Below, piece by piece: positions 1 through 64,000 of a stretch of 64,000 nt of DNA. The translations under genes and the position numbers were made by a program. The DNA comes from Bacteroidota bacterium (GTDB lineage: Bacteria; Bacteroidota; Bacteroidia; Chitinophagales; Saprospiraceae), in NCBI GenBank assembly GCA_963169325.1, contig CAUJEY010000248.1, forward strand, positions 4,710 to 68,709. The letters run 5' to 3'. Under the pieces are notes generated by a model. That model was given only the letters and a program-made list of their open reading frames with translations. It was not told the origin of the DNA and did no database searches. Position 1 is the stretch's first letter, and every line of letters starts with the position of its first letter.

Positions 1-2
1 GG

Positions 3-1862
3 GAAAACGTCGGCGGCGGCGACGGTTTCTGGGTGCAGCCTGACGACCGCGACCCTAACTTTGTATTCAGCGAAAGCCAGGGCGGCAGCATATCGGTACT
101 CAACCGCAAAACCAACCAATCGCAACTCATTCAGCCGCAAGCCTTGCAAGGCGACCCCAAACTGCGCTGGAATTGGAATACGCCTATGGTCAAAAGTCCG
201 GTGAATCCGAAAGTGTTATATATGGGTGCCCAATTCCTGTTCAAAACCGATGACCGCGGCCACCGCTGGACGCGCATCTCGCCCGACCTGACCACCAACG
301 ATACCATCAAACAAAAACAATACGCCAGCGGTGGCCTCACCGTGGACAATACCTCGGCGGAAAATCACTGCACCATTTTTGCCATCGCCCCATCGCCCCT
401 CGACGAAAACCTGCTGTACGTAGGCACCGATGACGGCAATATCCAACGCACACGCGACGGCGGAAAAACCTGGGAACTGGTTTCCCGGAACATACCCGGC
501 GTACCGGCCGGCGCCTGGGTGAGCAGCGTGGAGCCCGGCCGTTTTGATAAAAACACCTTGTACGCCAGTTTCGACCACCATAATTACGGCGACCATAAAC
601 CTTATGTCGCCAAATCGACCGATCAGGGCAAAACCTGGTCTGCGCTGTCCGTAGAAGGCGTTCAAGGCTATGCCCATATCATCCGGGAAGACCGTCAAAA
701 TGCCAGTCTGTTGTTCCTGGGTACCGAATTCGGGTTGTATATTTCCAACGACGGCGGCGCCAACTGGGTGTTGTTCAAAGCCGGACTGCCCGAATACGTG
801 GGCGTGCGCGACATCGTCATCCATCCCCGTACCAACGATGTGGTGCTGGCCACCCACGGCCGCGGCGTGTACATCATCGACGACATCTCGCCGCTTCGCC
901 AACTTACGCCCGAATTGATGCAAAAAGACGCCGCGCTGTTGCCCACCCGCCCTGCTGCCGTCACCACCGGGCACTATGGCCAGTCGTTCCCCAATGCCGG
1001 CTCTTATGTCGGCCCCAATCCTCCGGAACAGGCACAAATCCTGTATTACCTGAAAGACCGGATCAACACCGGCGACGTCACGGTGGATATTCTGGACGAA
1101 AAAGGCCAGGTGCTGCTGACCATACCGGGCACCAAACGCAAGGGCATCAATACCGTAAAATGGGATATGCGACTCAAACCACCGAAAGCAGCCAGAGGCG
1201 TGATGGTGATGGGTGAAGCCGGCGTATATGCCGGGGCTATCGGCCCCATGGCCGCACCGGGCAACTACCGCGCGCGCCTGACCACCCCGACCTTCACCGA
1301 TGAAGGCGCCCTGACCTTAATACCCGACCCGCTTTCGCCCGGACTGGATTATGCCAAACGCCGGGAAATATCCGGCAACCTGTTCAATATGGTGGAAGAA
1401 CTCGGTTTTCTCGAAGCCCGGGTACACGCCCTGAAAGACAGCGCCGAACACCGCGCCGGCCTCGTTAAAAATAAAAATTTAAAAACGAAACTTACCCAGT
1501 ACGCCGCGAACCTGGATGCCCTGCGCAAAACCCTTACCGAAACAACAGAAGCCAAAGGCATCACCGGCGAGGAAAAATTGCGCGCATTCATCGGCCGCTT
1601 GTATGTGTTTACGGAATTATCCGACCTGCCACCAACGGAATCAACCTTGCAGCGTATGGCCTTTTTAAAGGACGAACTCGCACGGGCGCAAACGGAAGCA
1701 GCGGCGTTGTTTAATGAATTGGCTGCGCTGAATACCGGATTGAAGAAGGAAAAAGTGCCGGAAATTAAACCGCTGGACAAAGATAGTTTTATCAAAAACT
1801 ACAATGCGCCGGTGGGTGTGGGCAAATCGGGGCTGGAGTTGTTGCTAAAAATGAGGCGCTGA
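3..1862 (+). CDS. BNR/Asp-box repeat beta-propeller protein, sortilin/VPS10-like (5'-partial, open to window edge)
   Basis: The frame is open from position 3. Asp-box motifs TRDGGKTWE, STDQGKTWS and SNDGGANW are present, followed by a helical C-terminal region. Confidence 0.7.
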   Translation, partial: ENVGGGDGFWVQPDDRDPNFVFSESQGGSISVLNRKTNQSQLIQPQALQGDPKLRWNWNTPMVKSPVNPKVLYMGAQFLFKTDDRGHRWTRISPDLTTNDTIKQKQYASGGLTVDNTSAENHCTIFAIAPSPLDENLLYVGTDDGNIQRTRDGGKTWELVSRNIPGVPAGAWVSSVEPGRFDKNTLYASFDHHNYGDHKPYVAKSTDQGKTWSALSVEGVQGYAHIIREDRQNASLLFLGTEFGLYISNDGGANWVLFKAGLPEYVGVRDIVIHPRTNDVVLATHGRGVYIIDDISPLRQLTPELMQKDAALLPTRPAAVTTGHYGQSFPNAGSYVGPNPPEQAQILYYLKDRINTGDVTVDILDEKGQVLLTIPGTKRKGINTVKWDMRLKPPKAARGVMVMGEAGVYAGAIGPMAAPGNYRARLTTPTFTDEGALTLIPDPLSPGLDYAKRREISGNLFNMVEELGFLEARVHALKDSAEHRAGLVKNKNLKTKLTQYAANLDALRKTLTETTEAKGITGEEKLRAFIGRLYVFTELSDLPPTESTLQRMAFLKDELARAQTEAAALFNELAALNTGLKKEKVPEIKPLDKDSFIKNYNAPVGVGKSGLELLLKMRR

Positions 1863-1998
1863 TTTAATTTCAGTCAGGCGGCAGGAAGCGCCTGGCTCCG
1901 GCATCGTATCTGATGGGTTGCAGGATGCCTGGAATGTGTGTTGCTGTTTTGTGCAGGTCCAGGCATTATAAATTAACCATATCACAAATACCTTCCGG

Positions 1999-4900
1999 AT
2001 GAAGCCTGTTGCGTTTGTTTTCGTTCTCCTTTTCGGTGCTGTTGCCCCGGCCTTTGCACAAATTACTCCGATTGCCGTAAGTCCGCAACCTTTGCCCGGC
2101 GTACAGCGCACGCCGTTGCGGGTAGCCGCGGCCGGCTCCCGGTTGTTCGGCGTTTTCAACGCTAATTTTGGCCCCAATCTGTACTACAGCGATAACGCGG
2201 GCGCCAATTGGTTGCCGACGCCGGCTTTTCCCGGCCAACCTGAAGATGTATTGGTTGCAGGTAACCGGTTGTTTGTTGCCATACGAGCCGTCCAGGGCGA
2301 TGTTCATACCCTGCAGGTGTACGTTTCCGACGATAATGCCGGCTCTTTTTCGCTCCTCTATTCTATCGATGAAATACGAATGAGCAGCAACGGCAACTAC
2401 GAAAACCTGACCGCCGGTTTGCGGTTGTTTGAAGCCAACAACACGGTATTTTTCACCTATTACAGCAGTACAAAAAACGCCAATGATTATTATGACTATC
2501 TCAGAGGCGTTTACAGCACGGATAGTGGTGTTTCCTGGAAGGAATTCGACCCTGGCACGAAGGTTTTAGGCCCGGCTGAAAACTTCCTCTATTTCGCCGG
2601 ACATTATATTGTGGTTACCGACCGAGCCAAATACGGCAGTAGCACCGAACAGCGGGTTTATTGTGCGCCGGCGCCCGATTTCTCCGGTTATTGGGTATTG
2701 CCCGATGTATTTTTTCCGCTTGCCTCCGGGGTGGTCAACAACACCCTGTATATCATTGGCAATGGCAAGTTGTATTGGCGAACGGACGTGCAAGCGGGAA
2801 CAAAATTTTCGACGGCCAATATCCCGTTTACCGTTTGGAGCGCGGCAGTTTTGAAGGACCATTTCTATTATTTCACCCGGAACGGTATCCGGCGGGCCGC
2901 TGCCGCCGATCCATTTTCCACCCAAACGGTGTTTCTGGGCGTATTTGATAATGGGATACAAGGTGGAGGTTTCCCAAAGTTCGCGACCGCCGGAGGAACC
3001 TTATACTTGTTATCCTATTACCCGCTGCTTTCGATCGATGACGGCCAAAACTGGAGCCCCTGGCCCATATCCGCTGACCTCCCCTGGGCCGGAAAGGTTT
3101 TTTCAGCCGGAAATCAATTGTTTTTAGACAATGCCTGGGTTATGAACAGCACCAACGGCATAGATTTTAATCTGTGGAAACCCCAGGGCATATCGGAGTT
3201 GGACTATCTCGAGTGGCAAACCATGGTAGCCCACAAAGGATATTTATTTTTGAAAACATCCCTTTACGCATCCTCCTCCGGCGTTACCGACGCAGCGGTG
3301 CTTCGTTCCATAGACCAAGGCCAAAACTGGAGCCCCGTCTTTCAGTCACCCAATGGATATCCGGGTTACCTCTATGCACAAGGTACACGCCTCTACTTTG
3401 CCGCGCAGCCGGATGGCGGTGGTCCGACTCCTGTTCACTACTCCGACGACGCCGGCCTTACCTGGAATCCCTTCAGTCAGGGCGGCCCGGCGTTTATCTA
3501 TGGTTTTGCCGCGTCAGGCGATACGGCCTATTGCCTGCAGAGCAGCCGACTGTATTACACCTACAATCTGGGCCAAACCTGGGATACCACCCAGCTGAAC
3601 ACCGGAACCTGGAGTATATTTTATTACAAGGGTATTTTGGTTGCGACCGACGAGTATTCCGGAAAAGTGCTGGCCAGTAATGATGGCGGACAATCGTTCT
3701 ACCAAATTATTGATTTTACCCCCAGTGGCAGATATGAGTTTTGGCAAGTGGCCGACTCCATCCTGCTGGGTAAAAACACCAGCTCCAGTACTTTATTTGC
3801 CGCTAAGATCGGCCGTATCAACTGGGTTAGTTTCGGGGTGCCAAAAACCTGGCAGAACATGACCAGCTTCGCCGTTTTTGGTGACCACCTGTATGGTTCA
3901 CAAAATAATGGGGGGCTTTATTGGCCGGATTTATCTCCTTTTTCCCGAATTCCTTTGGACCAAATTCTTGACCCCCTGGATGCATTATCAACCAAAACCG
4001 GTATTATTTCTGGAAAATTGCATTTCGATGTCCTGCCGAATTGCAACCAGGATACCAATGAACCTGCTCTGGCCGGCCATATTGTGCGTATGCAACCCGG
4101 CAATTATTTTACTGCGACCAACCCCGATGGCACGTATGGTATTGCGCTTCCGCCCGGCGCGTATCAAATATCGGTAGATACGCCAAAATATCATTTACCT
4201 GCCTGCCACAACTTTAGCGCAAATGTGGTGGCCGGGCAAACAACCGGCAACAAAAATGCCGGTTTCAGGCCCATAGGTCCGGTGAAGGATTTGCAGGTTT
4301 TGATCGCGGGCACCCGGTTGAGGCCCGGCATGACCTCACTTTTTACCCTGCAAGTGAATAATGCAGGGACGCAAAGCACTCCGGCCGGTGTGCTGCTACG
4401 TTTTGCCTACCAGGCCGGGCCATTGGATTTTGGGTCCTCCAACCCGGCCTACACAACCTTTACACCCGGCGAAATAGAATTTTCGCTACCGGAAATTCTA
4501 CCGTACCAGTCCGTCAAGATCAGGGTAGTGTTACAACTTGAACCCAATCCCGGCCTTACCGGCCAAACCTTCTTTTTCAGCGCCGAAATTGTGGACAACT
4601 ACCTGGATGCCAATACAAGCGATAATACGTACACCCTGCCAATGACCGTGACCAATAGTTTCGATCCGAACGACAAAACGGCTTTCGGCCCGACGCCGAA
4701 AGGCGATCAGGTGACGTTGAAAGATGCCGAACTACAGTACCTCATCCGTTTTCAAAATACGGGTACCGACACGGCTTTTCGTGTGGTAATCCGGGATACA
4801 CTTCAGGCCAGGTTCGACCCCTCCAGCATCCGAACCCTGGCTTCCAGTCATCCTTGCCGGTTTGCTTTGCGGCATAATAACCTTGCAGAATGGCATTTCG

Positions 4901-5361
4901 ATCCCATTGCATTGCCTGATAGTACCACGAGTGAGCCCAATTCGCACGGGTTTGTACTGTTTAGCTTGCGTGCATCGAAAAAAATCCGCGTCGGAGATGA
5001 ATTGAAAAACCAGGCCTCGATCTTTTTCGATTTCAACGATCCTGTGCTGACTAACACCACACGGACGAAAGTGGTACGCAACCTGATTTATCGCGATGCC
5101 GAACCTGCCGAACACCGCAACCGGAGTGCCCGGGTATTTCCAAACCCCGCAGTTGACCGGGCAAATTTTGAGATCGACAGTCCTGCAACGGGTGGGTTCC
5201 TGCTCGAACTCCGGGATATGACCGGACGGCTGGTGCAACGGCATTACTTTGAAGAATACCGGTTTTCTGTTTCGTGCGAGGGTATGCCGGCTGGATCTTA
5301 CGCCTGGGTGGTTTATGACGAATCGGGAGCGATTGGCGAGGGGGTCGTTTTGATCAGGTGA
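1999..5361 (+). CDS. T9SS-sorted surface protein with Asp-box propeller repeats and an FDPNDK...FQNTGTDTA module
   Basis: Signal peptide MKPVAFVFVLLFGAVAPAFAQ. Asp-boxes SDNAGANW, TDSGVSW, IDDGQNW, IDQGQNW, SDDAGLTW. NSFDPNDKT...YLIRFQNTGTDTAFRVVIRD block. C-terminal VFPNPAVDRANFEI sorting-domain signature. Confidence 0.8.
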   Translation: MKPVAFVFVLLFGAVAPAFAQITPIAVSPQPLPGVQRTPLRVAAAGSRLFGVFNANFGPNLYYSDNAGANWLPTPAFPGQPEDVLVAGNRLFVAIRAVQGDVHTLQVYVSDDNAGSFSLLYSIDEIRMSSNGNYENLTAGLRLFEANNTVFFTYYSSTKNANDYYDYLRGVYSTDSGVSWKEFDPGTKVLGPAENFLYFAGHYIVVTDRAKYGSSTEQRVYCAPAPDFSGYWVLPDVFFPLASGVVNNTLYIIGNGKLYWRTDVQAGTKFSTANIPFTVWSAAVLKDHFYYFTRNGIRRAAAADPFSTQTVFLGVFDNGIQGGGFPKFATAGGTLYLLSYYPLLSIDDGQNWSPWPISADLPWAGKVFSAGNQLFLDNAWVMNSTNGIDFNLWKPQGISELDYLEWQTMVAHKGYLFLKTSLYASSSGVTDAAVLRSIDQGQNWSPVFQSPNGYPGYLYAQGTRLYFAAQPDGGGPTPVHYSDDAGLTWNPFSQGGPAFIYGFAASGDTAYCLQSSRLYYTYNLGQTWDTTQLNTGTWSIFYYKGILVATDEYSGKVLASNDGGQSFYQIIDFTPSGRYEFWQVADSILLGKNTSSSTLFAAKIGRINWVSFGVPKTWQNMTSFAVFGDHLYGSQNNGGLYWPDLSPFSRIPLDQILDPLDALSTKTGIISGKLHFDVLPNCNQDTNEPALAGHIVRMQPGNYFTATNPDGTYGIALPPGAYQISVDTPKYHLPACHNFSANVVAGQTTGNKNAGFRPIGPVKDLQVLIAGTRLRPGMTSLFTLQVNNAGTQSTPAGVLLRFAYQAGPLDFGSSNPAYTTFTPGEIEFSLPEILPYQSVKIRVVLQLEPNPGLTGQTFFFSAEIVDNYLDANTSDNTYTLPMTVTNSFDPNDKTAFGPTPKGDQVTLKDAELQYLIRFQNTGTDTAFRVVIRDTLQARFDPSSIRTLASSHPCRFALRHNNLAEWHFDPIALPDSTTSEPNSHGFVLFSLRASKKIRVGDELKNQASIFFDFNDPVLTNTTRTKVVRNLIYRDAEPAEHRNRSARVFPNPAVDRANFEIDSPATGGFLLELRDMTGRLVQRHYFEEYRFSVSCEGMPAGSYAWVVYDESGAIGEGVVLIR

Positions 5362-5510
5362 TTATGTCAAAAGTTTTTTGTTAGAAAACTGCGACAAATT
5401 TTTCACCACGGAGACACGGAGTAGTTCCTTGCAGGACAAGTCTCTGTGTCTCCGTGGTGAATTAAAATAATCTACGGCGAGAAAAACCTAAGATTCCCTT
5501 TTGACACAAC
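5362..5510. mobile_element. MITE-like mosaic palindromic element, copy 1 (short form)
   Basis: It starts right after the stop codon at 5359-5361. Ends are TGTCAAAAG / CTTTTGACACAAC. Internal hairpin TCACCACGGAGACACGGAG...CTCTGTGTCTCCGTGGTGA. The GTGGTGAATTAAAATAATCTACGGCG module is shared with 56210-56240 and 62703-62730. Confidence 0.6.
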
Positions 5511-5540
5511 AGCGGCATCTTCGTGTCAAATAAAAACAAC

Positions 5541-7004
5541 TCAAAACTGGTAATGCGCGCCCACATTCACCCCTGGCAGCTTATACTGCTGACGCACAGG
5601 ATAATCGTCCGCTGTTATTTCACTCCCCTGATGCAGGTAGCGCATTTCCCCAAATACACTCAGATGGTCCGTTAACCGGAACCGCGCGCCGGCGTTTACA
5701 AAAGGTGACAGGCTGATTTTGGAACGGAACGGATAACCGGGTCCGGCATTTTCGGAGACGTATTTTTCCGGTAGCCCGGTCAGGTTGACGATTTCCGCTT
5801 TTTGTTGAAAACCGAGGTTGACGGCCACGCCGGCTTTTCCATACAGGCTCCAGCGGTCATTGGGCTGCCATTCGTAGCCCAGCGCCAGCGGTACTTGCAA
5901 AAACCGGTAGTTATTGTAAGTGCGTTTCATCGAGCGGGTTTCCTGCAGGATATGAATGCTGTCGCTGATAAAAGTGGTGTCGCCCGGCGCATTAACGATA
6001 ATGCCGATCACAGCGATTTTCCCGATAGTATCGGTGCGGAGGGTGGTCCGGTCGAAACGTTCGTTGATGCGGTTATACTCCAATCCGCCTTCGGCAAACA
6101 CACCACTGCGGTGTTTCACGCCAAAGTACGCGCCGGCAGCAATACCTTCCAGGATGGTTTCCGTTTCCTGCCGGTCTGCAACTATATTTTCGAACTCGGT
6201 TTCCTTTGCTTGCAACGTTTTCATCGGGTATTGCGCCCCGCCGTACACACCGAAATAAGGCTTGAAAGCCGGGCCTTTACTCCAATCCGAGCAGCCGGTT
6301 TTGGTGTTTGAAGAAATGTCGGGGTTGTTCGCAGCCGCCAGTTCCTGAAGCAGTATTGGCAGGAACACCGGAGCCGGAAGCGCCCCGTCTGACGGCTTGG
6401 AGCCGTCTGACGGAATGAGTAGTATGCCGGTTGATGCCCCGTTTGACGGCTCTGAGCCGTCTGACGGGTTGAGTATGGTAGTCAATACTTCGTTTGAGGG
6501 ACTAAAACCAGAGATATTCGGGATTGGGCTTTGCCTGCCGGCCTGCGCCTCAACCCCTCCCCCGGCCCCTGAAGCCATCAACTTAAGGGCTTGAGGGGGG
6601 CTTTTCTCCCTCCCCCCAACCCCAAAAGGGGAGTTGATTTCGGGAAATGAAACACCGTTCTCTACCTTATCCGGAATCAACTTCCCTTTAGGGGTTGGGG
6701 GGAGGGAGAAAAGGCTGTCCGAAGTCCTTAAGTTATTGACTCCCCCCCCTTCAGCAGCGTCCGACGCAATAATTGATTTTTCAGGTTGCGTAAGGGTAAC
6801 GGGCGTATTTTTCCCATACCAATAATAGCCTGCCAGGCCGGTCGCCACCAGGAGTCCGCAGCCAAGCCACAAAATCCAAAACGCCACCGGACGCCGCTTA
6901 TCTTCCCGCAATGCTTGTTCTATATTTCCCCAAAGCCGGGTTTCGTCTACCGGAGAAGGGTAATCGTTCAAGGTATCTTTTGTATATTTTTCGAAATCGT
7001 TCAT
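5541..7004 (-). CDS. Anti-sigma-like membrane protein fused to a C-terminal outer-membrane beta-barrel (porin-family) domain
   Basis: The start overlaps the sigma-factor stop (ATGA). Short cytoplasmic N-terminus plus TM (FWILWLGCGLLVATGLAGYYWY). Repeat-derived low-complexity linker. C-terminal alternating-hydrophobic strands end in ...VGAHYQF. Confidence 0.65.
   Translation of the reverse strand: MNDFEKYTKDTLNDYPSPVDETRLWGNIEQALREDKRRPVAFWILWLGCGLLVATGLAGYYWYGKNTPVTLTQPEKSIIASDAAEGGGVNNLRTSDSLFSLPPTPKGKLIPDKVENGVSFPEINSPFGVGGREKSPPQALKLMASGAGGGVEAQAGRQSPIPNISGFSPSNEVLTTILNPSDGSEPSNGASTGILLIPSDGSKPSDGALPAPVFLPILLQELAAANNPDISSNTKTGCSDWSKGPAFKPYFGVYGGAQYPMKTLQAKETEFENIVADRQETETILEGIAAGAYFGVKHRSGVFAEGGLEYNRINERFDRTTLRTDTIGKIAVIGIIVNAPGDTTFISDSIHILQETRSMKRTYNNYRFLQVPLALGYEWQPNDRWSLYGKAGVAVNLGFQQKAEIVNLTGLPEKYVSENAGPGYPFRSKISLSPFVNAGARFRLTDHLSVFGEMRYLHQGSEITADDYPVRQQYKLPGVNVGAHYQF
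6576..6745. repeat. Imperfect palindromic element lying in frame inside the 5541-7004 CDS
   Basis: Core arms 6601-6639 and 6675-6713 are reverse complements with 2 mismatches (CTTTTCTCCCTCCCCCCAACCCCAAAAGGGGAGTTGATT). The flanks extend the symmetry weakly (AACTTAAGG / CCTTAAGTT). Confidence 0.75.
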
Positions 7005-7537
7005 ACCATTCCGTTTTTTTGAAGTGAAAAAACCGCCGCTTGCAATTGTTTGCGCGCCCGCGCCAACTGGGAACGCGAAGCACTTTCGGCAATACCGAGC
7101 ATGCCGGCGATTTCGGCGTGAGAATATCCCTCGATAGCGTAGAGATTGAACACCATTCGGAAACCCGGCGGCAAGTCGGCGATTAGTTGCAGGAGTTCTT
7201 CCGCGTCCATTAGCATATCGGCTTCGGCGGCTACCGGGTTTTCCGGCAAAAATTCGTCCGGCGTTGCCGGAAAATTTTTGTGCCGCTTCCGCCAGTGTTG
7301 AATGGCGGTGTTGACCACAATACGCCGTATCCAGCCTTCGAGCGCGCCCTTTGTTTCGTCAAACTGATCGAAAGCGCGGAAAACCTTGATAAACGCCTCT
7401 TGTAAAATATCCTCCGCAGCATCGGATGTAGCGGCATAGCGGCGCGCCACAGTCATCATCACCGGCGCAAACAGCCCGAACAACTGTCGTTGCCGGGCAG
7501 GGTTTTTCTGTTTGCAGCCTGTGATGAGGTTATCCAT
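7001..7537 (-). CDS. ECF-type RNA polymerase sigma-70 family factor
   Basis: Region 2 (AEDILQEAFIKVFRAFDQF...GWIRRIVVNTAIQHWRK) and region 4 HTH (FRMVFNLYAIEGYSHAEIAGMLGIAESASRSQLARARKQL). Confidence 0.85.
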   Translation of the reverse strand: MDNLITGCKQKNPARQRQLFGLFAPVMMTVARRYAATSDAAEDILQEAFIKVFRAFDQFDETKGALEGWIRRIVVNTAIQHWRKRHKNFPATPDEFLPENPVAAEADMLMDAEELLQLIADLPPGFRMVFNLYAIEGYSHAEIAGMLGIAESASRSQLARARKQLQAAVFSLQKNGMV

Positions 7538-7648
7538 GTGTTTATCGTATCCGGAATGGAGTCCCGTTTTTTTAGTATAGTTGTGTCAAGATAAACGCGG
7601 CGTTCGCCCCATGCGTTGGGTAGGAACGCCACGTGTGGGCTTAATTTG

Positions 7649-9418
7649 TTATTTTAGCGTCCCCCTGAAGGATCCGGAAATCGCGACCGGCGGCGGCGGT
7701 TGTTGTCCGGAACCAAAATCCGATATGGTGCCGGAGTAGGTGCCGCTGATGATGCCGCCGAGGCCGTTGTATTCGGTAATATTGACGGTCATGCCCGGGC
7801 ACAGATCACAACCATGATAAATTTGGTTTCCATTTATTGTGCCTTCTGCGCTGACATATTGTGGATTATAGGTCCCTACACCTGTAACGTCATCCAGATA
7901 AAGATAGATAGACAAAGTGGACGGTTGGCCGGTGGTGATTAGTATCTGGTCTACAACGCCGATCGGCAAAGAGTCAAGTGGCTGAATTAAAGGGTTAGGG
8001 TTAGTATAAATCTGCCCACCGAAAGCATACGTCAGATAACTTTGAAGCGCATCGCACACCGTGACCGCGCCGGCATTGGCCGAACCCGAACTCACATCGA
8101 GCGGCAGGGGTGTCGATATTTTCAGCGCCGTCAGATCGTATCCGGTGAGCGTGACGGTTGTAAGCGGGGTACAGCTGATTAGCGTGATGTCAAAATGCCC
8201 GGAATTATCGGCCCAAAAAACATCATTTTGGCCGTCTATCTGCACATAACCGTTGGTCACGGGGGCACTGTTACAGTCTAAGAGGTCGCCTGAAATCGTA
8301 TACGTTAAAACGGAGCTCAGGTTTATGGTAAAAGTATAGGCGCCGTTTTGGGCGAAGGGGCCGATTTGCTGGGTGAGTACGGGCGTCGTGCAGTTCAGGT
8401 TGGGCGGAAAAATCTTGGCGTCCAGCACCTGGTTTTGCGGCACCAGGCCGTAGATCGTGCCGGTGTTGTCAGTATAACCGAAGCCATACAAGCCGCTGCT
8501 GGGCAACTGGGTATGCACCTTGGCGCCCTCCACCGGGTTGCCGTTCTGATCCACGACGTTAAACTGTATTTCCACCAGCGGGTCTTTGTAGTCGTGGTTC
8601 CAGAAGCTGAAATGTTTCACTTTGCCTTCGTAAAAGCCGTTGTTCAGGGTGGCTTGTCCTTCTTCCACCCAAATCCCCTCCGCTTCGTCGAAATACCAGA
8701 GCGGGATGGTAGCCGGCGCCGTGCTCAACATTTGGGCAGGCACCTTCATGCGCAGGGCGGCTTCGTACCCGTCGCTGATTTTCAGTTTGTTGCCCGCGGC
8801 GTCTTTCAGTTCCACGGCCAGCATGCCGAGCGACACCATGCCGGAGCGCTGGTTGTCGGTGGTGATCCCCTCCAGCCGGCCGGGCATTTGTTCGCCGAAA
8901 CCGGCCGATACGGGGTTGAGCCATTTGGCGGCCACGCCCACCTGCCCGCTGTAAGGGGCGCCGGTAGCGGTGGAAATACCTCCGGCAGGCAAGGCAACGC
9001 TGTAATCCGTATAGTCTGCAAGGCCGCCCGATGCTGCACTCACAAATTTGGTGGCGACATTGGACAACAATTGAATTTTAACCGTATTCCGCGTACCGCT
9101 GGACACGTTGATCGTACGCGAGCCGTGAAAATAATTGGGATGCTCCACTTTGATATAAGCCCCTTTGGCGTTTACTGTGATGTCCCGGAAATTAAAAACG
9201 CCCTTTGCGTCGGTTTTTGTCGTTTTATCGCCGAGGCGAACCACCGCATCAGCAACGGTTCCGCCGTTTTCATCAACAATAAGGCCGCCGATACTGGTTT
9301 TTACCAATACATAAGGCCCGGGCGGATAAATGACATTTACATCGGTGTCCTCCTGATCTTTCCGGCAGGCAACTATAGCCGTAATTAAGATCAAGGATAA
9401 CAATATCAATTTTTTCAT
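7649..9418 (-). CDS. Lipoprotein with carboxypeptidase-regulatory-like (CarboxypepD_reg) domain, function unknown
   Basis: Lipobox MKKLILLSLILITAIVAC. GLIVDENGGTVADAVVRLGDKTTKTDAKGVFNF motif. Confidence 0.6.
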   Translation of the reverse strand: MKKLILLSLILITAIVACRKDQEDTDVNVIYPPGPYVLVKTSIGGLIVDENGGTVADAVVRLGDKTTKTDAKGVFNFRDITVNAKGAYIKVEHPNYFHGSRTINVSSGTRNTVKIQLLSNVATKFVSAASGGLADYTDYSVALPAGGISTATGAPYSGQVGVAAKWLNPVSAGFGEQMPGRLEGITTDNQRSGMVSLGMLAVELKDAAGNKLKISDGYEAALRMKVPAQMLSTAPATIPLWYFDEAEGIWVEEGQATLNNGFYEGKVKHFSFWNHDYKDPLVEIQFNVVDQNGNPVEGAKVHTQLPSSGLYGFGYTDNTGTIYGLVPQNQVLDAKIFPPNLNCTTPVLTQQIGPFAQNGAYTFTINLSSVLTYTISGDLLDCNSAPVTNGYVQIDGQNDVFWADNSGHFDITLISCTPLTTVTLTGYDLTALKISTPLPLDVSSGSANAGAVTVCDALQSYLTYAFGGQIYTNPNPLIQPLDSLPIGVVDQILITTGQPSTLSIYLYLDDVTGVGTYNPQYVSAEGTINGNQIYHGCDLCPGMTVNITEYNGLGGIISGTYSGTISDFGSGQQPPPPVAISGSFRGTLK

Positions 9419-9511
9419 ATTTTCTAAGTTGTTATAGTTTACGAATGATTGTAAACGCGCTTACAAACAGACATACGCGACTTTTAGCAGGAACGCTGCA
9501 TGGGTGGGAAA

Positions 9512-9600
9512 AAAGTTTGAAGTTTAAAGTTCAAAGTTTGAAGTTCGGAGTGTGCACTTCGAACTTCGAACTTCAAACTTCAAACTTCGAACTTCAAACT
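9512..9600. repeat. Imperfect hairpin built from GTTTNAA / TTNAAAC 7-8-mers
   Basis: Left arm AGTTTGAAGTTTAAAGTTCAAAGTTTGAAGTTCG, loop around GAGTGTGCA, right arm CTTCGAACTTCGAACTTCAAACTTCAAACTTCGAACTTCAAACT. It lies between divergent genes. Confidence 0.7.
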
Positions 9601-9637
9601 ATACATTTGCTGTCGGCACAACAACGCCTTTTATCTG

Positions 9638-11065
9638 ATGAAAAAACAACCTGCGCGCAGCTTGCCGCGCCGCCGTTTTTTGAAAAATGCCGGTTTGGCC
9701 GCCGCCGGATTTTATATCGTGCCCCGCGCTGTTCTCGGCGGAAAGGGCTACACAGCGCCCAGCGACCGCCTGAACATCGCCCTGGTGGGCGTCGGAGGTA
9801 AAGGCAGCGCTCATCTGTCCGCCGTGAAAAACCAGCGCTGGGCGGCTTTTTGCGATGTGGACGACCGCCGCGCGGCCGATGCCTACCGGGCGCACCCCGA
9901 GGTGCCGCGTTTTCGCGATTTCCGGGAAATGCTCGACAAAGCAGGCAAGGATATCGATGCCGTGATGGTCACCACGCCCGACCATACCCACGCCGTGATT
10001 GCCCTGGCCGCCATACAACTCGGCAAACACGTGTACGTGGAAAAACCCCTTACCCACAATATCGCCGAGGCGCGCCAACTGCTTGCTGCGTCCAAACAGT
10101 ACAAAGTGGTGACCCAAATGGGCAATCAGGGCGCTTCTATGGATTGTAATGCCGAAGTGGCAGAATGGATACAGGCCGGCGTGATCGGCAAGGTAAACCG
10201 GGTACATATCTGGACCAACCGCCCCGTGTGGCCGCAAGGGGTACCAACGCCCAAAGACGGAGAATCCGTGCCGCCGGAATTAGACTGGAACCTCTGGCTG
10301 GGGCCCGCGCCCCTACGCCCGTACAGCGAGCGCTACCTGCCCTTCCGCTGGCGCGGCTGGTGGGATTTCGGCACCGGCGCCCTCGGCGACATGGGCTGCC
10401 ACCTGATCGATCCGGTGTACCGGGCGTTGCAACTCACCTACCCCAGCTCCATCGAGGCCAGCGCTACTACAGTTTGGTCGGGCGATTTTTTTGAAGCCGA
10501 CTACCCCGACAGCTGCCCGCCCTCTTCCATCGTCAAAATGGAATACCCCGCCCGAGCGGGCATGCCGGCCTGCGAACTGTTGTGGTACGACGGCGGCGTA
10601 CGGCCCATGCGACCCGCCGAACTCGGCGCGAACGAGCCCTTCGGCTCCTGGGACGGCGGCGTATTGTTTGAAGGCAGCAAAGGCAAAATGATGTGCGGTA
10701 TCTACGGAGAAGACGCCACCTTGCTGCCGACCGTCAAAATGAAAGATTTTAAAAAGCCGAAAATAGTATTGCCCCGCTACAAAGACTCGCATCAAATGGT
10801 GTGGGTAAATGCCTGTAAAGGTGAAGGGCAGGCGTCTTCCCCGTTCGAATATGCCGTGCCGCTCACAGAGGCCATCCTCATCGGTAACCTCGCGGTGCGC
10901 TGTTACGACATCAAAAAATTACAGGCCGGCAAAACGCCACAATCCTGGGCGCCTTACGACTATCCGGGCCGCGTCCGGCTGGAGTGGGATGCCGCCAATA
11001 TGCGGGTAACTAATTTTGAGGAAGCGAACCGTTTCGTACAGCGCGAGGCGAGGAGCGGTTGGTGA
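9638..11065 (+). CDS. Gfo/Idh/MocA-family oxidoreductase with twin-arginine signal
   Basis: SLPRRRFLKNAGLAAAG Tat motif. Rossmann LNIALVGVGGKG. Typical MocA-family core (EKPLTHN). Confidence 0.8.
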   Translation: MKKQPARSLPRRRFLKNAGLAAAGFYIVPRAVLGGKGYTAPSDRLNIALVGVGGKGSAHLSAVKNQRWAAFCDVDDRRAADAYRAHPEVPRFRDFREMLDKAGKDIDAVMVTTPDHTHAVIALAAIQLGKHVYVEKPLTHNIAEARQLLAASKQYKVVTQMGNQGASMDCNAEVAEWIQAGVIGKVNRVHIWTNRPVWPQGVPTPKDGESVPPELDWNLWLGPAPLRPYSERYLPFRWRGWWDFGTGALGDMGCHLIDPVYRALQLTYPSSIEASATTVWSGDFFEADYPDSCPPSSIVKMEYPARAGMPACELLWYDGGVRPMRPAELGANEPFGSWDGGVLFEGSKGKMMCGIYGEDATLLPTVKMKDFKKPKIVLPRYKDSHQMVWVNACKGEGQASSPFEYAVPLTEAILIGNLAVRCYDIKKLQAGKTPQSWAPYDYPGRVRLEWDAANMRVTNFEEANRFVQREARSGW

Positions 11066-11209
11066 TCTTGAAACCTGCCTGAACATTTGACAAAATACGG
11101 GCTGCCAAGAGGCGGGGAGTGGCCGGTGAATTTGAAACTTAGCGATTGCTCCTGTGTTTTGCTTAATATTAAAGTCCTGTTTTTTCCGTTAAAATTAAAA
11201 TCAACGATT

Positions 11210-12040
11210 ATGAAAAAGAAAATCCTCTTCAGCCTTCTTGTCATAGCCCTCATTGTGGTGGCCTGTAACAAAACGGTTTTTACCGGCCGAAAATCACTGA
11301 ACCTCATTCCGGCCGGCGAATTGAACCAAATGAGTTTTGCCGAGTACAAATCATTTTTATCGCAAAATAAAACACTGACTTCCGGCAAAGACGTCGACCT
11401 GGTAAAACGGGTGGGCAACGACATAAAAGCGGCAGTGGAAGTGTATTACAAATCTAAAAACCTGCAAGGCGATCTTAAAAACTTTGCCTGGGAGTTTAGC
11501 GTGGTAGACGATCCTAACACGGTAAACGCATTCTGTATGCCAGGCGGTAAAGTAGTGGTGTACACGGGTATTTTAAAAGTCACTCAAAACGAAGACGCCC
11601 TGGCTGCGGTGATGGGACACGAGATTGCACACGCCCTGGCCAATCACGGCAACGAGCGCATGAGTCAGGGCTTAGTGGCTCAGTTGGGACTTTCCTCGCT
11701 CCAGGTAGCCTTGTCGCAAAAACCGTCGCAAACCAACGATTTACTGTTGGCCGCCGCCGGCGCCGGCACACAAGTCGGCATTTTGTTGCCGTTCAGCCGC
11801 AAACACGAATCAGAAGCCGACGAAATCGGCCTGTACCTGATGTCTATGGCCGGTTACAACCCGTCGGCCGCCGTTCCATTTTGGGACCGCATGAATAAAA
11901 TGGGCGGAAGTCGTCCGCCGGAATTTCTGAGCACCCACCCCGATCCCAGCAAACGTAGTCAGCGCCTGAAAGAACTGGAGCCCAAAGCCCGCGCTTATGC
12001 GATCCGTTACCCGGTGCCAGGGAGTTCGAAGCGGAAATAA
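11210..12040 (+). CDS. M48-family zinc metallopeptidase lipoprotein
   Basis: ATG at 11210 gives MKKKILFSLLVIALIVVAC lipobox. HEIAHALANH HExxH motif with a downstream ESEAD. Confidence 0.8.
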   Translation: MKKKILFSLLVIALIVVACNKTVFTGRKSLNLIPAGELNQMSFAEYKSFLSQNKTLTSGKDVDLVKRVGNDIKAAVEVYYKSKNLQGDLKNFAWEFSVVDDPNTVNAFCMPGGKVVVYTGILKVTQNEDALAAVMGHEIAHALANHGNERMSQGLVAQLGLSSLQVALSQKPSQTNDLLLAAAGAGTQVGILLPFSRKHESEADEIGLYLMSMAGYNPSAAVPFWDRMNKMGGSRPPEFLSTHPDPSKRSQRLKELEPKARAYAIRYPVPGSSKRK

Positions 12041-12046
12041 ACGTCA

Positions 12047-12240
12047 CAATGTGTTTTGAATGTGGTCAATTTACAAATGTGGTCAATGTGGTCAATTTAC
12101 AAATGTGGTCAATGTGGTCAATTTACAAATGTGGTCAATGAACGCGAGTACTCTACGGCATTGACCACATTTGTAAATTGATCACATTGACCACATTTGT
12201 AAATTGACCACATTGACCACATTTGTAAATTGACCACATT
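12047..12240. repeat. About 180-bp near-perfect palindrome of TGTGGTCAA / TTTACAAA periodic units
   Basis: Arms 12061-12140 and 12159-12240 are reverse complements with one mismatch. The 19-nt loop contains GAGTACTCTACGG. It lies between convergent genes and touches the stop codon at 12240. Confidence 0.85.
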
Positions 12241-13097
12241 TACTCCACCCGCACCAACACCGGCAAATGATCCGAAGGATAGTGGCAATTGCGCGAATCG
12301 CTGAGCACGGCGTATTGCAGCACATGTTGCCCGGGGCTGACAAAAATATAGTCGATCCGCCGGTTGACCGGTTCTCGGAATTTAAAGCCGTTGAAGGTGC
12401 CTTCGGGGCCGAAGGGCGGTTCCCGGCTCGCATCGCGGGCTTCGTTCAGGGTGGTTTGCAACACCGCGATGGGTTCTTCTTCGGGTTCGGCGTTAAAATC
12501 GCCCATCAGCACGACGGGGTCGCCCGTCGTATTTTTTTCACTTATTTTTTGTAAAATAAGCGCTGCCGAGGCCTTTCGGGCGGCTTTGCCGATATGATCA
12601 AAATGGGTATTGAACACCCACATCCGGCTTCCGGCGGCGCTGTCTTCGAGCAACGCCCAGGTGCAGATACGGGGCAACGCGGCGTCCCAGCCTTTGGACA
12701 CCTTATCCGGCGTTTCAGAAAGCCAGAACGTGCCCGATTCGAGTGCCCGGAACCGGTCGGCGCGGTAGAACAGCGCCGAGTATTCGCCCGCTTCACGCCC
12801 GTCGTCGCGCCCCACGCCGACGTGTTTATAGTCGGGCAGTTCTTGTTGCAAATATTCCACCTGCCGACGCAACCCTTCCTGAATGCCGAACACATCGGGC
12901 TTGTGAAAGCGCAATTGGCCGGCCAGAAAATCGCGGCGCTCCGGCCAGGCGTCAGCGCTGTCGTTGGGGGTGTCGTAGCGGATATTGTAGGTGAGAAAAG
13001 TAGCAGATTGGCCGTAAACTGCCGGTAAAATGCTAAAAAAGAAAAGGATGAATGTGAAACGTTGTGTCATAATGGTTGTTTTATGTTGTTGGGTCAT
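12240..13097 (-). CDS. Endonuclease/exonuclease/phosphatase (EEP) family protein, secreted
   Basis: Signal peptide. Motifs LTYNIRYD, GIQEG, NTHFDH, GDFN, SDHLPV. Confidence 0.8.
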   Translation of the reverse strand: MTQQHKTTIMTQRFTFILFFFSILPAVYGQSATFLTYNIRYDTPNDSADAWPERRDFLAGQLRFHKPDVFGIQEGLRRQVEYLQQELPDYKHVGVGRDDGREAGEYSALFYRADRFRALESGTFWLSETPDKVSKGWDAALPRICTWALLEDSAAGSRMWVFNTHFDHIGKAARKASAALILQKISEKNTTGDPVVLMGDFNAEPEEEPIAVLQTTLNEARDASREPPFGPEGTFNGFKFREPVNRRIDYIFVSPGQHVLQYAVLSDSRNCHYPSDHLPVLVRVE

Positions 13098-13132
13098 TGC
13101 GTCATTAGGTCATTAGGTCATTGCGTCATTGC
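13092..13132. repeat. One-armed array of GTCATTNNG 9-mers (AATGACC family)
   Basis: GGTCATTGCGTCATTAGGTCATTAGGTCATTGCGTCATTGC. The first unit contains the ATG of the 12240-13097 gene. Confidence 0.75.
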
Positions 13133-13532
13133 ACGCTCCAGGGTTCTAAAAACAACTTCAAAAATACGGATACCAGCCAATTGCCCCTACTTGAATCAAT
13201 CTACCCACTCACGAATGAACTCAAAGATATAAAGCGTAGAGTACACTTATTTCTAAACCCACTTTCTGCCGGGTAATAATCCACAAATCAACTCATGCGC
13301 GGATCTGCTTTTCCCGTTTTTTCGGAAATTTGCGGCGATTGGTCGCATTTTTTAGTTGTTTTAAAAATACGGCCGGTTATTCGCGGTTCTGTGCATTCAT
13401 CGCTGTGGGCATCTCGCACAATTATAATAGCTTTACGCCCGATTTTACCTCCCGCTTCACGGGACCCGGATGCCTTAAATCGTTAACACAACACCAATTT
13501 TGCCCATTGAAAAATGGGCGCAACGTATTGCA

Positions 13533-14078
13533 ATGGTCACTACCAAAACATTATTTGCCGCCGAGGGGCTCGACGAACGCAGCCTCGAATTTTTGTCCAA
13601 CGCCATCGAAAAAAACAACCTGCCCGGATTCGACTATTTCGAGTTCAAACGGGCGGTTACTGCGCTGTCGCAAATGCAACTGGACGAGGCGACCTCCTTT
13701 AAAAGCGCTTTTGCCACCGCAGCCACCGTAGGCCTCACCAAGGAAAAACTGATCGAAACCGCCGGCTACTACCGCGATGTTCTGATGAAGGAAAAAGAAC
13801 ATTTCGACCGGGCACTCGACAGCCAGAACGCCACCAAGGTCACCTCGCGGGAACAGGAAGTGAAACGCCTGCGCGACCAGATCGACCGCCATAAAGCCGA
13901 CATCGCCCGCCTGCAGGACGAGATCGGCGGATACCTGAACCAGATCGAACAGGCGGAGTCCTCCGTAAAACTGGAGGCCGAAAAACTGACCAAGACCAAA
14001 ACGGCCTTTGAAAAAACACACCAGTCACTGCTGTTGCAGATTGATAAGGATGTGGAAAGTATGCACAAACACCTGTAG
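13533..14078 (+). CDS. Hypothetical coiled-coil protein (upstream partner of the PspA-like gene)
   Basis: ATG at 13533. The C-terminal half is heptad-rich (EVKRLRDQIDRHKADIARLQDEIGGYLNQIEQAE). Same strand as the next gene, 79 nt upstream of it. Confidence 0.5.
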   Translation: MVTTKTLFAAEGLDERSLEFLSNAIEKNNLPGFDYFEFKRAVTALSQMQLDEATSFKSAFATAATVGLTKEKLIETAGYYRDVLMKEKEHFDRALDSQNATKVTSREQEVKRLRDQIDRHKADIARLQDEIGGYLNQIEQAESSVKLEAEKLTKTKTAFEKTHQSLLLQIDKDVESMHKHL

Positions 14079-14157
14079 TTTTTTCTATGCACCACATCGT
14101 ACACTTTGGTCTTTCTTTGTGAACGGTGTGTACGATGTGGTAAAATAATATTACTCA

Positions 14158-15147
14158 ATGACGGATTCGAAATCATTCTGGAAACGCCCGGAAGGTATTG
14201 CAGGCGGCCTTTTCCTGGCCGGCCTGGTGGCAGGGGGCGTCGTGCTGCTGAACAAATTTTTGCCGGTGCTCGTGTCACTGGCACAAAATACCTTGTACCT
14301 GGCCGGCATGCTGGCTGCCCTGAGCGCTATTGTTTTTGTCGTGCTCGATCCTAAAATGCGCAACCTGGTTTGGTATATGTACAAAGCCGCCATGCGCTGG
14401 ATCACCGGCCTTTTTGTGCAAATCGACCCGATCGGCATTCTGAAATCTTTTATAGAAGACCTGGAACAAAACCTACGCCAACTCAGCAAACAAATCGGCT
14501 CCCTGCGCGGCCAAATGCGCCAGCTCAAAGGCGTTATGGACGGCAACACCGGCGAGATTCAGAAAAACATGGCCATGGCCGAACGCGCCAAAAAACAGGG
14601 CGACGACAAAAACCTCGCGCTCTCCACCCGGAAAGCCGGCCGCTTGCAGGAAGCCAACGCCAAGTACGACGAACTTTACCGGAAAATGGAAATTCTGTAC
14701 CGCGTGCTGACCAAAATGTACGAAAACTCCGAGATCGTGCTGGAAGATACCAAAGACCAGGTCATGCTCAAAGAACAGGAGTATTTGGCCATAAAAGCCA
14801 GTCACGGCGCCATCCGTTCCGCCATGAGCATTATCAGCGGCGACCCCGACCAGCGCGCCCTGTACGACCAGGCCCTGGAACAACTGACCGAAGAAGTGAG
14901 TCAAAAAGTAGGCGATATGGAACGTTTTATGGATACCAGCCGCAACCTCATGGATTCTATCGACCTCCAAAATGGCGTGTTCGAAGAAGAAGGACTCCAA
15001 CTGCTGGCCAAATGGGAAAATACCAGCCCGCTGCTGGCCACACCCGCCACCGGCAAAAAAGCGCCGGCAGAGAAACCGCTCGATATTAATACACCGCCAA
15101 AAGAGATTTTAAAAGACGAAAACGATTACCGGAAACTGTTTGATTGA
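14158..15147 (+). CDS. Membrane-anchored PspA/IM30 (ESCRT-III superfamily)-like protein
   Basis: N-terminal TM helices (GGLFLAGLVAGGVVLL; LYLAGMLAALSAIVFVVL). This is followed by DPIGILKSFIEDLEQNLRQL...AMAERAKKQGDDKNLAL...ERFMDTS, which follows the PspA helical pattern. Confidence 0.55.
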   Translation: MTDSKSFWKRPEGIAGGLFLAGLVAGGVVLLNKFLPVLVSLAQNTLYLAGMLAALSAIVFVVLDPKMRNLVWYMYKAAMRWITGLFVQIDPIGILKSFIEDLEQNLRQLSKQIGSLRGQMRQLKGVMDGNTGEIQKNMAMAERAKKQGDDKNLALSTRKAGRLQEANAKYDELYRKMEILYRVLTKMYENSEIVLEDTKDQVMLKEQEYLAIKASHGAIRSAMSIISGDPDQRALYDQALEQLTEEVSQKVGDMERFMDTSRNLMDSIDLQNGVFEEEGLQLLAKWENTSPLLATPATGKKAPAEKPLDINTPPKEILKDENDYRKLFD

Positions 15148-15716
15148 AAAACATCCGCCCGCCGGCTCTGCCACGCCAAAACTACGCCGCCCAGCACCAC
15201 AAAATAGGATAGCGGAAGTGCCACATATGACAAGGCTATGCCGCAAAATACCAGCGCCAGGCCCGACAGCCAGGCCAGGTGGCCTTTCCAACTGCGCCGG
15301 GGTGTTGCCTGCGGGAATTCGTGCGCTCTGCCCGTAATAAAATGTAGCAACCAGGGGGCATCGTGTAGCAGCAAGCCCATATTCAACAGCAGGAAAAAGC
15401 CCAGTACGAACGGGGTGCCCCGCCATTGCAGGGAAATCGTCACCAGCAGGATATTCACGATCATCGGAACCAGCATCACCACCCCCAAAGTGCGGTAGCG
15501 CGGCGTGATGACCATAAACCCGATGGTAATTTGTGCCACGGCGATAAACCGCCCGAACAATCCCAGACCGTATTCCTCCAGGCGCTCGGCCAGCCAAACC
15601 GGTCCGATGAGACCCGGAAATTTGTGCTCAAACCAGAGTTTGGACATGCCCCCGCCGAAAAAGACGAAGCCCAGAAAAATAGCGGTGGCGGAGTAGAAGA
15701 AACGTCTGTATTTCAT
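15126..15716 (-). CDS. DoxX-like four-TM membrane protein
   Basis: Hydrophobic profile and GGGMSKL motif near the N-terminus. The 3' end overlaps the convergent gene by 22 nt. Confidence 0.5.
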   Translation of the reverse strand: MKYRRFFYSATAIFLGFVFFGGGMSKLWFEHKFPGLIGPVWLAERLEEYGLGLFGRFIAVAQITIGFMVITPRYRTLGVVMLVPMIVNILLVTISLQWRGTPFVLGFFLLLNMGLLLHDAPWLLHFITGRAHEFPQATPRRSWKGHLAWLSGLALVFCGIALSYVALPLSYFVVLGGVVLAWQSRRADVFQSNSFR

Positions 15717-15762
15717 TGAGGGGCGAAATTACTCCATCTGGATTCACTTTCCGAACCCGGGT

Positions 15763-16191
15763 TTACTGCATCACTAATAGCCGCACCTTGTAGTCTTTTT
15801 GCTCGATTTTCTGACCTTGCTTGGCGGGCGGCTCCACATTTTCCAATTTCACCGTAAAGCCGTTAAAAGTAGTTTCGCCGGCGCCGCCCTGGCTCATGTC
15901 CCCTGTGGATAAGGTGCTTGTTTGGGAGTTTTCGCCCTGGCTTAGCGTCAAAACCGCGTCGGCACGGCCGGCCCAGATACATTGTACGCCTTCCGGACAG
16001 CGACTATCGCCACGTATCGAGTCGAAACGAATGCTTAACCCTTTGTCGTCGTGCGCACACGCGGTTGCTGCCTGATCCAGACGGAAGGATTTATTCAGTT
16101 CGAAGTGTACAGCACATTCGCGGGGCTTTGGGCAAGCGACCAGGATGAGCAGAAAGAGGGCCGCGATCAAGACTAATAAGTTGTTTTTCAT
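15763..16191 (-). CDS. Hypothetical lipoprotein
   Basis: MKNNLLVLIAALFLLILVAC lipobox. No recognisable domain. Confidence 0.5.
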   Translation of the reverse strand: MKNNLLVLIAALFLLILVACPKPRECAVHFELNKSFRLDQAATACAHDDKGLSIRFDSIRGDSRCPEGVQCIWAGRADAVLTLSQGENSQTSTLSTGDMSQGGAGETTFNGFTVKLENVEPPAKQGQKIEQKDYKVRLLVMQ

Positions 16192-16232
16192 TTGTAAAAG
16201 GTTTGGTGAAAAAAAAACACGAATATCAGTGT

Positions 16233-16643
16233 TTAAGGGTAATTCCGCCCTGCAACCAACTCCCTGCGTTCAACGATCAAATCAGGGGTATTCAACTCTA
16301 AAAGTTTGATTGTTGCTGCCCCAACGGATGTTTTGGCTGCGATTGCTCCCTCAATTATCTCAAAATGATCAAACCAGTTGTCAGTTCGCGGATTGAACAG
16401 GTAAACCAGCGGGCCGTTTTCTTCTATAAAAGTTCCGATATCGCTACCTTTCTTCCAGTTACAACGAGAGCAGGAAAAAGCCAGGTTCCCGAGGTCATCA
16501 GTACCACCGTGTTTTTTGCTGATGATGTGTTCGATGTGGAAATAGAAGTTTGAATCCTCCTGATGAACCCGGCAGTATTCACACTTATTCCTGGCTCTTT
16601 CGGCAACAAGGCGCTTTATTTTTAGGGAAACAGAAGCACTCAT
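16233..16643 (-). CDS. HNH endonuclease
   Basis: CEYC...HIEHIISKKHGGTDDLGNLAFSCSRCNWKKG, i.e. an HNH motif with a Cys4 zinc finger. Confidence 0.8.
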   Translation of the reverse strand: MSASVSLKIKRLVAERARNKCEYCRVHQEDSNFYFHIEHIISKKHGGTDDLGNLAFSCSRCNWKKGSDIGTFIEENGPLVYLFNPRTDNWFDHFEIIEGAIAAKTSVGAATIKLLELNTPDLIVERRELVAGRNYP

Positions 16644-16903
16644 ATAGCGGCTAATTGTTGCCTTGCCCGGGCTTTTGCAACCCGAACGATATGCTCTACA
16701 GTCATAAACCGCTCCAGTTCCAACGTTTCATCCTGCGTTAAAGCGCCCTCCTTGTTTATGGTTAATAATTGCTCAAGGCGTTTTTGTGCAGCTGCAGAAG
16801 TATGAAAGGCCAGTACCTTTATAGGATCCATACTGGCGAGTAAGTCCGCCAACTCATCAAAAATATTATAGGTTTCCGTAATCATCTTTTGTCGTTTCTT
16901 CAC
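16640..16903 (-). CDS. Small helical protein translationally coupled to the HNH endonuclease
   Basis: Its stop overlaps the HNH start (ATGA at 16640-16643). 87 aa (81 aa if it starts at the second Met). No domain recognised. Confidence 0.5.
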   Translation of the reverse strand: MKKRQKMITETYNIFDELADLLASMDPIKVLAFHTSAAAQKRLEQLLTINKEGALTQDETLELERFMTVEHIVRVAKARARQQLAAI

Positions 16904-16933
16904 TGCAAATTAAACGCTTTTCTTTCAAACTAC

Positions 16934-17497
16934 CTACTCCCCCCACCGGTAACTCTTCACCTCAAACCCAGCCAAATCCAGCACCCGGTCCACCACGGTA
17001 GCCGCTACTTCTTCCACCGTTTCGGGTTTGGAATAAAACGACGGCGTAGCCGGGCAGATAATCCCGCCGGCTTCCGTCACCGTTTTCATGTTGTTGATAT
17101 GGATCAGGCTGAGCGGCGTATCGCGGGTAACGAGGATCAGGCGGCGGCGTTCCTTGAGCACCACATCGGCGGCGCGGGTAACCAGGTCGTTGCTCACCCC
17201 GGTAGCGATGCGGGCCAGGGTGCCCATCGAACAGGGGCACACGATGAGCGTGTCGTACCGCGCCGAACCGGAAGCAAAAGGCGCGTAGAAGTCGTTTTTT
17301 TCGTAAAAATTGAACGGATAAACACCGAGATCGACCGGCCCGATTTCCATCTCCCAGTTGATTTTGGCATTGTCCGACAACACCATCCCCACCGCTTCCC
17401 ATTGCGGACGCAGGGCGACGAGTTTGTCGAGCAGTATTTTAGCGTAAATGGCGCCGGAAGACCCGGAAATGGCAACTACGATCTTTCGCATGAACAA
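16934..17497 (-). CDS. ubiX: Flavin prenyltransferase UbiX
   Basis: MRKIVVAISGSSGAIYAKILLDKL... and a CPCSMGTLARIATG-type flavoprotein motif. The start may be at 17491. Confidence 0.85.
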   Translation of the reverse strand: MFMRKIVVAISGSSGAIYAKILLDKLVALRPQWEAVGMVLSDNAKINWEMEIGPVDLGVYPFNFYEKNDFYAPFASGSARYDTLIVCPCSMGTLARIATGVSNDLVTRAADVVLKERRRLILVTRDTPLSLIHINNMKTVTEAGGIICPATPSFYSKPETVEEVAATVVDRVLDLAGFEVKSYRWGE

Positions 17498-17510
17498 TGG
17501 CGGTTAAATT

Positions 17511-17628
17511 AAAAGTCAAAATGTAAAAGTCAAAATGTAAAATGTAAAAGGCTATTGCTGCACCGCGTATTTTTGCCTTTCCACTTCCCTTTTACATTTT
17601 AGATTTTACATTTTGACTTTTACATTTT
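17511..17628. repeat. Hairpin built from AATGTAAA / AGTCAAA 7-8-mers
   Basis: Arms 17511-17551 and 17588-17628 are complementary apart from one extra unit. It lies between the divergent ubiX and 17642 genes. Confidence 0.75.
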
Positions 17629-17641
17629 ATAGAATTAAAAA

Positions 17642-20600
17642 ATGCAAAAAATAAACGATCAGCGCCCATTAAATACCTTTTACCCCGCTTTTGTTCTCAT
17701 CCTGGTTTTAATTTCCCTCGCCGCCTGTCAATCCGACAAAAAAGGCCCGGCAGATGACGATATCGCGCCGCCCGCCGATGCGCTTTTCCAAAAAGTACCC
17801 TCGTCCGAAAGTAATATCCTTTTTAAAACGGAAGTAAAAGAGGATTTTACCAACAACATCGTGCTCAACGCTAACTTCTACAACGGCGGCGGGGTCGGCG
17901 TAATCGACGTCAACAACGACGGCTTGCAGGACCTCTTTTTTTCCTCCACGACCGGCTCCTGTAAACTATACCTCAACCAGGGCAATTTTAAATTTAAGGA
18001 CATCACGACCATGGCCGGCGTGGCCACACCGAACGGCTTCAAAACCGGCATCGCCATTGCCGACGTGAACGGCGACGGCTGGCAGGATATCTACCTCTGC
18101 CGGGCTGGCCTGCAACCCGGGGAATACCGCCATAACGTGTTGTATATCAACAACTGGAACAATACCTTTTCCGAAAGCGCCGCCGACTACGGCGTAGACG
18201 ACCCCTCCGCGAGCAACTGCGCCAACTTCTTCGACTATGACCTCGACGGCGACCTCGACCTTTTCGTCATCAACTTCCCCGGTGATTTCAACCTGGCGCA
18301 TCACATGGACCTCGTGCAACAAGACGACGGAACCATCGTCCGCAATAAAACCCCTAAAACGGAACTTGAATCGGACCGGCTCTACCGGAATAATGGAAAC
18401 GGAACCTTTACCAATGTCAGCAAACAAGCCGGCATCGAAGACCGCGCCTTCGGACTGAGCAGTATTGCCATCGACTGGAACGGCGACCACTGGCCCGATA
18501 TCCTCATCGCCAACGACTATATCGAACCCGATTACCTCTACATCAACAACCGCAACGGCACCTTCTCCGAGCAGGCCGCTAAAAGCTTCCGGCACCAGTC
18601 CAACCACACCATGGGCACCGATGTAACCGACATCAACGGCGACGGTCTGCCCGACCTGATCGCCCTCGACATGCTGGCCGAAGACTACCCGCGCCAAAAA
18701 ACCCTGAGCACCATCATGAAAGAGGAGCGCTACCGCACCCTTACCAGCCAGGGCTACGGCCATCAGATGATGCGCAACGTATTGCAACTGAACAACGGCC
18801 CCCTCGGCAGCAGCGCCGGGCAAACACCCACCTTCAGCGAAATCGGCTGCCTCGCCGGCGTGTTTCAAACCGACTGGAGCTGGAGCGTTTTGTCGCAGGA
18901 CTACGACCTCGACGGCTGGCCCGACATCTTCATCACCAACGGCTACCGCCGCGACGTGACCGACCTGGACTACGTACAATTCACCGACGACTCCATCAAC
19001 AGAACCTACGGCGGCATCAGCCCCAAATACTTTAAGACCATATACGACTACCTCGACCTGATCCCCTCCGTCAAACTCCGCAACTACATGTACCGCAACA
19101 AAGGCGATTTGACCTTTGAAAATACGACCATCCAATGGGGTTTTACCGATAAAACCTTTTCCAACGGCTCGGCCTATGCCGACCTCGACAACGACGGCGA
19201 CCTCGATATGGTGGTCAGCAACATCGAAAGCGAAGCCCTCGTGTACCGCAATACCGCCGCCGACGCCAAAAAAGGCGCCTGGCTTCAGATTCATATCGAA
19301 GGCGCAAAAGGCAACTCCACCGGTATCGGAACCCTCGCCCGGGTTACGGCCGGCGGGCGAACCTGGCAGCAGGAACTCACCCCCATCCGGGGTTTTTATT
19401 CCAGCAGCGAACCGGTGCTGTATTTCGGGCTCGGCGACGCAAAACATATCGACAAAATAGAAGTGTTGTTTCCGCCGGGCAACAAATTGATCACCCTCGA
19501 AAACCAGCCGGTCAACCAGCGCCTGAAACTGAAAGCCGCCGATGCCAAACCCGGCAGCCTGCCGCCGATGGTGCCATACCAACCCGCTCATTTCAACGAA
19601 ATCGCCGGCGCGGCGGGCGCCAACTTCGTACACAAAGAAGACGATTACCGCGATTTTGACAACGAACGGCTCCTGCCCTGGCGCATGTCGGCCCCTGGGC
19701 CCTACTTAGCCACGGGCGATGTGAACGGCGACAAACTCGACGACTTTTATATCGGCGGTGCAGCCGGCTCGGCCGGGGCCATGTTTATGCAACAAGCCAA
19801 CGGGCAATTCACCCGAACCAGCCAGGTAACCTGGAATATCGACGCCCTCAACGAAGACGCCGGCGCAGCCATTTTTGATGCCGACGCCGACGGCGATAAC
19901 GACCTGTTTGTGGCGAGCGGCGGCAACAGCGCGCCCGCCGGCAATGAAAAATACCGGCCGCGCTTATACCTGAATGACGGGAAAGGCAATTTCACCAAAG
20001 CCGAACAGGCCCTGCCCGCGCTGGCAGACAGCGGTTCCGCAGTGGAGACCTTCGATTTCGACGGCGACGGCGACCTGGATGTTTTCCTCGGCGGCTGGGG
20101 TGTGCCCGGCGCCTACCCGATGACACCCGGCAGCCATATCTTGCGAAACGACAAAGGGCGTTTCACCGATGTCACCGCCCAGGTAGCGCCCGGCTTCGCC
20201 AAATGCGGGATGGTCCGGGCCATCGCGTTTGCCGACCTGAACGGCGACCAAAAAGCCGAAATGCTCGTCGCCGGCGAATGGATGCCCCTCACAGTTTTTC
20301 AATTCAAAAATGGAAAATTTGAAGACGCCACGGCGGCCTTCGGTCTCGACCAATCGAACGGCTTTTGGCGCAGCCTGGCCCTGGCCGATTTCGACGGCGA
20401 CGGCGATACCGACATCGTAGCCGGCAACCTGGGTCTGAACACGCGCCTGACCGCTGCGCCCGCGGCGCCCTTGTTTATTTACGCCAAAGATTTTGATAAA
20501 AACGGCAGCATCGATCCGCTGATGAGTTATACCAAAGACGGGGTGGAATACCCGCTGGCCCTGCGGGAAGTGTTGCTCAAACAACTGCCGGGGCTCAAGA

Positions 20601-21064
20601 AAAAATTTGTGCGCAACACGCCCTACGCCTACGCCGACCTGGAAGACGTATTCCCCCGCGCCGAACTAAACACGGCCCAGCGCTTCAGCGCCTCTGAGTT
20701 GCGCACCGCTTATTTTGAAAATAAAGGTGGAAAATTTGTATTGAAACCCCTGCCCAACGCCGCACAAATCGCCCCTGCCCAGGCCATCGTTGCCGCCGAC
20801 CTGAACGCCGACGGCAAACCCGACCTTGTGCTGGTAGGCAACGACTATGGCCAGCAAATCGAAACCGGCCCCATCGACTCGGGCAACGGCATCGTATTGC
20901 TGAACGACGGCAAAGGAAATTTCAGTCCGCGCCCGGCCTGCCAGTCGGGCCTGTGGGCGACGCTCGACGCGCGTTCGGCAAAACTGATCGCTACCGCAAA
21001 TGGCAAAAAACGGCTGTTGGTAGGAAATAATAACGATAAAATGCAGGTGTTTGAATTGAAATAA
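17642..21064 (+). CDS. FG-GAP/VCBS repeat protein with ASPIC/UnbV domain (CRTAC1-like)
   Basis: Lipoprotein-like signal. Repeated DxNxDGxxD motifs (DVNNDGLQDLFF, DVNGDGWQDIYL, DLDNDGDLDMVV...). UnbV-like GIGTLARVTAGGRTWQQEL...YFGLGD. Confidence 0.8.
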   Translation: MQKINDQRPLNTFYPAFVLILVLISLAACQSDKKGPADDDIAPPADALFQKVPSSESNILFKTEVKEDFTNNIVLNANFYNGGGVGVIDVNNDGLQDLFFSSTTGSCKLYLNQGNFKFKDITTMAGVATPNGFKTGIAIADVNGDGWQDIYLCRAGLQPGEYRHNVLYINNWNNTFSESAADYGVDDPSASNCANFFDYDLDGDLDLFVINFPGDFNLAHHMDLVQQDDGTIVRNKTPKTELESDRLYRNNGNGTFTNVSKQAGIEDRAFGLSSIAIDWNGDHWPDILIANDYIEPDYLYINNRNGTFSEQAAKSFRHQSNHTMGTDVTDINGDGLPDLIALDMLAEDYPRQKTLSTIMKEERYRTLTSQGYGHQMMRNVLQLNNGPLGSSAGQTPTFSEIGCLAGVFQTDWSWSVLSQDYDLDGWPDIFITNGYRRDVTDLDYVQFTDDSINRTYGGISPKYFKTIYDYLDLIPSVKLRNYMYRNKGDLTFENTTIQWGFTDKTFSNGSAYADLDNDGDLDMVVSNIESEALVYRNTAADAKKGAWLQIHIEGAKGNSTGIGTLARVTAGGRTWQQELTPIRGFYSSSEPVLYFGLGDAKHIDKIEVLFPPGNKLITLENQPVNQRLKLKAADAKPGSLPPMVPYQPAHFNEIAGAAGANFVHKEDDYRDFDNERLLPWRMSAPGPYLATGDVNGDKLDDFYIGGAAGSAGAMFMQQANGQFTRTSQVTWNIDALNEDAGAAIFDADADGDNDLFVASGGNSAPAGNEKYRPRLYLNDGKGNFTKAEQALPALADSGSAVETFDFDGDGDLDVFLGGWGVPGAYPMTPGSHILRNDKGRFTDVTAQVAPGFAKCGMVRAIAFADLNGDQKAEMLVAGEWMPLTVFQFKNGKFEDATAAFGLDQSNGFWRSLALADFDGDGDTDIVAGNLGLNTRLTAAPAAPLFIYAKDFDKNGSIDPLMSYTKDGVEYPLALREVLLKQLPGLKKKFVRNTPYAYADLEDVFPRAELNTAQRFSASELRTAYFENKGGKFVLKPLPNAAQIAPAQAIVAADLNADGKPDLVLVGNDYGQQIETGPIDSGNGIVLLNDGKGNFSPRPACQSGLWATLDARSAKLIATANGKKRLLVGNNNDKMQVFELK

Positions 21065-21070
21065 CCTCTC

Positions 21071-21155
21071 CAATGACCCAAATGACCCAATTACGCAATG
21101 ACCTAATGACCCAATGACCCCAATGACCCCAATGACCTAATGACGTAATGACCCA
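21071..21155. repeat. One-armed array of about 10 AATGACC(C/T)N 8-9-mers
   Basis: CAATGACCCAAATGACCCAATTACGCAATGACCTAATGACCCAATGACCCCAATGACCCCAATGACCTAATGACGTAATGACCCAC. It starts 7 nt after the stop at 21064. Confidence 0.8.
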
Positions 21156-21279
21156 CTAGCACGGTGCGCAAAATAGGCGCCGGGTATGACGCCGGGCATT
21201 GTTTAACGGCAGATCAGGGGAGAATCTTTAGAATGCCATTTTAAATTTCTGATGATTCTCATGCCAAAACTTGATCGCC

Positions 21280-24200
21280 ATGCGCTACATCTTTAATATT
21301 TGTATAGGGATTATATTGCTTGTTCAGTTAGCGACGGCACAAAACTATCAATTGGATCCCTCTTTTCACCACAATGGATACCTCATCCACGACTTCGGCC
21401 GGGGCCCCGACGAGGCTGCAAGTGTTGCCTTGCTGCCCGGCGGAAAATTCCTCCTGGGCGGAACGGGCTGGAACGGGGGGATCGATTTTATGGTCGCCCG
21501 TTTTCATGCCGACGGCTCGCCGGATTTATCGTTCGGTTCCCGGGGGCGGGCATTTATCGATGTTTCGGGCGACGACCGCTTAGTGTACATCAAAGCCCTG
21601 CCCGATGGAAAAATTCTGCTCGCCGGCGCTGCCAATGTCGGAGACTTTAACGGCCCCGTCGCGGGTACCTTTGCGCTGGCCCGCTGCTTAGCCGATGGCC
21701 GTATTGATTCAACTTTCGGCAACAACGGCCGGGTGGTAACCACTCACGGTATTCCCGACAATTACAACAACTACGCCACTGCCGCCCTGGTGCAGCCGGA
21801 TGGCAAAATCCTGCTCGCCGGGAATATTGCCGAGGCCTTTTACCCTCCCGGGGCGGCAGATATCGCCCTGCTCCGTTTCACCCCGGGGGGCGCGCCGGAC
21901 ACAACTTTCGGTACCGGCGGGGTAGCTGCCCTTCAGGTTGGGCCGGGTCATAACGAAGCCAACGGCATCGCCTTGCAGGCAGACGGCAAAATCATCGTCG
22001 CCGGCGTAAGCGATACCCTGAACGGGGACATTATGCTGGTCCGGTTTCACACCAACGGTATAGTGGACACCAGTTTTGGCGACGGTGGCATCACACGCGC
22101 CAACCTGTACGACCCCGACAACGACTTCCCCTTTCATTCGACGGATTACGCTTCGGCAGTACTCGTTCAGCCGGATAGTATGATCGTAGTGGTGGGACAT
22201 TCTTATCACGAATTGCAAACGCGGCATTTGGTCGCCATCCGGTTTTCACCCGACGGCATGCTCGATAAGATTATGCCGGCTGTGCCGGGCGGTATTGGAA
22301 CGCCCGAACAAGATCCGGTATATCAGGATGGTTTGGCAGCAGCCCTGCAACCCGATGGAAAAATCGTGGCAGCGGGTATTTTTTATACGCAACACCCGGA
22401 TTTGGGCCAGGTGCCATCCTTTTTCCTGGTGCGTTTCGACACTGCGGGTAAAACGGACGACGGTTTCGACGGCAACGGCCTGAAAATAATTGACATTGAT
22501 ATTTATGACCGCGCTGCCGCCGTTGCGATTTTGCCTGACGGCAAAATTCTGGCTGCCGGGCATGCTTACGGGCGGTTTGACCAGTATTCCGATTTTAACC
22601 TGGAAAGCGACGTCGCTATGGTTCGCCTCGATTCTGCCGGGGTTTTGGACACCGATTTTGCAAACGCCGGTATTGCCGTTGAGCCGTTCGGTACCAATAC
22701 CGATTGGGGCACCGACGTAGCTGTTTTGCCGGATGGTAAAATACTCGCCGGTGCGGTGATCGACACGCTGTTCCCGTATATCGTGCCGGTCAAACCCGGA
22801 ACGGCAAACGGCAGCTGGTCGAATTATTTAATCCAGAATTTGCCCAATTTCACCGTGGCCCGATACCTGGAGGATGGTACGGCGGATGTTGGTTTCGGTC
22901 AAAACGGCCGTACGGGATTCACCGTAAATGATTTGAATGAATACTATTACGGCAAGGACTATCGCGCTTTGTTTGACGCGCCGTATGCTCCGCTAAAAAC
23001 CGCGATTGCCATTCGCCCCAACGGCAATATTCTGGTGGCCGGTTCTCGGGAATTCGACTTCGGCATCGCAGAGTTTTATCCCGACGGATCGCAGGATTCG
23101 CTGCTCCTCGGCTCCGCAGGATCGCAAATTCCGCAACCGCCTTTTGTACGCCGGATTGATTTCAACTTTGGCTACGACGTGGCCACCGCCATAATAGTGG
23201 ACAGCACGATCAGGCCCATGTTGCTCACGCAGGGTTATACTGCGGCCGGGTACTCCGGTGAAGAAGCCGCCGTGGCCTGGTGCTGCCATACCGTGAACCT
23301 GGGCGGCCTCGGCGCCCGGCGCGCCACGGTCGATGTCGGCCCCTGGTACGAATATGCCACCGCTGTGGGCTACCAGGCAGATACCGCGCTGAACAAGGTG
23401 TACACCGTGGCAGGAGGGTACTACCTCAACGGAGGGAGCGGCAGTTACCCCAGGATGTTCTTGTTTCGCCTGGAAAATGAAGGTGATCATGGTTATAAGT
23501 TGGACACCACATTTGGCGAAGCCGGCATCTTTCGCCATCAAGTTGGCGACACGACCGACCTGATTAACGCTTTTGTAATACAGGAAGACAACTCGATCAT
23601 TGCCGCCGGAGCCGTAGACGACCTCATGGCCGTGTTCCGTTTTCTGCCCGACGGTTCCTTCGATACCGGTTTCGGCAACAATGGCGTGGCACGCCTGACT
23701 GCCGGATTTGCCGCGCAAGACCTGGCGATTCAGCCCAACGGCAGAATCGTCGCCACCGGCTATTCCGCCAATAAGATCGTCACGATCCGGTTACTCTCCA
23801 ACGGTCAACCTGATCCATCGTTTGGCAGTAACGGCGTTTTAACCACCAACCTGCGGGATAAAAAAGACAGGGGCTTTGGGGTAGCCTTGCAGGAAGACGG
23901 CAAAATCGTAGTAACCGGGTCTTCCGATGATCCCTATGCCGGCACGGACTTCCTGTTGTTGCGTTACCTGACCAACTCCAGCATCCCGCCGCTCAACGTC
24001 AGCGCAACCGTTCAGGCGGTCACCTGCCCGGATGGCGACGACGGGCAAATAATCACAACTGTCGCGGGCGGCGTACCACCTTACCAGTTTGCCTGGAATA
24101 TGGGCGACACAGCAACTACCATATCCGGTCTGAATGCAGCCACGTACACCGTGACGGTTACCGACAACCAATCCGGACAAGTGGTATTTGCGATTGACGT

Positions 24201-25404
24201 ACCGGAGCCGGATGCCCTTGCCGCCGACTTTATCATTCAAAACGAAGCCCGGTGCAATAACCAACCCGGCACGGCCTCGTTCACCCCGGCTGGCGGCACC
24301 CCGCCTTATACGCAGGTCTGGTCGTCGGGCCATACCGGTACCACGGCCACTTTGCCGGCCGGCGGTTTCACGCTCACCCTGACGGACAACCATGGCTGCA
24401 CGGACGTTTTCGACGGCATTATGTCGGAGACGCCCGATACGACGCCGCCGCTTATTGCCTGTCCGGCTTTTATTGAAACGCAGGCTTGCAGTACGGGGGT
24501 CCAATACAACCTTCCGCAGGTGATGGACGATTGCGGCGCCACGGATCCGCAACTGGTTTCCGGTCTGCCACCGGGCAGCATTTTCCCGGAAGGCCTCACC
24601 CTCGTCATGTACCAAACCGCTGATATGGCCGGCAACACCGCACAATGTCAGTTCGAGGTGATCGTGGTCAATAACCTGGCACTCGCCATCACGGCCGACC
24701 CGGCCTGCCCGGGCGAACTAAACCAGCTTATAGCCTCAACCGCCGGCGGAACGCTACCCTACGCTTTCGCCTGGAGCAACGGGGACAGTAGTCAGGTGGT
24801 CATGACCGCCGCTTCCGGCCTGTTCACCGTCACGCTGACGGATGCGTTAGGCTGTACCCGTTCTGCAATGGCTTTCGTGCAGGCTTTTCCGCCAATGGAA
24901 GTCACTGCCACCATCACGCCGGCCTGGATTGACTCCTCCAATGGCGGTATCAGCGCCACAGTTAGCAGTGGCGAACCGCCCTACGATTATGCCTGGTATC
25001 GCGCCGGCCAACCGATGGGTACCGGCCCGGTACTCAGCAATATCCCCGGCGGCGATTACACGCTGATTGTAACGGATGCTGCGGGCTGTATGGATACCAC
25101 AGTTTGGAATGTACCGGAAGTGGTTGCCACCACCGAACCGGGAAACGTGTTGCAATGCCGGGTTTACCCCAATCCGTTTACGGAAAAATTGCAGTTGCAA
25201 CTCGAACTGCGCCGCAGTGCCGAGGTGCGCTGGCAAGTTTGCGACCTGACCGGGCGTTGTTATGACGAACATGCCGCGGGGCATACCGGGTATTTGCAGA
25301 CCGAATTGAACACGACAGATTTACCGGCAGGGATGTATTTGTTGTACATCCGGATTGATGGAGATACGGTACAGCGGAAATTGGTGAAGATTGACAAGCG
25401 TTGA
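21280..25404 (+). CDS. Giant T9SS-sorted surface protein: delta-60-type repeats, SprB-like repeats, HYR domain
   Basis: Signal peptide. Many (P)DGKI(L/V)(L/V)AG repeats. GG(T/V)PPY...W SprB-type units. HYR-like TPDTTPPLIACP...CQFEVIV. C-terminal VYPNPFTEKLQLQL. Confidence 0.8.
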   Translation: MRYIFNICIGIILLVQLATAQNYQLDPSFHHNGYLIHDFGRGPDEAASVALLPGGKFLLGGTGWNGGIDFMVARFHADGSPDLSFGSRGRAFIDVSGDDRLVYIKALPDGKILLAGAANVGDFNGPVAGTFALARCLADGRIDSTFGNNGRVVTTHGIPDNYNNYATAALVQPDGKILLAGNIAEAFYPPGAADIALLRFTPGGAPDTTFGTGGVAALQVGPGHNEANGIALQADGKIIVAGVSDTLNGDIMLVRFHTNGIVDTSFGDGGITRANLYDPDNDFPFHSTDYASAVLVQPDSMIVVVGHSYHELQTRHLVAIRFSPDGMLDKIMPAVPGGIGTPEQDPVYQDGLAAALQPDGKIVAAGIFYTQHPDLGQVPSFFLVRFDTAGKTDDGFDGNGLKIIDIDIYDRAAAVAILPDGKILAAGHAYGRFDQYSDFNLESDVAMVRLDSAGVLDTDFANAGIAVEPFGTNTDWGTDVAVLPDGKILAGAVIDTLFPYIVPVKPGTANGSWSNYLIQNLPNFTVARYLEDGTADVGFGQNGRTGFTVNDLNEYYYGKDYRALFDAPYAPLKTAIAIRPNGNILVAGSREFDFGIAEFYPDGSQDSLLLGSAGSQIPQPPFVRRIDFNFGYDVATAIIVDSTIRPMLLTQGYTAAGYSGEEAAVAWCCHTVNLGGLGARRATVDVGPWYEYATAVGYQADTALNKVYTVAGGYYLNGGSGSYPRMFLFRLENEGDHGYKLDTTFGEAGIFRHQVGDTTDLINAFVIQEDNSIIAAGAVDDLMAVFRFLPDGSFDTGFGNNGVARLTAGFAAQDLAIQPNGRIVATGYSANKIVTIRLLSNGQPDPSFGSNGVLTTNLRDKKDRGFGVALQEDGKIVVTGSSDDPYAGTDFLLLRYLTNSSIPPLNVSATVQAVTCPDGDDGQIITTVAGGVPPYQFAWNMGDTATTISGLNAATYTVTVTDNQSGQVVFAIDVPEPDALAADFIIQNEARCNNQPGTASFTPAGGTPPYTQVWSSGHTGTTATLPAGGFTLTLTDNHGCTDVFDGIMSETPDTTPPLIACPAFIETQACSTGVQYNLPQVMDDCGATDPQLVSGLPPGSIFPEGLTLVMYQTADMAGNTAQCQFEVIVVNNLALAITADPACPGELNQLIASTAGGTLPYAFAWSNGDSSQVVMTAASGLFTVTLTDALGCTRSAMAFVQAFPPMEVTATITPAWIDSSNGGISATVSSGEPPYDYAWYRAGQPMGTGPVLSNIPGGDYTLIVTDAAGCMDTTVWNVPEVVATTEPGNVLQCRVYPNPFTEKLQLQLELRRSAEVRWQVCDLTGRCYDEHAAGHTGYLQTELNTTDLPAGMYLLYIRIDGDTVQRKLVKIDKR

Positions 25405-25425
25405 CAAGTAGATTTTTTGAAAAGA

Positions 25426-25525
25426 TTTTAAAACAGACAGGATTTACAGGATCGACAGGGTTGAAACAACTGATAACCGAATTGTTTCAATCCTGTCGAT
25501 CCTGTAAATCCTGTCTGTTTTAAAA
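25426..25525. terminator. 100-bp palindrome (44-bp stem, 1 mismatch, 12-nt loop); candidate bidirectional terminator
   Basis: TTTTAAAACAGACAGGATTTACAGGATCGACAGGGTTGAAACAA / loop CTGATAACCGAA / reverse complement. The arms are built of NNNACAGG 9-mers and flanked by A/T runs. It lies between convergent genes. Confidence 0.5.
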
Positions 25526-25538
25526 AGGTATAATCGCA

Positions 25539-26705
25539 TCACAAAAACGCCGCCACCGCCATTCCCCCCATCAGCGCCACCACCAGCCAGCCCAACCCGG
25601 CCAGCCAACCCGGCGTGGCCCCCTGTGGCACCACGTCGTGCCGCCGCGCTGCCAGCAGCATCACCGCCAACGACACCGGTAAGATGAGACCGTTTAGCGC
25701 GCCCACATAAATCAATGTTTTGACCGGGCGGCCGACAAGCAGAAACACCGCCAGCGAAATGCCGATAAAGACAGCCGTGAGCAAGCGACGGCGGTTTGCC
25801 CATTCGGGCCAGACGGACAATAAAAACGACACCGACGTGAACGTGGCCCCTACCACCGACGTAATGGCCGCCGACCACATCACCACGCCGAAAAAATAAT
25901 ACCCCAAATCGCCGGCCGCCAACCGGAACAGTGACGCCGGCGGGTTAGCCGGATCAATAGCCGCCCCACCGGCCACCACACCCCAGGCTGCCAGAAACAA
26001 CACCACCCGCATAACCGTGGCGATCAGGATGCCGCGCAAGGCGCCCGACTGGGCGGCGCCGGTTTGTTCGGGTCCGCGCACCCCCGCTTCCAGCAGACGA
26101 TGTGCCCCGGCAAACGTGATGTAGCCGCCCACCGTGCCACCCACCAACGTGATCACCGCCTTCCAATCTATTTTCTCCGGAAAAATGGCCTGCGTGAGCA
26201 CAGGTTTCAGCGGTGGATGCGAGGCCAGGGCCGCGTAAGCCGTCAGGGCGATCATGCCTAAGCCCAATACTGCTGTGAAGGTGTCGAGTGCCCGGCCGGC
26301 AGCGCGTTGCCAAAATATGGCCAATGCTATCCCGGCGCTCAACGCGGCGCCCACTCCGGTCGGCAGTCCGGTCAGTACTTGCAGTCCCAATCCCGTACCG
26401 GCCAGGTTGCCGATGTTGAATGCCAGCCCGCCCAGTACAATCAGCACCGTGAGCGCGCGGCCCAAACCGGGCAACATGGCCTCGGCCAACTCGGGGGCCG
26501 GCCGGCCGGCTGCCGTCACGATGCGCCAGATGTTGAGTTGAGCGCCCAGATCGAGCAACACCGAGAGCAAAATCACAAAGGCGAAACTGGCGCCCAGTTC
26601 CACGGTAAACACCGTCGTCTGGGTTAGAAAGCCCGGGCCAATGGCCGAAGTGGCCATGAGGAAAGCGGCGCCGAGCAGGGCGGAGCGGTGTTTAAATGTG
26701 GTCAA
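25539..26705 (-). CDS. NRAMP-family divalent metal transporter-like membrane protein
   Basis: About 11 hydrophobic segments. N-terminal LGAAFLMATSAIGPGFLTQTT motif. The TTG start at 26705 is uncertain because it lies inside a repeat unit. Confidence 0.65.
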   Translation of the reverse strand: MTTFKHRSALLGAAFLMATSAIGPGFLTQTTVFTVELGASFAFVILLSVLLDLGAQLNIWRIVTAAGRPAPELAEAMLPGLGRALTVLIVLGGLAFNIGNLAGTGLGLQVLTGLPTGVGAALSAGIALAIFWQRAAGRALDTFTAVLGLGMIALTAYAALASHPPLKPVLTQAIFPEKIDWKAVITLVGGTVGGYITFAGAHRLLEAGVRGPEQTGAAQSGALRGILIATVMRVVLFLAAWGVVAGGAAIDPANPPASLFRLAAGDLGYYFFGVVMWSAAITSVVGATFTSVSFLLSVWPEWANRRRLLTAVFIGISLAVFLLVGRPVKTLIYVGALNGLILPVSLAVMLLAARRHDVVPQGATPGWLAGLGWLVVALMGGMAVAAFL

Positions 26706-26737
26706 TGTGTTTTAAATGTGGTCAATGTGTTTTAAAG
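26688..26737. repeat. Tandem repeat (2.5 units) of GTGTTTTAAATGTGGTCAAT, same family as 12047-12240
   Basis: AATGTGTTTT(A/G)AATGTGGTCAAT is shared with 12048-12070. The repeat spans the gap between two same-strand genes. Confidence 0.75.
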
Positions 26738-27631
26738 CTCCGCCAGCATCCCTTCCTTCATCGAATACACCGAGGTATAAATTTCTTTCAAACCGCCGCG
26801 CTCCAGCACGTAACGGATCAGGATCATACCAACCACGACCATTTCGCGGCGTTCGGGACTGAGTTGATGCATCTGTTCGCGTTCCAGCAGACTGCTGTTA
26901 ATAATGTGGTTGTACAGCGGCAGAAAACCGCTTGCCGGTATCCAGCCGTACAGGAGAGGTTTGGTGGCGGGGTCGAGCAGGAGATGGTCGATTATATCGA
27001 AGGCGCCTGCTGCACCTACCAGGGTCGCCGTGGGATATTGCGCGAGCGCCGCCCAGAATTCAACCAGGGTGTCGTCTAAAAATTGCTCTACGGCGGCTAT
27101 GTCTCCCGGCGCGATGGGGTCTTTTTTATGAAACTGCCGGTACAAAACAGCCACCCCCACTGGAAAACTCCGGTGCCAGAACACCTGTGAGCGATCGGCC
27201 AGAATAAACTCCACACTGCCGCCTCCGATATCCATCACCAACACCGGATGGTCGGGAAACGGCACAGCCTGCCGCACCCCCTGGTAAATCAGTAAAGCTT
27301 CGCGTTCGCCCCCAATTACTTCGGCGACGATGCCGGTGCGGCGCTGCACCTCCCGGAGAAAGTCCGGGGCATTAGCAGCCGTTCGCAGGGCTGCCGTACC
27401 AAAGGCGGGTACTCCCTCCGGCGGTATGCCAAACCGGATCAGGTGTTCCCTAAAAATTTCCACAGCCGCCAACCCGCGCTCGTAGGCCGCCGGGCCGATC
27501 AGGTGGATCCCCTCTTCCGCCAGCCTTACAAATATACGTTCCCGGTGAACCGTACGCCACTCCTCCCCATCGCGATCCACGATGAGTAAATGAAAGGTAT
27601 TGGTACCTAAGTCGATGACGGCGAATCGCAT
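26732..27631 (-). CDS. Ppx/GppA-family phosphatase
   Basis: MRFAVIDLGTNTFHLLIV and DIGGGSVEF ASKHA-fold motifs. Confidence 0.8.
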   Translation of the reverse strand: MRFAVIDLGTNTFHLLIVDRDGEEWRTVHRERIFVRLAEEGIHLIGPAAYERGLAAVEIFREHLIRFGIPPEGVPAFGTAALRTAANAPDFLREVQRRTGIVAEVIGGEREALLIYQGVRQAVPFPDHPVLVMDIGGGSVEFILADRSQVFWHRSFPVGVAVLYRQFHKKDPIAPGDIAAVEQFLDDTLVEFWAALAQYPTATLVGAAGAFDIIDHLLLDPATKPLLYGWIPASGFLPLYNHIINSSLLEREQMHQLSPERREMVVVGMILIRYVLERGGLKEIYTSVYSMKEGMLAEL

Positions 27632-27634
27632 TTT

Positions 27635-28312
27635 TTAAAATACATACATTGCCTGAAACGCCAGAAAATGCTCATTGAGCGAATTGGCATAATTCGTACC
27701 GGGCTTGCCGGGGGAGTACAGCCGGTTGAGCGCCCGATGGTAGCGAACCGTAAACGCAACGTGTTGGGAGGCATAAAAACTGGCCCCGATCAAAAAACAA
27801 AAACTGTTGGAATTCAAATCCGGCAGCGCAGCGGTAATGCCGTTGAACTCGAGATTATTTTTGTAACCCAGCAGTCGGGCGTAGGAAAGCCCGGCATTGA
27901 AATGTACGCGGTAATAATCCGGTTTGTCCGAATCCTGGTTCGCGGGCCAGTCGTGGTAATGCCATTGAAACGGCACTTCCACATAGTTGAGGGTAGTACT
28001 GAATTCGGGAAAGCTTTTCGGCTGGTGCCGGGCGCCGCGCTGCGTAAACAACAGTTCGACGCTGACGTCCTGCTTTTCCTGAATCATCACAATACCGCGC
28101 AAGCCGCCCTGCAAACCAACTTTGTGGTATCCCGCAGACTGGTCGCCATCAATTTGCGACGCCGTGAGGCCCGCGATCAGACCCGCCTTGAACCGCTGCT
28201 GACTACGTTGTGCCTGAAGAGCCGCCGGGGCCATGGCCACCCATAAAAGTAAAAAAAGAAGTGCCGGAAACAGACGCCCGGAATAACAAGGGATGTGGTT
28301 GTGCATGCGCAT
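27635..28312 (-). CDS. Outer-membrane beta-barrel (PorT/porin-family) protein
   Basis: Signal peptide, alternating-strand pattern, C-terminal ...FQAMYVF. Confidence 0.6.
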   Translation of the reverse strand: MRMHNHIPCYSGRLFPALLFLLLWVAMAPAALQAQRSQQRFKAGLIAGLTASQIDGDQSAGYHKVGLQGGLRGIVMIQEKQDVSVELLFTQRGARHQPKSFPEFSTTLNYVEVPFQWHYHDWPANQDSDKPDYYRVHFNAGLSYARLLGYKNNLEFNGITAALPDLNSNSFCFLIGASFYASQHVAFTVRYHRALNRLYSPGKPGTNYANSLNEHFLAFQAMYVF

Positions 28313-28378
28313 AGTGCTAATTTTTAGATACTTTTGCGCGGCCCTGATGAGGCCGGCTGCGGCGAAGATAACCTGCTT

Positions 28379-28651
28379 ATGCGCTACACTACAACTACAT
28401 TAAAAAAACTGGAAGACGTATTCAGCGAATTGGACTACTCCGTTCGTTATGAAAAAGGCAGCTTCCAAAGCGGTTATTGTATCGTGGAATCGCGTAAAAT
28501 TGCCGTGGTGAACAAATTTTTCGACACCGAAGCCCGTATCAACTGCCTGCTCGATATCCTGAACAAACTCGAATACGACCCCGAACTACTCTCGGAAAAA
28601 TCGCGCGACTTGGTCGGAAAATGGCAAAAACAGCAGGATGACAATGAATAA
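28379..28651 (+). CDS. Small conserved hypothetical protein
   Basis: ATG at 28379 (MRYTTTTLKKLEDVF...). Coding-like composition. Confidence 0.5.
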   Translation: MRYTTTTLKKLEDVFSELDYSVRYEKGSFQSGYCIVESRKIAVVNKFFDTEARINCLLDILNKLEYDPELLSEKSRDLVGKWQKQQDDNE

Positions 28652-28670
28652 TCCAAAATCGTAAATCTCC

Positions 28671-29432
28671 TTGAAACTCACCTTGCTCGGTACCGGAACT
28701 TCACAGGGCGTGCCCGTCATCGGATGCGAATGCCAGGTATGCACTTCCGATGATCCGCGCGACAACCGGCTGCGTACCGCCGCGTTGTTCCAACACGACG
28801 ACACAAATATCCTGATCGATACCGGTCCCGACTTGCGGCAGCAGATGCTGCGCACCGGCGTGCGCCACCTCGACGCAATTCTGCTCACCCACGAACACAA
28901 CGACCACGTCATCGGGCTCGACGACATCCGGCCGTTCAATTTCCGCTCCGGACATCCCATATCCGTGTACGCCCAACCCCGCGTGGCCGCCGATGTGCGC
29001 CGGCGCTTTGCATACATCTTCGGCGAACCCATTCCCGGCCTGCCCAGCATCAACCTGCATACCATCGACGAGCATACCCCACTGCTTATCGGCGGCCTGC
29101 TTATTCAGCCCATCGGTATCCTGCACGGGCAATTGCCCATCCTGGGTTTCCGCATAGGTGCCATGAGCTACCTGACGGATGTAAAATCAATATCGCCGGA
29201 AGAAATCGCCAAAATTGCCGGCACGCGTTTTCTGGTCGTCAATGCCCTGCGACACCGCCCCCACCCTACCCACTTCAACCTGGAAGAAGCCCTTGCACTC
29301 ATCGAAACGATCGGGCCCGAGCATGCCTGGATCACCCATATCAGCCACGAAATGGGCCTGGCAGCCGATATCGAAGCACAACTGCCTCCTGGCGTGTCGC
29401 TCGGATATGACGGATTGGAAATTGACTGGTAG
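28671..29432 (+). CDS. MBL-fold metallo-hydrolase
   Basis: LLGTGTSQGVP and THEHNDHVIGLDD (HxHxDH) motifs. TTG start as in the ORF track. Confidence 0.8.
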   Translation: MKLTLLGTGTSQGVPVIGCECQVCTSDDPRDNRLRTAALFQHDDTNILIDTGPDLRQQMLRTGVRHLDAILLTHEHNDHVIGLDDIRPFNFRSGHPISVYAQPRVAADVRRRFAYIFGEPIPGLPSINLHTIDEHTPLLIGGLLIQPIGILHGQLPILGFRIGAMSYLTDVKSISPEEIAKIAGTRFLVVNALRHRPHPTHFNLEEALALIETIGPEHAWITHISHEMGLAADIEAQLPPGVSLGYDGLEIDW

Positions 29433-29441
29433 AACATGCTC

Positions 29442-30704
29442 TTACCGTTTCGACGGATTCCCGATCCGGACATCCTCCTCCCGCTCCAGGTTCATCGTCG
29501 GCGTTCCGTTGAAAATATCCACCGTACCTTCAAAACAGACTACCTGGTATTCCAACTCCAGTTTCGGATCGTAACTGAAATTGACCAGGTCTTTTTTGCG
29601 GATAAAAACCGAAAATATCTGGTTGGGAAATTGTTTATCCAAATTTAGCCAAAGATTTCCGGTCCGGCTGTACCGGCTGCCGACCACCTTTCCGCAAACA
29701 GAAATTCGCTCGCCTTTGCCCGCATAGCGGGTTGCTACGATGGTGTTGAAATGATTGGGCGGCAAATCCGGCTGTACCAGCGGCTCCGCATCACCTTTCG
29801 CCAATGTCGGCAGCCAGACCGCCTTGTCGATCTTATTTTCCAGCGCGGCTTCCCGTTCATCGTCGAGGCGGTTAAAAAAATCGAGCCCGGTGATACGTTC
29901 CACCTCATCCACCGAAACGGCGTAGTGTTCGATGGGATAAGTCAAAGCGGCATTCGGCATCACGAAACCAATGCTCCGGCCATTGGCCATATCCAGCGCT
30001 ACCTTGTAATAAAATCGCGGAATGGCAACCCGGTTCACGCCCCGTTCGATCACGGGCAAACTGTCTTCCAGTACCGGCCCGGTCACCACGTACAACTGTG
30101 TTTGGGGGTGATTTGTGATATAATCGCGCAGGATCGATTCCAGTTCCGCCCATTTTCCCCGGTTGAATTCGGCGCGCTGGGGCGACATATTGGAATAAAA
30201 ATAGGACTCGGAAAGCGCTTTGGCCGACCAGCGAAAATCGGCCGAGGGGGCCAGGTGCCCGCGGTCGTATCCGAAACCGTCGTACTCCCAAATGCTGTCC
30301 GGTTTCATTTTTTTGAGAAAATAATCCGCTTCGGTGGCGCTACCGGTCGTCACTTTCGGATCGGGCCGGAAGTCGTTGCTGCGAGATACCGTCCCTGAAG
30401 CGATGTCCGGCAAAATAATATGCGCCACCCAGCGTGCCTGCTCGTGCGGTTCTGAATACTCCAGCGCCATGGCGCTATGTTGGATAAAGTGCGCCGACGG
30501 CAGGCCGATCGCCTCCAAATCACGTTGCACCATCCGGAGTTTGATCTCCTCCAACTGTCCGTTGAGTTGCGTTTTTTGCTGGTCGATCTGCGTGAGTTGC
30601 GTTTCGATACGTTGTTGTTCGCCTTCCAGCGTTTGGGTTGATGCCGTCGGGGAAAAGAAAAATAAGAACGGTAGTGGCCAGAACCACAAGGCAGTTTTTT
30701 TCAT
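29442..30704 (-). CDS. DNA/RNA non-specific endonuclease (NucA/EndoG-type), secreted
   Basis: Signal peptide, N-terminal coiled coil, YDRGHLAPSADF catalytic motif. Confidence 0.8.
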   Translation of the reverse strand: MKKTALWFWPLPFLFFFSPTASTQTLEGEQQRIETQLTQIDQQKTQLNGQLEEIKLRMVQRDLEAIGLPSAHFIQHSAMALEYSEPHEQARWVAHIILPDIASGTVSRSNDFRPDPKVTTGSATEADYFLKKMKPDSIWEYDGFGYDRGHLAPSADFRWSAKALSESYFYSNMSPQRAEFNRGKWAELESILRDYITNHPQTQLYVVTGPVLEDSLPVIERGVNRVAIPRFYYKVALDMANGRSIGFVMPNAALTYPIEHYAVSVDEVERITGLDFFNRLDDEREAALENKIDKAVWLPTLAKGDAEPLVQPDLPPNHFNTIVATRYAGKGERISVCGKVVGSRYSRTGNLWLNLDKQFPNQIFSVFIRKKDLVNFSYDPKLELEYQVVCFEGTVDIFNGTPTMNLEREEDVRIGNPSKR

Positions 30705-30869
30705 AGGCGAAAGATAAGGCGCTTATGTTGAGTGAAAAACTACAACGCCGGCATCAAGTTTGCCGGCGTTGCGGAGAAGCGGGAAATATCACCCCAAATT
30801 AGTTAAGGCTGCCCCTTGGGGCATTGAATTGTCCCACTTCCCGTTCAATGTCATATATTCGCCCGCCTT

Positions 30870-32081
30870 ATGTATTTTCGTTATTCGACCCTCCATTTTT
30901 GCGTATTGTTTTTCATCGCCCTGGTTGCCGTCTGCACCAGCGCCTGCACTAACGCTACTTCCAGTACAACAGCCCAAGCGCCGCCCCCGCCGGCGGCCCT
31001 GCGCGATCCGAACATCCGGGCGCTGATCGACGATTATGACCGTTTTTTTGCAGACTCTATGCAACTGACGCAAACGCCGGGCGCTGCCGTCGTGATCGTA
31101 AAAGACAGTAGCATTATTTTTCAGCGTGGATACGGCGTAAAACGCGCCGGCAGTGCCGATTCCGTGGATGCCAACACCGTTTTTCGCATCGGCTCCCTGT
31201 CCAAAGGTTTTGCCGGCGTACTCACCGGCATCCTGGTGCAAGAGGGAAAACTGCGTTGGGACGACCGTGTGGTCCGGTATGTCCCCGAATTCGCCTTGTC
31301 GTCGCCCGGCCAGACCCGGGACATTTCGCTGGCGCATCTGTTGTCGCACACCACCGGTTTGCCCTATCATGCCTACACGAATATGATCGAAGCGGGTTAT
31401 GACCTGCGCGATATCGCCGCAATGTTCGGCCGCCTGCCACTGCACGGAAAAGCCGGCGAAATATACAGTTATCAGAATGCCGCTTTCAGCCTGGCCGGCG
31501 AAGCCATCCGGGTCGCCACGGGTAAAACCTACCCGCAGACACTGACGGAAAAAATCTTCCGGCCGGCCGGCATGACTAACGCTTCTGCCGATTGGATCAG
31601 CATCCGCCGGAACCAGAACAAAGCCATGCCGCACAATTTCACCTACGCGGGCTGGATTCCCGATACCATTACCACCCGGTTTTACAACGCCGCACCGGCC
31701 GGCGGCGTCAATGCCAGTATCAACGACATGGGGCAATGGCTCCGGGTATTGCTGGGACACCGGACCGATATCGTATCGGAGTCAACCCTGAACGAGGTAT
31801 TCCGGCCGGTAGTCCGCACCTATAAAGAACGCCGGTATTTCCGCGCCTGGCCGGCCCCCAAAGAGGCGTACTACGCCCATGGCTGGCGGGTATTGGTCAG
31901 CGGATCCGATACGATTGTTTGCCACGGCGGCGCCGTCAATGGTTTTCGCGGCGAAATTGCGATCGACCGGAAGAACGGCATTGCGATCTGCGCCCTGTTT
32001 AATGCCGCCACGGATATGCCGGGACTGTGCATTCCGGCTTTTTTTGAGCGATACCGGAAGGTGATGGCGGCGCAAAAATGA
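30870..32081 (+). CDS. Serine hydrolase / class C beta-lactamase-family lipoprotein
   Basis: FRIGSLSKGF (SxxK), YSYQN (YxN), HGG near the C-terminus. Confidence 0.8.
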   Translation: MYFRYSTLHFCVLFFIALVAVCTSACTNATSSTTAQAPPPPAALRDPNIRALIDDYDRFFADSMQLTQTPGAAVVIVKDSSIIFQRGYGVKRAGSADSVDANTVFRIGSLSKGFAGVLTGILVQEGKLRWDDRVVRYVPEFALSSPGQTRDISLAHLLSHTTGLPYHAYTNMIEAGYDLRDIAAMFGRLPLHGKAGEIYSYQNAAFSLAGEAIRVATGKTYPQTLTEKIFRPAGMTNASADWISIRRNQNKAMPHNFTYAGWIPDTITTRFYNAAPAGGVNASINDMGQWLRVLLGHRTDIVSESTLNEVFRPVVRTYKERRYFRAWPAPKEAYYAHGWRVLVSGSDTIVCHGGAVNGFRGEIAIDRKNGIAICALFNAATDMPGLCIPAFFERYRKVMAAQK

Positions 32082-32251
32082 ATTTATTCCTTCATTAAAT
32101 CTTTCAACGCAGCAACATTGGCCGCTTCTTCAAAGATGGCAATTTGTCCGAATTTTTCCAAAAACGCGCCCCTTGCCTGCTACTACCCAAAAAAAAGCGC
32201 CTACTTTGGTGGGGATCATTGTAACCCGGCGTTGCCAAATTATCCTCTGTT

Positions 32252-32920
32252 ATGCGCCTTTTTTCGGCCCTGTTTTTCTTTATAATGTTGGCAAAAACGG
32301 CCTTTGGCCAAACGTTCTTCCCAACACCCGCTCCTCTGCTGGAACAGGAGGTGGCGCCGGAATTAGCCAATGAATGTTTTATTTTTTTTGAAAACCCGGG
32401 CGGCGACACCCTGCGCCTGAAATGGCGCAAAGTAGAAATCAGTTTTCCGGAAGATTGGACCGTCGACCTGTGCGACTACGGTACCTGCTACACAGGCATT
32501 CCAGCCCAGGGGCTGATGAATGCCGCTTTCGATACCGTCCAGCCTTACCTGAAACTCGTGGTGCAACCCGGTACGACGCCCGGTTCCGGCTGGCTCTGGT
32601 TCCGGGTATTCGAAGAGAACAACCCGGATAATTTCGCCGATGTTTTTTTTAGTTTACATACACCCGGCGTAACTGCCACAAACGACGGCGCCCTGTCCGT
32701 CTTGCGCATTTTCCCCAATCCGGCAACAGACGTTTTGTTTTTAGAAAACCCGGTGGGCAGCCCCGTACCGGCCCGGCTATACGATGCCGCCGGTGGGCTG
32801 AAATGGCAAGGCGTATTGCCGCCGGGAGAACGCGCCACACTGCCCCTGAACACCTGGCCTGCCGGCCCTTATCTTTTACAAACCCCCGGAAAAACCCGGG
32901 TAATCCTGCATACAAACTGA
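32252..32920 (+). CDS. Small T9SS-sorted protein of unknown function
   Basis: Signal peptide. C-terminal RIFPNPATDVLFLEN sorting-domain signature. Confidence 0.65.
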   Translation: MRLFSALFFFIMLAKTAFGQTFFPTPAPLLEQEVAPELANECFIFFENPGGDTLRLKWRKVEISFPEDWTVDLCDYGTCYTGIPAQGLMNAAFDTVQPYLKLVVQPGTTPGSGWLWFRVFEENNPDNFADVFFSLHTPGVTATNDGALSVLRIFPNPATDVLFLENPVGSPVPARLYDAAGGLKWQGVLPPGERATLPLNTWPAGPYLLQTPGKTRVILHTN

Positions 32921-32933
32921 ATACTCCTGTCTT

Positions 32934-35900
32934 ATGATAAAAAATCTGATTGTCCTTTTGTTCGGCTGTTTGTCCGTAACGGCCCTGATTTCACAAAACC
33001 GCAGCGAATCGCGCCTGCAAGTACTCAGCAGTGGCAGCGCCGAAACCGTGTTACGCCTCCACTTATCGGGCGTAAACAGAACGGCGGTGCAAACGCCAAA
33101 TGGTCCGGCCGAACTCATCGGCATCGGGCAGGGCACACCGCTGCTGGAAAAAGGCGCCCCCGACGTGCCCAAATACGCCGCAGCCCTCCAGATTCCCGGT
33201 CAGGGCAACATGGCCGTTGAAATTATGAGCGCCGAATTCGACGATTACCCCGGCGTGGAAATCGCCCCCTCTAAAGGCAATCTCAAACGCACCGTCAATC
33301 CCGCCGACATCCCCTTCGAATACGGCCCGGCGTACCAACGCGATGCATTTTTCCCCGGTATGCTGGCTGATTTACAAACGCCGTTCCTCTTGCGCGACAC
33401 CCGGGGCCAGGCGCTCTGGATGTTCCCGGTACAATACAACCCGGTGCAAAAAGTGATGCGGGTATATCGTTCCATCACCCTGCGCGTATATCCTGCAGGC
33501 GGCACGGGCGTCAACGAAAACACGGGAAGCGCCCCGGAAAGCCGGGCTTTCCGCCAACTGCAAAACCGTTTTTTTGTAAATACCTTGCCCAGGGTGGAAA
33601 GCCGGGGCGGCGGCCAGAATGAGCCGGACAAAATGCTGGTGATTGCACGGGATAATTTACTGGAAGAACTGGAGCCTTTGGTGGCCTGGAAACGCCAGAT
33701 GGGCATCCACACGACCGTGGTGCCATTGTCGAAAATCGGCTCATCGGAGTCATCGGCGATTTATGATTTTGTAAAAAACTATTACGCCGAAAACGGCATT
33801 ACGTACCTGCTCCTGGTAGGTGATGAAGACGCGATTGAGCCCGAAATGCGGCAGGACGGCGATTTTTACTCCTGCGACAACTGTTTCGGCTACATGTCGG
33901 GCGACGACCATTTCCCGGAAATACTGGTCGGGCGGCTGCACGCCGGCTCACCGGAGCAGATGCGGATCATGGTAAACCGCAACCTCGAATACGAAAAATA
34001 TCCACTGACGGATTCAACCGCCAACTGGTGCGCCACCGGCATGGCATCCTGCTCCAACGAGGGCATGGGTATTGGCGACGACAACCAGGCCGACTGGCAG
34101 CATGGCAATGAGTGGAAAACCACACACCTTGCCGACGGGTATGAACAATACTGGGAATTTTACGACGGCTCGCACGGCGCCGACTCCCCTACTCCGGGCG
34201 ACCAAACCGCAGATCAGGACGGCAATCCTAGCAACAGCCCTTTGGTGGACCTGATGAATACCCGGGGTGTTTCGATTTATAATTATACCGGCCACGGCTG
34301 GGAGCAAGGGCTGGTCAGCGGCAATTTCAATACGGATGCCGTGGCCAATTTGCGCAACCACCACCGCTATCCTGTTATTGTTGCCGTAGCCTGTTGCGCC
34401 GGCAATTTCACCAACGGCGAATGCCTGGGCGAAGCCTGGCAACGCGCCGGCGACTCCGGCACCGGCGAAGCCTGGGGGGGTATCGCCGGCTTTTTTTCCA
34501 GTGATTATCAAAGCTGGAGCCCGCCCATGGAAGGCCAGGACGGCATGAACCAATACCTCGCCGATGCCGATGGTATCAACCTCTCCCCCACCCTATGCGG
34601 GATGCTGGCATACGGCAACGCTAAAATGATTGCTGCCTACGGCAATGCCGGGGAATTGATGGCCGACTTTTGGAACCCTTTCGCCGAGCCGGCCACGGTG
34701 CCGCGCACCCGCCTGCCACAGGCGCTTTCCGCTTCGCACACCGGCTCCATTCCGTTCGAAACCACCAGTCTCACCGTAGATTGTCCGGTGGAGGGCGCGC
34801 TGGTCAGTTTGTACTGGCAGAACCAAACCTGGGCGGTGGCAACCGTGGAAAACGGCATTGCCACCCTCGAATTTGAACAATTAAACAATATCGGGGCGCT
34901 TACCGTAACCGTCTCGCAATTCAATTACATACCCTATCAGGGCGATATCACGATTGAGCCCGCCACGCAGCCCATTGTAGTCGCACAACGAATTGAACTG
35001 GACGACGCCGGCAACGGCAACAACAATCAAAAAGCGGATTTTGGGGAATCCGTCGCTTTGCTGGCCCACTTACAAAACGTCGGCACGGGCCTGGCCACCG
35101 GGATCGTCGCCACGCTCAGCACGACCGACCCGTATATTACCCTGGCTACCGCTCCTTTCCCGGCAAACGACCTGAACGGCGCCGATTCCGCTACCGCGAT
35201 TTTCCCGATGATCATCAGCGATGCGGTTCCAAACGGGCATTCGGCTGAATTTACCTTGACGGTAACCTACGACAACGGCGCAACCATCACGACAACCACA
35301 AGTCTCCCAATAAATGCCCCGGCATTGGAAGTAGGCGCCTGGACGATCGACGATTCGGCCAACGGCAACGGCAACAAACGTCTCGAAAGTGGTGAAACGG
35401 CAGTACTCCGCATTGCCAATCGCAACAGCGGTGGCAGCGACAGTCCGGACGCAATGGGCATTTTGACTTCTCTTTCACCGCACCTCACCGTTAGCGCTGC
35501 CACACCCTTGGGTGTGCTGAGTGCCGCGACCGGGCAAAATGAAGCCGTTTTTCTACTGACGGTTGCCCCCAATGCCCCCCAAAGTGTCTTGGCAACCCTG
35601 CACTACCAGGTGCAGGCGGGCCAGTACGGCGCAGAAAAGGAAATAACCCCGCTTATGGTCAATCCGATTGTCGAGACATTTGAGACAAACAACTTTTCCA
35701 GTTTCCCCTGGCAAATGTCGGGCAACAAACCCTGGCAAATGACCAGTACTAATCCATACTCCGGCTTTTATTGTTCGCGCTCCGGCGCTATTACGCATAG
35801 CCAAAAGTCTGTGATGGACCTTCACCTGTTGGTATCGGCAGATGGTGTGGTTTCCTTTGCCCGGCGGGTGAGCAGCGAGCCTGATTTCGATCGGCTGCGC

Positions 35901-36374
35901 TTTCTGATAGATGATGTGGAAATGGGCGCCTGGAGCGGCAATGTGCCCTGGGGTGAAGTCCTCTTCCCCGTAACGCCGGGGCAACACAAACTCACCTGGA
36001 GTTACGAAAAAGACGACCTGGTGTCTGACGGCACCGACCGCGCCTGGGTAGACAATATTATACTGCCGCCACACCAGATTGTAGTACAAACGGAAACAGC
36101 CCTATCGATTTCAGATTTCACCGCGAATGCCGCGCCTAATCCCACAACGGGCATCTTTACCCTGCGGTTGGATTTGCCGGAAGAACAAGTACTCGGTATC
36201 CGGGTGTTCGATTACCTGGGCCGGACGGTACAAACCATTTTGACGCCCGGACGTGTTTCAGCCGGCCGCCAGGAATATAACGTTGATTTAGGCAGAAATG
36301 CGCCAGGGCTGTATTTATTGGAGATACAGGGAGAGCGAAACCGGACGGCAATGCGTATAGTACGCACAAATTAA
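32934..36374 (+). CDS. Peptidase C25 (gingipain-like) family protein with T9SS sorting domain
   Basis: NYTGHGWEQG (His) and VAVACCAGNF (Cys) catalytic-dyad context. C-terminal sorting domain. Confidence 0.75.
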   Translation: MIKNLIVLLFGCLSVTALISQNRSESRLQVLSSGSAETVLRLHLSGVNRTAVQTPNGPAELIGIGQGTPLLEKGAPDVPKYAAALQIPGQGNMAVEIMSAEFDDYPGVEIAPSKGNLKRTVNPADIPFEYGPAYQRDAFFPGMLADLQTPFLLRDTRGQALWMFPVQYNPVQKVMRVYRSITLRVYPAGGTGVNENTGSAPESRAFRQLQNRFFVNTLPRVESRGGGQNEPDKMLVIARDNLLEELEPLVAWKRQMGIHTTVVPLSKIGSSESSAIYDFVKNYYAENGITYLLLVGDEDAIEPEMRQDGDFYSCDNCFGYMSGDDHFPEILVGRLHAGSPEQMRIMVNRNLEYEKYPLTDSTANWCATGMASCSNEGMGIGDDNQADWQHGNEWKTTHLADGYEQYWEFYDGSHGADSPTPGDQTADQDGNPSNSPLVDLMNTRGVSIYNYTGHGWEQGLVSGNFNTDAVANLRNHHRYPVIVAVACCAGNFTNGECLGEAWQRAGDSGTGEAWGGIAGFFSSDYQSWSPPMEGQDGMNQYLADADGINLSPTLCGMLAYGNAKMIAAYGNAGELMADFWNPFAEPATVPRTRLPQALSASHTGSIPFETTSLTVDCPVEGALVSLYWQNQTWAVATVENGIATLEFEQLNNIGALTVTVSQFNYIPYQGDITIEPATQPIVVAQRIELDDAGNGNNNQKADFGESVALLAHLQNVGTGLATGIVATLSTTDPYITLATAPFPANDLNGADSATAIFPMIISDAVPNGHSAEFTLTVTYDNGATITTTTSLPINAPALEVGAWTIDDSANGNGNKRLESGETAVLRIANRNSGGSDSPDAMGILTSLSPHLTVSAATPLGVLSAATGQNEAVFLLTVAPNAPQSVLATLHYQVQAGQYGAEKEITPLMVNPIVETFETNNFSSFPWQMSGNKPWQMTSTNPYSGFYCSRSGAITHSQKSVMDLHLLVSADGVVSFARRVSSEPDFDRLRFLIDDVEMGAWSGNVPWGEVLFPVTPGQHKLTWSYEKDDLVSDGTDRAWVDNIILPPHQIVVQTETALSISDFTANAAPNPTTGIFTLRLDLPEEQVLGIRVFDYLGRTVQTILTPGRVSAGRQEYNVDLGRNAPGLYLLEIQGERNRTAMRIVRTN

Positions 36375-36629
36375 ATTTCAATTAAAATTTCTTTTTACAG
36401 AAATAGAACCCACTATGGGGTACAGAAATTTTATCTTCCTGTTTTGTATTGAAAACCAATAGATTAATATAAAAAATAAGAACCTTCCACTTTGTTTTTC
36501 CGGCAATTGAGCAGTACTAAAATGCACACTGAAAGTTGAACAAAAAAATAATTGAAAATAAATTTCAAAAACTGTTGCACAGAAAGAATTTTTGATTCAT
36601 CTTTGAGCATTGGTTTTTTGGGGTTTATT

Positions 36630-36668
36630 AGCCGCTGGCGAGCGCAAGCTTCGCTGGCGGTTTTTTTA
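36630..36668 (+). terminator. Candidate Rho-independent terminator
   Basis: Imperfect GC-rich stem CCGCTGGCGAGC / GCTTCGCTGGCGG followed by TTTTTTTA. Confidence 0.3.
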
Positions 36669-36685
36669 TGCCTGTTTGTATCTTC

Positions 36686-39600
36686 TTACACTACCTCCAC
36701 CTTCGCCCCCCGTTCCGCCGACTCTATGGCGGTGATCGGCAGTTCCACAAAAAAGTCGGTGCCTTCGTTTTCCCGTGTTTCGAAGCGGATATTACCATCC
36801 AGGGCTTCGATGATTTTACGGCAAATTGCCAAACCGAGGCCGCTACCGGAAGTTTTGGTGGTGAAGTTCGGCTCAAAAACCCGTTTTTGAATTTCCGGCG
36901 GGATGCCGCCGCCGTTGTCGCTGATCTGGACGACGGCATGTTGATTGACCCGGTACATAGAGACCTGAATATCGCCCTTCCGGTCGGAAGGAATAGCCTG
37001 TATGGCGTTGATAATTAAGTTATTGAATACCCGGATCAGGTGGTTTTTATCACCGGCAATATGATAGCGGTCCGGCGCAATCCGCAGGTTCAGGCTGACT
37101 TCTTTTTGCTCGCTGAACAGGTCGTACACACTTTCCACCACGTCGTTCAGCACCATGTCGTGTTTTTGCTGAATATCGAGGTTGGCAAACATGGAAAATT
37201 CGGAGGCGATTTGGGCCAGTGAGTCGATTTGTTCGATCAGGCGGGTAATCGCTTTTTTCAGGTATGCGGCTGCCTGGGCAGGATCGTTGGATACCCGCTC
37301 CAATTGCTGCATCGACAATTTCATCGTTGTCAGCGGGTTTTTTATGTCGTGTGCGACCTGTCGTGCCATTTCCCGCCAGGCACTTTCGCGCTCCAGGCGA
37401 ATGAGTTGGGATTTGGATTCTTCCAGTTTTTCCACCATCCGGTTATACTCGTCGATGAGCGTACTGAGCTCGTCCTGGGCGTCTCCCTGATATTCCAGTG
37501 GCAGGTTTTTGTCTTCCAACTGGAATTGTTTTATTTTTTCAGAAATTAACTGCACCGGCCGGATAATAGAGCGCGATAACAGGAAAGACACCGAGTAGGC
37601 AATCAGCAGCAGAAATACGTATATACTCGCCAGCATACCGATGAAGTCGGACACCTCCGGACCAATTTGGCGTTCAGACAGGTAATAGGGTACGCCCAGA
37701 AAACCAAGCAACTGATTCTGGTTGTTGCGCAGCGAAAGGTATCTGCCGGAGAATTCCACGCCGGCCACTTGTTCGGACACGACAGCTTCTGTTTGGCCCT
37801 CCCGACTGAGCATAGCCAGGGCTTCAGGACTCATTTTTCCGGGTAAAACACCCAGCCGCGCCAGGTCTTCCTGTGTGGAAAAGAGCAGGATGCCGTCGGG
37901 TGAAAACAAATTGACATCGGTAGAAAGGCTGGCTGCCAGCGTTGCAACAGTTTCCGGCATCTTGCGACGAAGACTGTCGGAAGCAGGGCTCAAGCCGCCC
38001 ATTTGGGTGCGGAGATGTGTGAGCAAGGCCTCGGCGCGGTAATCCAGGTTGGCGCGTTCGGCATTTTCCGCGGTGTGGTTGAAGTGCCGGTATGTTAACC
38101 AGCCGATACTGATAAAAGCCACCCCGATCAGCGCGACGTTGCTGTAGTGAATCCGTTTTGCCAGCGACCCCGTGGTGGAAAAATTAAACTGGTAATATTC
38201 GGGTAAAAAGTGCAGATAGGTGTTGAGCAGCGCCAGCGTAAAAATGAACAAACTGGTCAGGGCAAACAGCACGGCGAACAGGTACAGCTGTTTAATCCAG
38301 CTCCCTAACGGACGTCCAACAGCGGCAGTCGTGTTACCGTCCGCGCTTTTATACACGGCACTTACCTGGCGTGGAGCCTCGGTGATCAGTTCGACGCCTT
38401 GGCCGTTCGGCAATGTTTTTTGGAAAACAACCTGGTTGCCATGCCCCTGATCGACCACCAGTTTGCCGTTTTTCAGGACGGCAAAATCGTATTGCGACAG
38501 CCGGTCGAGGTTTTTGTAGGGCAAATGATAAAACACCTCGGAATACACCCGGGTAGGTTGCGGGTACTGGTGATCGAAAAAACAATACACCTCGGCCGGT
38601 TGCGTGGGGTCGCTCATGCGCAGGGCCTGGATTTTGATCATGTACCGGAAAATACCTTCCGCATCCGTCCCGTACCGGATATCAGGCGCATCGGGCAGCG
38701 GAGCTCCGCGCTCCCAGTTTTCCGACACAACAAAATCACGCCCCTTCGCCTGATCCTGGGGCAATATCAGTCCCTCTGAATCAAAAGCATATACACCAAG
38801 CCGATAGTTTTGAAACAGGTACCGTTCCGGAAAAATTAATTCGTTCAGGTGTGCGCGAAGTTCGCTCGTTTGAGGTTTAAATGGCCAGGGTTTCAGCAAG
38901 TTGTTCAGTTGCGTATCACGGCGTATTTGCGCCAGCACTTTTTTTATTTGCACCTCGGCCAGCGCCGTATCCCGGTCGGCTGCCAAAGACTGGGCATAAG
39001 AAAGCCTCAAGCCACTGTCTTTCAAATTATTGTAACGATAAAGCAACAGAGCCGACGACAGGGAGAAAAACAATAACCACAACACAACACCGCCAAAACC
39101 CGGTGTTTTCCAATCCGTAAAAAAATCGAAAGCGGCGACGTACACCAGTGCAAATGCGGCGACATAGAGCGGCGAAACCTGGAGATGATCCTGATAGCCC
39201 AGGCAAACCAGGTAGAGTAACAACCCGGACACCCCAATGCCGGCAGCCCGGGAGGCAAGCGGCAAGGCCATACGTTGGGTGGTCATCAGCAGCCGGTGGC
39301 CGAATAAAAACAAGGCAATCAGCAGCAGTATAATTCCGGCAAATGCCAGGGCACTAAAACTGTCGAAATTGAGCAGGTTATCGAAGTCGAAGTTGATCGA
39401 AGAATGAAAAACCAGTTGCCGGTATACCTCAACTCCCACTAACAAACTCAACATGGTAAGCAGGTAATACACCGAAGCCAGCGCCAGACGCACCGGCGCC
39501 GGGAAATGATTCAGTTCGCCGGTTTGGAATCCGCGATGAAAAAACACCATGAGCCACAACAGCAGCGCCAGATGCAGCAGCCAGTCGCCCAAAGAATTTC

Positions 39601-40435
39601 CGATCAGGGAGGGCGTTTCGAACCGCCGGGCAAAAAACGACAGTTGGTCAAACTCCTGGGCCGTAAAGCCGGTTTGACGGTTGAGCCAGATAAGACCCGT
39701 CACAATAGCCAGCAAAAGTGCCGCGCCGGCCAAGGCCTTTCCGCTTTTGGCCCATTGCACCGCGAACTGGAAAGCAACCGCCATCAACAAGCCCAGAAAC
39801 ACCCCGTAAGCCAGGAGTTTCAGCCATTGTACCCATGCGGCCTGCACTTTCCCGGAGGCTTTTAGCCAGCACAAATCCTGGCCGTTGACCTGTACCGGAT
39901 GTTCGGTAGCCGCAAGGCTTACCTGCACCTGCGCCGGAATGGAGTGGTTTACCGGGAAAAGTCCCTGCCGGTATTTGCCCTCATCCAGCGTAAAACGAAC
40001 GGGCACTAAAACCGTCAGCTTGTTTTCAGCATTGTAGTTTTCCTGATACACATAATAATAGCCCAAGGGCAACTCCAGCACCGAACGCGTTTTAGCGCCA
40101 TTCAGCCGGGCCAAAACAGGTAACACCTTATTGTTGGAACAAAACAGGAGCGAATCGCCCCGGTGCAGCAAAACGGTGTAGTCTTTTGTCGCCTGGCCGG
40201 CTAAAATACCGGCCTGGTTTGCCGGCGCCTGCCTGCCTGCCAGGGCGGCATCTAAAATGGAGCGCTCCTGACGCGCCCAGTTTAGCGCGTCGGATTCCTG
40301 GCCGGACAGCCACACAGCAATTTCAGCAGCATACTGTTGCAGCAGTGCCGTATCTTTGTAGCCGCGATCGGCGCTAATGGCCACCGCGAGCATAATGGCT
40401 CCGGCCAAGAGGTACAGGAGCAGGCGTTTTATCAT
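36686..40435 (-). CDS. Large multi-TM sensor histidine kinase (orphan)
   Basis: ATG at 40435 (MIKRLLLYLL). Many TM segments. HisKA H-box WREMARQVAHDIKNPLT. HATPase N/G boxes (NNLIINAIQA, DNGGGIP, GSGLGLAIC). Confidence 0.8.
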   Translation of the reverse strand: MIKRLLLYLLAGAIMLAVAISADRGYKDTALLQQYAAEIAVWLSGQESDALNWARQERSILDAALAGRQAPANQAGILAGQATKDYTVLLHRGDSLLFCSNNKVLPVLARLNGAKTRSVLELPLGYYYVYQENYNAENKLTVLVPVRFTLDEGKYRQGLFPVNHSIPAQVQVSLAATEHPVQVNGQDLCWLKASGKVQAAWVQWLKLLAYGVFLGLLMAVAFQFAVQWAKSGKALAGAALLLAIVTGLIWLNRQTGFTAQEFDQLSFFARRFETPSLIGNSLGDWLLHLALLLWLMVFFHRGFQTGELNHFPAPVRLALASVYYLLTMLSLLVGVEVYRQLVFHSSINFDFDNLLNFDSFSALAFAGIILLLIALFLFGHRLLMTTQRMALPLASRAAGIGVSGLLLYLVCLGYQDHLQVSPLYVAAFALVYVAAFDFFTDWKTPGFGGVVLWLLFFSLSSALLLYRYNNLKDSGLRLSYAQSLAADRDTALAEVQIKKVLAQIRRDTQLNNLLKPWPFKPQTSELRAHLNELIFPERYLFQNYRLGVYAFDSEGLILPQDQAKGRDFVVSENWERGAPLPDAPDIRYGTDAEGIFRYMIKIQALRMSDPTQPAEVYCFFDHQYPQPTRVYSEVFYHLPYKNLDRLSQYDFAVLKNGKLVVDQGHGNQVVFQKTLPNGQGVELITEAPRQVSAVYKSADGNTTAAVGRPLGSWIKQLYLFAVLFALTSLFIFTLALLNTYLHFLPEYYQFNFSTTGSLAKRIHYSNVALIGVAFISIGWLTYRHFNHTAENAERANLDYRAEALLTHLRTQMGGLSPASDSLRRKMPETVATLAASLSTDVNLFSPDGILLFSTQEDLARLGVLPGKMSPEALAMLSREGQTEAVVSEQVAGVEFSGRYLSLRNNQNQLLGFLGVPYYLSERQIGPEVSDFIGMLASIYVFLLLIAYSVSFLLSRSIIRPVQLISEKIKQFQLEDKNLPLEYQGDAQDELSTLIDEYNRMVEKLEESKSQLIRLERESAWREMARQVAHDIKNPLTTMKLSMQQLERVSNDPAQAAAYLKKAITRLIEQIDSLAQIASEFSMFANLDIQQKHDMVLNDVVESVYDLFSEQKEVSLNLRIAPDRYHIAGDKNHLIRVFNNLIINAIQAIPSDRKGDIQVSMYRVNQHAVVQISDNGGGIPPEIQKRVFEPNFTTKTSGSGLGLAICRKIIEALDGNIRFETRENEGTDFFVELPITAIESAERGAKVEVV

Positions 40436-40680
40436 AATATGCTGAGAATATTCAAGCGTCAGGATTCGAATCCGGGCGCAAACAGTTAAACAAGGGGACA
40501 ATAAACGGCATTTTTGCGCCGTACAAAAGTAGTAGAACAAAGTTTACGCCAATAGTAAATCGGGAATCAAAAATTCCTGCCGCTTATCCGACGTTTCAAA
40601 CCGGTTTTTAGTGCCCACAGACCGGTTTTCCAGCGGAAAAGCCAAAAATACAATCCCGTCGATGACGGGTATAAAAAAAA

Positions 40681-41115
40681 CTGCAAACCGCTCTGCCGCC
40701 TGTTTCCCGACACTTCGGTATCGGGATAGGGAGGAAAGTCCGGACAACACAGAGCGCCGCACCACCTAACGGGTGGGGTTTCGGTATCCGAGTAATCGGG
40801 ACCGGGGCACAGACAGGGTCACAGAAAATAACCGTCCCGACATTTCGTCGGGATAAGGGTGAAAATGTGCGGTAAGAGCGCACGGCGTACCGGTGCAAAT
40901 CGGTACGGGGATAAACCTTGCGGGTTGAAATGCCACATACACCTTGCACCCTTCGGGGGATGTGTTGCTCGCACATCGAGCTCCGGGCAACCGGGCCGGC
41001 AAGGGGGGTAGGCAGAACAGAACCCGGCCGTGAGGCCGGGTCCAGATAAATGGCAGAGGCTCCACTCCCCCGTTAAGGGGCAGAGGGGAACAGAATCCGG
41101 CTTACAGGTTTGCAG
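40681..41115 (+). ncRNA. rnpB: RNase P RNA, bacterial type A
   Basis: P1 pairing CTGCAAACC (40681) with GGTTTGCAG (41107-41115). Conserved P4 strands GGAGGAAAGTCCGGAC and ACAGAATCCGGCTTA. Confidence 0.85.
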
Positions 41116-41155
41116 TTTTTTTATTTTACCTTGTATTTTCACCCCAAAAACAACC

Positions 41156-41824
41156 ATGACACGATTAGGTATCTCTTGTTGTACGCTTTTTTCCCTCCTG
41201 CTTTTTTCCTTTACCGGCATGATCAAACCCACCCGAATCGTCTTTTTTGGCGACAGTATCACCGAAGCGGGTGTGCTCCCCGGCGGTTACATTGCACAAC
41301 TGCGCGACACGCTGGCAGCCCGCAACCGGGCAGCCGATTATGAACTCCTTGGCGCCGGCATCAGCGGAAATAAAGTATACGACCTCTACCTGCGGCTCGA
41401 AACCGACGTGCTGGAAAAGAAACCCGATCAGGTATTCATCTGGATCGGCGTGAACGACGTGTGGCACAAAAAAATTCTAGGCACCGGAACCGACGCTGAT
41501 AAATTTGAACGCTTTTACACCGCCCTCATCAAAAAATTACAAGCGCAGGGCATACGTGTGGTACTGTGTACACCCGCCTGCGTAGGCGAAAAAACAGACT
41601 GTACCAACACGCTCGATGGCGACCTGAACCATTACTCCGGTATCATTCGCCGGCTGGCAGCGGAATTCAACTGCGGCTTGTGCGATTTCCGGCAGGCATT
41701 TTTAGCCTATAATTTGAAAAATAACCCGCTAAACGCAGATTCAGGTGTGCTCACTTCCGATGGGGTTCATTTGAATGTCAGCGGAAATACATTTGTCGCG
41801 AAAATGATGCTGGAGAAGATTTGA
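41156..41824 (+). CDS. SGNH/GDSL-family hydrolase
   Basis: ATG at 41156 gives a signal peptide. FFGDSITEAG, GVNDV, DGVHLN blocks. Confidence 0.8.
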   Translation: MTRLGISCCTLFSLLLFSFTGMIKPTRIVFFGDSITEAGVLPGGYIAQLRDTLAARNRAADYELLGAGISGNKVYDLYLRLETDVLEKKPDQVFIWIGVNDVWHKKILGTGTDADKFERFYTALIKKLQAQGIRVVLCTPACVGEKTDCTNTLDGDLNHYSGIIRRLAAEFNCGLCDFRQAFLAYNLKNNPLNADSGVLTSDGVHLNVSGNTFVAKMMLEKI

Positions 41825-41825
41825 G

Positions 41826-41897
41826 GCATTGGGGGCGTTTGTCATTGGGGTCATTGCGTCATTGGGGGCATTCGTCATTGGGTCATTGGGGTCATTC
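41826..41897. repeat. One-armed array of GTCATTGGG-type 8-9-mers (AATGACC family, opposite orientation)
   Basis: GCATTGGGGGCGTTTGTCATTGGGGTCATTGCGTCATTGGGGGCATTCGTCATTGGGTCATTGGGGTCATTCG. It fills the gap between convergent genes. Confidence 0.8.
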
Positions 41898-42704
41898 GAT
41901 GATCGTATTGGCCAGGCAAAATTCCTCGAGATGGCTGGTAAAAATTTCCAGCTTCGATACGGAGACATCTACCTGAACGGGGGTGTGCCGGAGGTGTATG
42001 ATGCCGTTTCGACCGGTTCGTTCCAGACGTTCCACATAAGCCAGGTTAACCAGGTAGCCGTGGTGCGTGCGGCAAAACAGCGTTTGGGGCAGTTCATCTT
42101 CGAATTCGCCGAGGTTGCGGGAGGAGGTTATTTTTTCTATCTTATGGTTTTTCCAGACGAAGATATCCGTAAAACTACCTCCGGCCTGGCAGTATATAAT
42201 ATCGCCGGCACGGAGTACGATGGTTCCTTTTCGACTATCGTTCAGCAGGATGGTCTGCCGGCCCGCCACCTGTAGCAGGGACTGGTCCATTTGCTGAATT
42301 TTTTCGATCGAAACCTGTACTGCCGTTTTCAATTCCGTTACACTGTACGGTTTGACCAAATAAGCCCAGGGCTGCACGGTGTTGATGGCCCTGATTGCGT
42401 ATTTCGGATAGGCTGTAGCAAAAATGACCCCGAAGTGAATTTCGCCACATTGTCTTAAAAAGTCGAATCCGCTGCCTACCGGTGGCATTTCAATGTCGAG
42501 AAACACCAGCTCCGGTTGCAGGTTTGAGGCAGCCTGTATGGCTTCATTGACAGAAAATGCAGTTCCGACAATTTGTATTTGCGGGCAATATTCTTTCAGC
42601 ATGCCCCGCAAGGTATTGATGGCGCCGATTTCATCGTCTATCAACAGGGCGCTTATCTTTCGGATACTGTCGGCGGTACCGATCTTTTTTTTATCGCTTT
42701 CCAT
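41892..42704 (-). CDS. LytTR-family response regulator
   Basis: Receiver domain (ALLIDDE...DIEMP). C-terminal LytTR DNA-binding domain (FCRTHHGYLVNLAYV). Confidence 0.85.
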   Translation of the reverse strand: MESDKKKIGTADSIRKISALLIDDEIGAINTLRGMLKEYCPQIQIVGTAFSVNEAIQAASNLQPELVFLDIEMPPVGSGFDFLRQCGEIHFGVIFATAYPKYAIRAINTVQPWAYLVKPYSVTELKTAVQVSIEKIQQMDQSLLQVAGRQTILLNDSRKGTIVLRAGDIIYCQAGGSFTDIFVWKNHKIEKITSSRNLGEFEDELPQTLFCRTHHGYLVNLAYVERLERTGRNGIIHLRHTPVQVDVSVSKLEIFTSHLEEFCLANTIIE

Positions 42705-45652
42705 ATTTTATCCGGGTTGTAGGTCATAGTTACACGAGTACCCCGGCTATCCGGGCCCTTTCCAGTCATATCTTCTATGTTAAGATTCAAATCTATGTCA
42801 TACAATATATTTAGCGTATTCACTTTTTTGTATAAAATAGATAATCCTTTTGATACCCGTTCTATTCCAGAGTGTTTTTTTTGTATTTTTGATTCGTTCA
42901 AACCAATACCGTTATCGGTCAGCGTACAACATAATATTTTCCCATCATAGGAAAAATCGAGTTTAAGAATAGAAATGCCTTCCGGCGCAATACCGTGTAT
43001 AGTAGCATTTTCCAGCACAGGCTGAAGTAGCATACTGGGAATCGGTGTGTCCGGCGGCACGTGTTCTGTTCCGCTGATTTGGTACTGGAACTTGTTTTCG
43101 AAGCGCAGTTGCACTAATTTCAGGTATTCCTGGTCATAGCTCAATTCTTCTTCGAAGGGAATAAAAATTTGTTCTGAAAAATCCATGGTACGGCGCAACA
43201 GCCGCATGAACAGGGCGATGTATTCGCTGGTTTTTACCGGATCGGGCGGGTGCATAAACTGCTGTATGGCATTGACGGTATTTCCGATAAAATGCGGGTT
43301 CATTTGCGCCTGTAAAGCCTGGAGTTGCAAGGCGGAAGCGGCGGCATTGATCTCGCGATAGGCTACCCGCGCCTTGTAAATCCGGTAGACCCCGTAGCCC
43401 AACCCGAGCCAAAGTATCACATACAGCCACAAGGACTCGTACCAATACGGTTTTTTAATAATTACCCAGGTATCCGAAAAATAACTCCTGACGCCGGAGG
43501 CTTTAACAGCCGTTGTCTGAATACGATACCGGCCGGCCGGAAGAAAGGCGCCCAGGTTAAATGTGCCGGCTTCCACGGTGGTTGTATCCAATCCGCCTTT
43601 AAAGCCGCGGGAAATCCAGGCGCTCAGGTTGTCAAACGTCCACCACTGCATGGGTAACAGCAAATTACTTTTAATGATCTCGAAACGCAGGTTTCCGCGG
43701 AGCAGATAATCCAGCCCGGCCATATCCAATTCTACGTTGGTAATGTTGGAAGGGAGCACGACCTGGCGGTGCATTGGCAGTGAATCAAGCAGGTGCATTT
43801 GCAGGACCTGGTTGCCCAATTGGTACCGAAGCCGGACGACAAGTGTAGGAAAACTACCTTTTTCCTGTTCCGGCCGCAGCACCATGCGCGTAAGCCCGGA
43901 TACGGTACCTGCCCACAAGGTATCGCCGTATACCAGTACATCGTTTACGTCATCATCGACCAGACCATCGTGCGAATCGTAATGCACCACCCGCCAGTCG
44001 CGGTCAATGCCATAAACGCCCCTGTTGGTGGCCAGCCAAACCCGGCCATTTGCTTCTACAAACAGAGATTGTATATTTTCAATAGGGTTTTTCAGTTTTT
44101 TATTGATCACTTCAAGTTGTGTAACGGCGCCGTCTTTCACATTAAGCAGAATCAGACCATCGGCGGGTGTGGCTACCCACAATTGGTTCGGACCGGCCTT
44201 ACGAATCGTCATAATACGGTTTTTCAGTTCCGGAAACATATCCCCCCAGTTGGTCTGAAAACTATCTTTTTCGGAATATAGCCCCCCCACCCCGCCGGCC
44301 CAGATATTGCCCCCGGCATCGACATCCATGGCAGTAAACCGGTTTCCGATAACTAATTTCGGCTGAGCCAGGTCTACCGGATAATTCGTCAGGGAAGTAG
44401 CGCCGGCGTACCAGATGCGATCATTTCGCAGCAACAAGGCTTTTATACTGACATCACTGATAAAAGTTTGACTCTCTTTAAATTGATTAAAATAATGCTG
44501 GAAGGTTTCATCCGACCCAACCCAAAACTCGCCTTTCCCCACGGGTATAATTTGCCGGATATGGTTGTAACCGTCGGTTGTGCCGGTGGGGATCGTCCGC
44601 TCGAGTTTATCTCCCCGAAAAATATTTATGTTTCCGGCGTCGTCCCCTACAAATAATTGCCCCACTTCATTTCGGGCTAGTGAGCGGATATTGACTGACG
44701 GGATGCCTGCTTCTGTGCGGAAATTGACCGGCGCATTTTTTTGGAGCGCAAAAATGCCTTCATTGGCCGTACAGAACCATAGCGTCCCCTGGGCGTCTTC
44801 AAACATTTTAATCATTTTTTTATCGGGCAGATATGTCACAGGGTTCGACAGATCGCCCCGGTCATTATCAAAAAGAATGGCGCCGAAGGCGGGAGAACAG
44901 ACCCAAAACCGGCCCAGTTTATCAGCAAACAGTTGTCCACCCGGCCTGGGCAACTTATCCAATTGGATAATTTTACCATTTTTCCATTCAAACAAAAGCA
45001 AAACTTGTCCATAGGAGTACAGTATCCGGTTTCCGGATACCTGTACCGAACTGAAACCACGAACGCCCTGTATTCGGTAAATGACCTCCACCGATCCATC
45101 GTCGTTAATGCGCATAAAATCGTTGAGACCAAGGGCTAAAAAAGTATCGCCAAATTTTTGAAAACGGACGACCTCTTCCGGAAAAACCCGTTTTTCGATC
45201 CCATTTTCATTCGCATGATAGGTCGTTTTGGTGAGTTCCGTCAGCCACCAGTCTTTTTCCGTTTGTTCGGAAATAAGGTAAGTACCTGTTTTGAAATTAA
45301 TTTGCGCCAGCAGGGAATCCTGTTTTTCGGTTATAATTTTCCCATCGAGCATGTAACAGGGCTTTTTCCGGAAACAAAAGAGCCAGATTCTGCCCTCGCT
45401 GTCTTGCTGCATATTGAGCACCTCCGGATCAGGCAGGCCGTCGGCCACGCCGTAAATGCGAAAATGGGTGCCATCGAAACAGGCCAGGCCTTTGTCGGTA
45501 CCAAACCACAGCAGCCCGCGCTGGTCCTGCAGCCCACAGTACACTAAGTTGCCCGGCAGCCCGTCCCGCACCGTGTAATGCAGGTACGCAGGCGACTGGG
45601 CAGCCAGCGCCTGGAGCCAAAACCCGAACAAAATGGTCCAGCATATTCTCAT
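42653..45652 (-). CDS. Sensor histidine kinase with two-component-regulator propeller, Y_Y_Y and LytS/YehU-type kinase domains
   Basis: Reg_prop-like repeats. TM. NPHFIGNTVNAIQQF His-kinase motif. HATPase C-terminus. It overlaps the RR gene by 52 nt. Confidence 0.8.
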   Translation of the reverse strand: MRICWTILFGFWLQALAAQSPAYLHYTVRDGLPGNLVYCGLQDQRGLLWFGTDKGLACFDGTHFRIYGVADGLPDPEVLNMQQDSEGRIWLFCFRKKPCYMLDGKIITEKQDSLLAQINFKTGTYLISEQTEKDWWLTELTKTTYHANENGIEKRVFPEEVVRFQKFGDTFLALGLNDFMRINDDGSVEVIYRIQGVRGFSSVQVSGNRILYSYGQVLLLFEWKNGKIIQLDKLPRPGGQLFADKLGRFWVCSPAFGAILFDNDRGDLSNPVTYLPDKKMIKMFEDAQGTLWFCTANEGIFALQKNAPVNFRTEAGIPSVNIRSLARNEVGQLFVGDDAGNINIFRGDKLERTIPTGTTDGYNHIRQIIPVGKGEFWVGSDETFQHYFNQFKESQTFISDVSIKALLLRNDRIWYAGATSLTNYPVDLAQPKLVIGNRFTAMDVDAGGNIWAGGVGGLYSEKDSFQTNWGDMFPELKNRIMTIRKAGPNQLWVATPADGLILLNVKDGAVTQLEVINKKLKNPIENIQSLFVEANGRVWLATNRGVYGIDRDWRVVHYDSHDGLVDDDVNDVLVYGDTLWAGTVSGLTRMVLRPEQEKGSFPTLVVRLRYQLGNQVLQMHLLDSLPMHRQVVLPSNITNVELDMAGLDYLLRGNLRFEIIKSNLLLPMQWWTFDNLSAWISRGFKGGLDTTTVEAGTFNLGAFLPAGRYRIQTTAVKASGVRSYFSDTWVIIKKPYWYESLWLYVILWLGLGYGVYRIYKARVAYREINAAASALQLQALQAQMNPHFIGNTVNAIQQFMHPPDPVKTSEYIALFMRLLRRTMDFSEQIFIPFEEELSYDQEYLKLVQLRFENKFQYQISGTEHVPPDTPIPSMLLQPVLENATIHGIAPEGISILKLDFSYDGKILCCTLTDNGIGLNESKIQKKHSGIERVSKGLSILYKKVNTLNILYDIDLNLNIEDMTGKGPDSRGTRVTMTYNPDKIWKAIKKRSVPPTVSER

Positions 45653-46031
45653 AGACGGCTGTTTTGCAGCGAAAAGGTACGCGATGTCTGCGAAACGTAA
45701 AGGTTCGATTGATAACCCTGTCGTTTGGTTAAATAACCGTGTAAAATTGTGGCATTTCCCATGCCAAACGTAGCATTTTGCACGGTTATCAATTCAAACT
45801 ACACAGTTATGAACCGGCGCTTGCCCGGAACGAAAAGGAGGCGTTGATTTGTAGCGTTATTTAGATGTTTGATATGCTTCCGTTGTTCAATTTGCTCATT
45901 TTTACCGTCAGAACCTCCGCATTAAATCTTAAACATTAAACACAAAACATCGGAAGCGACACCCTCATTTCAAGCCAGTAGACGCCAAAGGTCTGTTACT
46001 GCAACGAACCAATAAGTCCCAAACATACAAT

Positions 46032-46076
46032 AGGCCGCATCGGGAGGATATCCCGGTCGGCCTTTATTTTTATTTT
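46032..46076 (+). terminator. Hairpin plus T-run 36 nt upstream of the 46112 start (terminator/attenuator candidate)
   Basis: AGGCCGCATCGGGA-GGATA-TCCCGGTCGGCCT followed by TTATTTTTATTTT. Confidence 0.4.
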
Positions 46077-46111
46077 GCCGTACCTTGTCCCCCGGTAAAA
46101 ATTGTTTCTGT

Positions 46112-47002
46112 ATGACAACTCCAACCGGCACCGGCATCATCATCGGACGTTTCCAGGTCTTCGAACTCAACCCCTTGCACGATCAACTCATTGAATCGGT
46201 GCGGCAAAAACATAAACATACCCTCATTTTCCTGTGTACCAACCCGGCGCCCAGCGACCGCAATCCGTTGGAATGGGAATTTCGCGGACAAATGTTCCAC
46301 GAAAAATACGGCGAAACCATCCCCCTTTATGAAATGCCCGACCTGCCCGACGACCGTATCTGGAGCCAGGAACTCGACCGCCGAATCATGATACTCCGGC
46401 CCGAAAATGAAGTGACCCTGTACGGCAGCAAGGATGAATTTGTCGACCGCTATTCCGGGCGTTTCAACACCGCAGCATTGGACGCGCCGGAAGACGATAT
46501 TCCGGAAGAACTCGTGATAGAAGGCGCCGCCAGCCCGCGCGATTTCCGCGCCGGCGTGCTGTATTCCACCCTGCGCCGGTATCCAACCGTGTATCCAACC
46601 GTCGATATCGCCGTTTTCCGCCCCGGCTATCGCGAAATCCTGCTGGCCCGTAAAGAAAACGAAACCAAATTCCGCCTGCCCGGCGGCTTTACCGACCCCT
46701 CCGACGACAGTTACGAAATGGCCGCCCTGCGCGAACTGGGCGAAGAATGCGGCGATATTGAAGTGGCAGAACTCACCTACCTCGGTTCCTGCCGTATCGA
46801 CGACTGGCGCTACCACGGCTCCATGGACAGCATTATGACCCACCTCTACGCCTGCCTGATCACGGACGGCGAACCGGAACCCAACGACGATATCTCCGAA
46901 CTGCGCTGGTTCGACGTGGATAAACTGCGCATCAGCCATTTTGTGCCGGAACACCAGCCGTTATTCGAGTTGCTGGAGGAGTTTTGGCAGGAGGAGCATT
47001 AG
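46112..47002 (+). CDS. NadM-like nucleotidyltransferase fused to a Nudix hydrolase
   Basis: GIIIGRFQVF... cytidylyltransferase-like N-terminus. Nudix box GGFTDPSDDSYEMAALRELGEECG. Confidence 0.7.
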   Translation: MTTPTGTGIIIGRFQVFELNPLHDQLIESVRQKHKHTLIFLCTNPAPSDRNPLEWEFRGQMFHEKYGETIPLYEMPDLPDDRIWSQELDRRIMILRPENEVTLYGSKDEFVDRYSGRFNTAALDAPEDDIPEELVIEGAASPRDFRAGVLYSTLRRYPTVYPTVDIAVFRPGYREILLARKENETKFRLPGGFTDPSDDSYEMAALRELGEECGDIEVAELTYLGSCRIDDWRYHGSMDSIMTHLYACLITDGEPEPNDDISELRWFDVDKLRISHFVPEHQPLFELLEEFWQEEH

Positions 47003-47010
47003 ACTTTTGG

Positions 47011-47376
47011 TTACCGGTCGGAATGTAATGCCAGCCGGTTCCCCTCCGTATCGATAAAGATCGCCATATACCCATATTCCGGCGAAATCTGCGTTTTAGC
47101 CCGGATGACTCGCCCGCCCGCCGGTTCCACCCGGTCGAGTACGGTTTGCAGGTCGGGGTTGCCGTTGAGATAGATGAGCGGGCCGTGCGTTTCGCTGGGC
47201 TGGTAGGATTCGTGCTGACACAGCGCTGCGCCCACTTCACCCTGCGGGAACATTCCCATTTTGAAACCGCCGAAATCAAGGATTTGTATGTCCACGTCAA
47301 AAAGGGCGTCGTAAAATTTTTTCGCGCGGGCGAGATCGGTAGCGGGGATTTCGAACCAGGTGGACCAAGGTTGCAT
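47011..47376 (-). CDS. VOC (glyoxalase/bleomycin-resistance) family protein
   Basis: WFEIPATDLARAKKFYDALF... and a C-terminal GNRLALHS pattern. Confidence 0.75.
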   Translation of the reverse strand: MQPWSTWFEIPATDLARAKKFYDALFDVDIQILDFGGFKMGMFPQGEVGAALCQHESYQPSETHGPLIYLNGNPDLQTVLDRVEPAGGRVIRAKTQISPEYGYMAIFIDTEGNRLALHSDR

Positions 47377-47385
47377 AGATGTACA

Positions 47386-47531
47386 GGTTGGAAGGTTAGA
47401 AGGTTTGGAGGTTTGGGGATTTGGAGGTTTAGGGGTTTGGAGGTTTGGGGGTTTGGAGGTTTGGGGGTTTGGAGGTTTGGGGGTTTGGGGGTTTGGGGGT
47501 TTGGAGGTTTGGGGGTTTGGAGGTTTAGGGG
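47386..47531. repeat. Tandem array of about 18 RGGTTTGG octamers
   Basis: AGGTTTGG/GGGTTTGG alternate without spacers. The array starts 10 nt upstream of the VOC gene start codon. Confidence 0.85.
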
Positions 47532-47780
47532 ATATCTTTATCTGGATATACTGCTCCCATTACGGGCCGTTTTGTGCCTGTTCTTTTTTTTGATATGACA
47601 AAAATCAGCTCTGTGCTTCTATAGGCAAATGTAGGGCAGGTCAGACGATTTGCGCAAATTTTAAAACAAATAATTTTATAAATTTTTTGTTGCCGAACCA
47701 CGTATCTCGGGGCCCACACTGCCGGACTCCGGGAGGCGTTTTTGCGCGATTGTGAAGGCCGGCAGTTTATGGTAATCCAA

Positions 47781-48074
47781 CTATTCCCCCGGTTCCATCG
47801 CTGCGGCTTCTTCCGGTTTGGGATAAACCTTGCTTAAGCGGAAGCGGCGCAATTCGGCCAAGGTAAAATAGCGCTGCTGGACGGGGTTGGTATCCGCGTT
47901 GCTTTGCGGCAAAATGCCGCTCAGTTCGTAGGTCAATACTTCGCAAGGCCGATATTCGTCGGCGCTCAGGTTTTCGGCGTCGAGTTCGGGCTCGGGTAGT
48001 TCGTTTTTCGCGGACGCAGAAGGACAAACGTAGCGTGAACCGTAGGATGTAACGTATGCAAATGTGTGGCACAA
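47781..48074 (-). CDS. Hypothetical protein (weak call)
   Basis: Only an ORF with genome-typical composition. No motif recognised. Confidence 0.3.
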   Translation of the reverse strand: MCHTFAYVTSYGSRYVCPSASAKNELPEPELDAENLSADEYRPCEVLTYELSGILPQSNADTNPVQQRYFTLAELRRFRLSKVYPKPEEAAAMEPGE

Positions 48075-48193
48075 TTTTTGATTATTTATTTCGCCCTTCC
48101 GTCTATTTGCCTAATTTTTTATTAGTTTAATAATCATTTTGCCGACTAATCAGACTTTCTATTAAAACAAAAGGCAAATAAAGTTTTATCAAT

Positions 48194-48201
48194 TAGATTT
48201 G
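48194..48201 (+). promoter_or_regulatory. Candidate Bacteroidota -7 promoter element
   Basis: TAGATTTG matches the TAnnTTTG consensus and lies about 70 nt upstream of the ATG at 48271. No clear -33 element. Confidence 0.25.
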
Positions 48202-48270
48202 CAGTTGTTTCGGTACATGTCAACTGACTGCCCCAAAATAACACGTTTCATCTTTTTAATATCCAATCCA

Positions 48271-51200
48271 ATGCCTATGAAATCTTTCTTTACGTTCCTG
48301 ATCCTTGGGATGGGGTGCCTGATTCCTTCAGTTTCCTTCACTCAAAACCATCTTGTGGCTGTCGATGACTCTATCTGCGTTATGGCAGGCGACATTATCG
48401 AGTATAATGTCAAAAGCAATGACACCTTCCCGCAAGGTTTTTTCAACCCCGTATTTTTAGCCACACCATCCAAATGTATCGGGTTAAAGGCCGATGGGCA
48501 ATTGTATTTCCTGCCCGGGGACGAAAATTGTTGCGGAGAGCATATTTTAGAATATAGGTATGAAATATGCCAGCCGCCGGACGATTGTTTCGGCACGATC
48601 AAAGTGGTGGTCAAATGCCCCAAGCCGGATTGCTTTTTTGTCAACCTGGAAGATTTTTTGCACTCCGGCGGCACAGCAGGCGGCAATCCGGATGATCCGG
48701 ATTGTGTGTTTGCCTGCGAAAATGCGCAGGCGGTGTACTACGTCAATTACGATTCCAGCAGCACCTACAGTTGGTCGGTTTTCGGGGGTACGTATGTGCC
48801 CGGTGGCAATCCGGCTGAAATCATCGTCAGCTGGGGCGCAACGGGCAGCGGCACGATTTCCCTGACCATTACCGACAGCAACGGCGAAGCCACTACAGTA
48901 GAAATCTGCGTGGATATACTCGAAGGCCCGGTAACCGCTTTTCAGGCTTCTGCCGACAGTGTTTGCCTCAACTCCCCCATCAGTTTTATCAACAATTCGG
49001 TCGGGGGCAACGGCTTTTTCTGGGATTTCGGCGACGGTAACACGTCCAATATGTTCCAACCCACGCACCAGTATGGCGGGCCGGGCACGTATACCGTCAC
49101 CCTCATTGTGACAAAAGATAACTACGGCCCCAACGGCGAGCCGCTATGCTGTTGCTCCGATACGGCTATGCTCGATGTGTTCATTGATTCGCTTTCGGGA
49201 CCGAATATCTACTGTGTTTCCACACTCTGTGCCGGCGACAGCACCAAATACTGGACCGATGCCACCAATTGCGGCAGCTACCAGTGGGCGGTACTCGACG
49301 CGAACGGGCTGCCGCTTTCTTTTACCGGACAGGGCAACGACACGATTTGCGTCCAGTGGGGAAACGGCCCCACCGGCACCGTGACGCTCGCCGTCACGAA
49401 TTGCGACAGCGCTTATTGCGACCAGCCGGTTTCGGTGCTGATTCCGATCATTTCACCCACGGTAGGGATTAACGGCCTCACGATGGTATGTGAAAACGAC
49501 GTAGCTACTTACACCGTCCCGAAATGGCTCAGCGTCGATTACAACTGGCAAGTGACGGGCGGCGCCATTTTGAGCGGGCAAGGCACCAATACCGTGGTGA
49601 TCCAGTGGGGAACCGCCCCCGGGCCGGGTGTAATCAATCTGAATTATGCCAGCAATTTCCTGGGCGGGTTGCCCGGCCACGAACCGGAAGACTGTGCCGG
49701 CATGGCCGCACTAACGGTCCAGATTAAAACAAAATTCCAGGTCACCGGGCCAATTCCGCCGGTTGTTTGCGTCAATACGACTTCCGGCTTCTCTGCCACA
49801 GCCGTGCCTTATGCCAACTATACCTGGACAATTACGCCGGCGGCTCCGTTTTCGGGGCAGGGCACCAGTGCGATTTCCGTCACCTGGAATACCGGCCCGG
49901 GTACGTTTGTCGTCACGGCAGAACCCAATGACACCTCGGCCTATTGTAACCGGAAGGTAACGAAGGTCATCCGGGTGGTGGAAACACTTAAGCCCGATGG
50001 AATCGACGGCGTGACAGACATCTGCCCCGGAGGCACCTATACCTATTTCGGCCAGACGTCGCAAACCGGCGTGGGCTTCACCTGGGCCGTCACCGGCGGC
50101 ACGCCAGGCACTTATTCCGGGAATCCATTGACCGTAACCTGGAACAACACCGGCCCTTACACACTTGCCGTGCAGCACTTCAGCCTGAGCGCGCCGGGTT
50201 GCACCTCCGATACGATTCAGTTGGCGCTCCTGCCTAAACAGTTGAACGGCCCCTTAACCATCAGCGGCCCTCCCGGCTGTATAAATTCCGTGAAAAGTTA
50301 CTCGGCAGCTCCTGCCCAACACCCCGACGCCACGTATAGTTGGACGATCAGCCCCGTAGCGGCCGGCAGTGTGATTGCCGGCCAGGGCACCCCAAATATC
50401 CAGGTGCAGTGGAACAATACCCCCGGCCCGGCCACGCTTCAACTGACGGTATACCTGTGCAACGACAGCCTGGTCAAAACCTTGCCCCTCACCCTGAATG
50501 CAGCAGCGGTACCCGCGATCACCCAGACGGGTATCCTTTGCCCCGGCGTAACGGCCACGCTGAGTGCCGGAGCCGGATACACCTCTTATGCCTGGTCGCC
50601 CAGCGGAAATACGCAAACGATTCCAATCACTACCGGGGGAACTTATATCGTTACTGCGACGGACGCCAATGGCTGCACCGCCGTAGATACGTATCAGGCT
50701 ATTCCATTGCCCGGACCGGTGGCCTCTATTTCGACACCCAACCCGACGTTATTGTGTATCAACGCGCCGGTAGGCGGGCCGGTGACCATCACCGCGCTGA
50801 CTGCGCCGGGATACACGTATGCCTGGTATTGTAATGGCACACTGCAAGGCTTGCCGCCGGCGCAAAACACTTTGGTACATGCCAATACCCTAGTGGCAGC
50901 AACCTTCAACTATTGGGTAGTGGTCACTGATGCCAACGGCTGCACCAAACAATCCAACACCATTGTAGTCGTGCAGCAAACCTGCACCGCTCCCCCATTC
51001 TGCTTTCCTCAATCGCACAACCTTTCGTTTACGTCCGCCAATCCGGCTCCGAACTGCAATACCGTGGCGTTCACGGTCACCAAGAGCGCTAACGTAACCG
51101 TTACGGGTTGGAATTTCGGCGATCCGGGCAGTAACACCAATAGCGGCATACTGCCCGACGCCATTCATACGTACACCAAAGCCGGTTGTTTTTTGGTGAC

Positions 51201-54200
51201 CGTAACCGCCACCGTACCCAGCCTTGTGCCCCCGAACAGCACTTGCACGATTACCCGCACCGGCACCGTTTGTGTGCCCTTAGTTGCCGATTTCACTTCT
51301 ACGGTTAACTGTCAGAGTGTTTCCTTCAACGATTTGTCCACCTTCCAGCCCGGGCAAGGTCCTGTTTCCTGGATGTGGACATTTGGCGATGCCGGTACCT
51401 CCACCATGCAAAATCCAACGCATGGTTATACCGCTGCGGGCTCCTACACAGTCACGCTGACGGCCACCAATGCCGCCGGTTGTATGGCAACAATTACCAA
51501 AACAGTTGTGGTGGCAGGTTTGCCAGCCCCGACTGTTTCGGCCATTCCGTCGCCGGCTTGTGTGGGCGTACCTGTCAATTTTACGGCCACCGGCGCCAAT
51601 ATAATTTCCTGGTTGTGGAATTTTAACGACGGCGCCACCAACGGCAGCCAAAATCCCGCACATACCTACCTGACCGCAGGCAACTACACCGTTTCGCTTG
51701 CCGTGGTAGACAACCTGGGCTGTACGAACACGATCACCCTGCCCATTACCGTAAACCCTGCCCCAGCGCCCGATACGATTGCCTGGTCGCCGGACCTGAC
51801 ATTTTGCAGCGGCGATTCGGTCACACTCACCGCTCCGGCGGGTACCGGATACACTTATCTGTGGTCGACCGGCGCCGGCACCCAATCCATTGCAGTAGAC
51901 ACCTCGGGCGTTTACAGTGTGGTGGTGACCAATATATTTGGATGTACCATGACGCCTGATTCGGTGGTGACCACGGTGCTACCCGCACCGACCGCTTCTA
52001 TTGCCGGGCCGCTGTTTATTTGCGACGCCGGTTGCGTGACGCTTAGCGCGCCGTCGGGTTACGGGTATACCTATCAGTGGCTCGACAATACCAACGCGCC
52101 CATATCCGGTGCAGTGGCTTCCACCCTCAGCGTTTGCGACACCAACCTGTTACCGGCCTATTCGGTGATTGTGACCGATGCCAACGGCTGTACCGCTGTT
52201 TCGGCGCCGTTTAGCGTTTCCCTGGCGGTGTCGCCGGTCTTTACCATCACGGTGACGCCCGATTCCTGCGAGGGTACGCCGGCCACGCTTTTAGTGATGC
52301 CCGTGCAACCCAATGTGGTGTATTCCTGGAGCAATGGCGGAACGGGGCCTTCTATTACCGTCATTCAGGCCGGCACCTATACCTGCATTGGAACGGATAC
52401 CATAACCGGGTGTAAAAGTTCGGCTACGGCCACCATACATCCCCTGCCGGACCTCTGTATCGTACCCGCAGGTTGCTACGAAGCTTGTAACCCGGATACG
52501 ATTTGCGGCCCCGACGGGCTCGCCGCGTACCAGTGGAACCTGAATGGCGCACCCATAGCAGGCGCCACGAATCAATGCCTGATTGTCACGCAAAGCGGCA
52601 CGTACAGCCTGACCGGTACCACGGCATTCGGTTGCAGCGCCACCTCCGACTCGCTGATGCTGATGTTGATTGATTGTGGTTGCGGCCAATTGAGTGCCAT
52701 AGCAACTCCGATTGAATCGGACAGTTGTTGCTGGTCGCTGAGTTATTCGGGTAATACCGCCAACCTGGTGGGTGTGCTGATCTACACCAATGACGCCGAT
52801 TTTAATTTCAATCTCGGTAGCCTGGATGTGTCCCTCGCCGTGAATTCCATTACCGGAAATTCCATCGGATTGGTGAACAGCCAGGCCGGTGACCCATTGC
52901 CCGCGAATGCGCTGAACAACTTCCTGAATTTCTGTTTTACCAACATACAAAATACGCCACAACAAGTCGTGTTTGATTGGTATGATTTTGAATTCAACGT
53001 GGTGTGTTCCGATACCCTGCTATTCGATTGCCCGGTTGAACCGGATTGTCTTTACCTGGAATCTGATTCTATTCACTGCCAGGGCAATGAAGTGGTGTAC
53101 ACGATGACCGTGTGTAATCCCGCAGATGCTGATTTTTCGGTAGGCTATATCGTGCTGCAACCATCGGCCCCTCCGGGTATTGTGGTCACACCGAACACCA
53201 TAGACGAAACGGCCAATCCGATCCTGCCCGGCCAATGCCGTACCTACACGTTCACGTTGTCCGGGCCGGGTATCGAAAACCAGGAATTCTGTTTCAGCCT
53301 GACGGCGCATGATGAAATACCGGGCGACGAAATTGACACAACAACCTGTTGTATGCTGGATACGATGTATTGTATTCCAATTCCGGATTGTTACCCTTGC
53401 GATAATATCGGGGTGGATACGGTCGAAACGCTTTCGGCGACCGAAGGCAACTGTTGTTACCAAATTTCCCTGTTTAACAACTACGCCGCCGGGTATTTCG
53501 ACGGGATCGGCTTGTGCATGCTTTCCACGGGAGCCACCATGACGATCAACAACCCCTTCGGCTCCGGCTGGCAAACGGCCGGCTATACGCCAACAGTGAT
53601 AGATTTGAATGTAGTGCCGCCGCTGGGAAGCAGTCTTCCATTGGGCGTGGTGCAATTGCCGGCCATCTGTGTCCGGTCGAACCTGGCGCCGCCCCTGCTT
53701 GTGGAAATCAAATGGATGCTGGGGGATAGTATTGTTTGTCGCGACACAATTGAGCTGGGCTGCGAGCCCCCCTGCGGATATATTCTGGGCGAATCTATCG
53801 TTTGCGACCCTGCAACCGGGGCCTGGGTGTACAGCGGTTCGATTAAAAACACTTCGCCTTACACTATGGGTGAAGCGCACGTTGTCTTCACCTCGCCGGC
53901 CGGCATGAACGCCTACAATACCAACATATCGCTGGGCCTCGGCCTGGCGCCGGGCGGCACACAAGCCTTTAGCCTGACGCTGGGTCCGCCCGCCAACCCG
54001 GGAGACAGCGTTTGTTTCACCGTTGCCCTGCATGCGCTGAACGACGATGCACAGCACACGCAATGCTGTACGTTCCACGACTGCATCGTGCTGCCGGATT
54101 GTACCGAACCCTTGAGTTGCCAATGCGACGCCACATTTCAGCAATCTGTTGCACAAGGGATTATCTGCGCGGCATCTGCGACAAACAAATTTATCTACAC

Positions 54201-54672
54201 CTTTTCGCCGGTCAGCCGGCTGAGCGATTGCGATCAGGTGGTATGGGAATGGACCGATTTATCCGTGCCCGTGCAAACAACCGGGAATACTTCCGTCACC
54301 CACCAATTTGCGAGGACAGGCATTTACAGCGTTTGTATGAACGTTTATCGCACAACTGAAACCGGCAATACCTGCCTGGCGCAAACCTGCAAGGATATTA
54401 ACCTCGTTTCTGTTGCCGAATCGACGCAATTGCGATTGTATCCCAACCCCGTTCATGGGCGGGCGTTTGCCGCGATGTCGCCCTACTGGACGGAAAGCGC
54501 CCATATCCGGGTATTCGATCTGCTGGGGCGTGAGCGGGCCGATTTTGATTTTCCGGATGCCGCGGGGCAGGAAGTACTGCCCGTGCCGTTGGACGGGCTC
54601 GCTACAGGGATGTACCTGATGATTGTGGAATCGGGCGGGAAAAAATGGGTGGTGAAGGTGGTGCTGGAGTGA
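48271..54672 (+). CDS. Giant PKD-repeat adhesin-like T9SS-sorted protein
   Basis: Signal peptide MPMKSFFTFLILGMGCLIPSVSF. PKD units (FWDFGDGNTSN...HQYGGPGTYTVTLIV; WTFGDAGTS...; WNFNDGATNGS...). C-terminal LRLYPNPVHGRAF sorting domain. Confidence 0.85.
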   Translation: MPMKSFFTFLILGMGCLIPSVSFTQNHLVAVDDSICVMAGDIIEYNVKSNDTFPQGFFNPVFLATPSKCIGLKADGQLYFLPGDENCCGEHILEYRYEICQPPDDCFGTIKVVVKCPKPDCFFVNLEDFLHSGGTAGGNPDDPDCVFACENAQAVYYVNYDSSSTYSWSVFGGTYVPGGNPAEIIVSWGATGSGTISLTITDSNGEATTVEICVDILEGPVTAFQASADSVCLNSPISFINNSVGGNGFFWDFGDGNTSNMFQPTHQYGGPGTYTVTLIVTKDNYGPNGEPLCCCSDTAMLDVFIDSLSGPNIYCVSTLCAGDSTKYWTDATNCGSYQWAVLDANGLPLSFTGQGNDTICVQWGNGPTGTVTLAVTNCDSAYCDQPVSVLIPIISPTVGINGLTMVCENDVATYTVPKWLSVDYNWQVTGGAILSGQGTNTVVIQWGTAPGPGVINLNYASNFLGGLPGHEPEDCAGMAALTVQIKTKFQVTGPIPPVVCVNTTSGFSATAVPYANYTWTITPAAPFSGQGTSAISVTWNTGPGTFVVTAEPNDTSAYCNRKVTKVIRVVETLKPDGIDGVTDICPGGTYTYFGQTSQTGVGFTWAVTGGTPGTYSGNPLTVTWNNTGPYTLAVQHFSLSAPGCTSDTIQLALLPKQLNGPLTISGPPGCINSVKSYSAAPAQHPDATYSWTISPVAAGSVIAGQGTPNIQVQWNNTPGPATLQLTVYLCNDSLVKTLPLTLNAAAVPAITQTGILCPGVTATLSAGAGYTSYAWSPSGNTQTIPITTGGTYIVTATDANGCTAVDTYQAIPLPGPVASISTPNPTLLCINAPVGGPVTITALTAPGYTYAWYCNGTLQGLPPAQNTLVHANTLVAATFNYWVVVTDANGCTKQSNTIVVVQQTCTAPPFCFPQSHNLSFTSANPAPNCNTVAFTVTKSANVTVTGWNFGDPGSNTNSGILPDAIHTYTKAGCFLVTVTATVPSLVPPNSTCTITRTGTVCVPLVADFTSTVNCQSVSFNDLSTFQPGQGPVSWMWTFGDAGTSTMQNPTHGYTAAGSYTVTLTATNAAGCMATITKTVVVAGLPAPTVSAIPSPACVGVPVNFTATGANIISWLWNFNDGATNGSQNPAHTYLTAGNYTVSLAVVDNLGCTNTITLPITVNPAPAPDTIAWSPDLTFCSGDSVTLTAPAGTGYTYLWSTGAGTQSIAVDTSGVYSVVVTNIFGCTMTPDSVVTTVLPAPTASIAGPLFICDAGCVTLSAPSGYGYTYQWLDNTNAPISGAVASTLSVCDTNLLPAYSVIVTDANGCTAVSAPFSVSLAVSPVFTITVTPDSCEGTPATLLVMPVQPNVVYSWSNGGTGPSITVIQAGTYTCIGTDTITGCKSSATATIHPLPDLCIVPAGCYEACNPDTICGPDGLAAYQWNLNGAPIAGATNQCLIVTQSGTYSLTGTTAFGCSATSDSLMLMLIDCGCGQLSAIATPIESDSCCWSLSYSGNTANLVGVLIYTNDADFNFNLGSLDVSLAVNSITGNSIGLVNSQAGDPLPANALNNFLNFCFTNIQNTPQQVVFDWYDFEFNVVCSDTLLFDCPVEPDCLYLESDSIHCQGNEVVYTMTVCNPADADFSVGYIVLQPSAPPGIVVTPNTIDETANPILPGQCRTYTFTLSGPGIENQEFCFSLTAHDEIPGDEIDTTTCCMLDTMYCIPIPDCYPCDNIGVDTVETLSATEGNCCYQISLFNNYAAGYFDGIGLCMLSTGATMTINNPFGSGWQTAGYTPTVIDLNVVPPLGSSLPLGVVQLPAICVRSNLAPPLLVEIKWMLGDSIVCRDTIELGCEPPCGYILGESIVCDPATGAWVYSGSIKNTSPYTMGEAHVVFTSPAGMNAYNTNISLGLGLAPGGTQAFSLTLGPPANPGDSVCFTVALHALNDDAQHTQCCTFHDCIVLPDCTEPLSCQCDATFQQSVAQGIICAASATNKFIYTFSPVSRLSDCDQVVWEWTDLSVPVQTTGNTSVTHQFARTGIYSVCMNVYRTTETGNTCLAQTCKDINLVSVAESTQLRLYPNPVHGRAFAAMSPYWTESAHIRVFDLLGRERADFDFPDAAGQEVLPVPLDGLATGMYLMIVESGGKKWVVKVVLE

Positions 54673-54680
54673 TAAGGGGT

Positions 54681-54795
54681 TGAATATCGAATGTCGAACA
54701 GCGAATGTCGAATATCGAAGTATCGTAACGTGTTCCGTGGCATGGAACACGTTACGATACTTCGATATTCGCTGTTCGCTGTTCGACATTCGACA
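54681..54795. repeat. Hairpin built from TNTCGAA 7-mers (TCGAATATCGAATGTCGAA family)
   Basis: The central roughly 35 bp on each arm are perfectly complementary (CGAATATCGAAGTATCGTAACGTGTTCC). It starts 9 nt after the stop at 54672. Confidence 0.8.
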
Positions 54796-54895
54796 CTTTA
54801 CTGTCGGGCGTCTTAGACGCGATGACGAATATTTTGACGGACTTTGCCCGCATTTGAATACGAAAGCGGACAAAGTCCGCCAAATATTTTACAAC
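54796..54895. repeat. Repeat module D, copy 1 (CTGTCGRGCGTCTTA...AATATTTTGACGGACTTTG)
   Basis: It shares about 55 bp of gapped similarity with 59557-59610. Internal hairpin GACGGACTTTGCCCGC...GCGGACAAAGTCCGCC. Confidence 0.6.
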
Positions 54896-54982
54896 TCCGT
54901 TACATTGTTTTACATCTAAAAATCTGTTTGGTTTTGGCCGGGCCGTTCCTTTGCAGCATTGTTTCACCAACCAAACATTGTC

Positions 54983-56002
54983 ATGTACATCCACATACTC
55001 GCCTTTTTGCTCTTTTTTCAATCCTTCGTAGCCTGCCGGCAGGTTCAGGAAAATGCGTCTCCATTGGAAGCCAACCTCGCTTTTCAATCCAACGGCGACT
55101 CCCGGCAGGAGCCCGAAAAAGCGCCGCTCCCGGCAACCGGCATCATTTTTCGATCCATCGACGACGGGCAGACCTGGCAGGATATCAGTGCAGGATTGCC
55201 TGGCGATAAGTCAGCCGACTGTTTTTTCGCGCAGAACGGCGAACTCTTTTTGGGTTCTGCCGATGGGTTGTACCGCAGCCCAATCACTTCAGCAGCACCT
55301 GTTTGGGAAAAAGATTTTCTGCTGAACGAACAAACAACCGGCATTTTCCCCGGTCAGGCCGGGCCGTATTCCCTTAGTCCTGAGAACGGTTTTTTCCAAA
55401 ACATTTTGAAGGGCATCTGGGCGTCCGTGTTTTCTAACCTGAAAGAACAGATGTTGCGCAGCATTTTTGAAACTGTGGACGGAACCGTTTTCGTCGGCTG
55501 CGACAATGGCATTTTCAAATCCGGCGATCATGGAAAAACATGGAAACATGTTTATAAGGAAGGCTGGATGATTCAAATGGTGGAGTCTGGCGGCGTACTT
55601 ATTTGCACCAGCGAGCAAGGGATATTGCGCTCAACTGACAGCGGTGAACACTGGGATTTGGTGGTGACCGAAGGCGGCGTTGGCATTGATGTGGAAGTTA
55701 TCGAAGGTGGGTTCGCTGCGATCACCTTCAATACCGAATCGGAGACCAGGAGAGTGCGCATTTCCACAGACGGCGGTAATACCTGGCAGGCCATCGATGC
55801 GGGTCTTCCGCCGCATGCGTCTATCTCCTCCATCAAACAGGTGGGTAACTACTTCTTTTGCGGCCATCCTGACGGCATTTATCGCTCCGATGACTGGGGC
55901 AAAACATGGAAACTTTTGCTTCCTTCTATCAAGGAAAAGGTATTCAATTTGTCCGTTTCGGGCAACGTGATTTATGCTATACCAAGAAGTGGGGGGTGTT
56001 GA
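54983..56002 (+). CDS. BNR/Asp-box repeat (sialidase/Ycf48-like propeller) lipoprotein
   Basis: Lipobox FFQSFVAC. Asp-boxes DDGQTWQ, GDHGKTWK, TDSGEHW, TDGGNTWQ, DDWGKTWK. Confidence 0.8.
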   Translation: MYIHILAFLLFFQSFVACRQVQENASPLEANLAFQSNGDSRQEPEKAPLPATGIIFRSIDDGQTWQDISAGLPGDKSADCFFAQNGELFLGSADGLYRSPITSAAPVWEKDFLLNEQTTGIFPGQAGPYSLSPENGFFQNILKGIWASVFSNLKEQMLRSIFETVDGTVFVGCDNGIFKSGDHGKTWKHVYKEGWMIQMVESGGVLICTSEQGILRSTDSGEHWDLVVTEGGVGIDVEVIEGGFAAITFNTESETRRVRISTDGGNTWQAIDAGLPPHASISSIKQVGNYFFCGHPDGIYRSDDWGKTWKLLLPSIKEKVFNLSVSGNVIYAIPRSGGC

Positions 56003-56018
56003 GTATCCTGTGCCGGGG

Positions 56019-56266
56019 TTGTGTCAAAAGTCTTTTGATAAAAAACCGCGACAAATTTTTCACTACGAGACACGGAGTCCTTGAATTTCGAATATCGAAC
56101 ACGGAATGTCGAATGTCGAAGCAGCCCTAGCACACACTGTGATTCGGTATACTCTACGTTCTTTCGAAATTCGACATTCCGTGTTCGATATTCGATATTC
56201 AAGGACTCCGTGGTGAATTAAAATAATCTACGGCGGGAAAAATTTAACATATCCTTTTGACACAAC
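56019..56266. mobile_element. MITE-like mosaic palindromic element, copy 2 (long form with nested TCGAA hairpin)
   Basis: Perfect 13-bp terminal inverted repeats GTTGTGTCAAAAG / CTTTTGACACAAC. Nested hairpin 56074-56209. Conserved GTGGTGAATTAAAATAATCTACGGCGGGAAAAA module. Confidence 0.7.
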
Positions 56267-56463
56267 TGCGTAGCGGGTTTTCGCCCCGCAAATCATCATT
56301 GAAAAAGTAACTCCTTTTAGGCAAACCCCAGCAAACAGTAAGTTCCCGCCTCGAACTACACCTAAAATATTCTTTGGCACTTTGGCACGTTTCTTGAAAT
56401 TCCATTGGCTACTATGTAAAAAATTGCCACAGGACCTATTGAGAAAACGAAACACCACTGCCA

Positions 56464-58082
56464 ATGAGTACCCGGCCCACTGTCGCCGGCACAAACGCAA
56501 ATACGGGTACTGATTACGCAACTCAAATACGAGGAAGCCTTCGATCTACTCGAACGCAGCCTGGGCGGTATGGAGCAACTAGATCGATTTGCCCCACTTG
56601 AAAGCCCGCTACCGGCAGTGGAAGCAGCACCAACAAGAAAACACTGCCGACTCCCGCGACCTCGATCTGGAAATCAACAAAATCCGTTACACCCTGCTGA
56701 CGTACGCCGGCCAAATGAAAGACGTATGAGCGCAACAGCCGAATACCGCTACCCGGGCATACAGCCCTTTTCCGGCAGGCAAAAAAACCTGTTTTTCGGA
56801 CGCGACAACGACCGGGAACGGCTGCTTTCGCTGCTTTTATTAGAAAAACTCACGGTTTTGTTCGGAAAATCGGGCTATGGCAAATCGTCGCTGCTCAACG
56901 CCGGTATCGCGCCCGGACTCGAAAAAGAAAGCCGGCGCGGCAAACGCGAATACGTCCCGGTGTTCGTCCGTTTCCATTCCCGCGTCGGCAACGAACAGTA
57001 CGATTGGTTCGATTGGTTCGCGTTTCAACTGGCGCAACAGGCGCCCATAAACCCCGATCTATACGAACCCCGTAGCTCCCTGCCTCGCACGCTCTGGGGC
57101 GAACTCAAGCGTCGCCAAACAGGGCCGCGAAACGGGCATCGAGGCTTTCCAGTTGCAAATACTGGCACAAAACGTGGAACACCGCGTGATCCGCGGCGAA
57201 GTCGCTGACCGCAATGGCGACGGCCAACCCGACGTGGCCGTCGCCGACCTGCCTGGTATGGAGCGCCTGTACGAGGTCTTTTACGAAGATGCCCTGGATA
57301 AACTGACCGCGCCCGACCGTAAAAAAACGCGGCGCCTTCTCGAACAAGGGCTGATTTTCGAGCAGGACAACCAACGCATCAACCTGCACGAAAAACTCAT
57401 CAACCGGGATTACGGCGTCGGCGAAACCCTCACTCAACAATTAATCGACCTGCGTTTGCTGCGCGCCGAACCCAGCACCTCCGGCGGACATAACATTGAA
57501 CTCTCGCACGACTCCTTCGTGTTACCGATCCTGAATGTAGCCCGGCGGCGCAGGCAGGAATTGTGGCGAAAACGGGCCCTGGTATTGGGCGTTTTTGCAG
57601 GACTGTTGATCCTGGTGCTGGGCGCCGGGAGTGTATTCAACCTGACCGTAAAAAAAACAGACGCCACGGTGATACGCCAGAACGTCGTGCTGACGCATCA
57701 ATTGGATTCGATCAAAGTAATCCGAAACTTAGAGGAAGAAGCCAAAGCGGTGGCCCTGAAGTATCTGGAATGTGTGAACAATCACGATATCCCGGGCGTG
57801 TCGGCGCTGATGACCGATACGTTGGAGCAATATTACACGGCTAAAAACCTGCCCCGGGCAAAACGGGAAAAACTCGAACGCGATTATTACCGGAAGCACC
57901 CGGAACAAGGCCAGGCACACGTCAATACCGTTCTGGTGGAAAAGAAAGGCCTGGTTTATGAAGTCACCCTCAATACCGATTATGTGCACCCGTCAAAGGG
58001 ATTGGTGCAGGTGGTTTATAGGATCAAATTGAATGAGGGGTTGAAGATGTATTATTTGCGGTCGTTTATTGCGGAGGAGTGA
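56464..58082 (+). pseudogene. STAND-like P-loop NTPase remnant (frameshifted, internally deleted) with C-terminal TM and NTF2-like domain
   Basis: Walker A FGKSGYGKSSLLNAG. The reading requires three frames (56464..., 56468-57208, 56583-56729, 57051-58082). No Walker B lies between the P-loop and IEAFQLQILAQNVEH. Confidence 0.5.
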
Positions 58083-58305
58083 GTGGTGTATATTTTTCTG
58101 AAAGGCGATTTATTTATTTCGCTTTAACATGAACATATAAAATATTAATTTAATCCCGATCTTTATTCCCCGAACAAAGTGGCGGATGTCTGACAAATAT
58201 GAAATATTAATTCAGAAATACCCAAAATAGGTTGCTTGATTGCGTGGGAGGGTTTATTCTTGTGGACGTTTTGTTATATTACTCCCCTAATCTATAAAAT
58301 CCCTT

Positions 58306-58506
58306 TCATTTTACCGGTTGCGCTAAAACCAAGTGGTGATTGTCTGTTGAATTCAGGCGGACTGGTATTTCTATTGAATTATTTATGAATACCGCTTGTC
58401 GTGTAGGGCGATGAGGGGTTGATTTTATTGCTTTGGAATTATCGATTCCGTGTTGCTTTTTAATATTTTTTCTATGATTGTCAACTATCTTTTCACTTAT
58501 AAACAT
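58306..58506 (-). pseudogene. Possible LuxR/GerE-type HTH fragment
   Basis: FISEKIVDNHRKNIKKQHGIDN resembles the recognition-helix consensus (S..TV..H..NI..KLGV.N). There is a stop immediately upstream and no N-terminal domain. Confidence 0.25.
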
Positions 58507-58521
58507 TTAAAAAATTAAATC

Positions 58522-58728
58522 ATGCCAATTATTCCTTATGATCAATCCGAAATTAATACCGGAGTCAGTGCAGATTCCAATGCCTTGGTTGAGATTCCTT
58601 TTGTTGAATTTACACAAAACTGGTATTCCATGTTGATTCGCACCAAAGCAGTGAAAAAACGGAAAACGGATATCAAAATACTTATTCCGATAAAATATCC
58701 AGTTGGGGAGCAGCAAAACCAAGCCTGA
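58522..58728 (+). CDS. Hypothetical small protein, islet ORF 1
   Basis: ATG start. A/T-ending codon usage is uniform with the next two ORFs. Its stop shares one base with the next start. Confidence 0.45.
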   Translation: MPIIPYDQSEINTGVSADSNALVEIPFVEFTQNWYSMLIRTKAVKKRKTDIKILIPIKYPVGEQQNQA

Positions 58729-58964
58729 TGCCCGGTCCGGGCAATAAATTACCGATCAATATGCTCGGCAGAAGCACATTCGGCCGCGCAATGGTTGGCA
58801 GTATTTCAGCAAGTGGCGGCCAAAGTAAAACGGTAACCAATTTGAATGTAAAAGTTGTAAATGAGAAATCAACTTCTGCAACCAACCTTACCATTGATAT
58901 AATCGGTTCAGTAAAAATTGAATTCAAGACCGATTATTTCCCCTCCTTTATTCCGGAAAAATAA
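58728..58964 (+). CDS. Hypothetical small beta-rich protein, islet ORF 2
   Basis: TGATG junction with ORF 1. TVTNLNVKVVNE...LTIDIIGSVKIEFKTDY alternating pattern. Confidence 0.45.
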   Translation: MPGPGNKLPINMLGRSTFGRAMVGSISASGGQSKTVTNLNVKVVNEKSTSATNLTIDIIGSVKIEFKTDYFPSFIPEK

Positions 58965-58975
58965 TAAGCACTAAA

Positions 58976-59473
58976 ATGAACCTGACAGAAGTTGTCCTGC
59001 TCTTACAAAACGAACTGCAAAAATCTTATGAGTATTTGCGAATTAACGCCGCTCAACCGAATGGTAATGATTCGAACTTAATACATTTGAATTTCAATGA
59101 AGTCGAAATCGAATTACCCATAATGATTAAGCTAAAGGAAAGAGGGGTCGCCATCGATTCACTTAAAGATCTACCAGATTATTTGAAATTCATGCGGATT
59201 CCATTTAGCTTGGAATATCAATTAAATCAATTTTCTGCATCAAAAAAAGAACAGGCAGAAAAAAACGTTTCGGCGCAAGAAGGCAATTTAAAAATAGATA
59301 TAGAAAGCATGAAAGTTGCTCCGGGAGAAGAACGAAAAATTCCGGATAAGCGATTTATTTTTGGCAATGAAACCAACATTAGGCTTCTTACGGGTAAAGA
59401 TATTGCTGAAAGAATAGAAAACCAAAGCAATCTTATTTCCAAAATAAAGATCAAATTCAAACCGGTAATTTAG
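58976..59473 (+). CDS. Hypothetical protein, islet ORF 3 (possible trypco2-like fold)
   Basis: It starts 11 nt after ORF 2. N-terminal helix LLLQNELQKSYEYL, then LNFNEVEIELPIMI, with C-terminal SKIKIKFKPVI. The resemblance is from memory only. Confidence 0.5.
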   Translation: MNLTEVVLLLQNELQKSYEYLRINAAQPNGNDSNLIHLNFNEVEIELPIMIKLKERGVAIDSLKDLPDYLKFMRIPFSLEYQLNQFSASKKEQAEKNVSAQEGNLKIDIESMKVAPGEERKIPDKRFIFGNETNIRLLTGKDIAERIENQSNLISKIKIKFKPVI

Positions 59474-59544
59474 AGGCTATTGTATTTTTTCGTTTTTTAT
59501 ATATTATTTTCTTATTCTTCTATTCACCCTGCTGGCCGGAGCCT

Positions 59545-59680
59545 TCCTACTGTGTTCCTGTCGAGCGTCTTACATGCGCAGACAAATATTTTAACGGCCT
59601 TTGTCCGCTTTAGTAATCAAATGCCGACAAGGTTCGTCAATGTATTCGTCTGCGCCTGTAAGACGCTGGACAGCAATGAG
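59545..59680. repeat. Repeat module D, copy 2 (27-bp-stem hairpin 59557-59674)
   Basis: CCTGTCGAGCGTCTTACATGCGCAGAC ... GTCTGCGCCTGTAAGACGCTGGACAGC. The interior is similar to 54820-54860. Confidence 0.65.
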
Positions 59681-60990
59681 ACTTCATTTCTTTCAACCAC
59701 TCAACCACATCCAATGCAAAAACCAATCTTCATCGCCCTTTTTTCGGCTCGAGCGCCCGTACTCAACCCTGCTGGCCCGATGGCTTCCATCTCTTTTCTC
59801 AGTTCGACGTCGGCAATTTACCACCTTTCGCTACCGCGACCGTCAACCTGACCGTCCGGACAAAATGTAATACCTTCCAAACCGGACATGCTTTCTGTTG
59901 GGAAGCCTTCGCCAGGCTGCAAAACGCCTGCACAGCCCCGCCGCCGCAGGCTGAAATACGCTTGTCTGCCGTCTGCACGGGCGATTCGCTGCGATTTACC
60001 CTGAAAAACATCGGAAATGCCCCCACCCAAAACCCGCACGAATACAAAATTATCCGGAACGTGAACCGGCATCTCACTGCGAACTTCAGCCTTGCCCCGC
60101 AGCAATCGTTCTCCGTGGCCGTGCCGGCTGACGGCGCCACCTGGCGCATGGAAGCGACCAAACTCGACGACGGAACCCTTACGGCAACCGCCCTGGAAAA
60201 TTGCGGCGGCCTGACCCCGGGCCTGATCACCGCTTTTTGGCTCGACAAAGGTCCGCTCGAATCCGACTTCGATTGCCGGCAGGTGATCGGCTCTTACGAT
60301 CCCAACCTGAAAAGCGCCGTACCCGCCGGCGCGGGCCTCAACTACACGATAACTGCTAACCGGCCGGTCCAGTACACCATCGACTTCCAGAACACCGGCA
60401 CCGATACGGCCTACCGGGTATTGCTGCGCGATGTGCTGCCGGCCGCGTTTGATTTGAACACGTTCCGCGCGGGTTTCTCTTCGCACCCCTGCACCTGGGA
60501 AATCCGGGGCAATACCCTGGACGTGCTTTTCTCCCCCATCGCTTTGCCCGACAGCAACGTCAACGAACCGGCATCGCGGGGCTTTTTCAGTTTTGAACTG
60601 GATCAAAAGCCCAACTTGCCCGATGGCACATTTTTTCAAAACACCGCCGCTATCATTTTCGATTTCAACCCACCGATTATAACCAACACGGTGTATCACA
60701 CCATTGGAAAACTAACCGTGGATATTGACGAACCGCAACGCTACGCCGACCTGTGGCAAGTGGCGGGCAATCCGACCCGCGATGCCGCTACTTTCAGCGC
60801 TTTGACCTTTGTTGCAGGGGAAAAACGATTCGAGTTGTACGACGCCTCCGGCCGGCCTGTGCGTACAGCCTTGTTTTCCGGGCAGTCGTTCGTGTTTCAG
60901 CGGGATTTGTTGCCGGGTGGCGTGTTCTTTTTCCGGATTGGCGATGAACGGGGAAGGTGGTTTACAGGGAAAATCGTGGTGACGGAGTGA
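59680..60990 (+). pseudogene. 5'-truncated T9SS-sorted protein (paralogous module to the C-terminus of 1999-5361)
   Basis: The frame is open from 59680 with no start codon or signal peptide before the TTG at 59962. YDPNLK...IDFQNTGTDTAYRVLLRD block. C-terminal sorting domain. Confidence 0.5.
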
Positions 60991-61028
60991 AAATAAGTAG
61001 CTGATAAAGACATTAGCCTCGGCAGGTA

Positions 61029-61661
61029 TTATATCCGCATTTTCCTCAAATCCAACTCTAATCCCGGACACACCCCTTCACCCGATAACACATGGTCAAA
61101 GCCGATAAAAGCCGCCTCCGTCCCATCTTCCCGGTAAATCCAGGCCTTTTCCTGCAACGGGTCGATCAGCCAGGCCAGGCGTACGCCGTTGGCGATCCAG
61201 GTGTCGGTCATTTTCTTTTTTAACTTACCGATCCGGTCGGAATTAGAGCGCACCTCGATAACAAAATCGGGCGCCAGGCGGGGAAAACGTTTCCAGTCCT
61301 CGGGTTGCAGGTTGTCTAATCGCTCATCGGAAACCCAGGAGCCGTCGGAAGCGCGGGTGGAGGTATCGGGAAGTTTGAAGCCGGTGGAAGGGCTGAGAAT
61401 GCGGCCTTTTTGGTAATTAAGCCACCAGGTAGAGAGATATGCATAGGCGATCCCTTCACGGGTTCCGCCTTCGAGGTCGACGGGAGGCATAATAATGAGT
61501 TTTCCGTTTTTATCTTGTTCGATCCGGAGATGATCGTTTTCAGCGCAAAATTCCATTAGCTCTTCCTCCGTTATAGGCCGGTCTGCTTTAAACTCTATGT
61601 TCACACCCCGTAGCGTTTTTGGTAACATCAGGGGTTGTTTCAATGCTCTGGCAGCAGTCAT
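61029..61661 (-). CDS. Uma2-family (DUF820) restriction-endonuclease-fold protein
   Basis: ...APDFVIEVRSNSD...KMTDTWIANGVRLAWLIDP... is the typical Uma2 PD-(D/E)xK core. Confidence 0.75.
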   Translation of the reverse strand: MTAARALKQPLMLPKTLRGVNIEFKADRPITEEELMEFCAENDHLRIEQDKNGKLIIMPPVDLEGGTREGIAYAYLSTWWLNYQKGRILSPSTGFKLPDTSTRASDGSWVSDERLDNLQPEDWKRFPRLAPDFVIEVRSNSDRIGKLKKKMTDTWIANGVRLAWLIDPLQEKAWIYREDGTEAAFIGFDHVLSGEGVCPGLELDLRKMRI

Positions 61662-61757
61662 AAATATAAAATTTGTTCAAAGATAAACAGAAAATTGGAA
61701 ACGGTCTTTTGACCATGCAACCATTTAACCCTACTTGCGACTTACCATTCGGCAACC

Positions 61758-62522
61758 ATGCACCTCTACCACGCCATCACCCTGCTCCTCTGTCTATCCT
61801 GTACCCTTTCTCCAAAAGCGCCCTCCCCTACCGCTGCCGTAGCAGTGCCGGCCGATTCCATACCCATCCCCTTTTTCCCAAAACCCGACCGAACCTACCC
61901 GGCCGGCCGCGCACACGTAGCGCAACAACGGGAAGCATTAAAGTCAGCGCACGCCGCCGGACGCATTTCCACGGATTCTGTTGGCAAGGCCTTCACAAAT
62001 TGTCTTTTACAGGAAATCATCCCCCACTGGTACGGCACACCCTGGTCGTTCGGCGGCTACACGGAAAAGCCGGGACAAGACTATATCGCCTGTGGGTATT
62101 TCGTATCCACCACTCTGCTGCACGGCGGACTAAACCTCAACCGCTACCGCCTGGCTCAACAGGGCCCGGCTGATGAAGCGCTGATGCTGAGCCTCGGCGA
62201 CACCGTGCGGGTAACCCGGCGCGGTGACGCGGAAAAAGCGCTGGCGCTGTGGCGCGAACGGCTACGCGACGGTTTGTATTTTATTGGACTCGGCGAAAAT
62301 CACGTGGGATATTTACTGAAACAGGGCGCGGGATTGTTTCTGATCCACTCGAATTATGCGGGCCCTGTGGAGGTGCAATTGCAGCGCGCCGAGGAAAGTG
62401 TTTTAATCGGGTTCCGCGAGTTTTACCTGGCGGATATCACGTTTAACCGGCAATTGATGGAGTATTGGTTGAATGACAGGAAGGTGCCATTGCAAAAAAC
62501 GGGCGTTTTAATGGAATGGTAG
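61758..62522 (+). CDS. Hypothetical lipoprotein
   Basis: MHLYHAITLLLCLSC lipobox. Conserved-looking Cys (YIACGYF) and His (ENHVGYL, LIHSNY) hint at a thiol hydrolase, but this is unverified. Confidence 0.45.
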   Translation: MHLYHAITLLLCLSCTLSPKAPSPTAAVAVPADSIPIPFFPKPDRTYPAGRAHVAQQREALKSAHAAGRISTDSVGKAFTNCLLQEIIPHWYGTPWSFGGYTEKPGQDYIACGYFVSTTLLHGGLNLNRYRLAQQGPADEALMLSLGDTVRVTRRGDAEKALALWRERLRDGLYFIGLGENHVGYLLKQGAGLFLIHSNYAGPVEVQLQRAEESVLIGFREFYLADITFNRQLMEYWLNDRKVPLQKTGVLMEW

Positions 62523-62527
62523 TTACA

Positions 62528-62736
62528 CTGTCCTGCTGTCGAGCGTCTTCAGACGCTCGACAGCAAGAGACACGGAGAATATCGAATGTCGAACAAGGAA
62601 TATCGAATGTCGAAGTTGCGTTGAGTACACCGCATCGCAGAACGCACTACGGGTATTTCGACATTCGATATTCCTTGTTCGACATTCGATATTCTCCGTG
62701 CCGTGGTGAATTAAAATAATCTACGGCGGGAAAAAG
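62528..62736. mobile_element. MITE-like mosaic element, copy 3 (module-D hairpin, nested TCGAA hairpin and conserved right module)
   Basis: Perfect 12-bp stem CTGTCGAGCGTC-TTCA-GACGCTCGACAG (62536-62563). Hairpin 62574-62697. CCGTGGTGAATTAAAATAATCTACGGCGGGAAAAA module. Confidence 0.65.
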
Positions 62737-62743
62737 CCCAACC

Positions 62744-63214
62744 CTAATTCCTCCCCTGTCGCCGCTCCATCCGCTCCAGCCGTTTGGCCCGGGCTTCCTG
62801 CAGTTTGATGACTAACCGTTCGCGGAACTCCCGCTCGGCTGCCGGTATTTTGGCGATTTTGCGCAGCGGCAATACTTTGCGGAGTTTCTGGTACAAGTCG
62901 CGCTCCAGGTCCAGGTCGCGCTGGCGCATTTCAAAGTGGCGTTTGAGTTGATCCTCCACCTCGCTGTCGCTCATGGCGTCCAGTTGTTTTTTGGGTTTGC
63001 GATCGTCCTGCATTTTGTCGCGGCTGTCCTGGTATTCGTTGTAGACCGGCCAGAATCCCTGGGCTTCTTCAGCGGTCAGTTTCAGCACTTCGGTAAAGAT
63101 GGCGACCCGGTAGGCTTTCAGGCGCTCGTCGCGTTTGTCGGGATCAAACTCCTGGGCCTGCAGGGAGGCGCCGAACAGGAGTATCAGCGTGGTGATAAAA
63201 AATGTGTACTTCAT
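62744..63214 (-). CDS. Periplasmic helical protein (Spy/CpxP-like), third gene of an ECF sigma operon
   Basis: Signal peptide. Charged helical repeats. It lies downstream of the sigma/anti-sigma pair on the same strand. Confidence 0.5.
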   Translation of the reverse strand: MKYTFFITTLILLFGASLQAQEFDPDKRDERLKAYRVAIFTEVLKLTAEEAQGFWPVYNEYQDSRDKMQDDRKPKKQLDAMSDSEVEDQLKRHFEMRQRDLDLERDLYQKLRKVLPLRKIAKIPAAEREFRERLVIKLQEARAKRLERMERRQGRN

Positions 63215-63247
63215 GGCGTATGTGTTTATCTGGTATAAAACAGATGG

Positions 63248-63808
63248 TTAAAGCAATTCTTCCAGTTCTTCGTCGGTCATATCGCGGAGCAGTTGTTCCA
63301 GGTCTTCGGGAGAAATCTGAACTTCGTTTTTAGGAGCGGCTGCACCTTCCGGGGTCGTCCCGTGACCCGGGTCGAGCGAGATTTGCGGAAATTCGTCTTC
63401 CGGTAAAATCATGGCAATTTGGTTAAGGTCGAATTCCTGGAGGTTGTCCAGCAGGTAAGTGGCCGCATCCTCTGCCGAAATCGTTGCATCGGCGATGACC
63501 GGGGCCACCGGCGGAGCGATGAAATAGCGCCATCCGACCACCACCATTACCAGCAGCCCGGCCACGGCCAAAGCCAGGCGCGGCTGCCAGAGGTTTTGCA
63601 AAAACTGCCACCAGGAGCGCTGCTGCTTTGTTTTGGAGAAGGCCGCCGGTTTGCGCCGCGCGCCGATGGCGTCTAATTGCCGGAAAACACTGTCTTCCAA
63701 TGCGTCGAAATATTCCCCGGGCACACGCAGGCCGTCCTCTTTTTGCCGCAGCTCGTTCAGAAACGGGGCGTGTTCGTTGAGTTCGTCGTGCAATTTTTCT
63801 TTTTTCAT
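63248..63808 (-). CDS. Putative anti-sigma factor (single TM)
   Basis: It starts 6 nt after the sigma-factor stop. TM LALAVAGLLVMVVVGW. Acidic C-terminus. Confidence 0.55.
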   Translation of the reverse strand: MKKEKLHDELNEHAPFLNELRQKEDGLRVPGEYFDALEDSVFRQLDAIGARRKPAAFSKTKQQRSWWQFLQNLWQPRLALAVAGLLVMVVVGWRYFIAPPVAPVIADATISAEDAATYLLDNLQEFDLNQIAMILPEDEFPQISLDPGHGTTPEGAAAPKNEVQISPEDLEQLLRDMTDEELEELL

Positions 63809-63814
63809 GGTCTT

Positions 63815-64000
63815 TTATATATGATCCGCTTCGCGGAAAAAGGTTTCAATTTTTTTTACCGCATGGTGAAAAGAGGCTTTCAGAGCGCCTATGGAAGTAT
63901 CCAGCATGTTGGACATTTCTTCGTAAGGCATTTCGTCGTAATAGCGCAGATTAAACACGATGCGTTGTTTTTCCGGCAGCTGTGCCATGGCGGTCTGGAG
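63815..64000 (-). CDS. ECF sigma-70 family factor (3' part only; runs off the window)
   Basis: Region 4: LPEKQRIVFNLRYYDEMPYEEMSNMLDTSIGALKASFHHAVKKI. Stop TAA at 63815-63817. Confidence 0.8.
   Translation of the reverse strand, partial: LQTAMAQLPEKQRIVFNLRYYDEMPYEEMSNMLDTSIGALKASFHHAVKKIETFFREADHI

Follow-up and report, generated by a model that had tools for sequence, protein, structure and literature searches.

Within the 64-kb stretch of DNA analysed here (hereafter the window) lies a short AT-rich islet that holds a leader region, a broken gene termed A and an intact gene termed B, with the remnant of an NTPase gene upstream and a palindromic repeat downstream. An earlier note on this DNA had read the islet as a translationally coupled cassette of three small same-strand ORFs (ORF1 to ORF3) beside a decayed STAND NTPase, and as a candidate conflict, defence or toxin module. 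Comparison with L001, a relative in which gene A is whole, leads to the following list of features, given in window coordinates.

56570-58082, plus strand: EAD11-nSTAND1 NTPase remnant, frameshifted and truncated (context, outside the A-B unit)
58190-59518, plus strand: low-GC block in common with L001 (8694-10543) by blastn, made up of leader, gene A (broken in the window) and gene B
58255-58521, plus strand: conserved non-coding leader/promoter region of gene A, from its similarity to L001
58306-58506, minus strand: antisense ORF of 66 aa (the "LuxR fragment"), spurious
58522-58964, plus strand: gene A pseudogene, 443 nt remaining of 963 nt (320 aa), by global alignment with L001:9027-9989
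58522-58728, plus strand: "ORF1" (68 aa), of which residues 1-31 form the genuine N-terminus of A and residues 32-68 run out of frame to a chance stop
58607-58625, plus strand: deletion junction within a short direct repeat, aligning to both L001 9113-9131 and L001 9632-9650
58608-58964, plus strand: in-frame C-terminal remnant of A, frame 3 being open from 58608 and colinear with L001
58728-58964, plus strand: "ORF2" (78 aa), the last 78 codons of A, with an ATG start where L001 has TTG (Leu)
58976-59473, plus strand: gene B (ORF3), intact, 165 aa (B-family HMM, E = 8.5e-40)
59528-59676, no strand: palindromic intergenic repeat just 3′ of gene B (context, outside the A-B unit)

The AT-richness and the A/T-ending codons, which had been judged by eye, were confirmed by computation. 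The islet has the lowest GC of any 1438-nt stretch in the window (0.351 against a mean of 0.530, sd 0.038, z = -4.7), GC runs at 0.35-0.40 over 58000-59600 and at 0.52-0.60 on either side, and the GC3 of ORF3 is 0.34 compared with 0.58-0.70 in the flanking genes. Blastn of the window against L001 returned two segments, at 77-80% and 86% identity, and outside the low-GC block the sole L001 match to the window is a host repeat. The left flank of the block differs between the two genomes, which place it in different contexts; left of A-B in L001, at the position of the window's NTPase remnant, are two giant unrelated proteins. By sequence comparison, the low-GC block at 58190-59518 is a transferable unit. 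Its foreign composition is a property of the window lineage and L001 only, where A-B lies 0.10-0.18 below its flanks in GC, whereas in 13 other genomes the GC of A-B and that of the host are alike. The absence of mobility marks reported earlier also stands: there is no tRNA within 50000-64000, no integrase or transposase family among the precomputed Pfam matches of the window locus, and no direct repeat was found bounding the islet. The palindromic repeat has a second copy at 54798-54884 and the same element lies 3′ of B in L001; Rfam searches of the islet returned only meaningless miRNA-model matches, on this repeat.

Anatomy of genes A and B

In L001 (85% identity) one intact 320-aa gene A stands in place of ORF1 and ORF2. 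Global alignment of the window with L001:9027-9989 opens a single gap of 520 nt (963 vs 443 nt), a length not divisible by 3, and the deletion puts gene A out of frame. What remains is colinear with the intact gene and comprises its first 28-31 codons and its last 115 codons; the anatomy of ORF1 given above was read from a translation in three frames set against the L001 protein, and frame 3 from 58608 reads ...YTKLVFHVDSHQ...FPSFIPEK. The direct repeat at the junction has the form A[AC][ACG]AAACTGGTA in L001, where its two copies agree at 10 of 12 bases. An identical junction is found in L003, L004, L005, L033 and L034, all from other samples, making six assemblies with the window. An insertion in L001 instead of a deletion in the window is unlikely, since the middle region of A is present in all of the 49 homologue clusters obtained by searching with protein A of L001. 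A change from CTC TTG to CTG ATG produced a new start codon at exactly the point where the shifted frame stops. By alignment, ORF1 and ORF2 are two pieces of one gene and the three-ORF cassette is an artefact: the three ORFs do exist, as do the overlap at TGATG and the gap of 11 nt, but the first two ORFs are not separate genes, and their apparent translational coupling is a by-product of the frameshifting deletion.

Gene B starts 11 nt after the remnant of A. The protein opens with an N-terminal helix and a beta-hairpin; a variable, charged linker leads from there to a C-terminal beta-hairpin that closes with ...KIKFKPVI, 1-3 residues past the last strand. The window copy keeps every position that is invariant in the family. 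The ORFs have homologues and bear the mark of purifying selection: against L001, dN/dS is 0.13 in gene B, and the pieces of gene A, read in their original frame, give 0.03-0.07. Between the window and L003-L005 the islet shows three differences only, all of them non-synonymous in the A and B frames.

The leader at 58255-58521 is also conserved, sharing 80% (blastn) to 86% (MAFFT) identity with L001 in long invariant blocks, while the dS of the adjacent genes (~0.5-0.6) would predict about 60%. It matched no Rfam family. Promoter-like sites on the islet are fewer than in shuffled sequence (2 vs a mean of 5.6), and terminator-like sites are somewhat more frequent (4 vs 1.6 ± 1.5), an excess which is uninformative. 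The LuxR-type HTH fragment that had been placed antisense in this region had to be discarded: its GerE match has E = 0.11 over 18 residues, an antisense ORF of at least 50 aa is absent from the homologous stretch of L001, and the DNA in question is the leader of gene A.

A decayed nSTAND1 remnant does lie upstream of the islet, as had been described, but it is not a conserved partner. It covers positions 2-68 of the 379 of the Pfam model alone, keeping the P-loop stretch, with an EAD11 piece N-terminal to it. Its GC of 0.53-0.58 is host-like against 0.35 in the islet, a difference which shows that the two did not come in together. No STAND NTPase stands beside A-B in L001 or at any other locus, and neither EAD11 nor any other Pfam domain was detected in any A or B protein.

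The A-B pair in other bacteria

We define the A-B gene pair as an A-family gene followed immediately by a B-family gene on the same strand. In the window this corresponds to the A remnant, in which the A-family HMM matches ORF2 at E = 1e-27, and then, on the same strand, B. The pair is conserved in this order in about 35 non-redundant loci of Bacteroidota, Bacillota, Myxococcota and Acidobacteriota, with A measuring about 270-330 aa and B about 125-170 aa, and the arrangement of the window recurs in about 25 other non-redundant loci. Of the 18 non-redundant loci from the first round of clustering, 12 have B directly after A, as do most of the 23 loci from metagenomes. No further conserved gene recurs across the A-B loci. 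The conserved neighbourhood suspected for the trio thus exists, but its unit is the duo of A and B. Its distribution is very patchy, with 15 loci, in distant phyla, coming out of a pattern scan that covered 185,579 species genomes, and the phage collection is without any match to A. Queried with the three ORFs and intact A, with many relatives of A and of B, and with the family consensuses, Pfam, NCBIfam, PADLOC and PHROGs gave nothing significant, and sequence-profile searches of the PDB with the A and B alignments gave no match, which bears out the statement that the islet matches no named system. Judged from these comparisons, A-B is a conserved, so far unnamed and wholly unannotated gene pair.

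The genes around the pair vary, and many of the settings are clearly metabolic. Two A-B copies in Syntrophomonadaceae sit among genes of beta-oxidation (enoyl-CoA hydratase, thiolase, acyl-CoA dehydrogenase), and elsewhere the neighbours include dehydrogenases, ferredoxin reductase, peroxidase and cytochrome-like genes. A Burkholderia plasmid carries a distant multi-paralogue version, in which four A paralogues and a short B-like gene stand together with genes for an S8 peptidase and a cyclase-domain protein; one Burkholderia paralogue has a non-significant match to Phasin_2 (E = 0.84). Peptidase genes adjoin A-B in 6 of ~17 loci, leaving ~11 of 17 without one, and belong to S8 (L018, L020/L026 and L032), M1 (L044/L054), M14 (L013) and Rce1-like (L017) types; at L026, an S8 locus, a CHAT protease (TPR-CHAT) is encoded two genes downstream. 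A rough binomial estimate for this adjacency, from a count made post hoc, gives P ~1e-4 to 5e-3. The families of these peptidases are unrelated to one another, and some are common housekeeping enzymes; no peptidase lies beside the window copy. The protease link that had been suggested gains partial, if unexpected, support here, from S8, M1, M14 and Rce1-like enzymes and not from trypsin.

Myxococcota show the variant arrangement A-B'-A2-BNR. The window also has a BNR/Sortilin-like gene (54959-56002), which we rejected as a counterpart of the Myxococcota BNR gene because the two have only a generic Asp-box repeat similarity. Separately, a DUF7619 gene lies 3′ of B both in the window and in a Chitinophagaceae locus, but the identity between them is 25% and confined to the domain, and the window copy is outside the low-GC block. 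We regard this shared neighbour as a probable coincidence.

Predicted folds and comparison with Trypco2 and Pepco

The AF2 models of A and B are of modest or low confidence. That of B (pLDDT 68) has a helix at 3-26, a hairpin at 43-59 and strands at 127-137 and 152-161, in which hydrophobic and charged residues alternate, and that of A (pLDDT 57) consists of a helix and hairpins. Foldseek, run with both models on PDB and with the B model on BFVD, gave no match under E = 0.07; among the weak matches of A are the stems of several pore toxins (lysenin, CDTb, iota Ib, anthrax PA) at probabilities of 0.12 or less, which we left out of the evidence. The two families share a C-terminal hairpin motif, aligned by hhalign of B against A at E = 2.6e-4 (probability 42%), and the B HMM matches this segment of A, in register, in 30 of 30 A sequences.

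The earlier note had associated the layout of ORF3 with trypco2-type domains. This assignment was not reproduced; the window ORF3 gives no match to Trypco2 (PF19631, gathering score 24.2 bits) at E <= 1. The best match among the relatives of B is that of P0014, with 13.9 bits and E = 0.067, weak matches being seen in 3 of 16 B members, and the B consensus reaches 10.2 bits (E = 0.98). As a reference we used SsPepco, taken from the supplement of the Pepco paper with its trypco2 annotation confirmed, which also served as the seed of a 4-sequence Trypco2 alignment; hhalign of the B profile against either one gave a probability of 5% with a pairwise E of ~0.008, and the A and B profiles against the 4-sequence alignment gave 5% or less. 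The sub-threshold signals recur in a single register, pairing residues 2-55 of B with 2-45 of Trypco2, and are confined to roughly the first 50 residues. No Trypco2-annotated protein came out of the profile search for relatives of B. In the A-rich cluster of Burkholderia, a 273-aa protein beside an S8 peptidase matches Trypco2 at E = 0.0098, again below threshold, and no chain by way of this Trypco2-like protein could be built. The hydrophobic moment of the N-terminal helix is not above that of shuffled sequence in B, and likewise in SsPepco, so that this test does not discriminate.

Recent work shows Pepco to be a beta-barrel pore, assembled in advance and bearing basal amphipathic helices, which a partner protease switches on (Evans et al., 2025, bioRxiv 10.1101/2025.11.14.688446); the barrel is an SDS-resistant 9-10-mer. 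B resembles Trypco2/Pepco (2020, PMC7159879; Evans et al., 2025) in being small and without an enzymatic motif, in having an N-terminal helix followed by beta-strands of alternating hydrophobic and charged residues, in the peptidase gene that often adjoins A-B, and in a scattered distribution as for horizontally transferred genes. There are also differences: the sequences do not match significantly, B has a greater length (125-170 aa) and an internal variable linker, its sequence shows no sign of the disordered C-terminal tail which in Pepco follows a conserved Ile and is cleaved, and it is always paired with the larger A (270-330 aa), a partner that Pepco does not have. Pepco is encoded beside a trypsin- or caspase-like peptidase, usually one fused to a sensor; most A-B loci, the window copy included, have no adjacent peptidase, and those at the other loci are of S8, M1, M14 or Rce1-like type.

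Possible function and competing explanations

The islet is, with high confidence, a laterally acquired low-GC module of two genes, in which A has been broken by the 520-nt deletion and B is intact, and which is independent of the nSTAND1 gene. The window copy itself is probably an inactive, decaying remnant with A dead. For the intact pair, we tentatively favour by analogy a protease-licensed, membrane-active effector pair resembling Pepco, as the layout of the proteins and the frequent peptidase neighbour recall the Pepco (Trypco1/2) systems. Here A and B would be non-enzymatic alpha+beta proteins with long N-terminal helices followed by long beta-hairpins of alternating hydrophobic and charged residues, and would probably come together as a hetero-oligomer in the form of a beta-sheet or beta-barrel, as suggested by the common C-terminal hairpin motif and by genes that are almost always back to back. 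For this explanation as a whole, anatomy plus mechanism, we put the probability at about 0.55.

The three-gene reading, in which a coupled conflict cassette has a trypco2-type third protein working with the adjacent STAND NTPase, could draw on the EAD11-nSTAND1 remnant adjoining the islet, on the overlap of the ORF2 ATG with the ORF1 stop and on the sub-threshold Trypco2 signals among B relatives. It is already largely refuted by the comparison with L001, which shows ORF1 and ORF2 to be pieces of a single gene and has two giant unrelated proteins in place of the NTPase; together with a Trypco2 threshold that is not reached, an NTPase of host-like GC reduced to a P-loop stretch, and no other locus with a STAND NTPase beside A-B, this makes it very improbable. 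A further comparison is that with nSTAND1/EAD-coupled NTP-dependent conflict systems (Kaur et al., 2020). An EAD11-nSTAND1 gene directly upstream is their common point with the window, but these systems combine an intact NTPase with an effector carrying a matching EAD, whereas the window NTPase is truncated and frameshifted, A and B have no EAD, and the adjacency is unique to the window lineage. For the window, the outcome is thus a correction, to one pseudogene and one surviving gene unconnected to the adjoining STAND NTPase.

A more serious competitor to the effector reading is that A-B is an ordinary physiological or structural pair, associated with envelope, granule or stress, whose peptidase neighbours are coincidental and whose window copy is dead. 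We consider this possible but less likely. The host-like GC and GC3 in most genomes look like long-term residence, and the metabolic surroundings in Syntrophomonadaceae and elsewhere, the lack of any PADLOC, PHROG or phage copy and the faint Phasin_2 similarity in Burkholderia point the same way. An ordinary pair would, however, hardly be expected to show so patchy a spread over distant phyla, a window copy clearly foreign in composition, a peptidase adjacency above rough chance expectation, or a plasmid cluster in which four A paralogues accompany an S8 peptidase and a cyclase-domain protein. It is unlikely, on the other hand, that the broken locus is still functional, with B, possibly together with the 78-aa hairpin fragment of A from the ATG at 58728, acting for example as an immunity- or antitoxin-like survivor of an addiction module. 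The invariant residues of B, the intact conserved leader, the new start codon placed precisely at the shifted-frame stop, and the spread or persistence of the deletion allele over six assemblies from different samples would all fit such a survivor; yet divergence since the deletion is too small to reveal selection, the three differences from L003-L005 are all non-synonymous, and no toxin-antitoxin domain was detected. Type II toxin-antitoxin or addiction modules are likewise compact two-gene operons, patchy and mobile, that may lose one partner, but an architecture of 277+130 aa is unlike known toxin-antitoxin pairs, and neither a toxin or antitoxin domain nor a DNA-binding antitoxin-like fold is seen.

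If the Pepco-like reading is true, the recently recognised class of protease-activated pore effectors would gain a two-component variant; if it is wrong, A-B is still a clearly bounded "domain of unknown function" pair and deserves a name. In its furthest form, which we regard as doubtful, A-B would represent a new two-component family of protease-licensed effectors of cell death that form pores or sheets from beta-hairpins, very distantly related to or convergent with Pepco/Trypco2 and spread by horizontal transfer over at least 4-5 phyla, with the Burkholderia cluster as the full-blown form and the A-B duo as the minimal one. An intact, culturable pair for testing is available in Aequorivita sublithincola (Aeqsu_2558/2557).

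Composition and origin of the islet

The islet is securely a horizontally acquired A-B module with a dead A gene, in which A denotes a gene of ~320 aa that is broken here into ORF1 and ORF2, and B denotes ORF3. The earlier note had read the three ORFs as a translationally coupled cassette; its observation was partly confirmed, in that the ORFs, their TGATG junction and the 11-nt spacer all lie where it placed them, and its interpretation was partly supported.

Features of the window referred to in the text
54673-54800, 56071-56212 and 62571-62700: palindromic intergenic repeats, family 1 (GAATATCGAATGTCGAA-type hairpin)
54798-54884 and 59555-59676: palindromic intergenic repeats, family 2 (~120 nt)
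56570-58082 (+): nSTAND1 NTPase remnant
58083-59520: AT-rich islet, 1438 nt
58522-58728 (+): ORF1, N-terminal piece of A
58728-58964 (+): ORF2, C-terminal piece of A
58976-59473 (+): ORF3, gene B, 165 aa
59962-60990: DUF7619 protein

The AT-richness, formerly judged by eye, is borne out by computation. In 400-nt windows GC is 0.35-0.40 at ~58000-59600 vs 0.52-0.60 on either side, and at 0.351 the islet is the lowest of all equal-length windows across the 64 kb (z = -4.7 against a mean of 0.530 and an sd of 0.038). Third-position GC is 0.34 in ORF3, against 0.58-0.70 in the surrounding PKD, BNR, NTPase-remnant and DUF7619 genes. Elsewhere A-B pairs look like their hosts: in 13 other genomes their GC equals that of the surroundings (Aequorivita 0.33 vs 0.33; Syntrophomonadaceae 0.45 vs 0.45; Polyangium 0.63-0.71 vs 0.69), and it falls 0.10-0.18 below the flanks only in the window and in L001, an 18-kb contig. 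These two have in common only the block 58190-59518 and a palindromic host repeat of family 2 after B, and the left flank of L001 consists of two giant proteins without counterpart anywhere in the window; the block is therefore a discrete transferred unit. No integrase, tRNA or bounding repeats were found around it, nor any tRNA within 50000-64000.

Disruption of gene A and its leader

A search of 5.8 billion proteins gave just two clusters of close ORF3 homologues. One, 99% identical, stems from this locus as found in further metagenomes (L003-L005); the second, 85% identical, is located on L001. There, a single intact ORF of 320 aa lies 11 nt upstream of the ORF3 homologue; its first 31 residues correspond to ORF1 residues 1-31 and its last 78 to ORF2. 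Global alignment places a single 520-nt gap in the window (443 nt here vs 963 nt in L001), so that ORF1 and ORF2 are pieces of one gene and the three-gene operon does not hold. Two copies of the short direct repeat A[AC][ACG]AAACTGGTA flank the gap (window 58607-58625), as is characteristic of deletion through microhomology. A loss of 520 nt, not being divisible by three, shifts the frame, and ORF1 residues 32-68 are consequently read out of frame; A's own frame is open from 58608 and continues into ORF2, whose ATG arose by a CTC TTG to CTG ATG change where the shifted frame chances to stop. Since this allele recurs in L003, L004, L005, L033 and L034, all drawn from different samples, it is not an assembly error. 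Measured against L001, dN/dS is 0.13 for ORF3; the two pieces of A, taken in the original frame, give 0.03 (N-terminal) and 0.07 (C-terminal).

The antisense LuxR fragment proposed upstream dissolved on inspection: it is a 66-aa minus-strand ORF with a GerE match of 18 residues only (E = 0.11) and no conserved counterpart in L001. Between the window and L001 the DNA beneath it (58255-58521) shows 80-86% identity, with invariant blocks of 30-50 nt, a conservation higher than the ~60% that we infer from the dS of ~0.5-0.6 of the adjacent genes. This stretch, which matches no Rfam family, is more plausibly the leader or promoter of A, and may be a regulatory element.

A and B as a conserved pair

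What is new is the unannotated A-B family and not the degraded window copy. When 1.84 billion cluster representatives were scanned in full with HMMER, 15 relatives of B emerged at E <= 1e-3, 125-147 aa long, with the pattern M.L.ELI..LQ.EVQKSYD...LHI..E..EIELP...LP.PF...G...IGRIKIVLKP.I. Intact A, queried with the L001 protein, has 49 homologue clusters (270-350 aa) sharing in turn the blocks F.DFT..LV..., ...EQLEAYAELV... and ...LKLGMQKVVVT.GEI.TKLTFHVD, followed by a Gly/Ser-rich stretch and ...VVNEKSTSATN...DI.G.V.I.FRT..FPS. The family is rare, with 15 loci in a pattern scan of 185,579 species genomes.

Gene contexts together with our own ORF and HMM analysis place A directly before B in Aequorivita, Flavobacterium, Chitinophagaceae and other Bacteroidota, in Metabacillus, Alkalihalobacterium and other Bacillota, in many metagenome contigs, and in Syntrophomonadaceae as two copies 9 kb apart. 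The latter copies, in the MAG L008, are near-identical (944-2168 and 10001-11225), each immediately 3' of an enoyl-CoA hydratase gene within a beta-oxidation gene cluster. Clustering of all neighbouring ORFs revealed no further gene conserved across loci; conserved synteny thus exists for the duo but not for the trio. In Myxococcota and Acidobacteriota a variant is found in which a B-like gene of only 91-106 aa follows A, with a second A paralogue and a BNR-type protein after it; the Polyangium copy of this short gene can be aligned with the B family, but the gene scores below the B-HMM threshold. This architecture, with a BNR/YCF48-like protein, was seen in Myxococcota and related loci (L010, L017, L019, L027 and L028), and under single-linkage clustering these BNR-like ORFs joined the A-family cluster, perhaps because their N-terminal part is A-like, perhaps only as a chaining effect of the method.

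Scans of Pfam, NCBIfam, PADLOC and PHROGs gave nothing significant, and neither sequence-profile searches of the PDB nor Foldseek against PDB and BFVD gave a match. The AF2 model of B (pLDDT 68, modest) has a helix at 3-26, a long hairpin at 43-59, strands at 127-137 and 152-161, and a charged linker of low confidence at 89-123. That of A (pLDDT 57, modest) has long helices and a small mixed domain in the middle, then a helix at 162-190, a hairpin at 193-215, a disordered Gly/Ser loop and a hairpin at 292-313. Because the C-terminal hairpins of the two align (hhalign E = 2.6e-4, probability 42%) and the B HMM matches this segment of A, without a shift of register, in 30/30 A sequences, B appears to correspond to A's C-terminal half as a shortened paralogue, and the two could plausibly assemble together.

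Possible roles and neighbours

The Trypco domain was first described in PMC7159879. Pepco (Trypco1/2) was recently shown to pre-assemble into a 9-10-mer beta-barrel that has amphipathic helices at its base and becomes a lethal pore once a partner protease removes the C-terminal tail (bioRxiv 10.1101/2025.11.14.688446). The earlier association of ORF3 with trypco2-type domains captured a real similarity of pattern, since all weak alignments share one register, covering the N-terminal helix and first strand, but the tests did not establish membership: Trypco2 (PF19631) gave no match to the window B, weak matches to 3 of 16 B relatives (best E = 0.067, 13.9 bits, below the cut-off of 24.2) and E = 0.98 for the family consensus, and hhalign of the B profile with SsPepco or a small Trypco2 alignment assembled from Streptomyces plasmids reached a probability of 5%. 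Moreover, B is longer than Pepco, has an internal linker and is without the C-terminal tail.

A peptidase adjoins A-B, or lies within the cluster, in 6 of the ~17 non-redundant loci with annotatable immediate neighbours: S8 subtilases in a Bacillota MAG (L018), a Chitinophagaceae MAG (L020/L026, with a TPR-CHAT protein two genes downstream in L026) and a Burkholderia plasmid (L032), an M1 peptidase in L044/L054, an M14 peptidase in Metabacillus (L013) and an Rce1-like protease in Nannocystaceae (L017). With a chance of 3-10% per locus this gives P ~7e-6 to 5e-3; because the counting was done post hoc and the peptidases belong to heterogeneous families, the adjacency is a lead only. The large and striking A-rich cluster of L032 (Burkholderia pyrrocinia plasmid NZ_CP091309.1, 395144-411677) holds, besides its S8 peptidase, four A paralogues (361-484 aa), an 87-aa protein that is B-like by eye (hhalign vs the B profile not significant, E = 0.31), a 273-aa protein with the best, sub-threshold Trypco2 score seen (E = 0.0098) and several unknown proteins; on its flanks lie a giant amidase and a cyclase-domain protein.

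We tentatively prefer the hypothesis (probability about 0.3) that intact A-B would be a Pepco-like, protease-licensed beta-hairpin hetero-oligomer. Its main rival, equally tentative and nearly as likely, is that A-B forms a structural or physiological pair outside conflict, which is supported by the many metabolic contexts of A-B and by its host-like GC elsewhere. The window copy is most likely a decaying remnant; B, alone or together with the 78-aa hairpin fragment of A that re-initiates, may nevertheless retain a role. Within the islet, the window and its sister assemblies differ by three substitutions, each of them non-synonymous, which is too few to weigh.

The decayed NTPase upstream was correctly recognized, as an nSTAND1 remnant with model positions 2-68 of 379 left and a broken frame, at whose N-terminus a partial EAD11 domain is called in sister assemblies; the module is not functionally linked to it. 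The remnant is a divergence hot spot, with 98 differences in the 1.5 kb at 56500-58000 and indels of 1 nt and 3 nt between the window and L003-L005, vs ~5 differences in the next 3.1 kb and ~99.9% identity otherwise. Such a distribution points less to simple decay than to recombination or allelic replacement at the NTPase gene. The sole Rfam matches in the region were spurious miRNA models on the second palindrome family. A DUF7619 protein lies shortly 3' of B both in the window and in L026 (9363-10814), where the TPR-CHAT protein comes next; the two share just 25% identity, within the domain.
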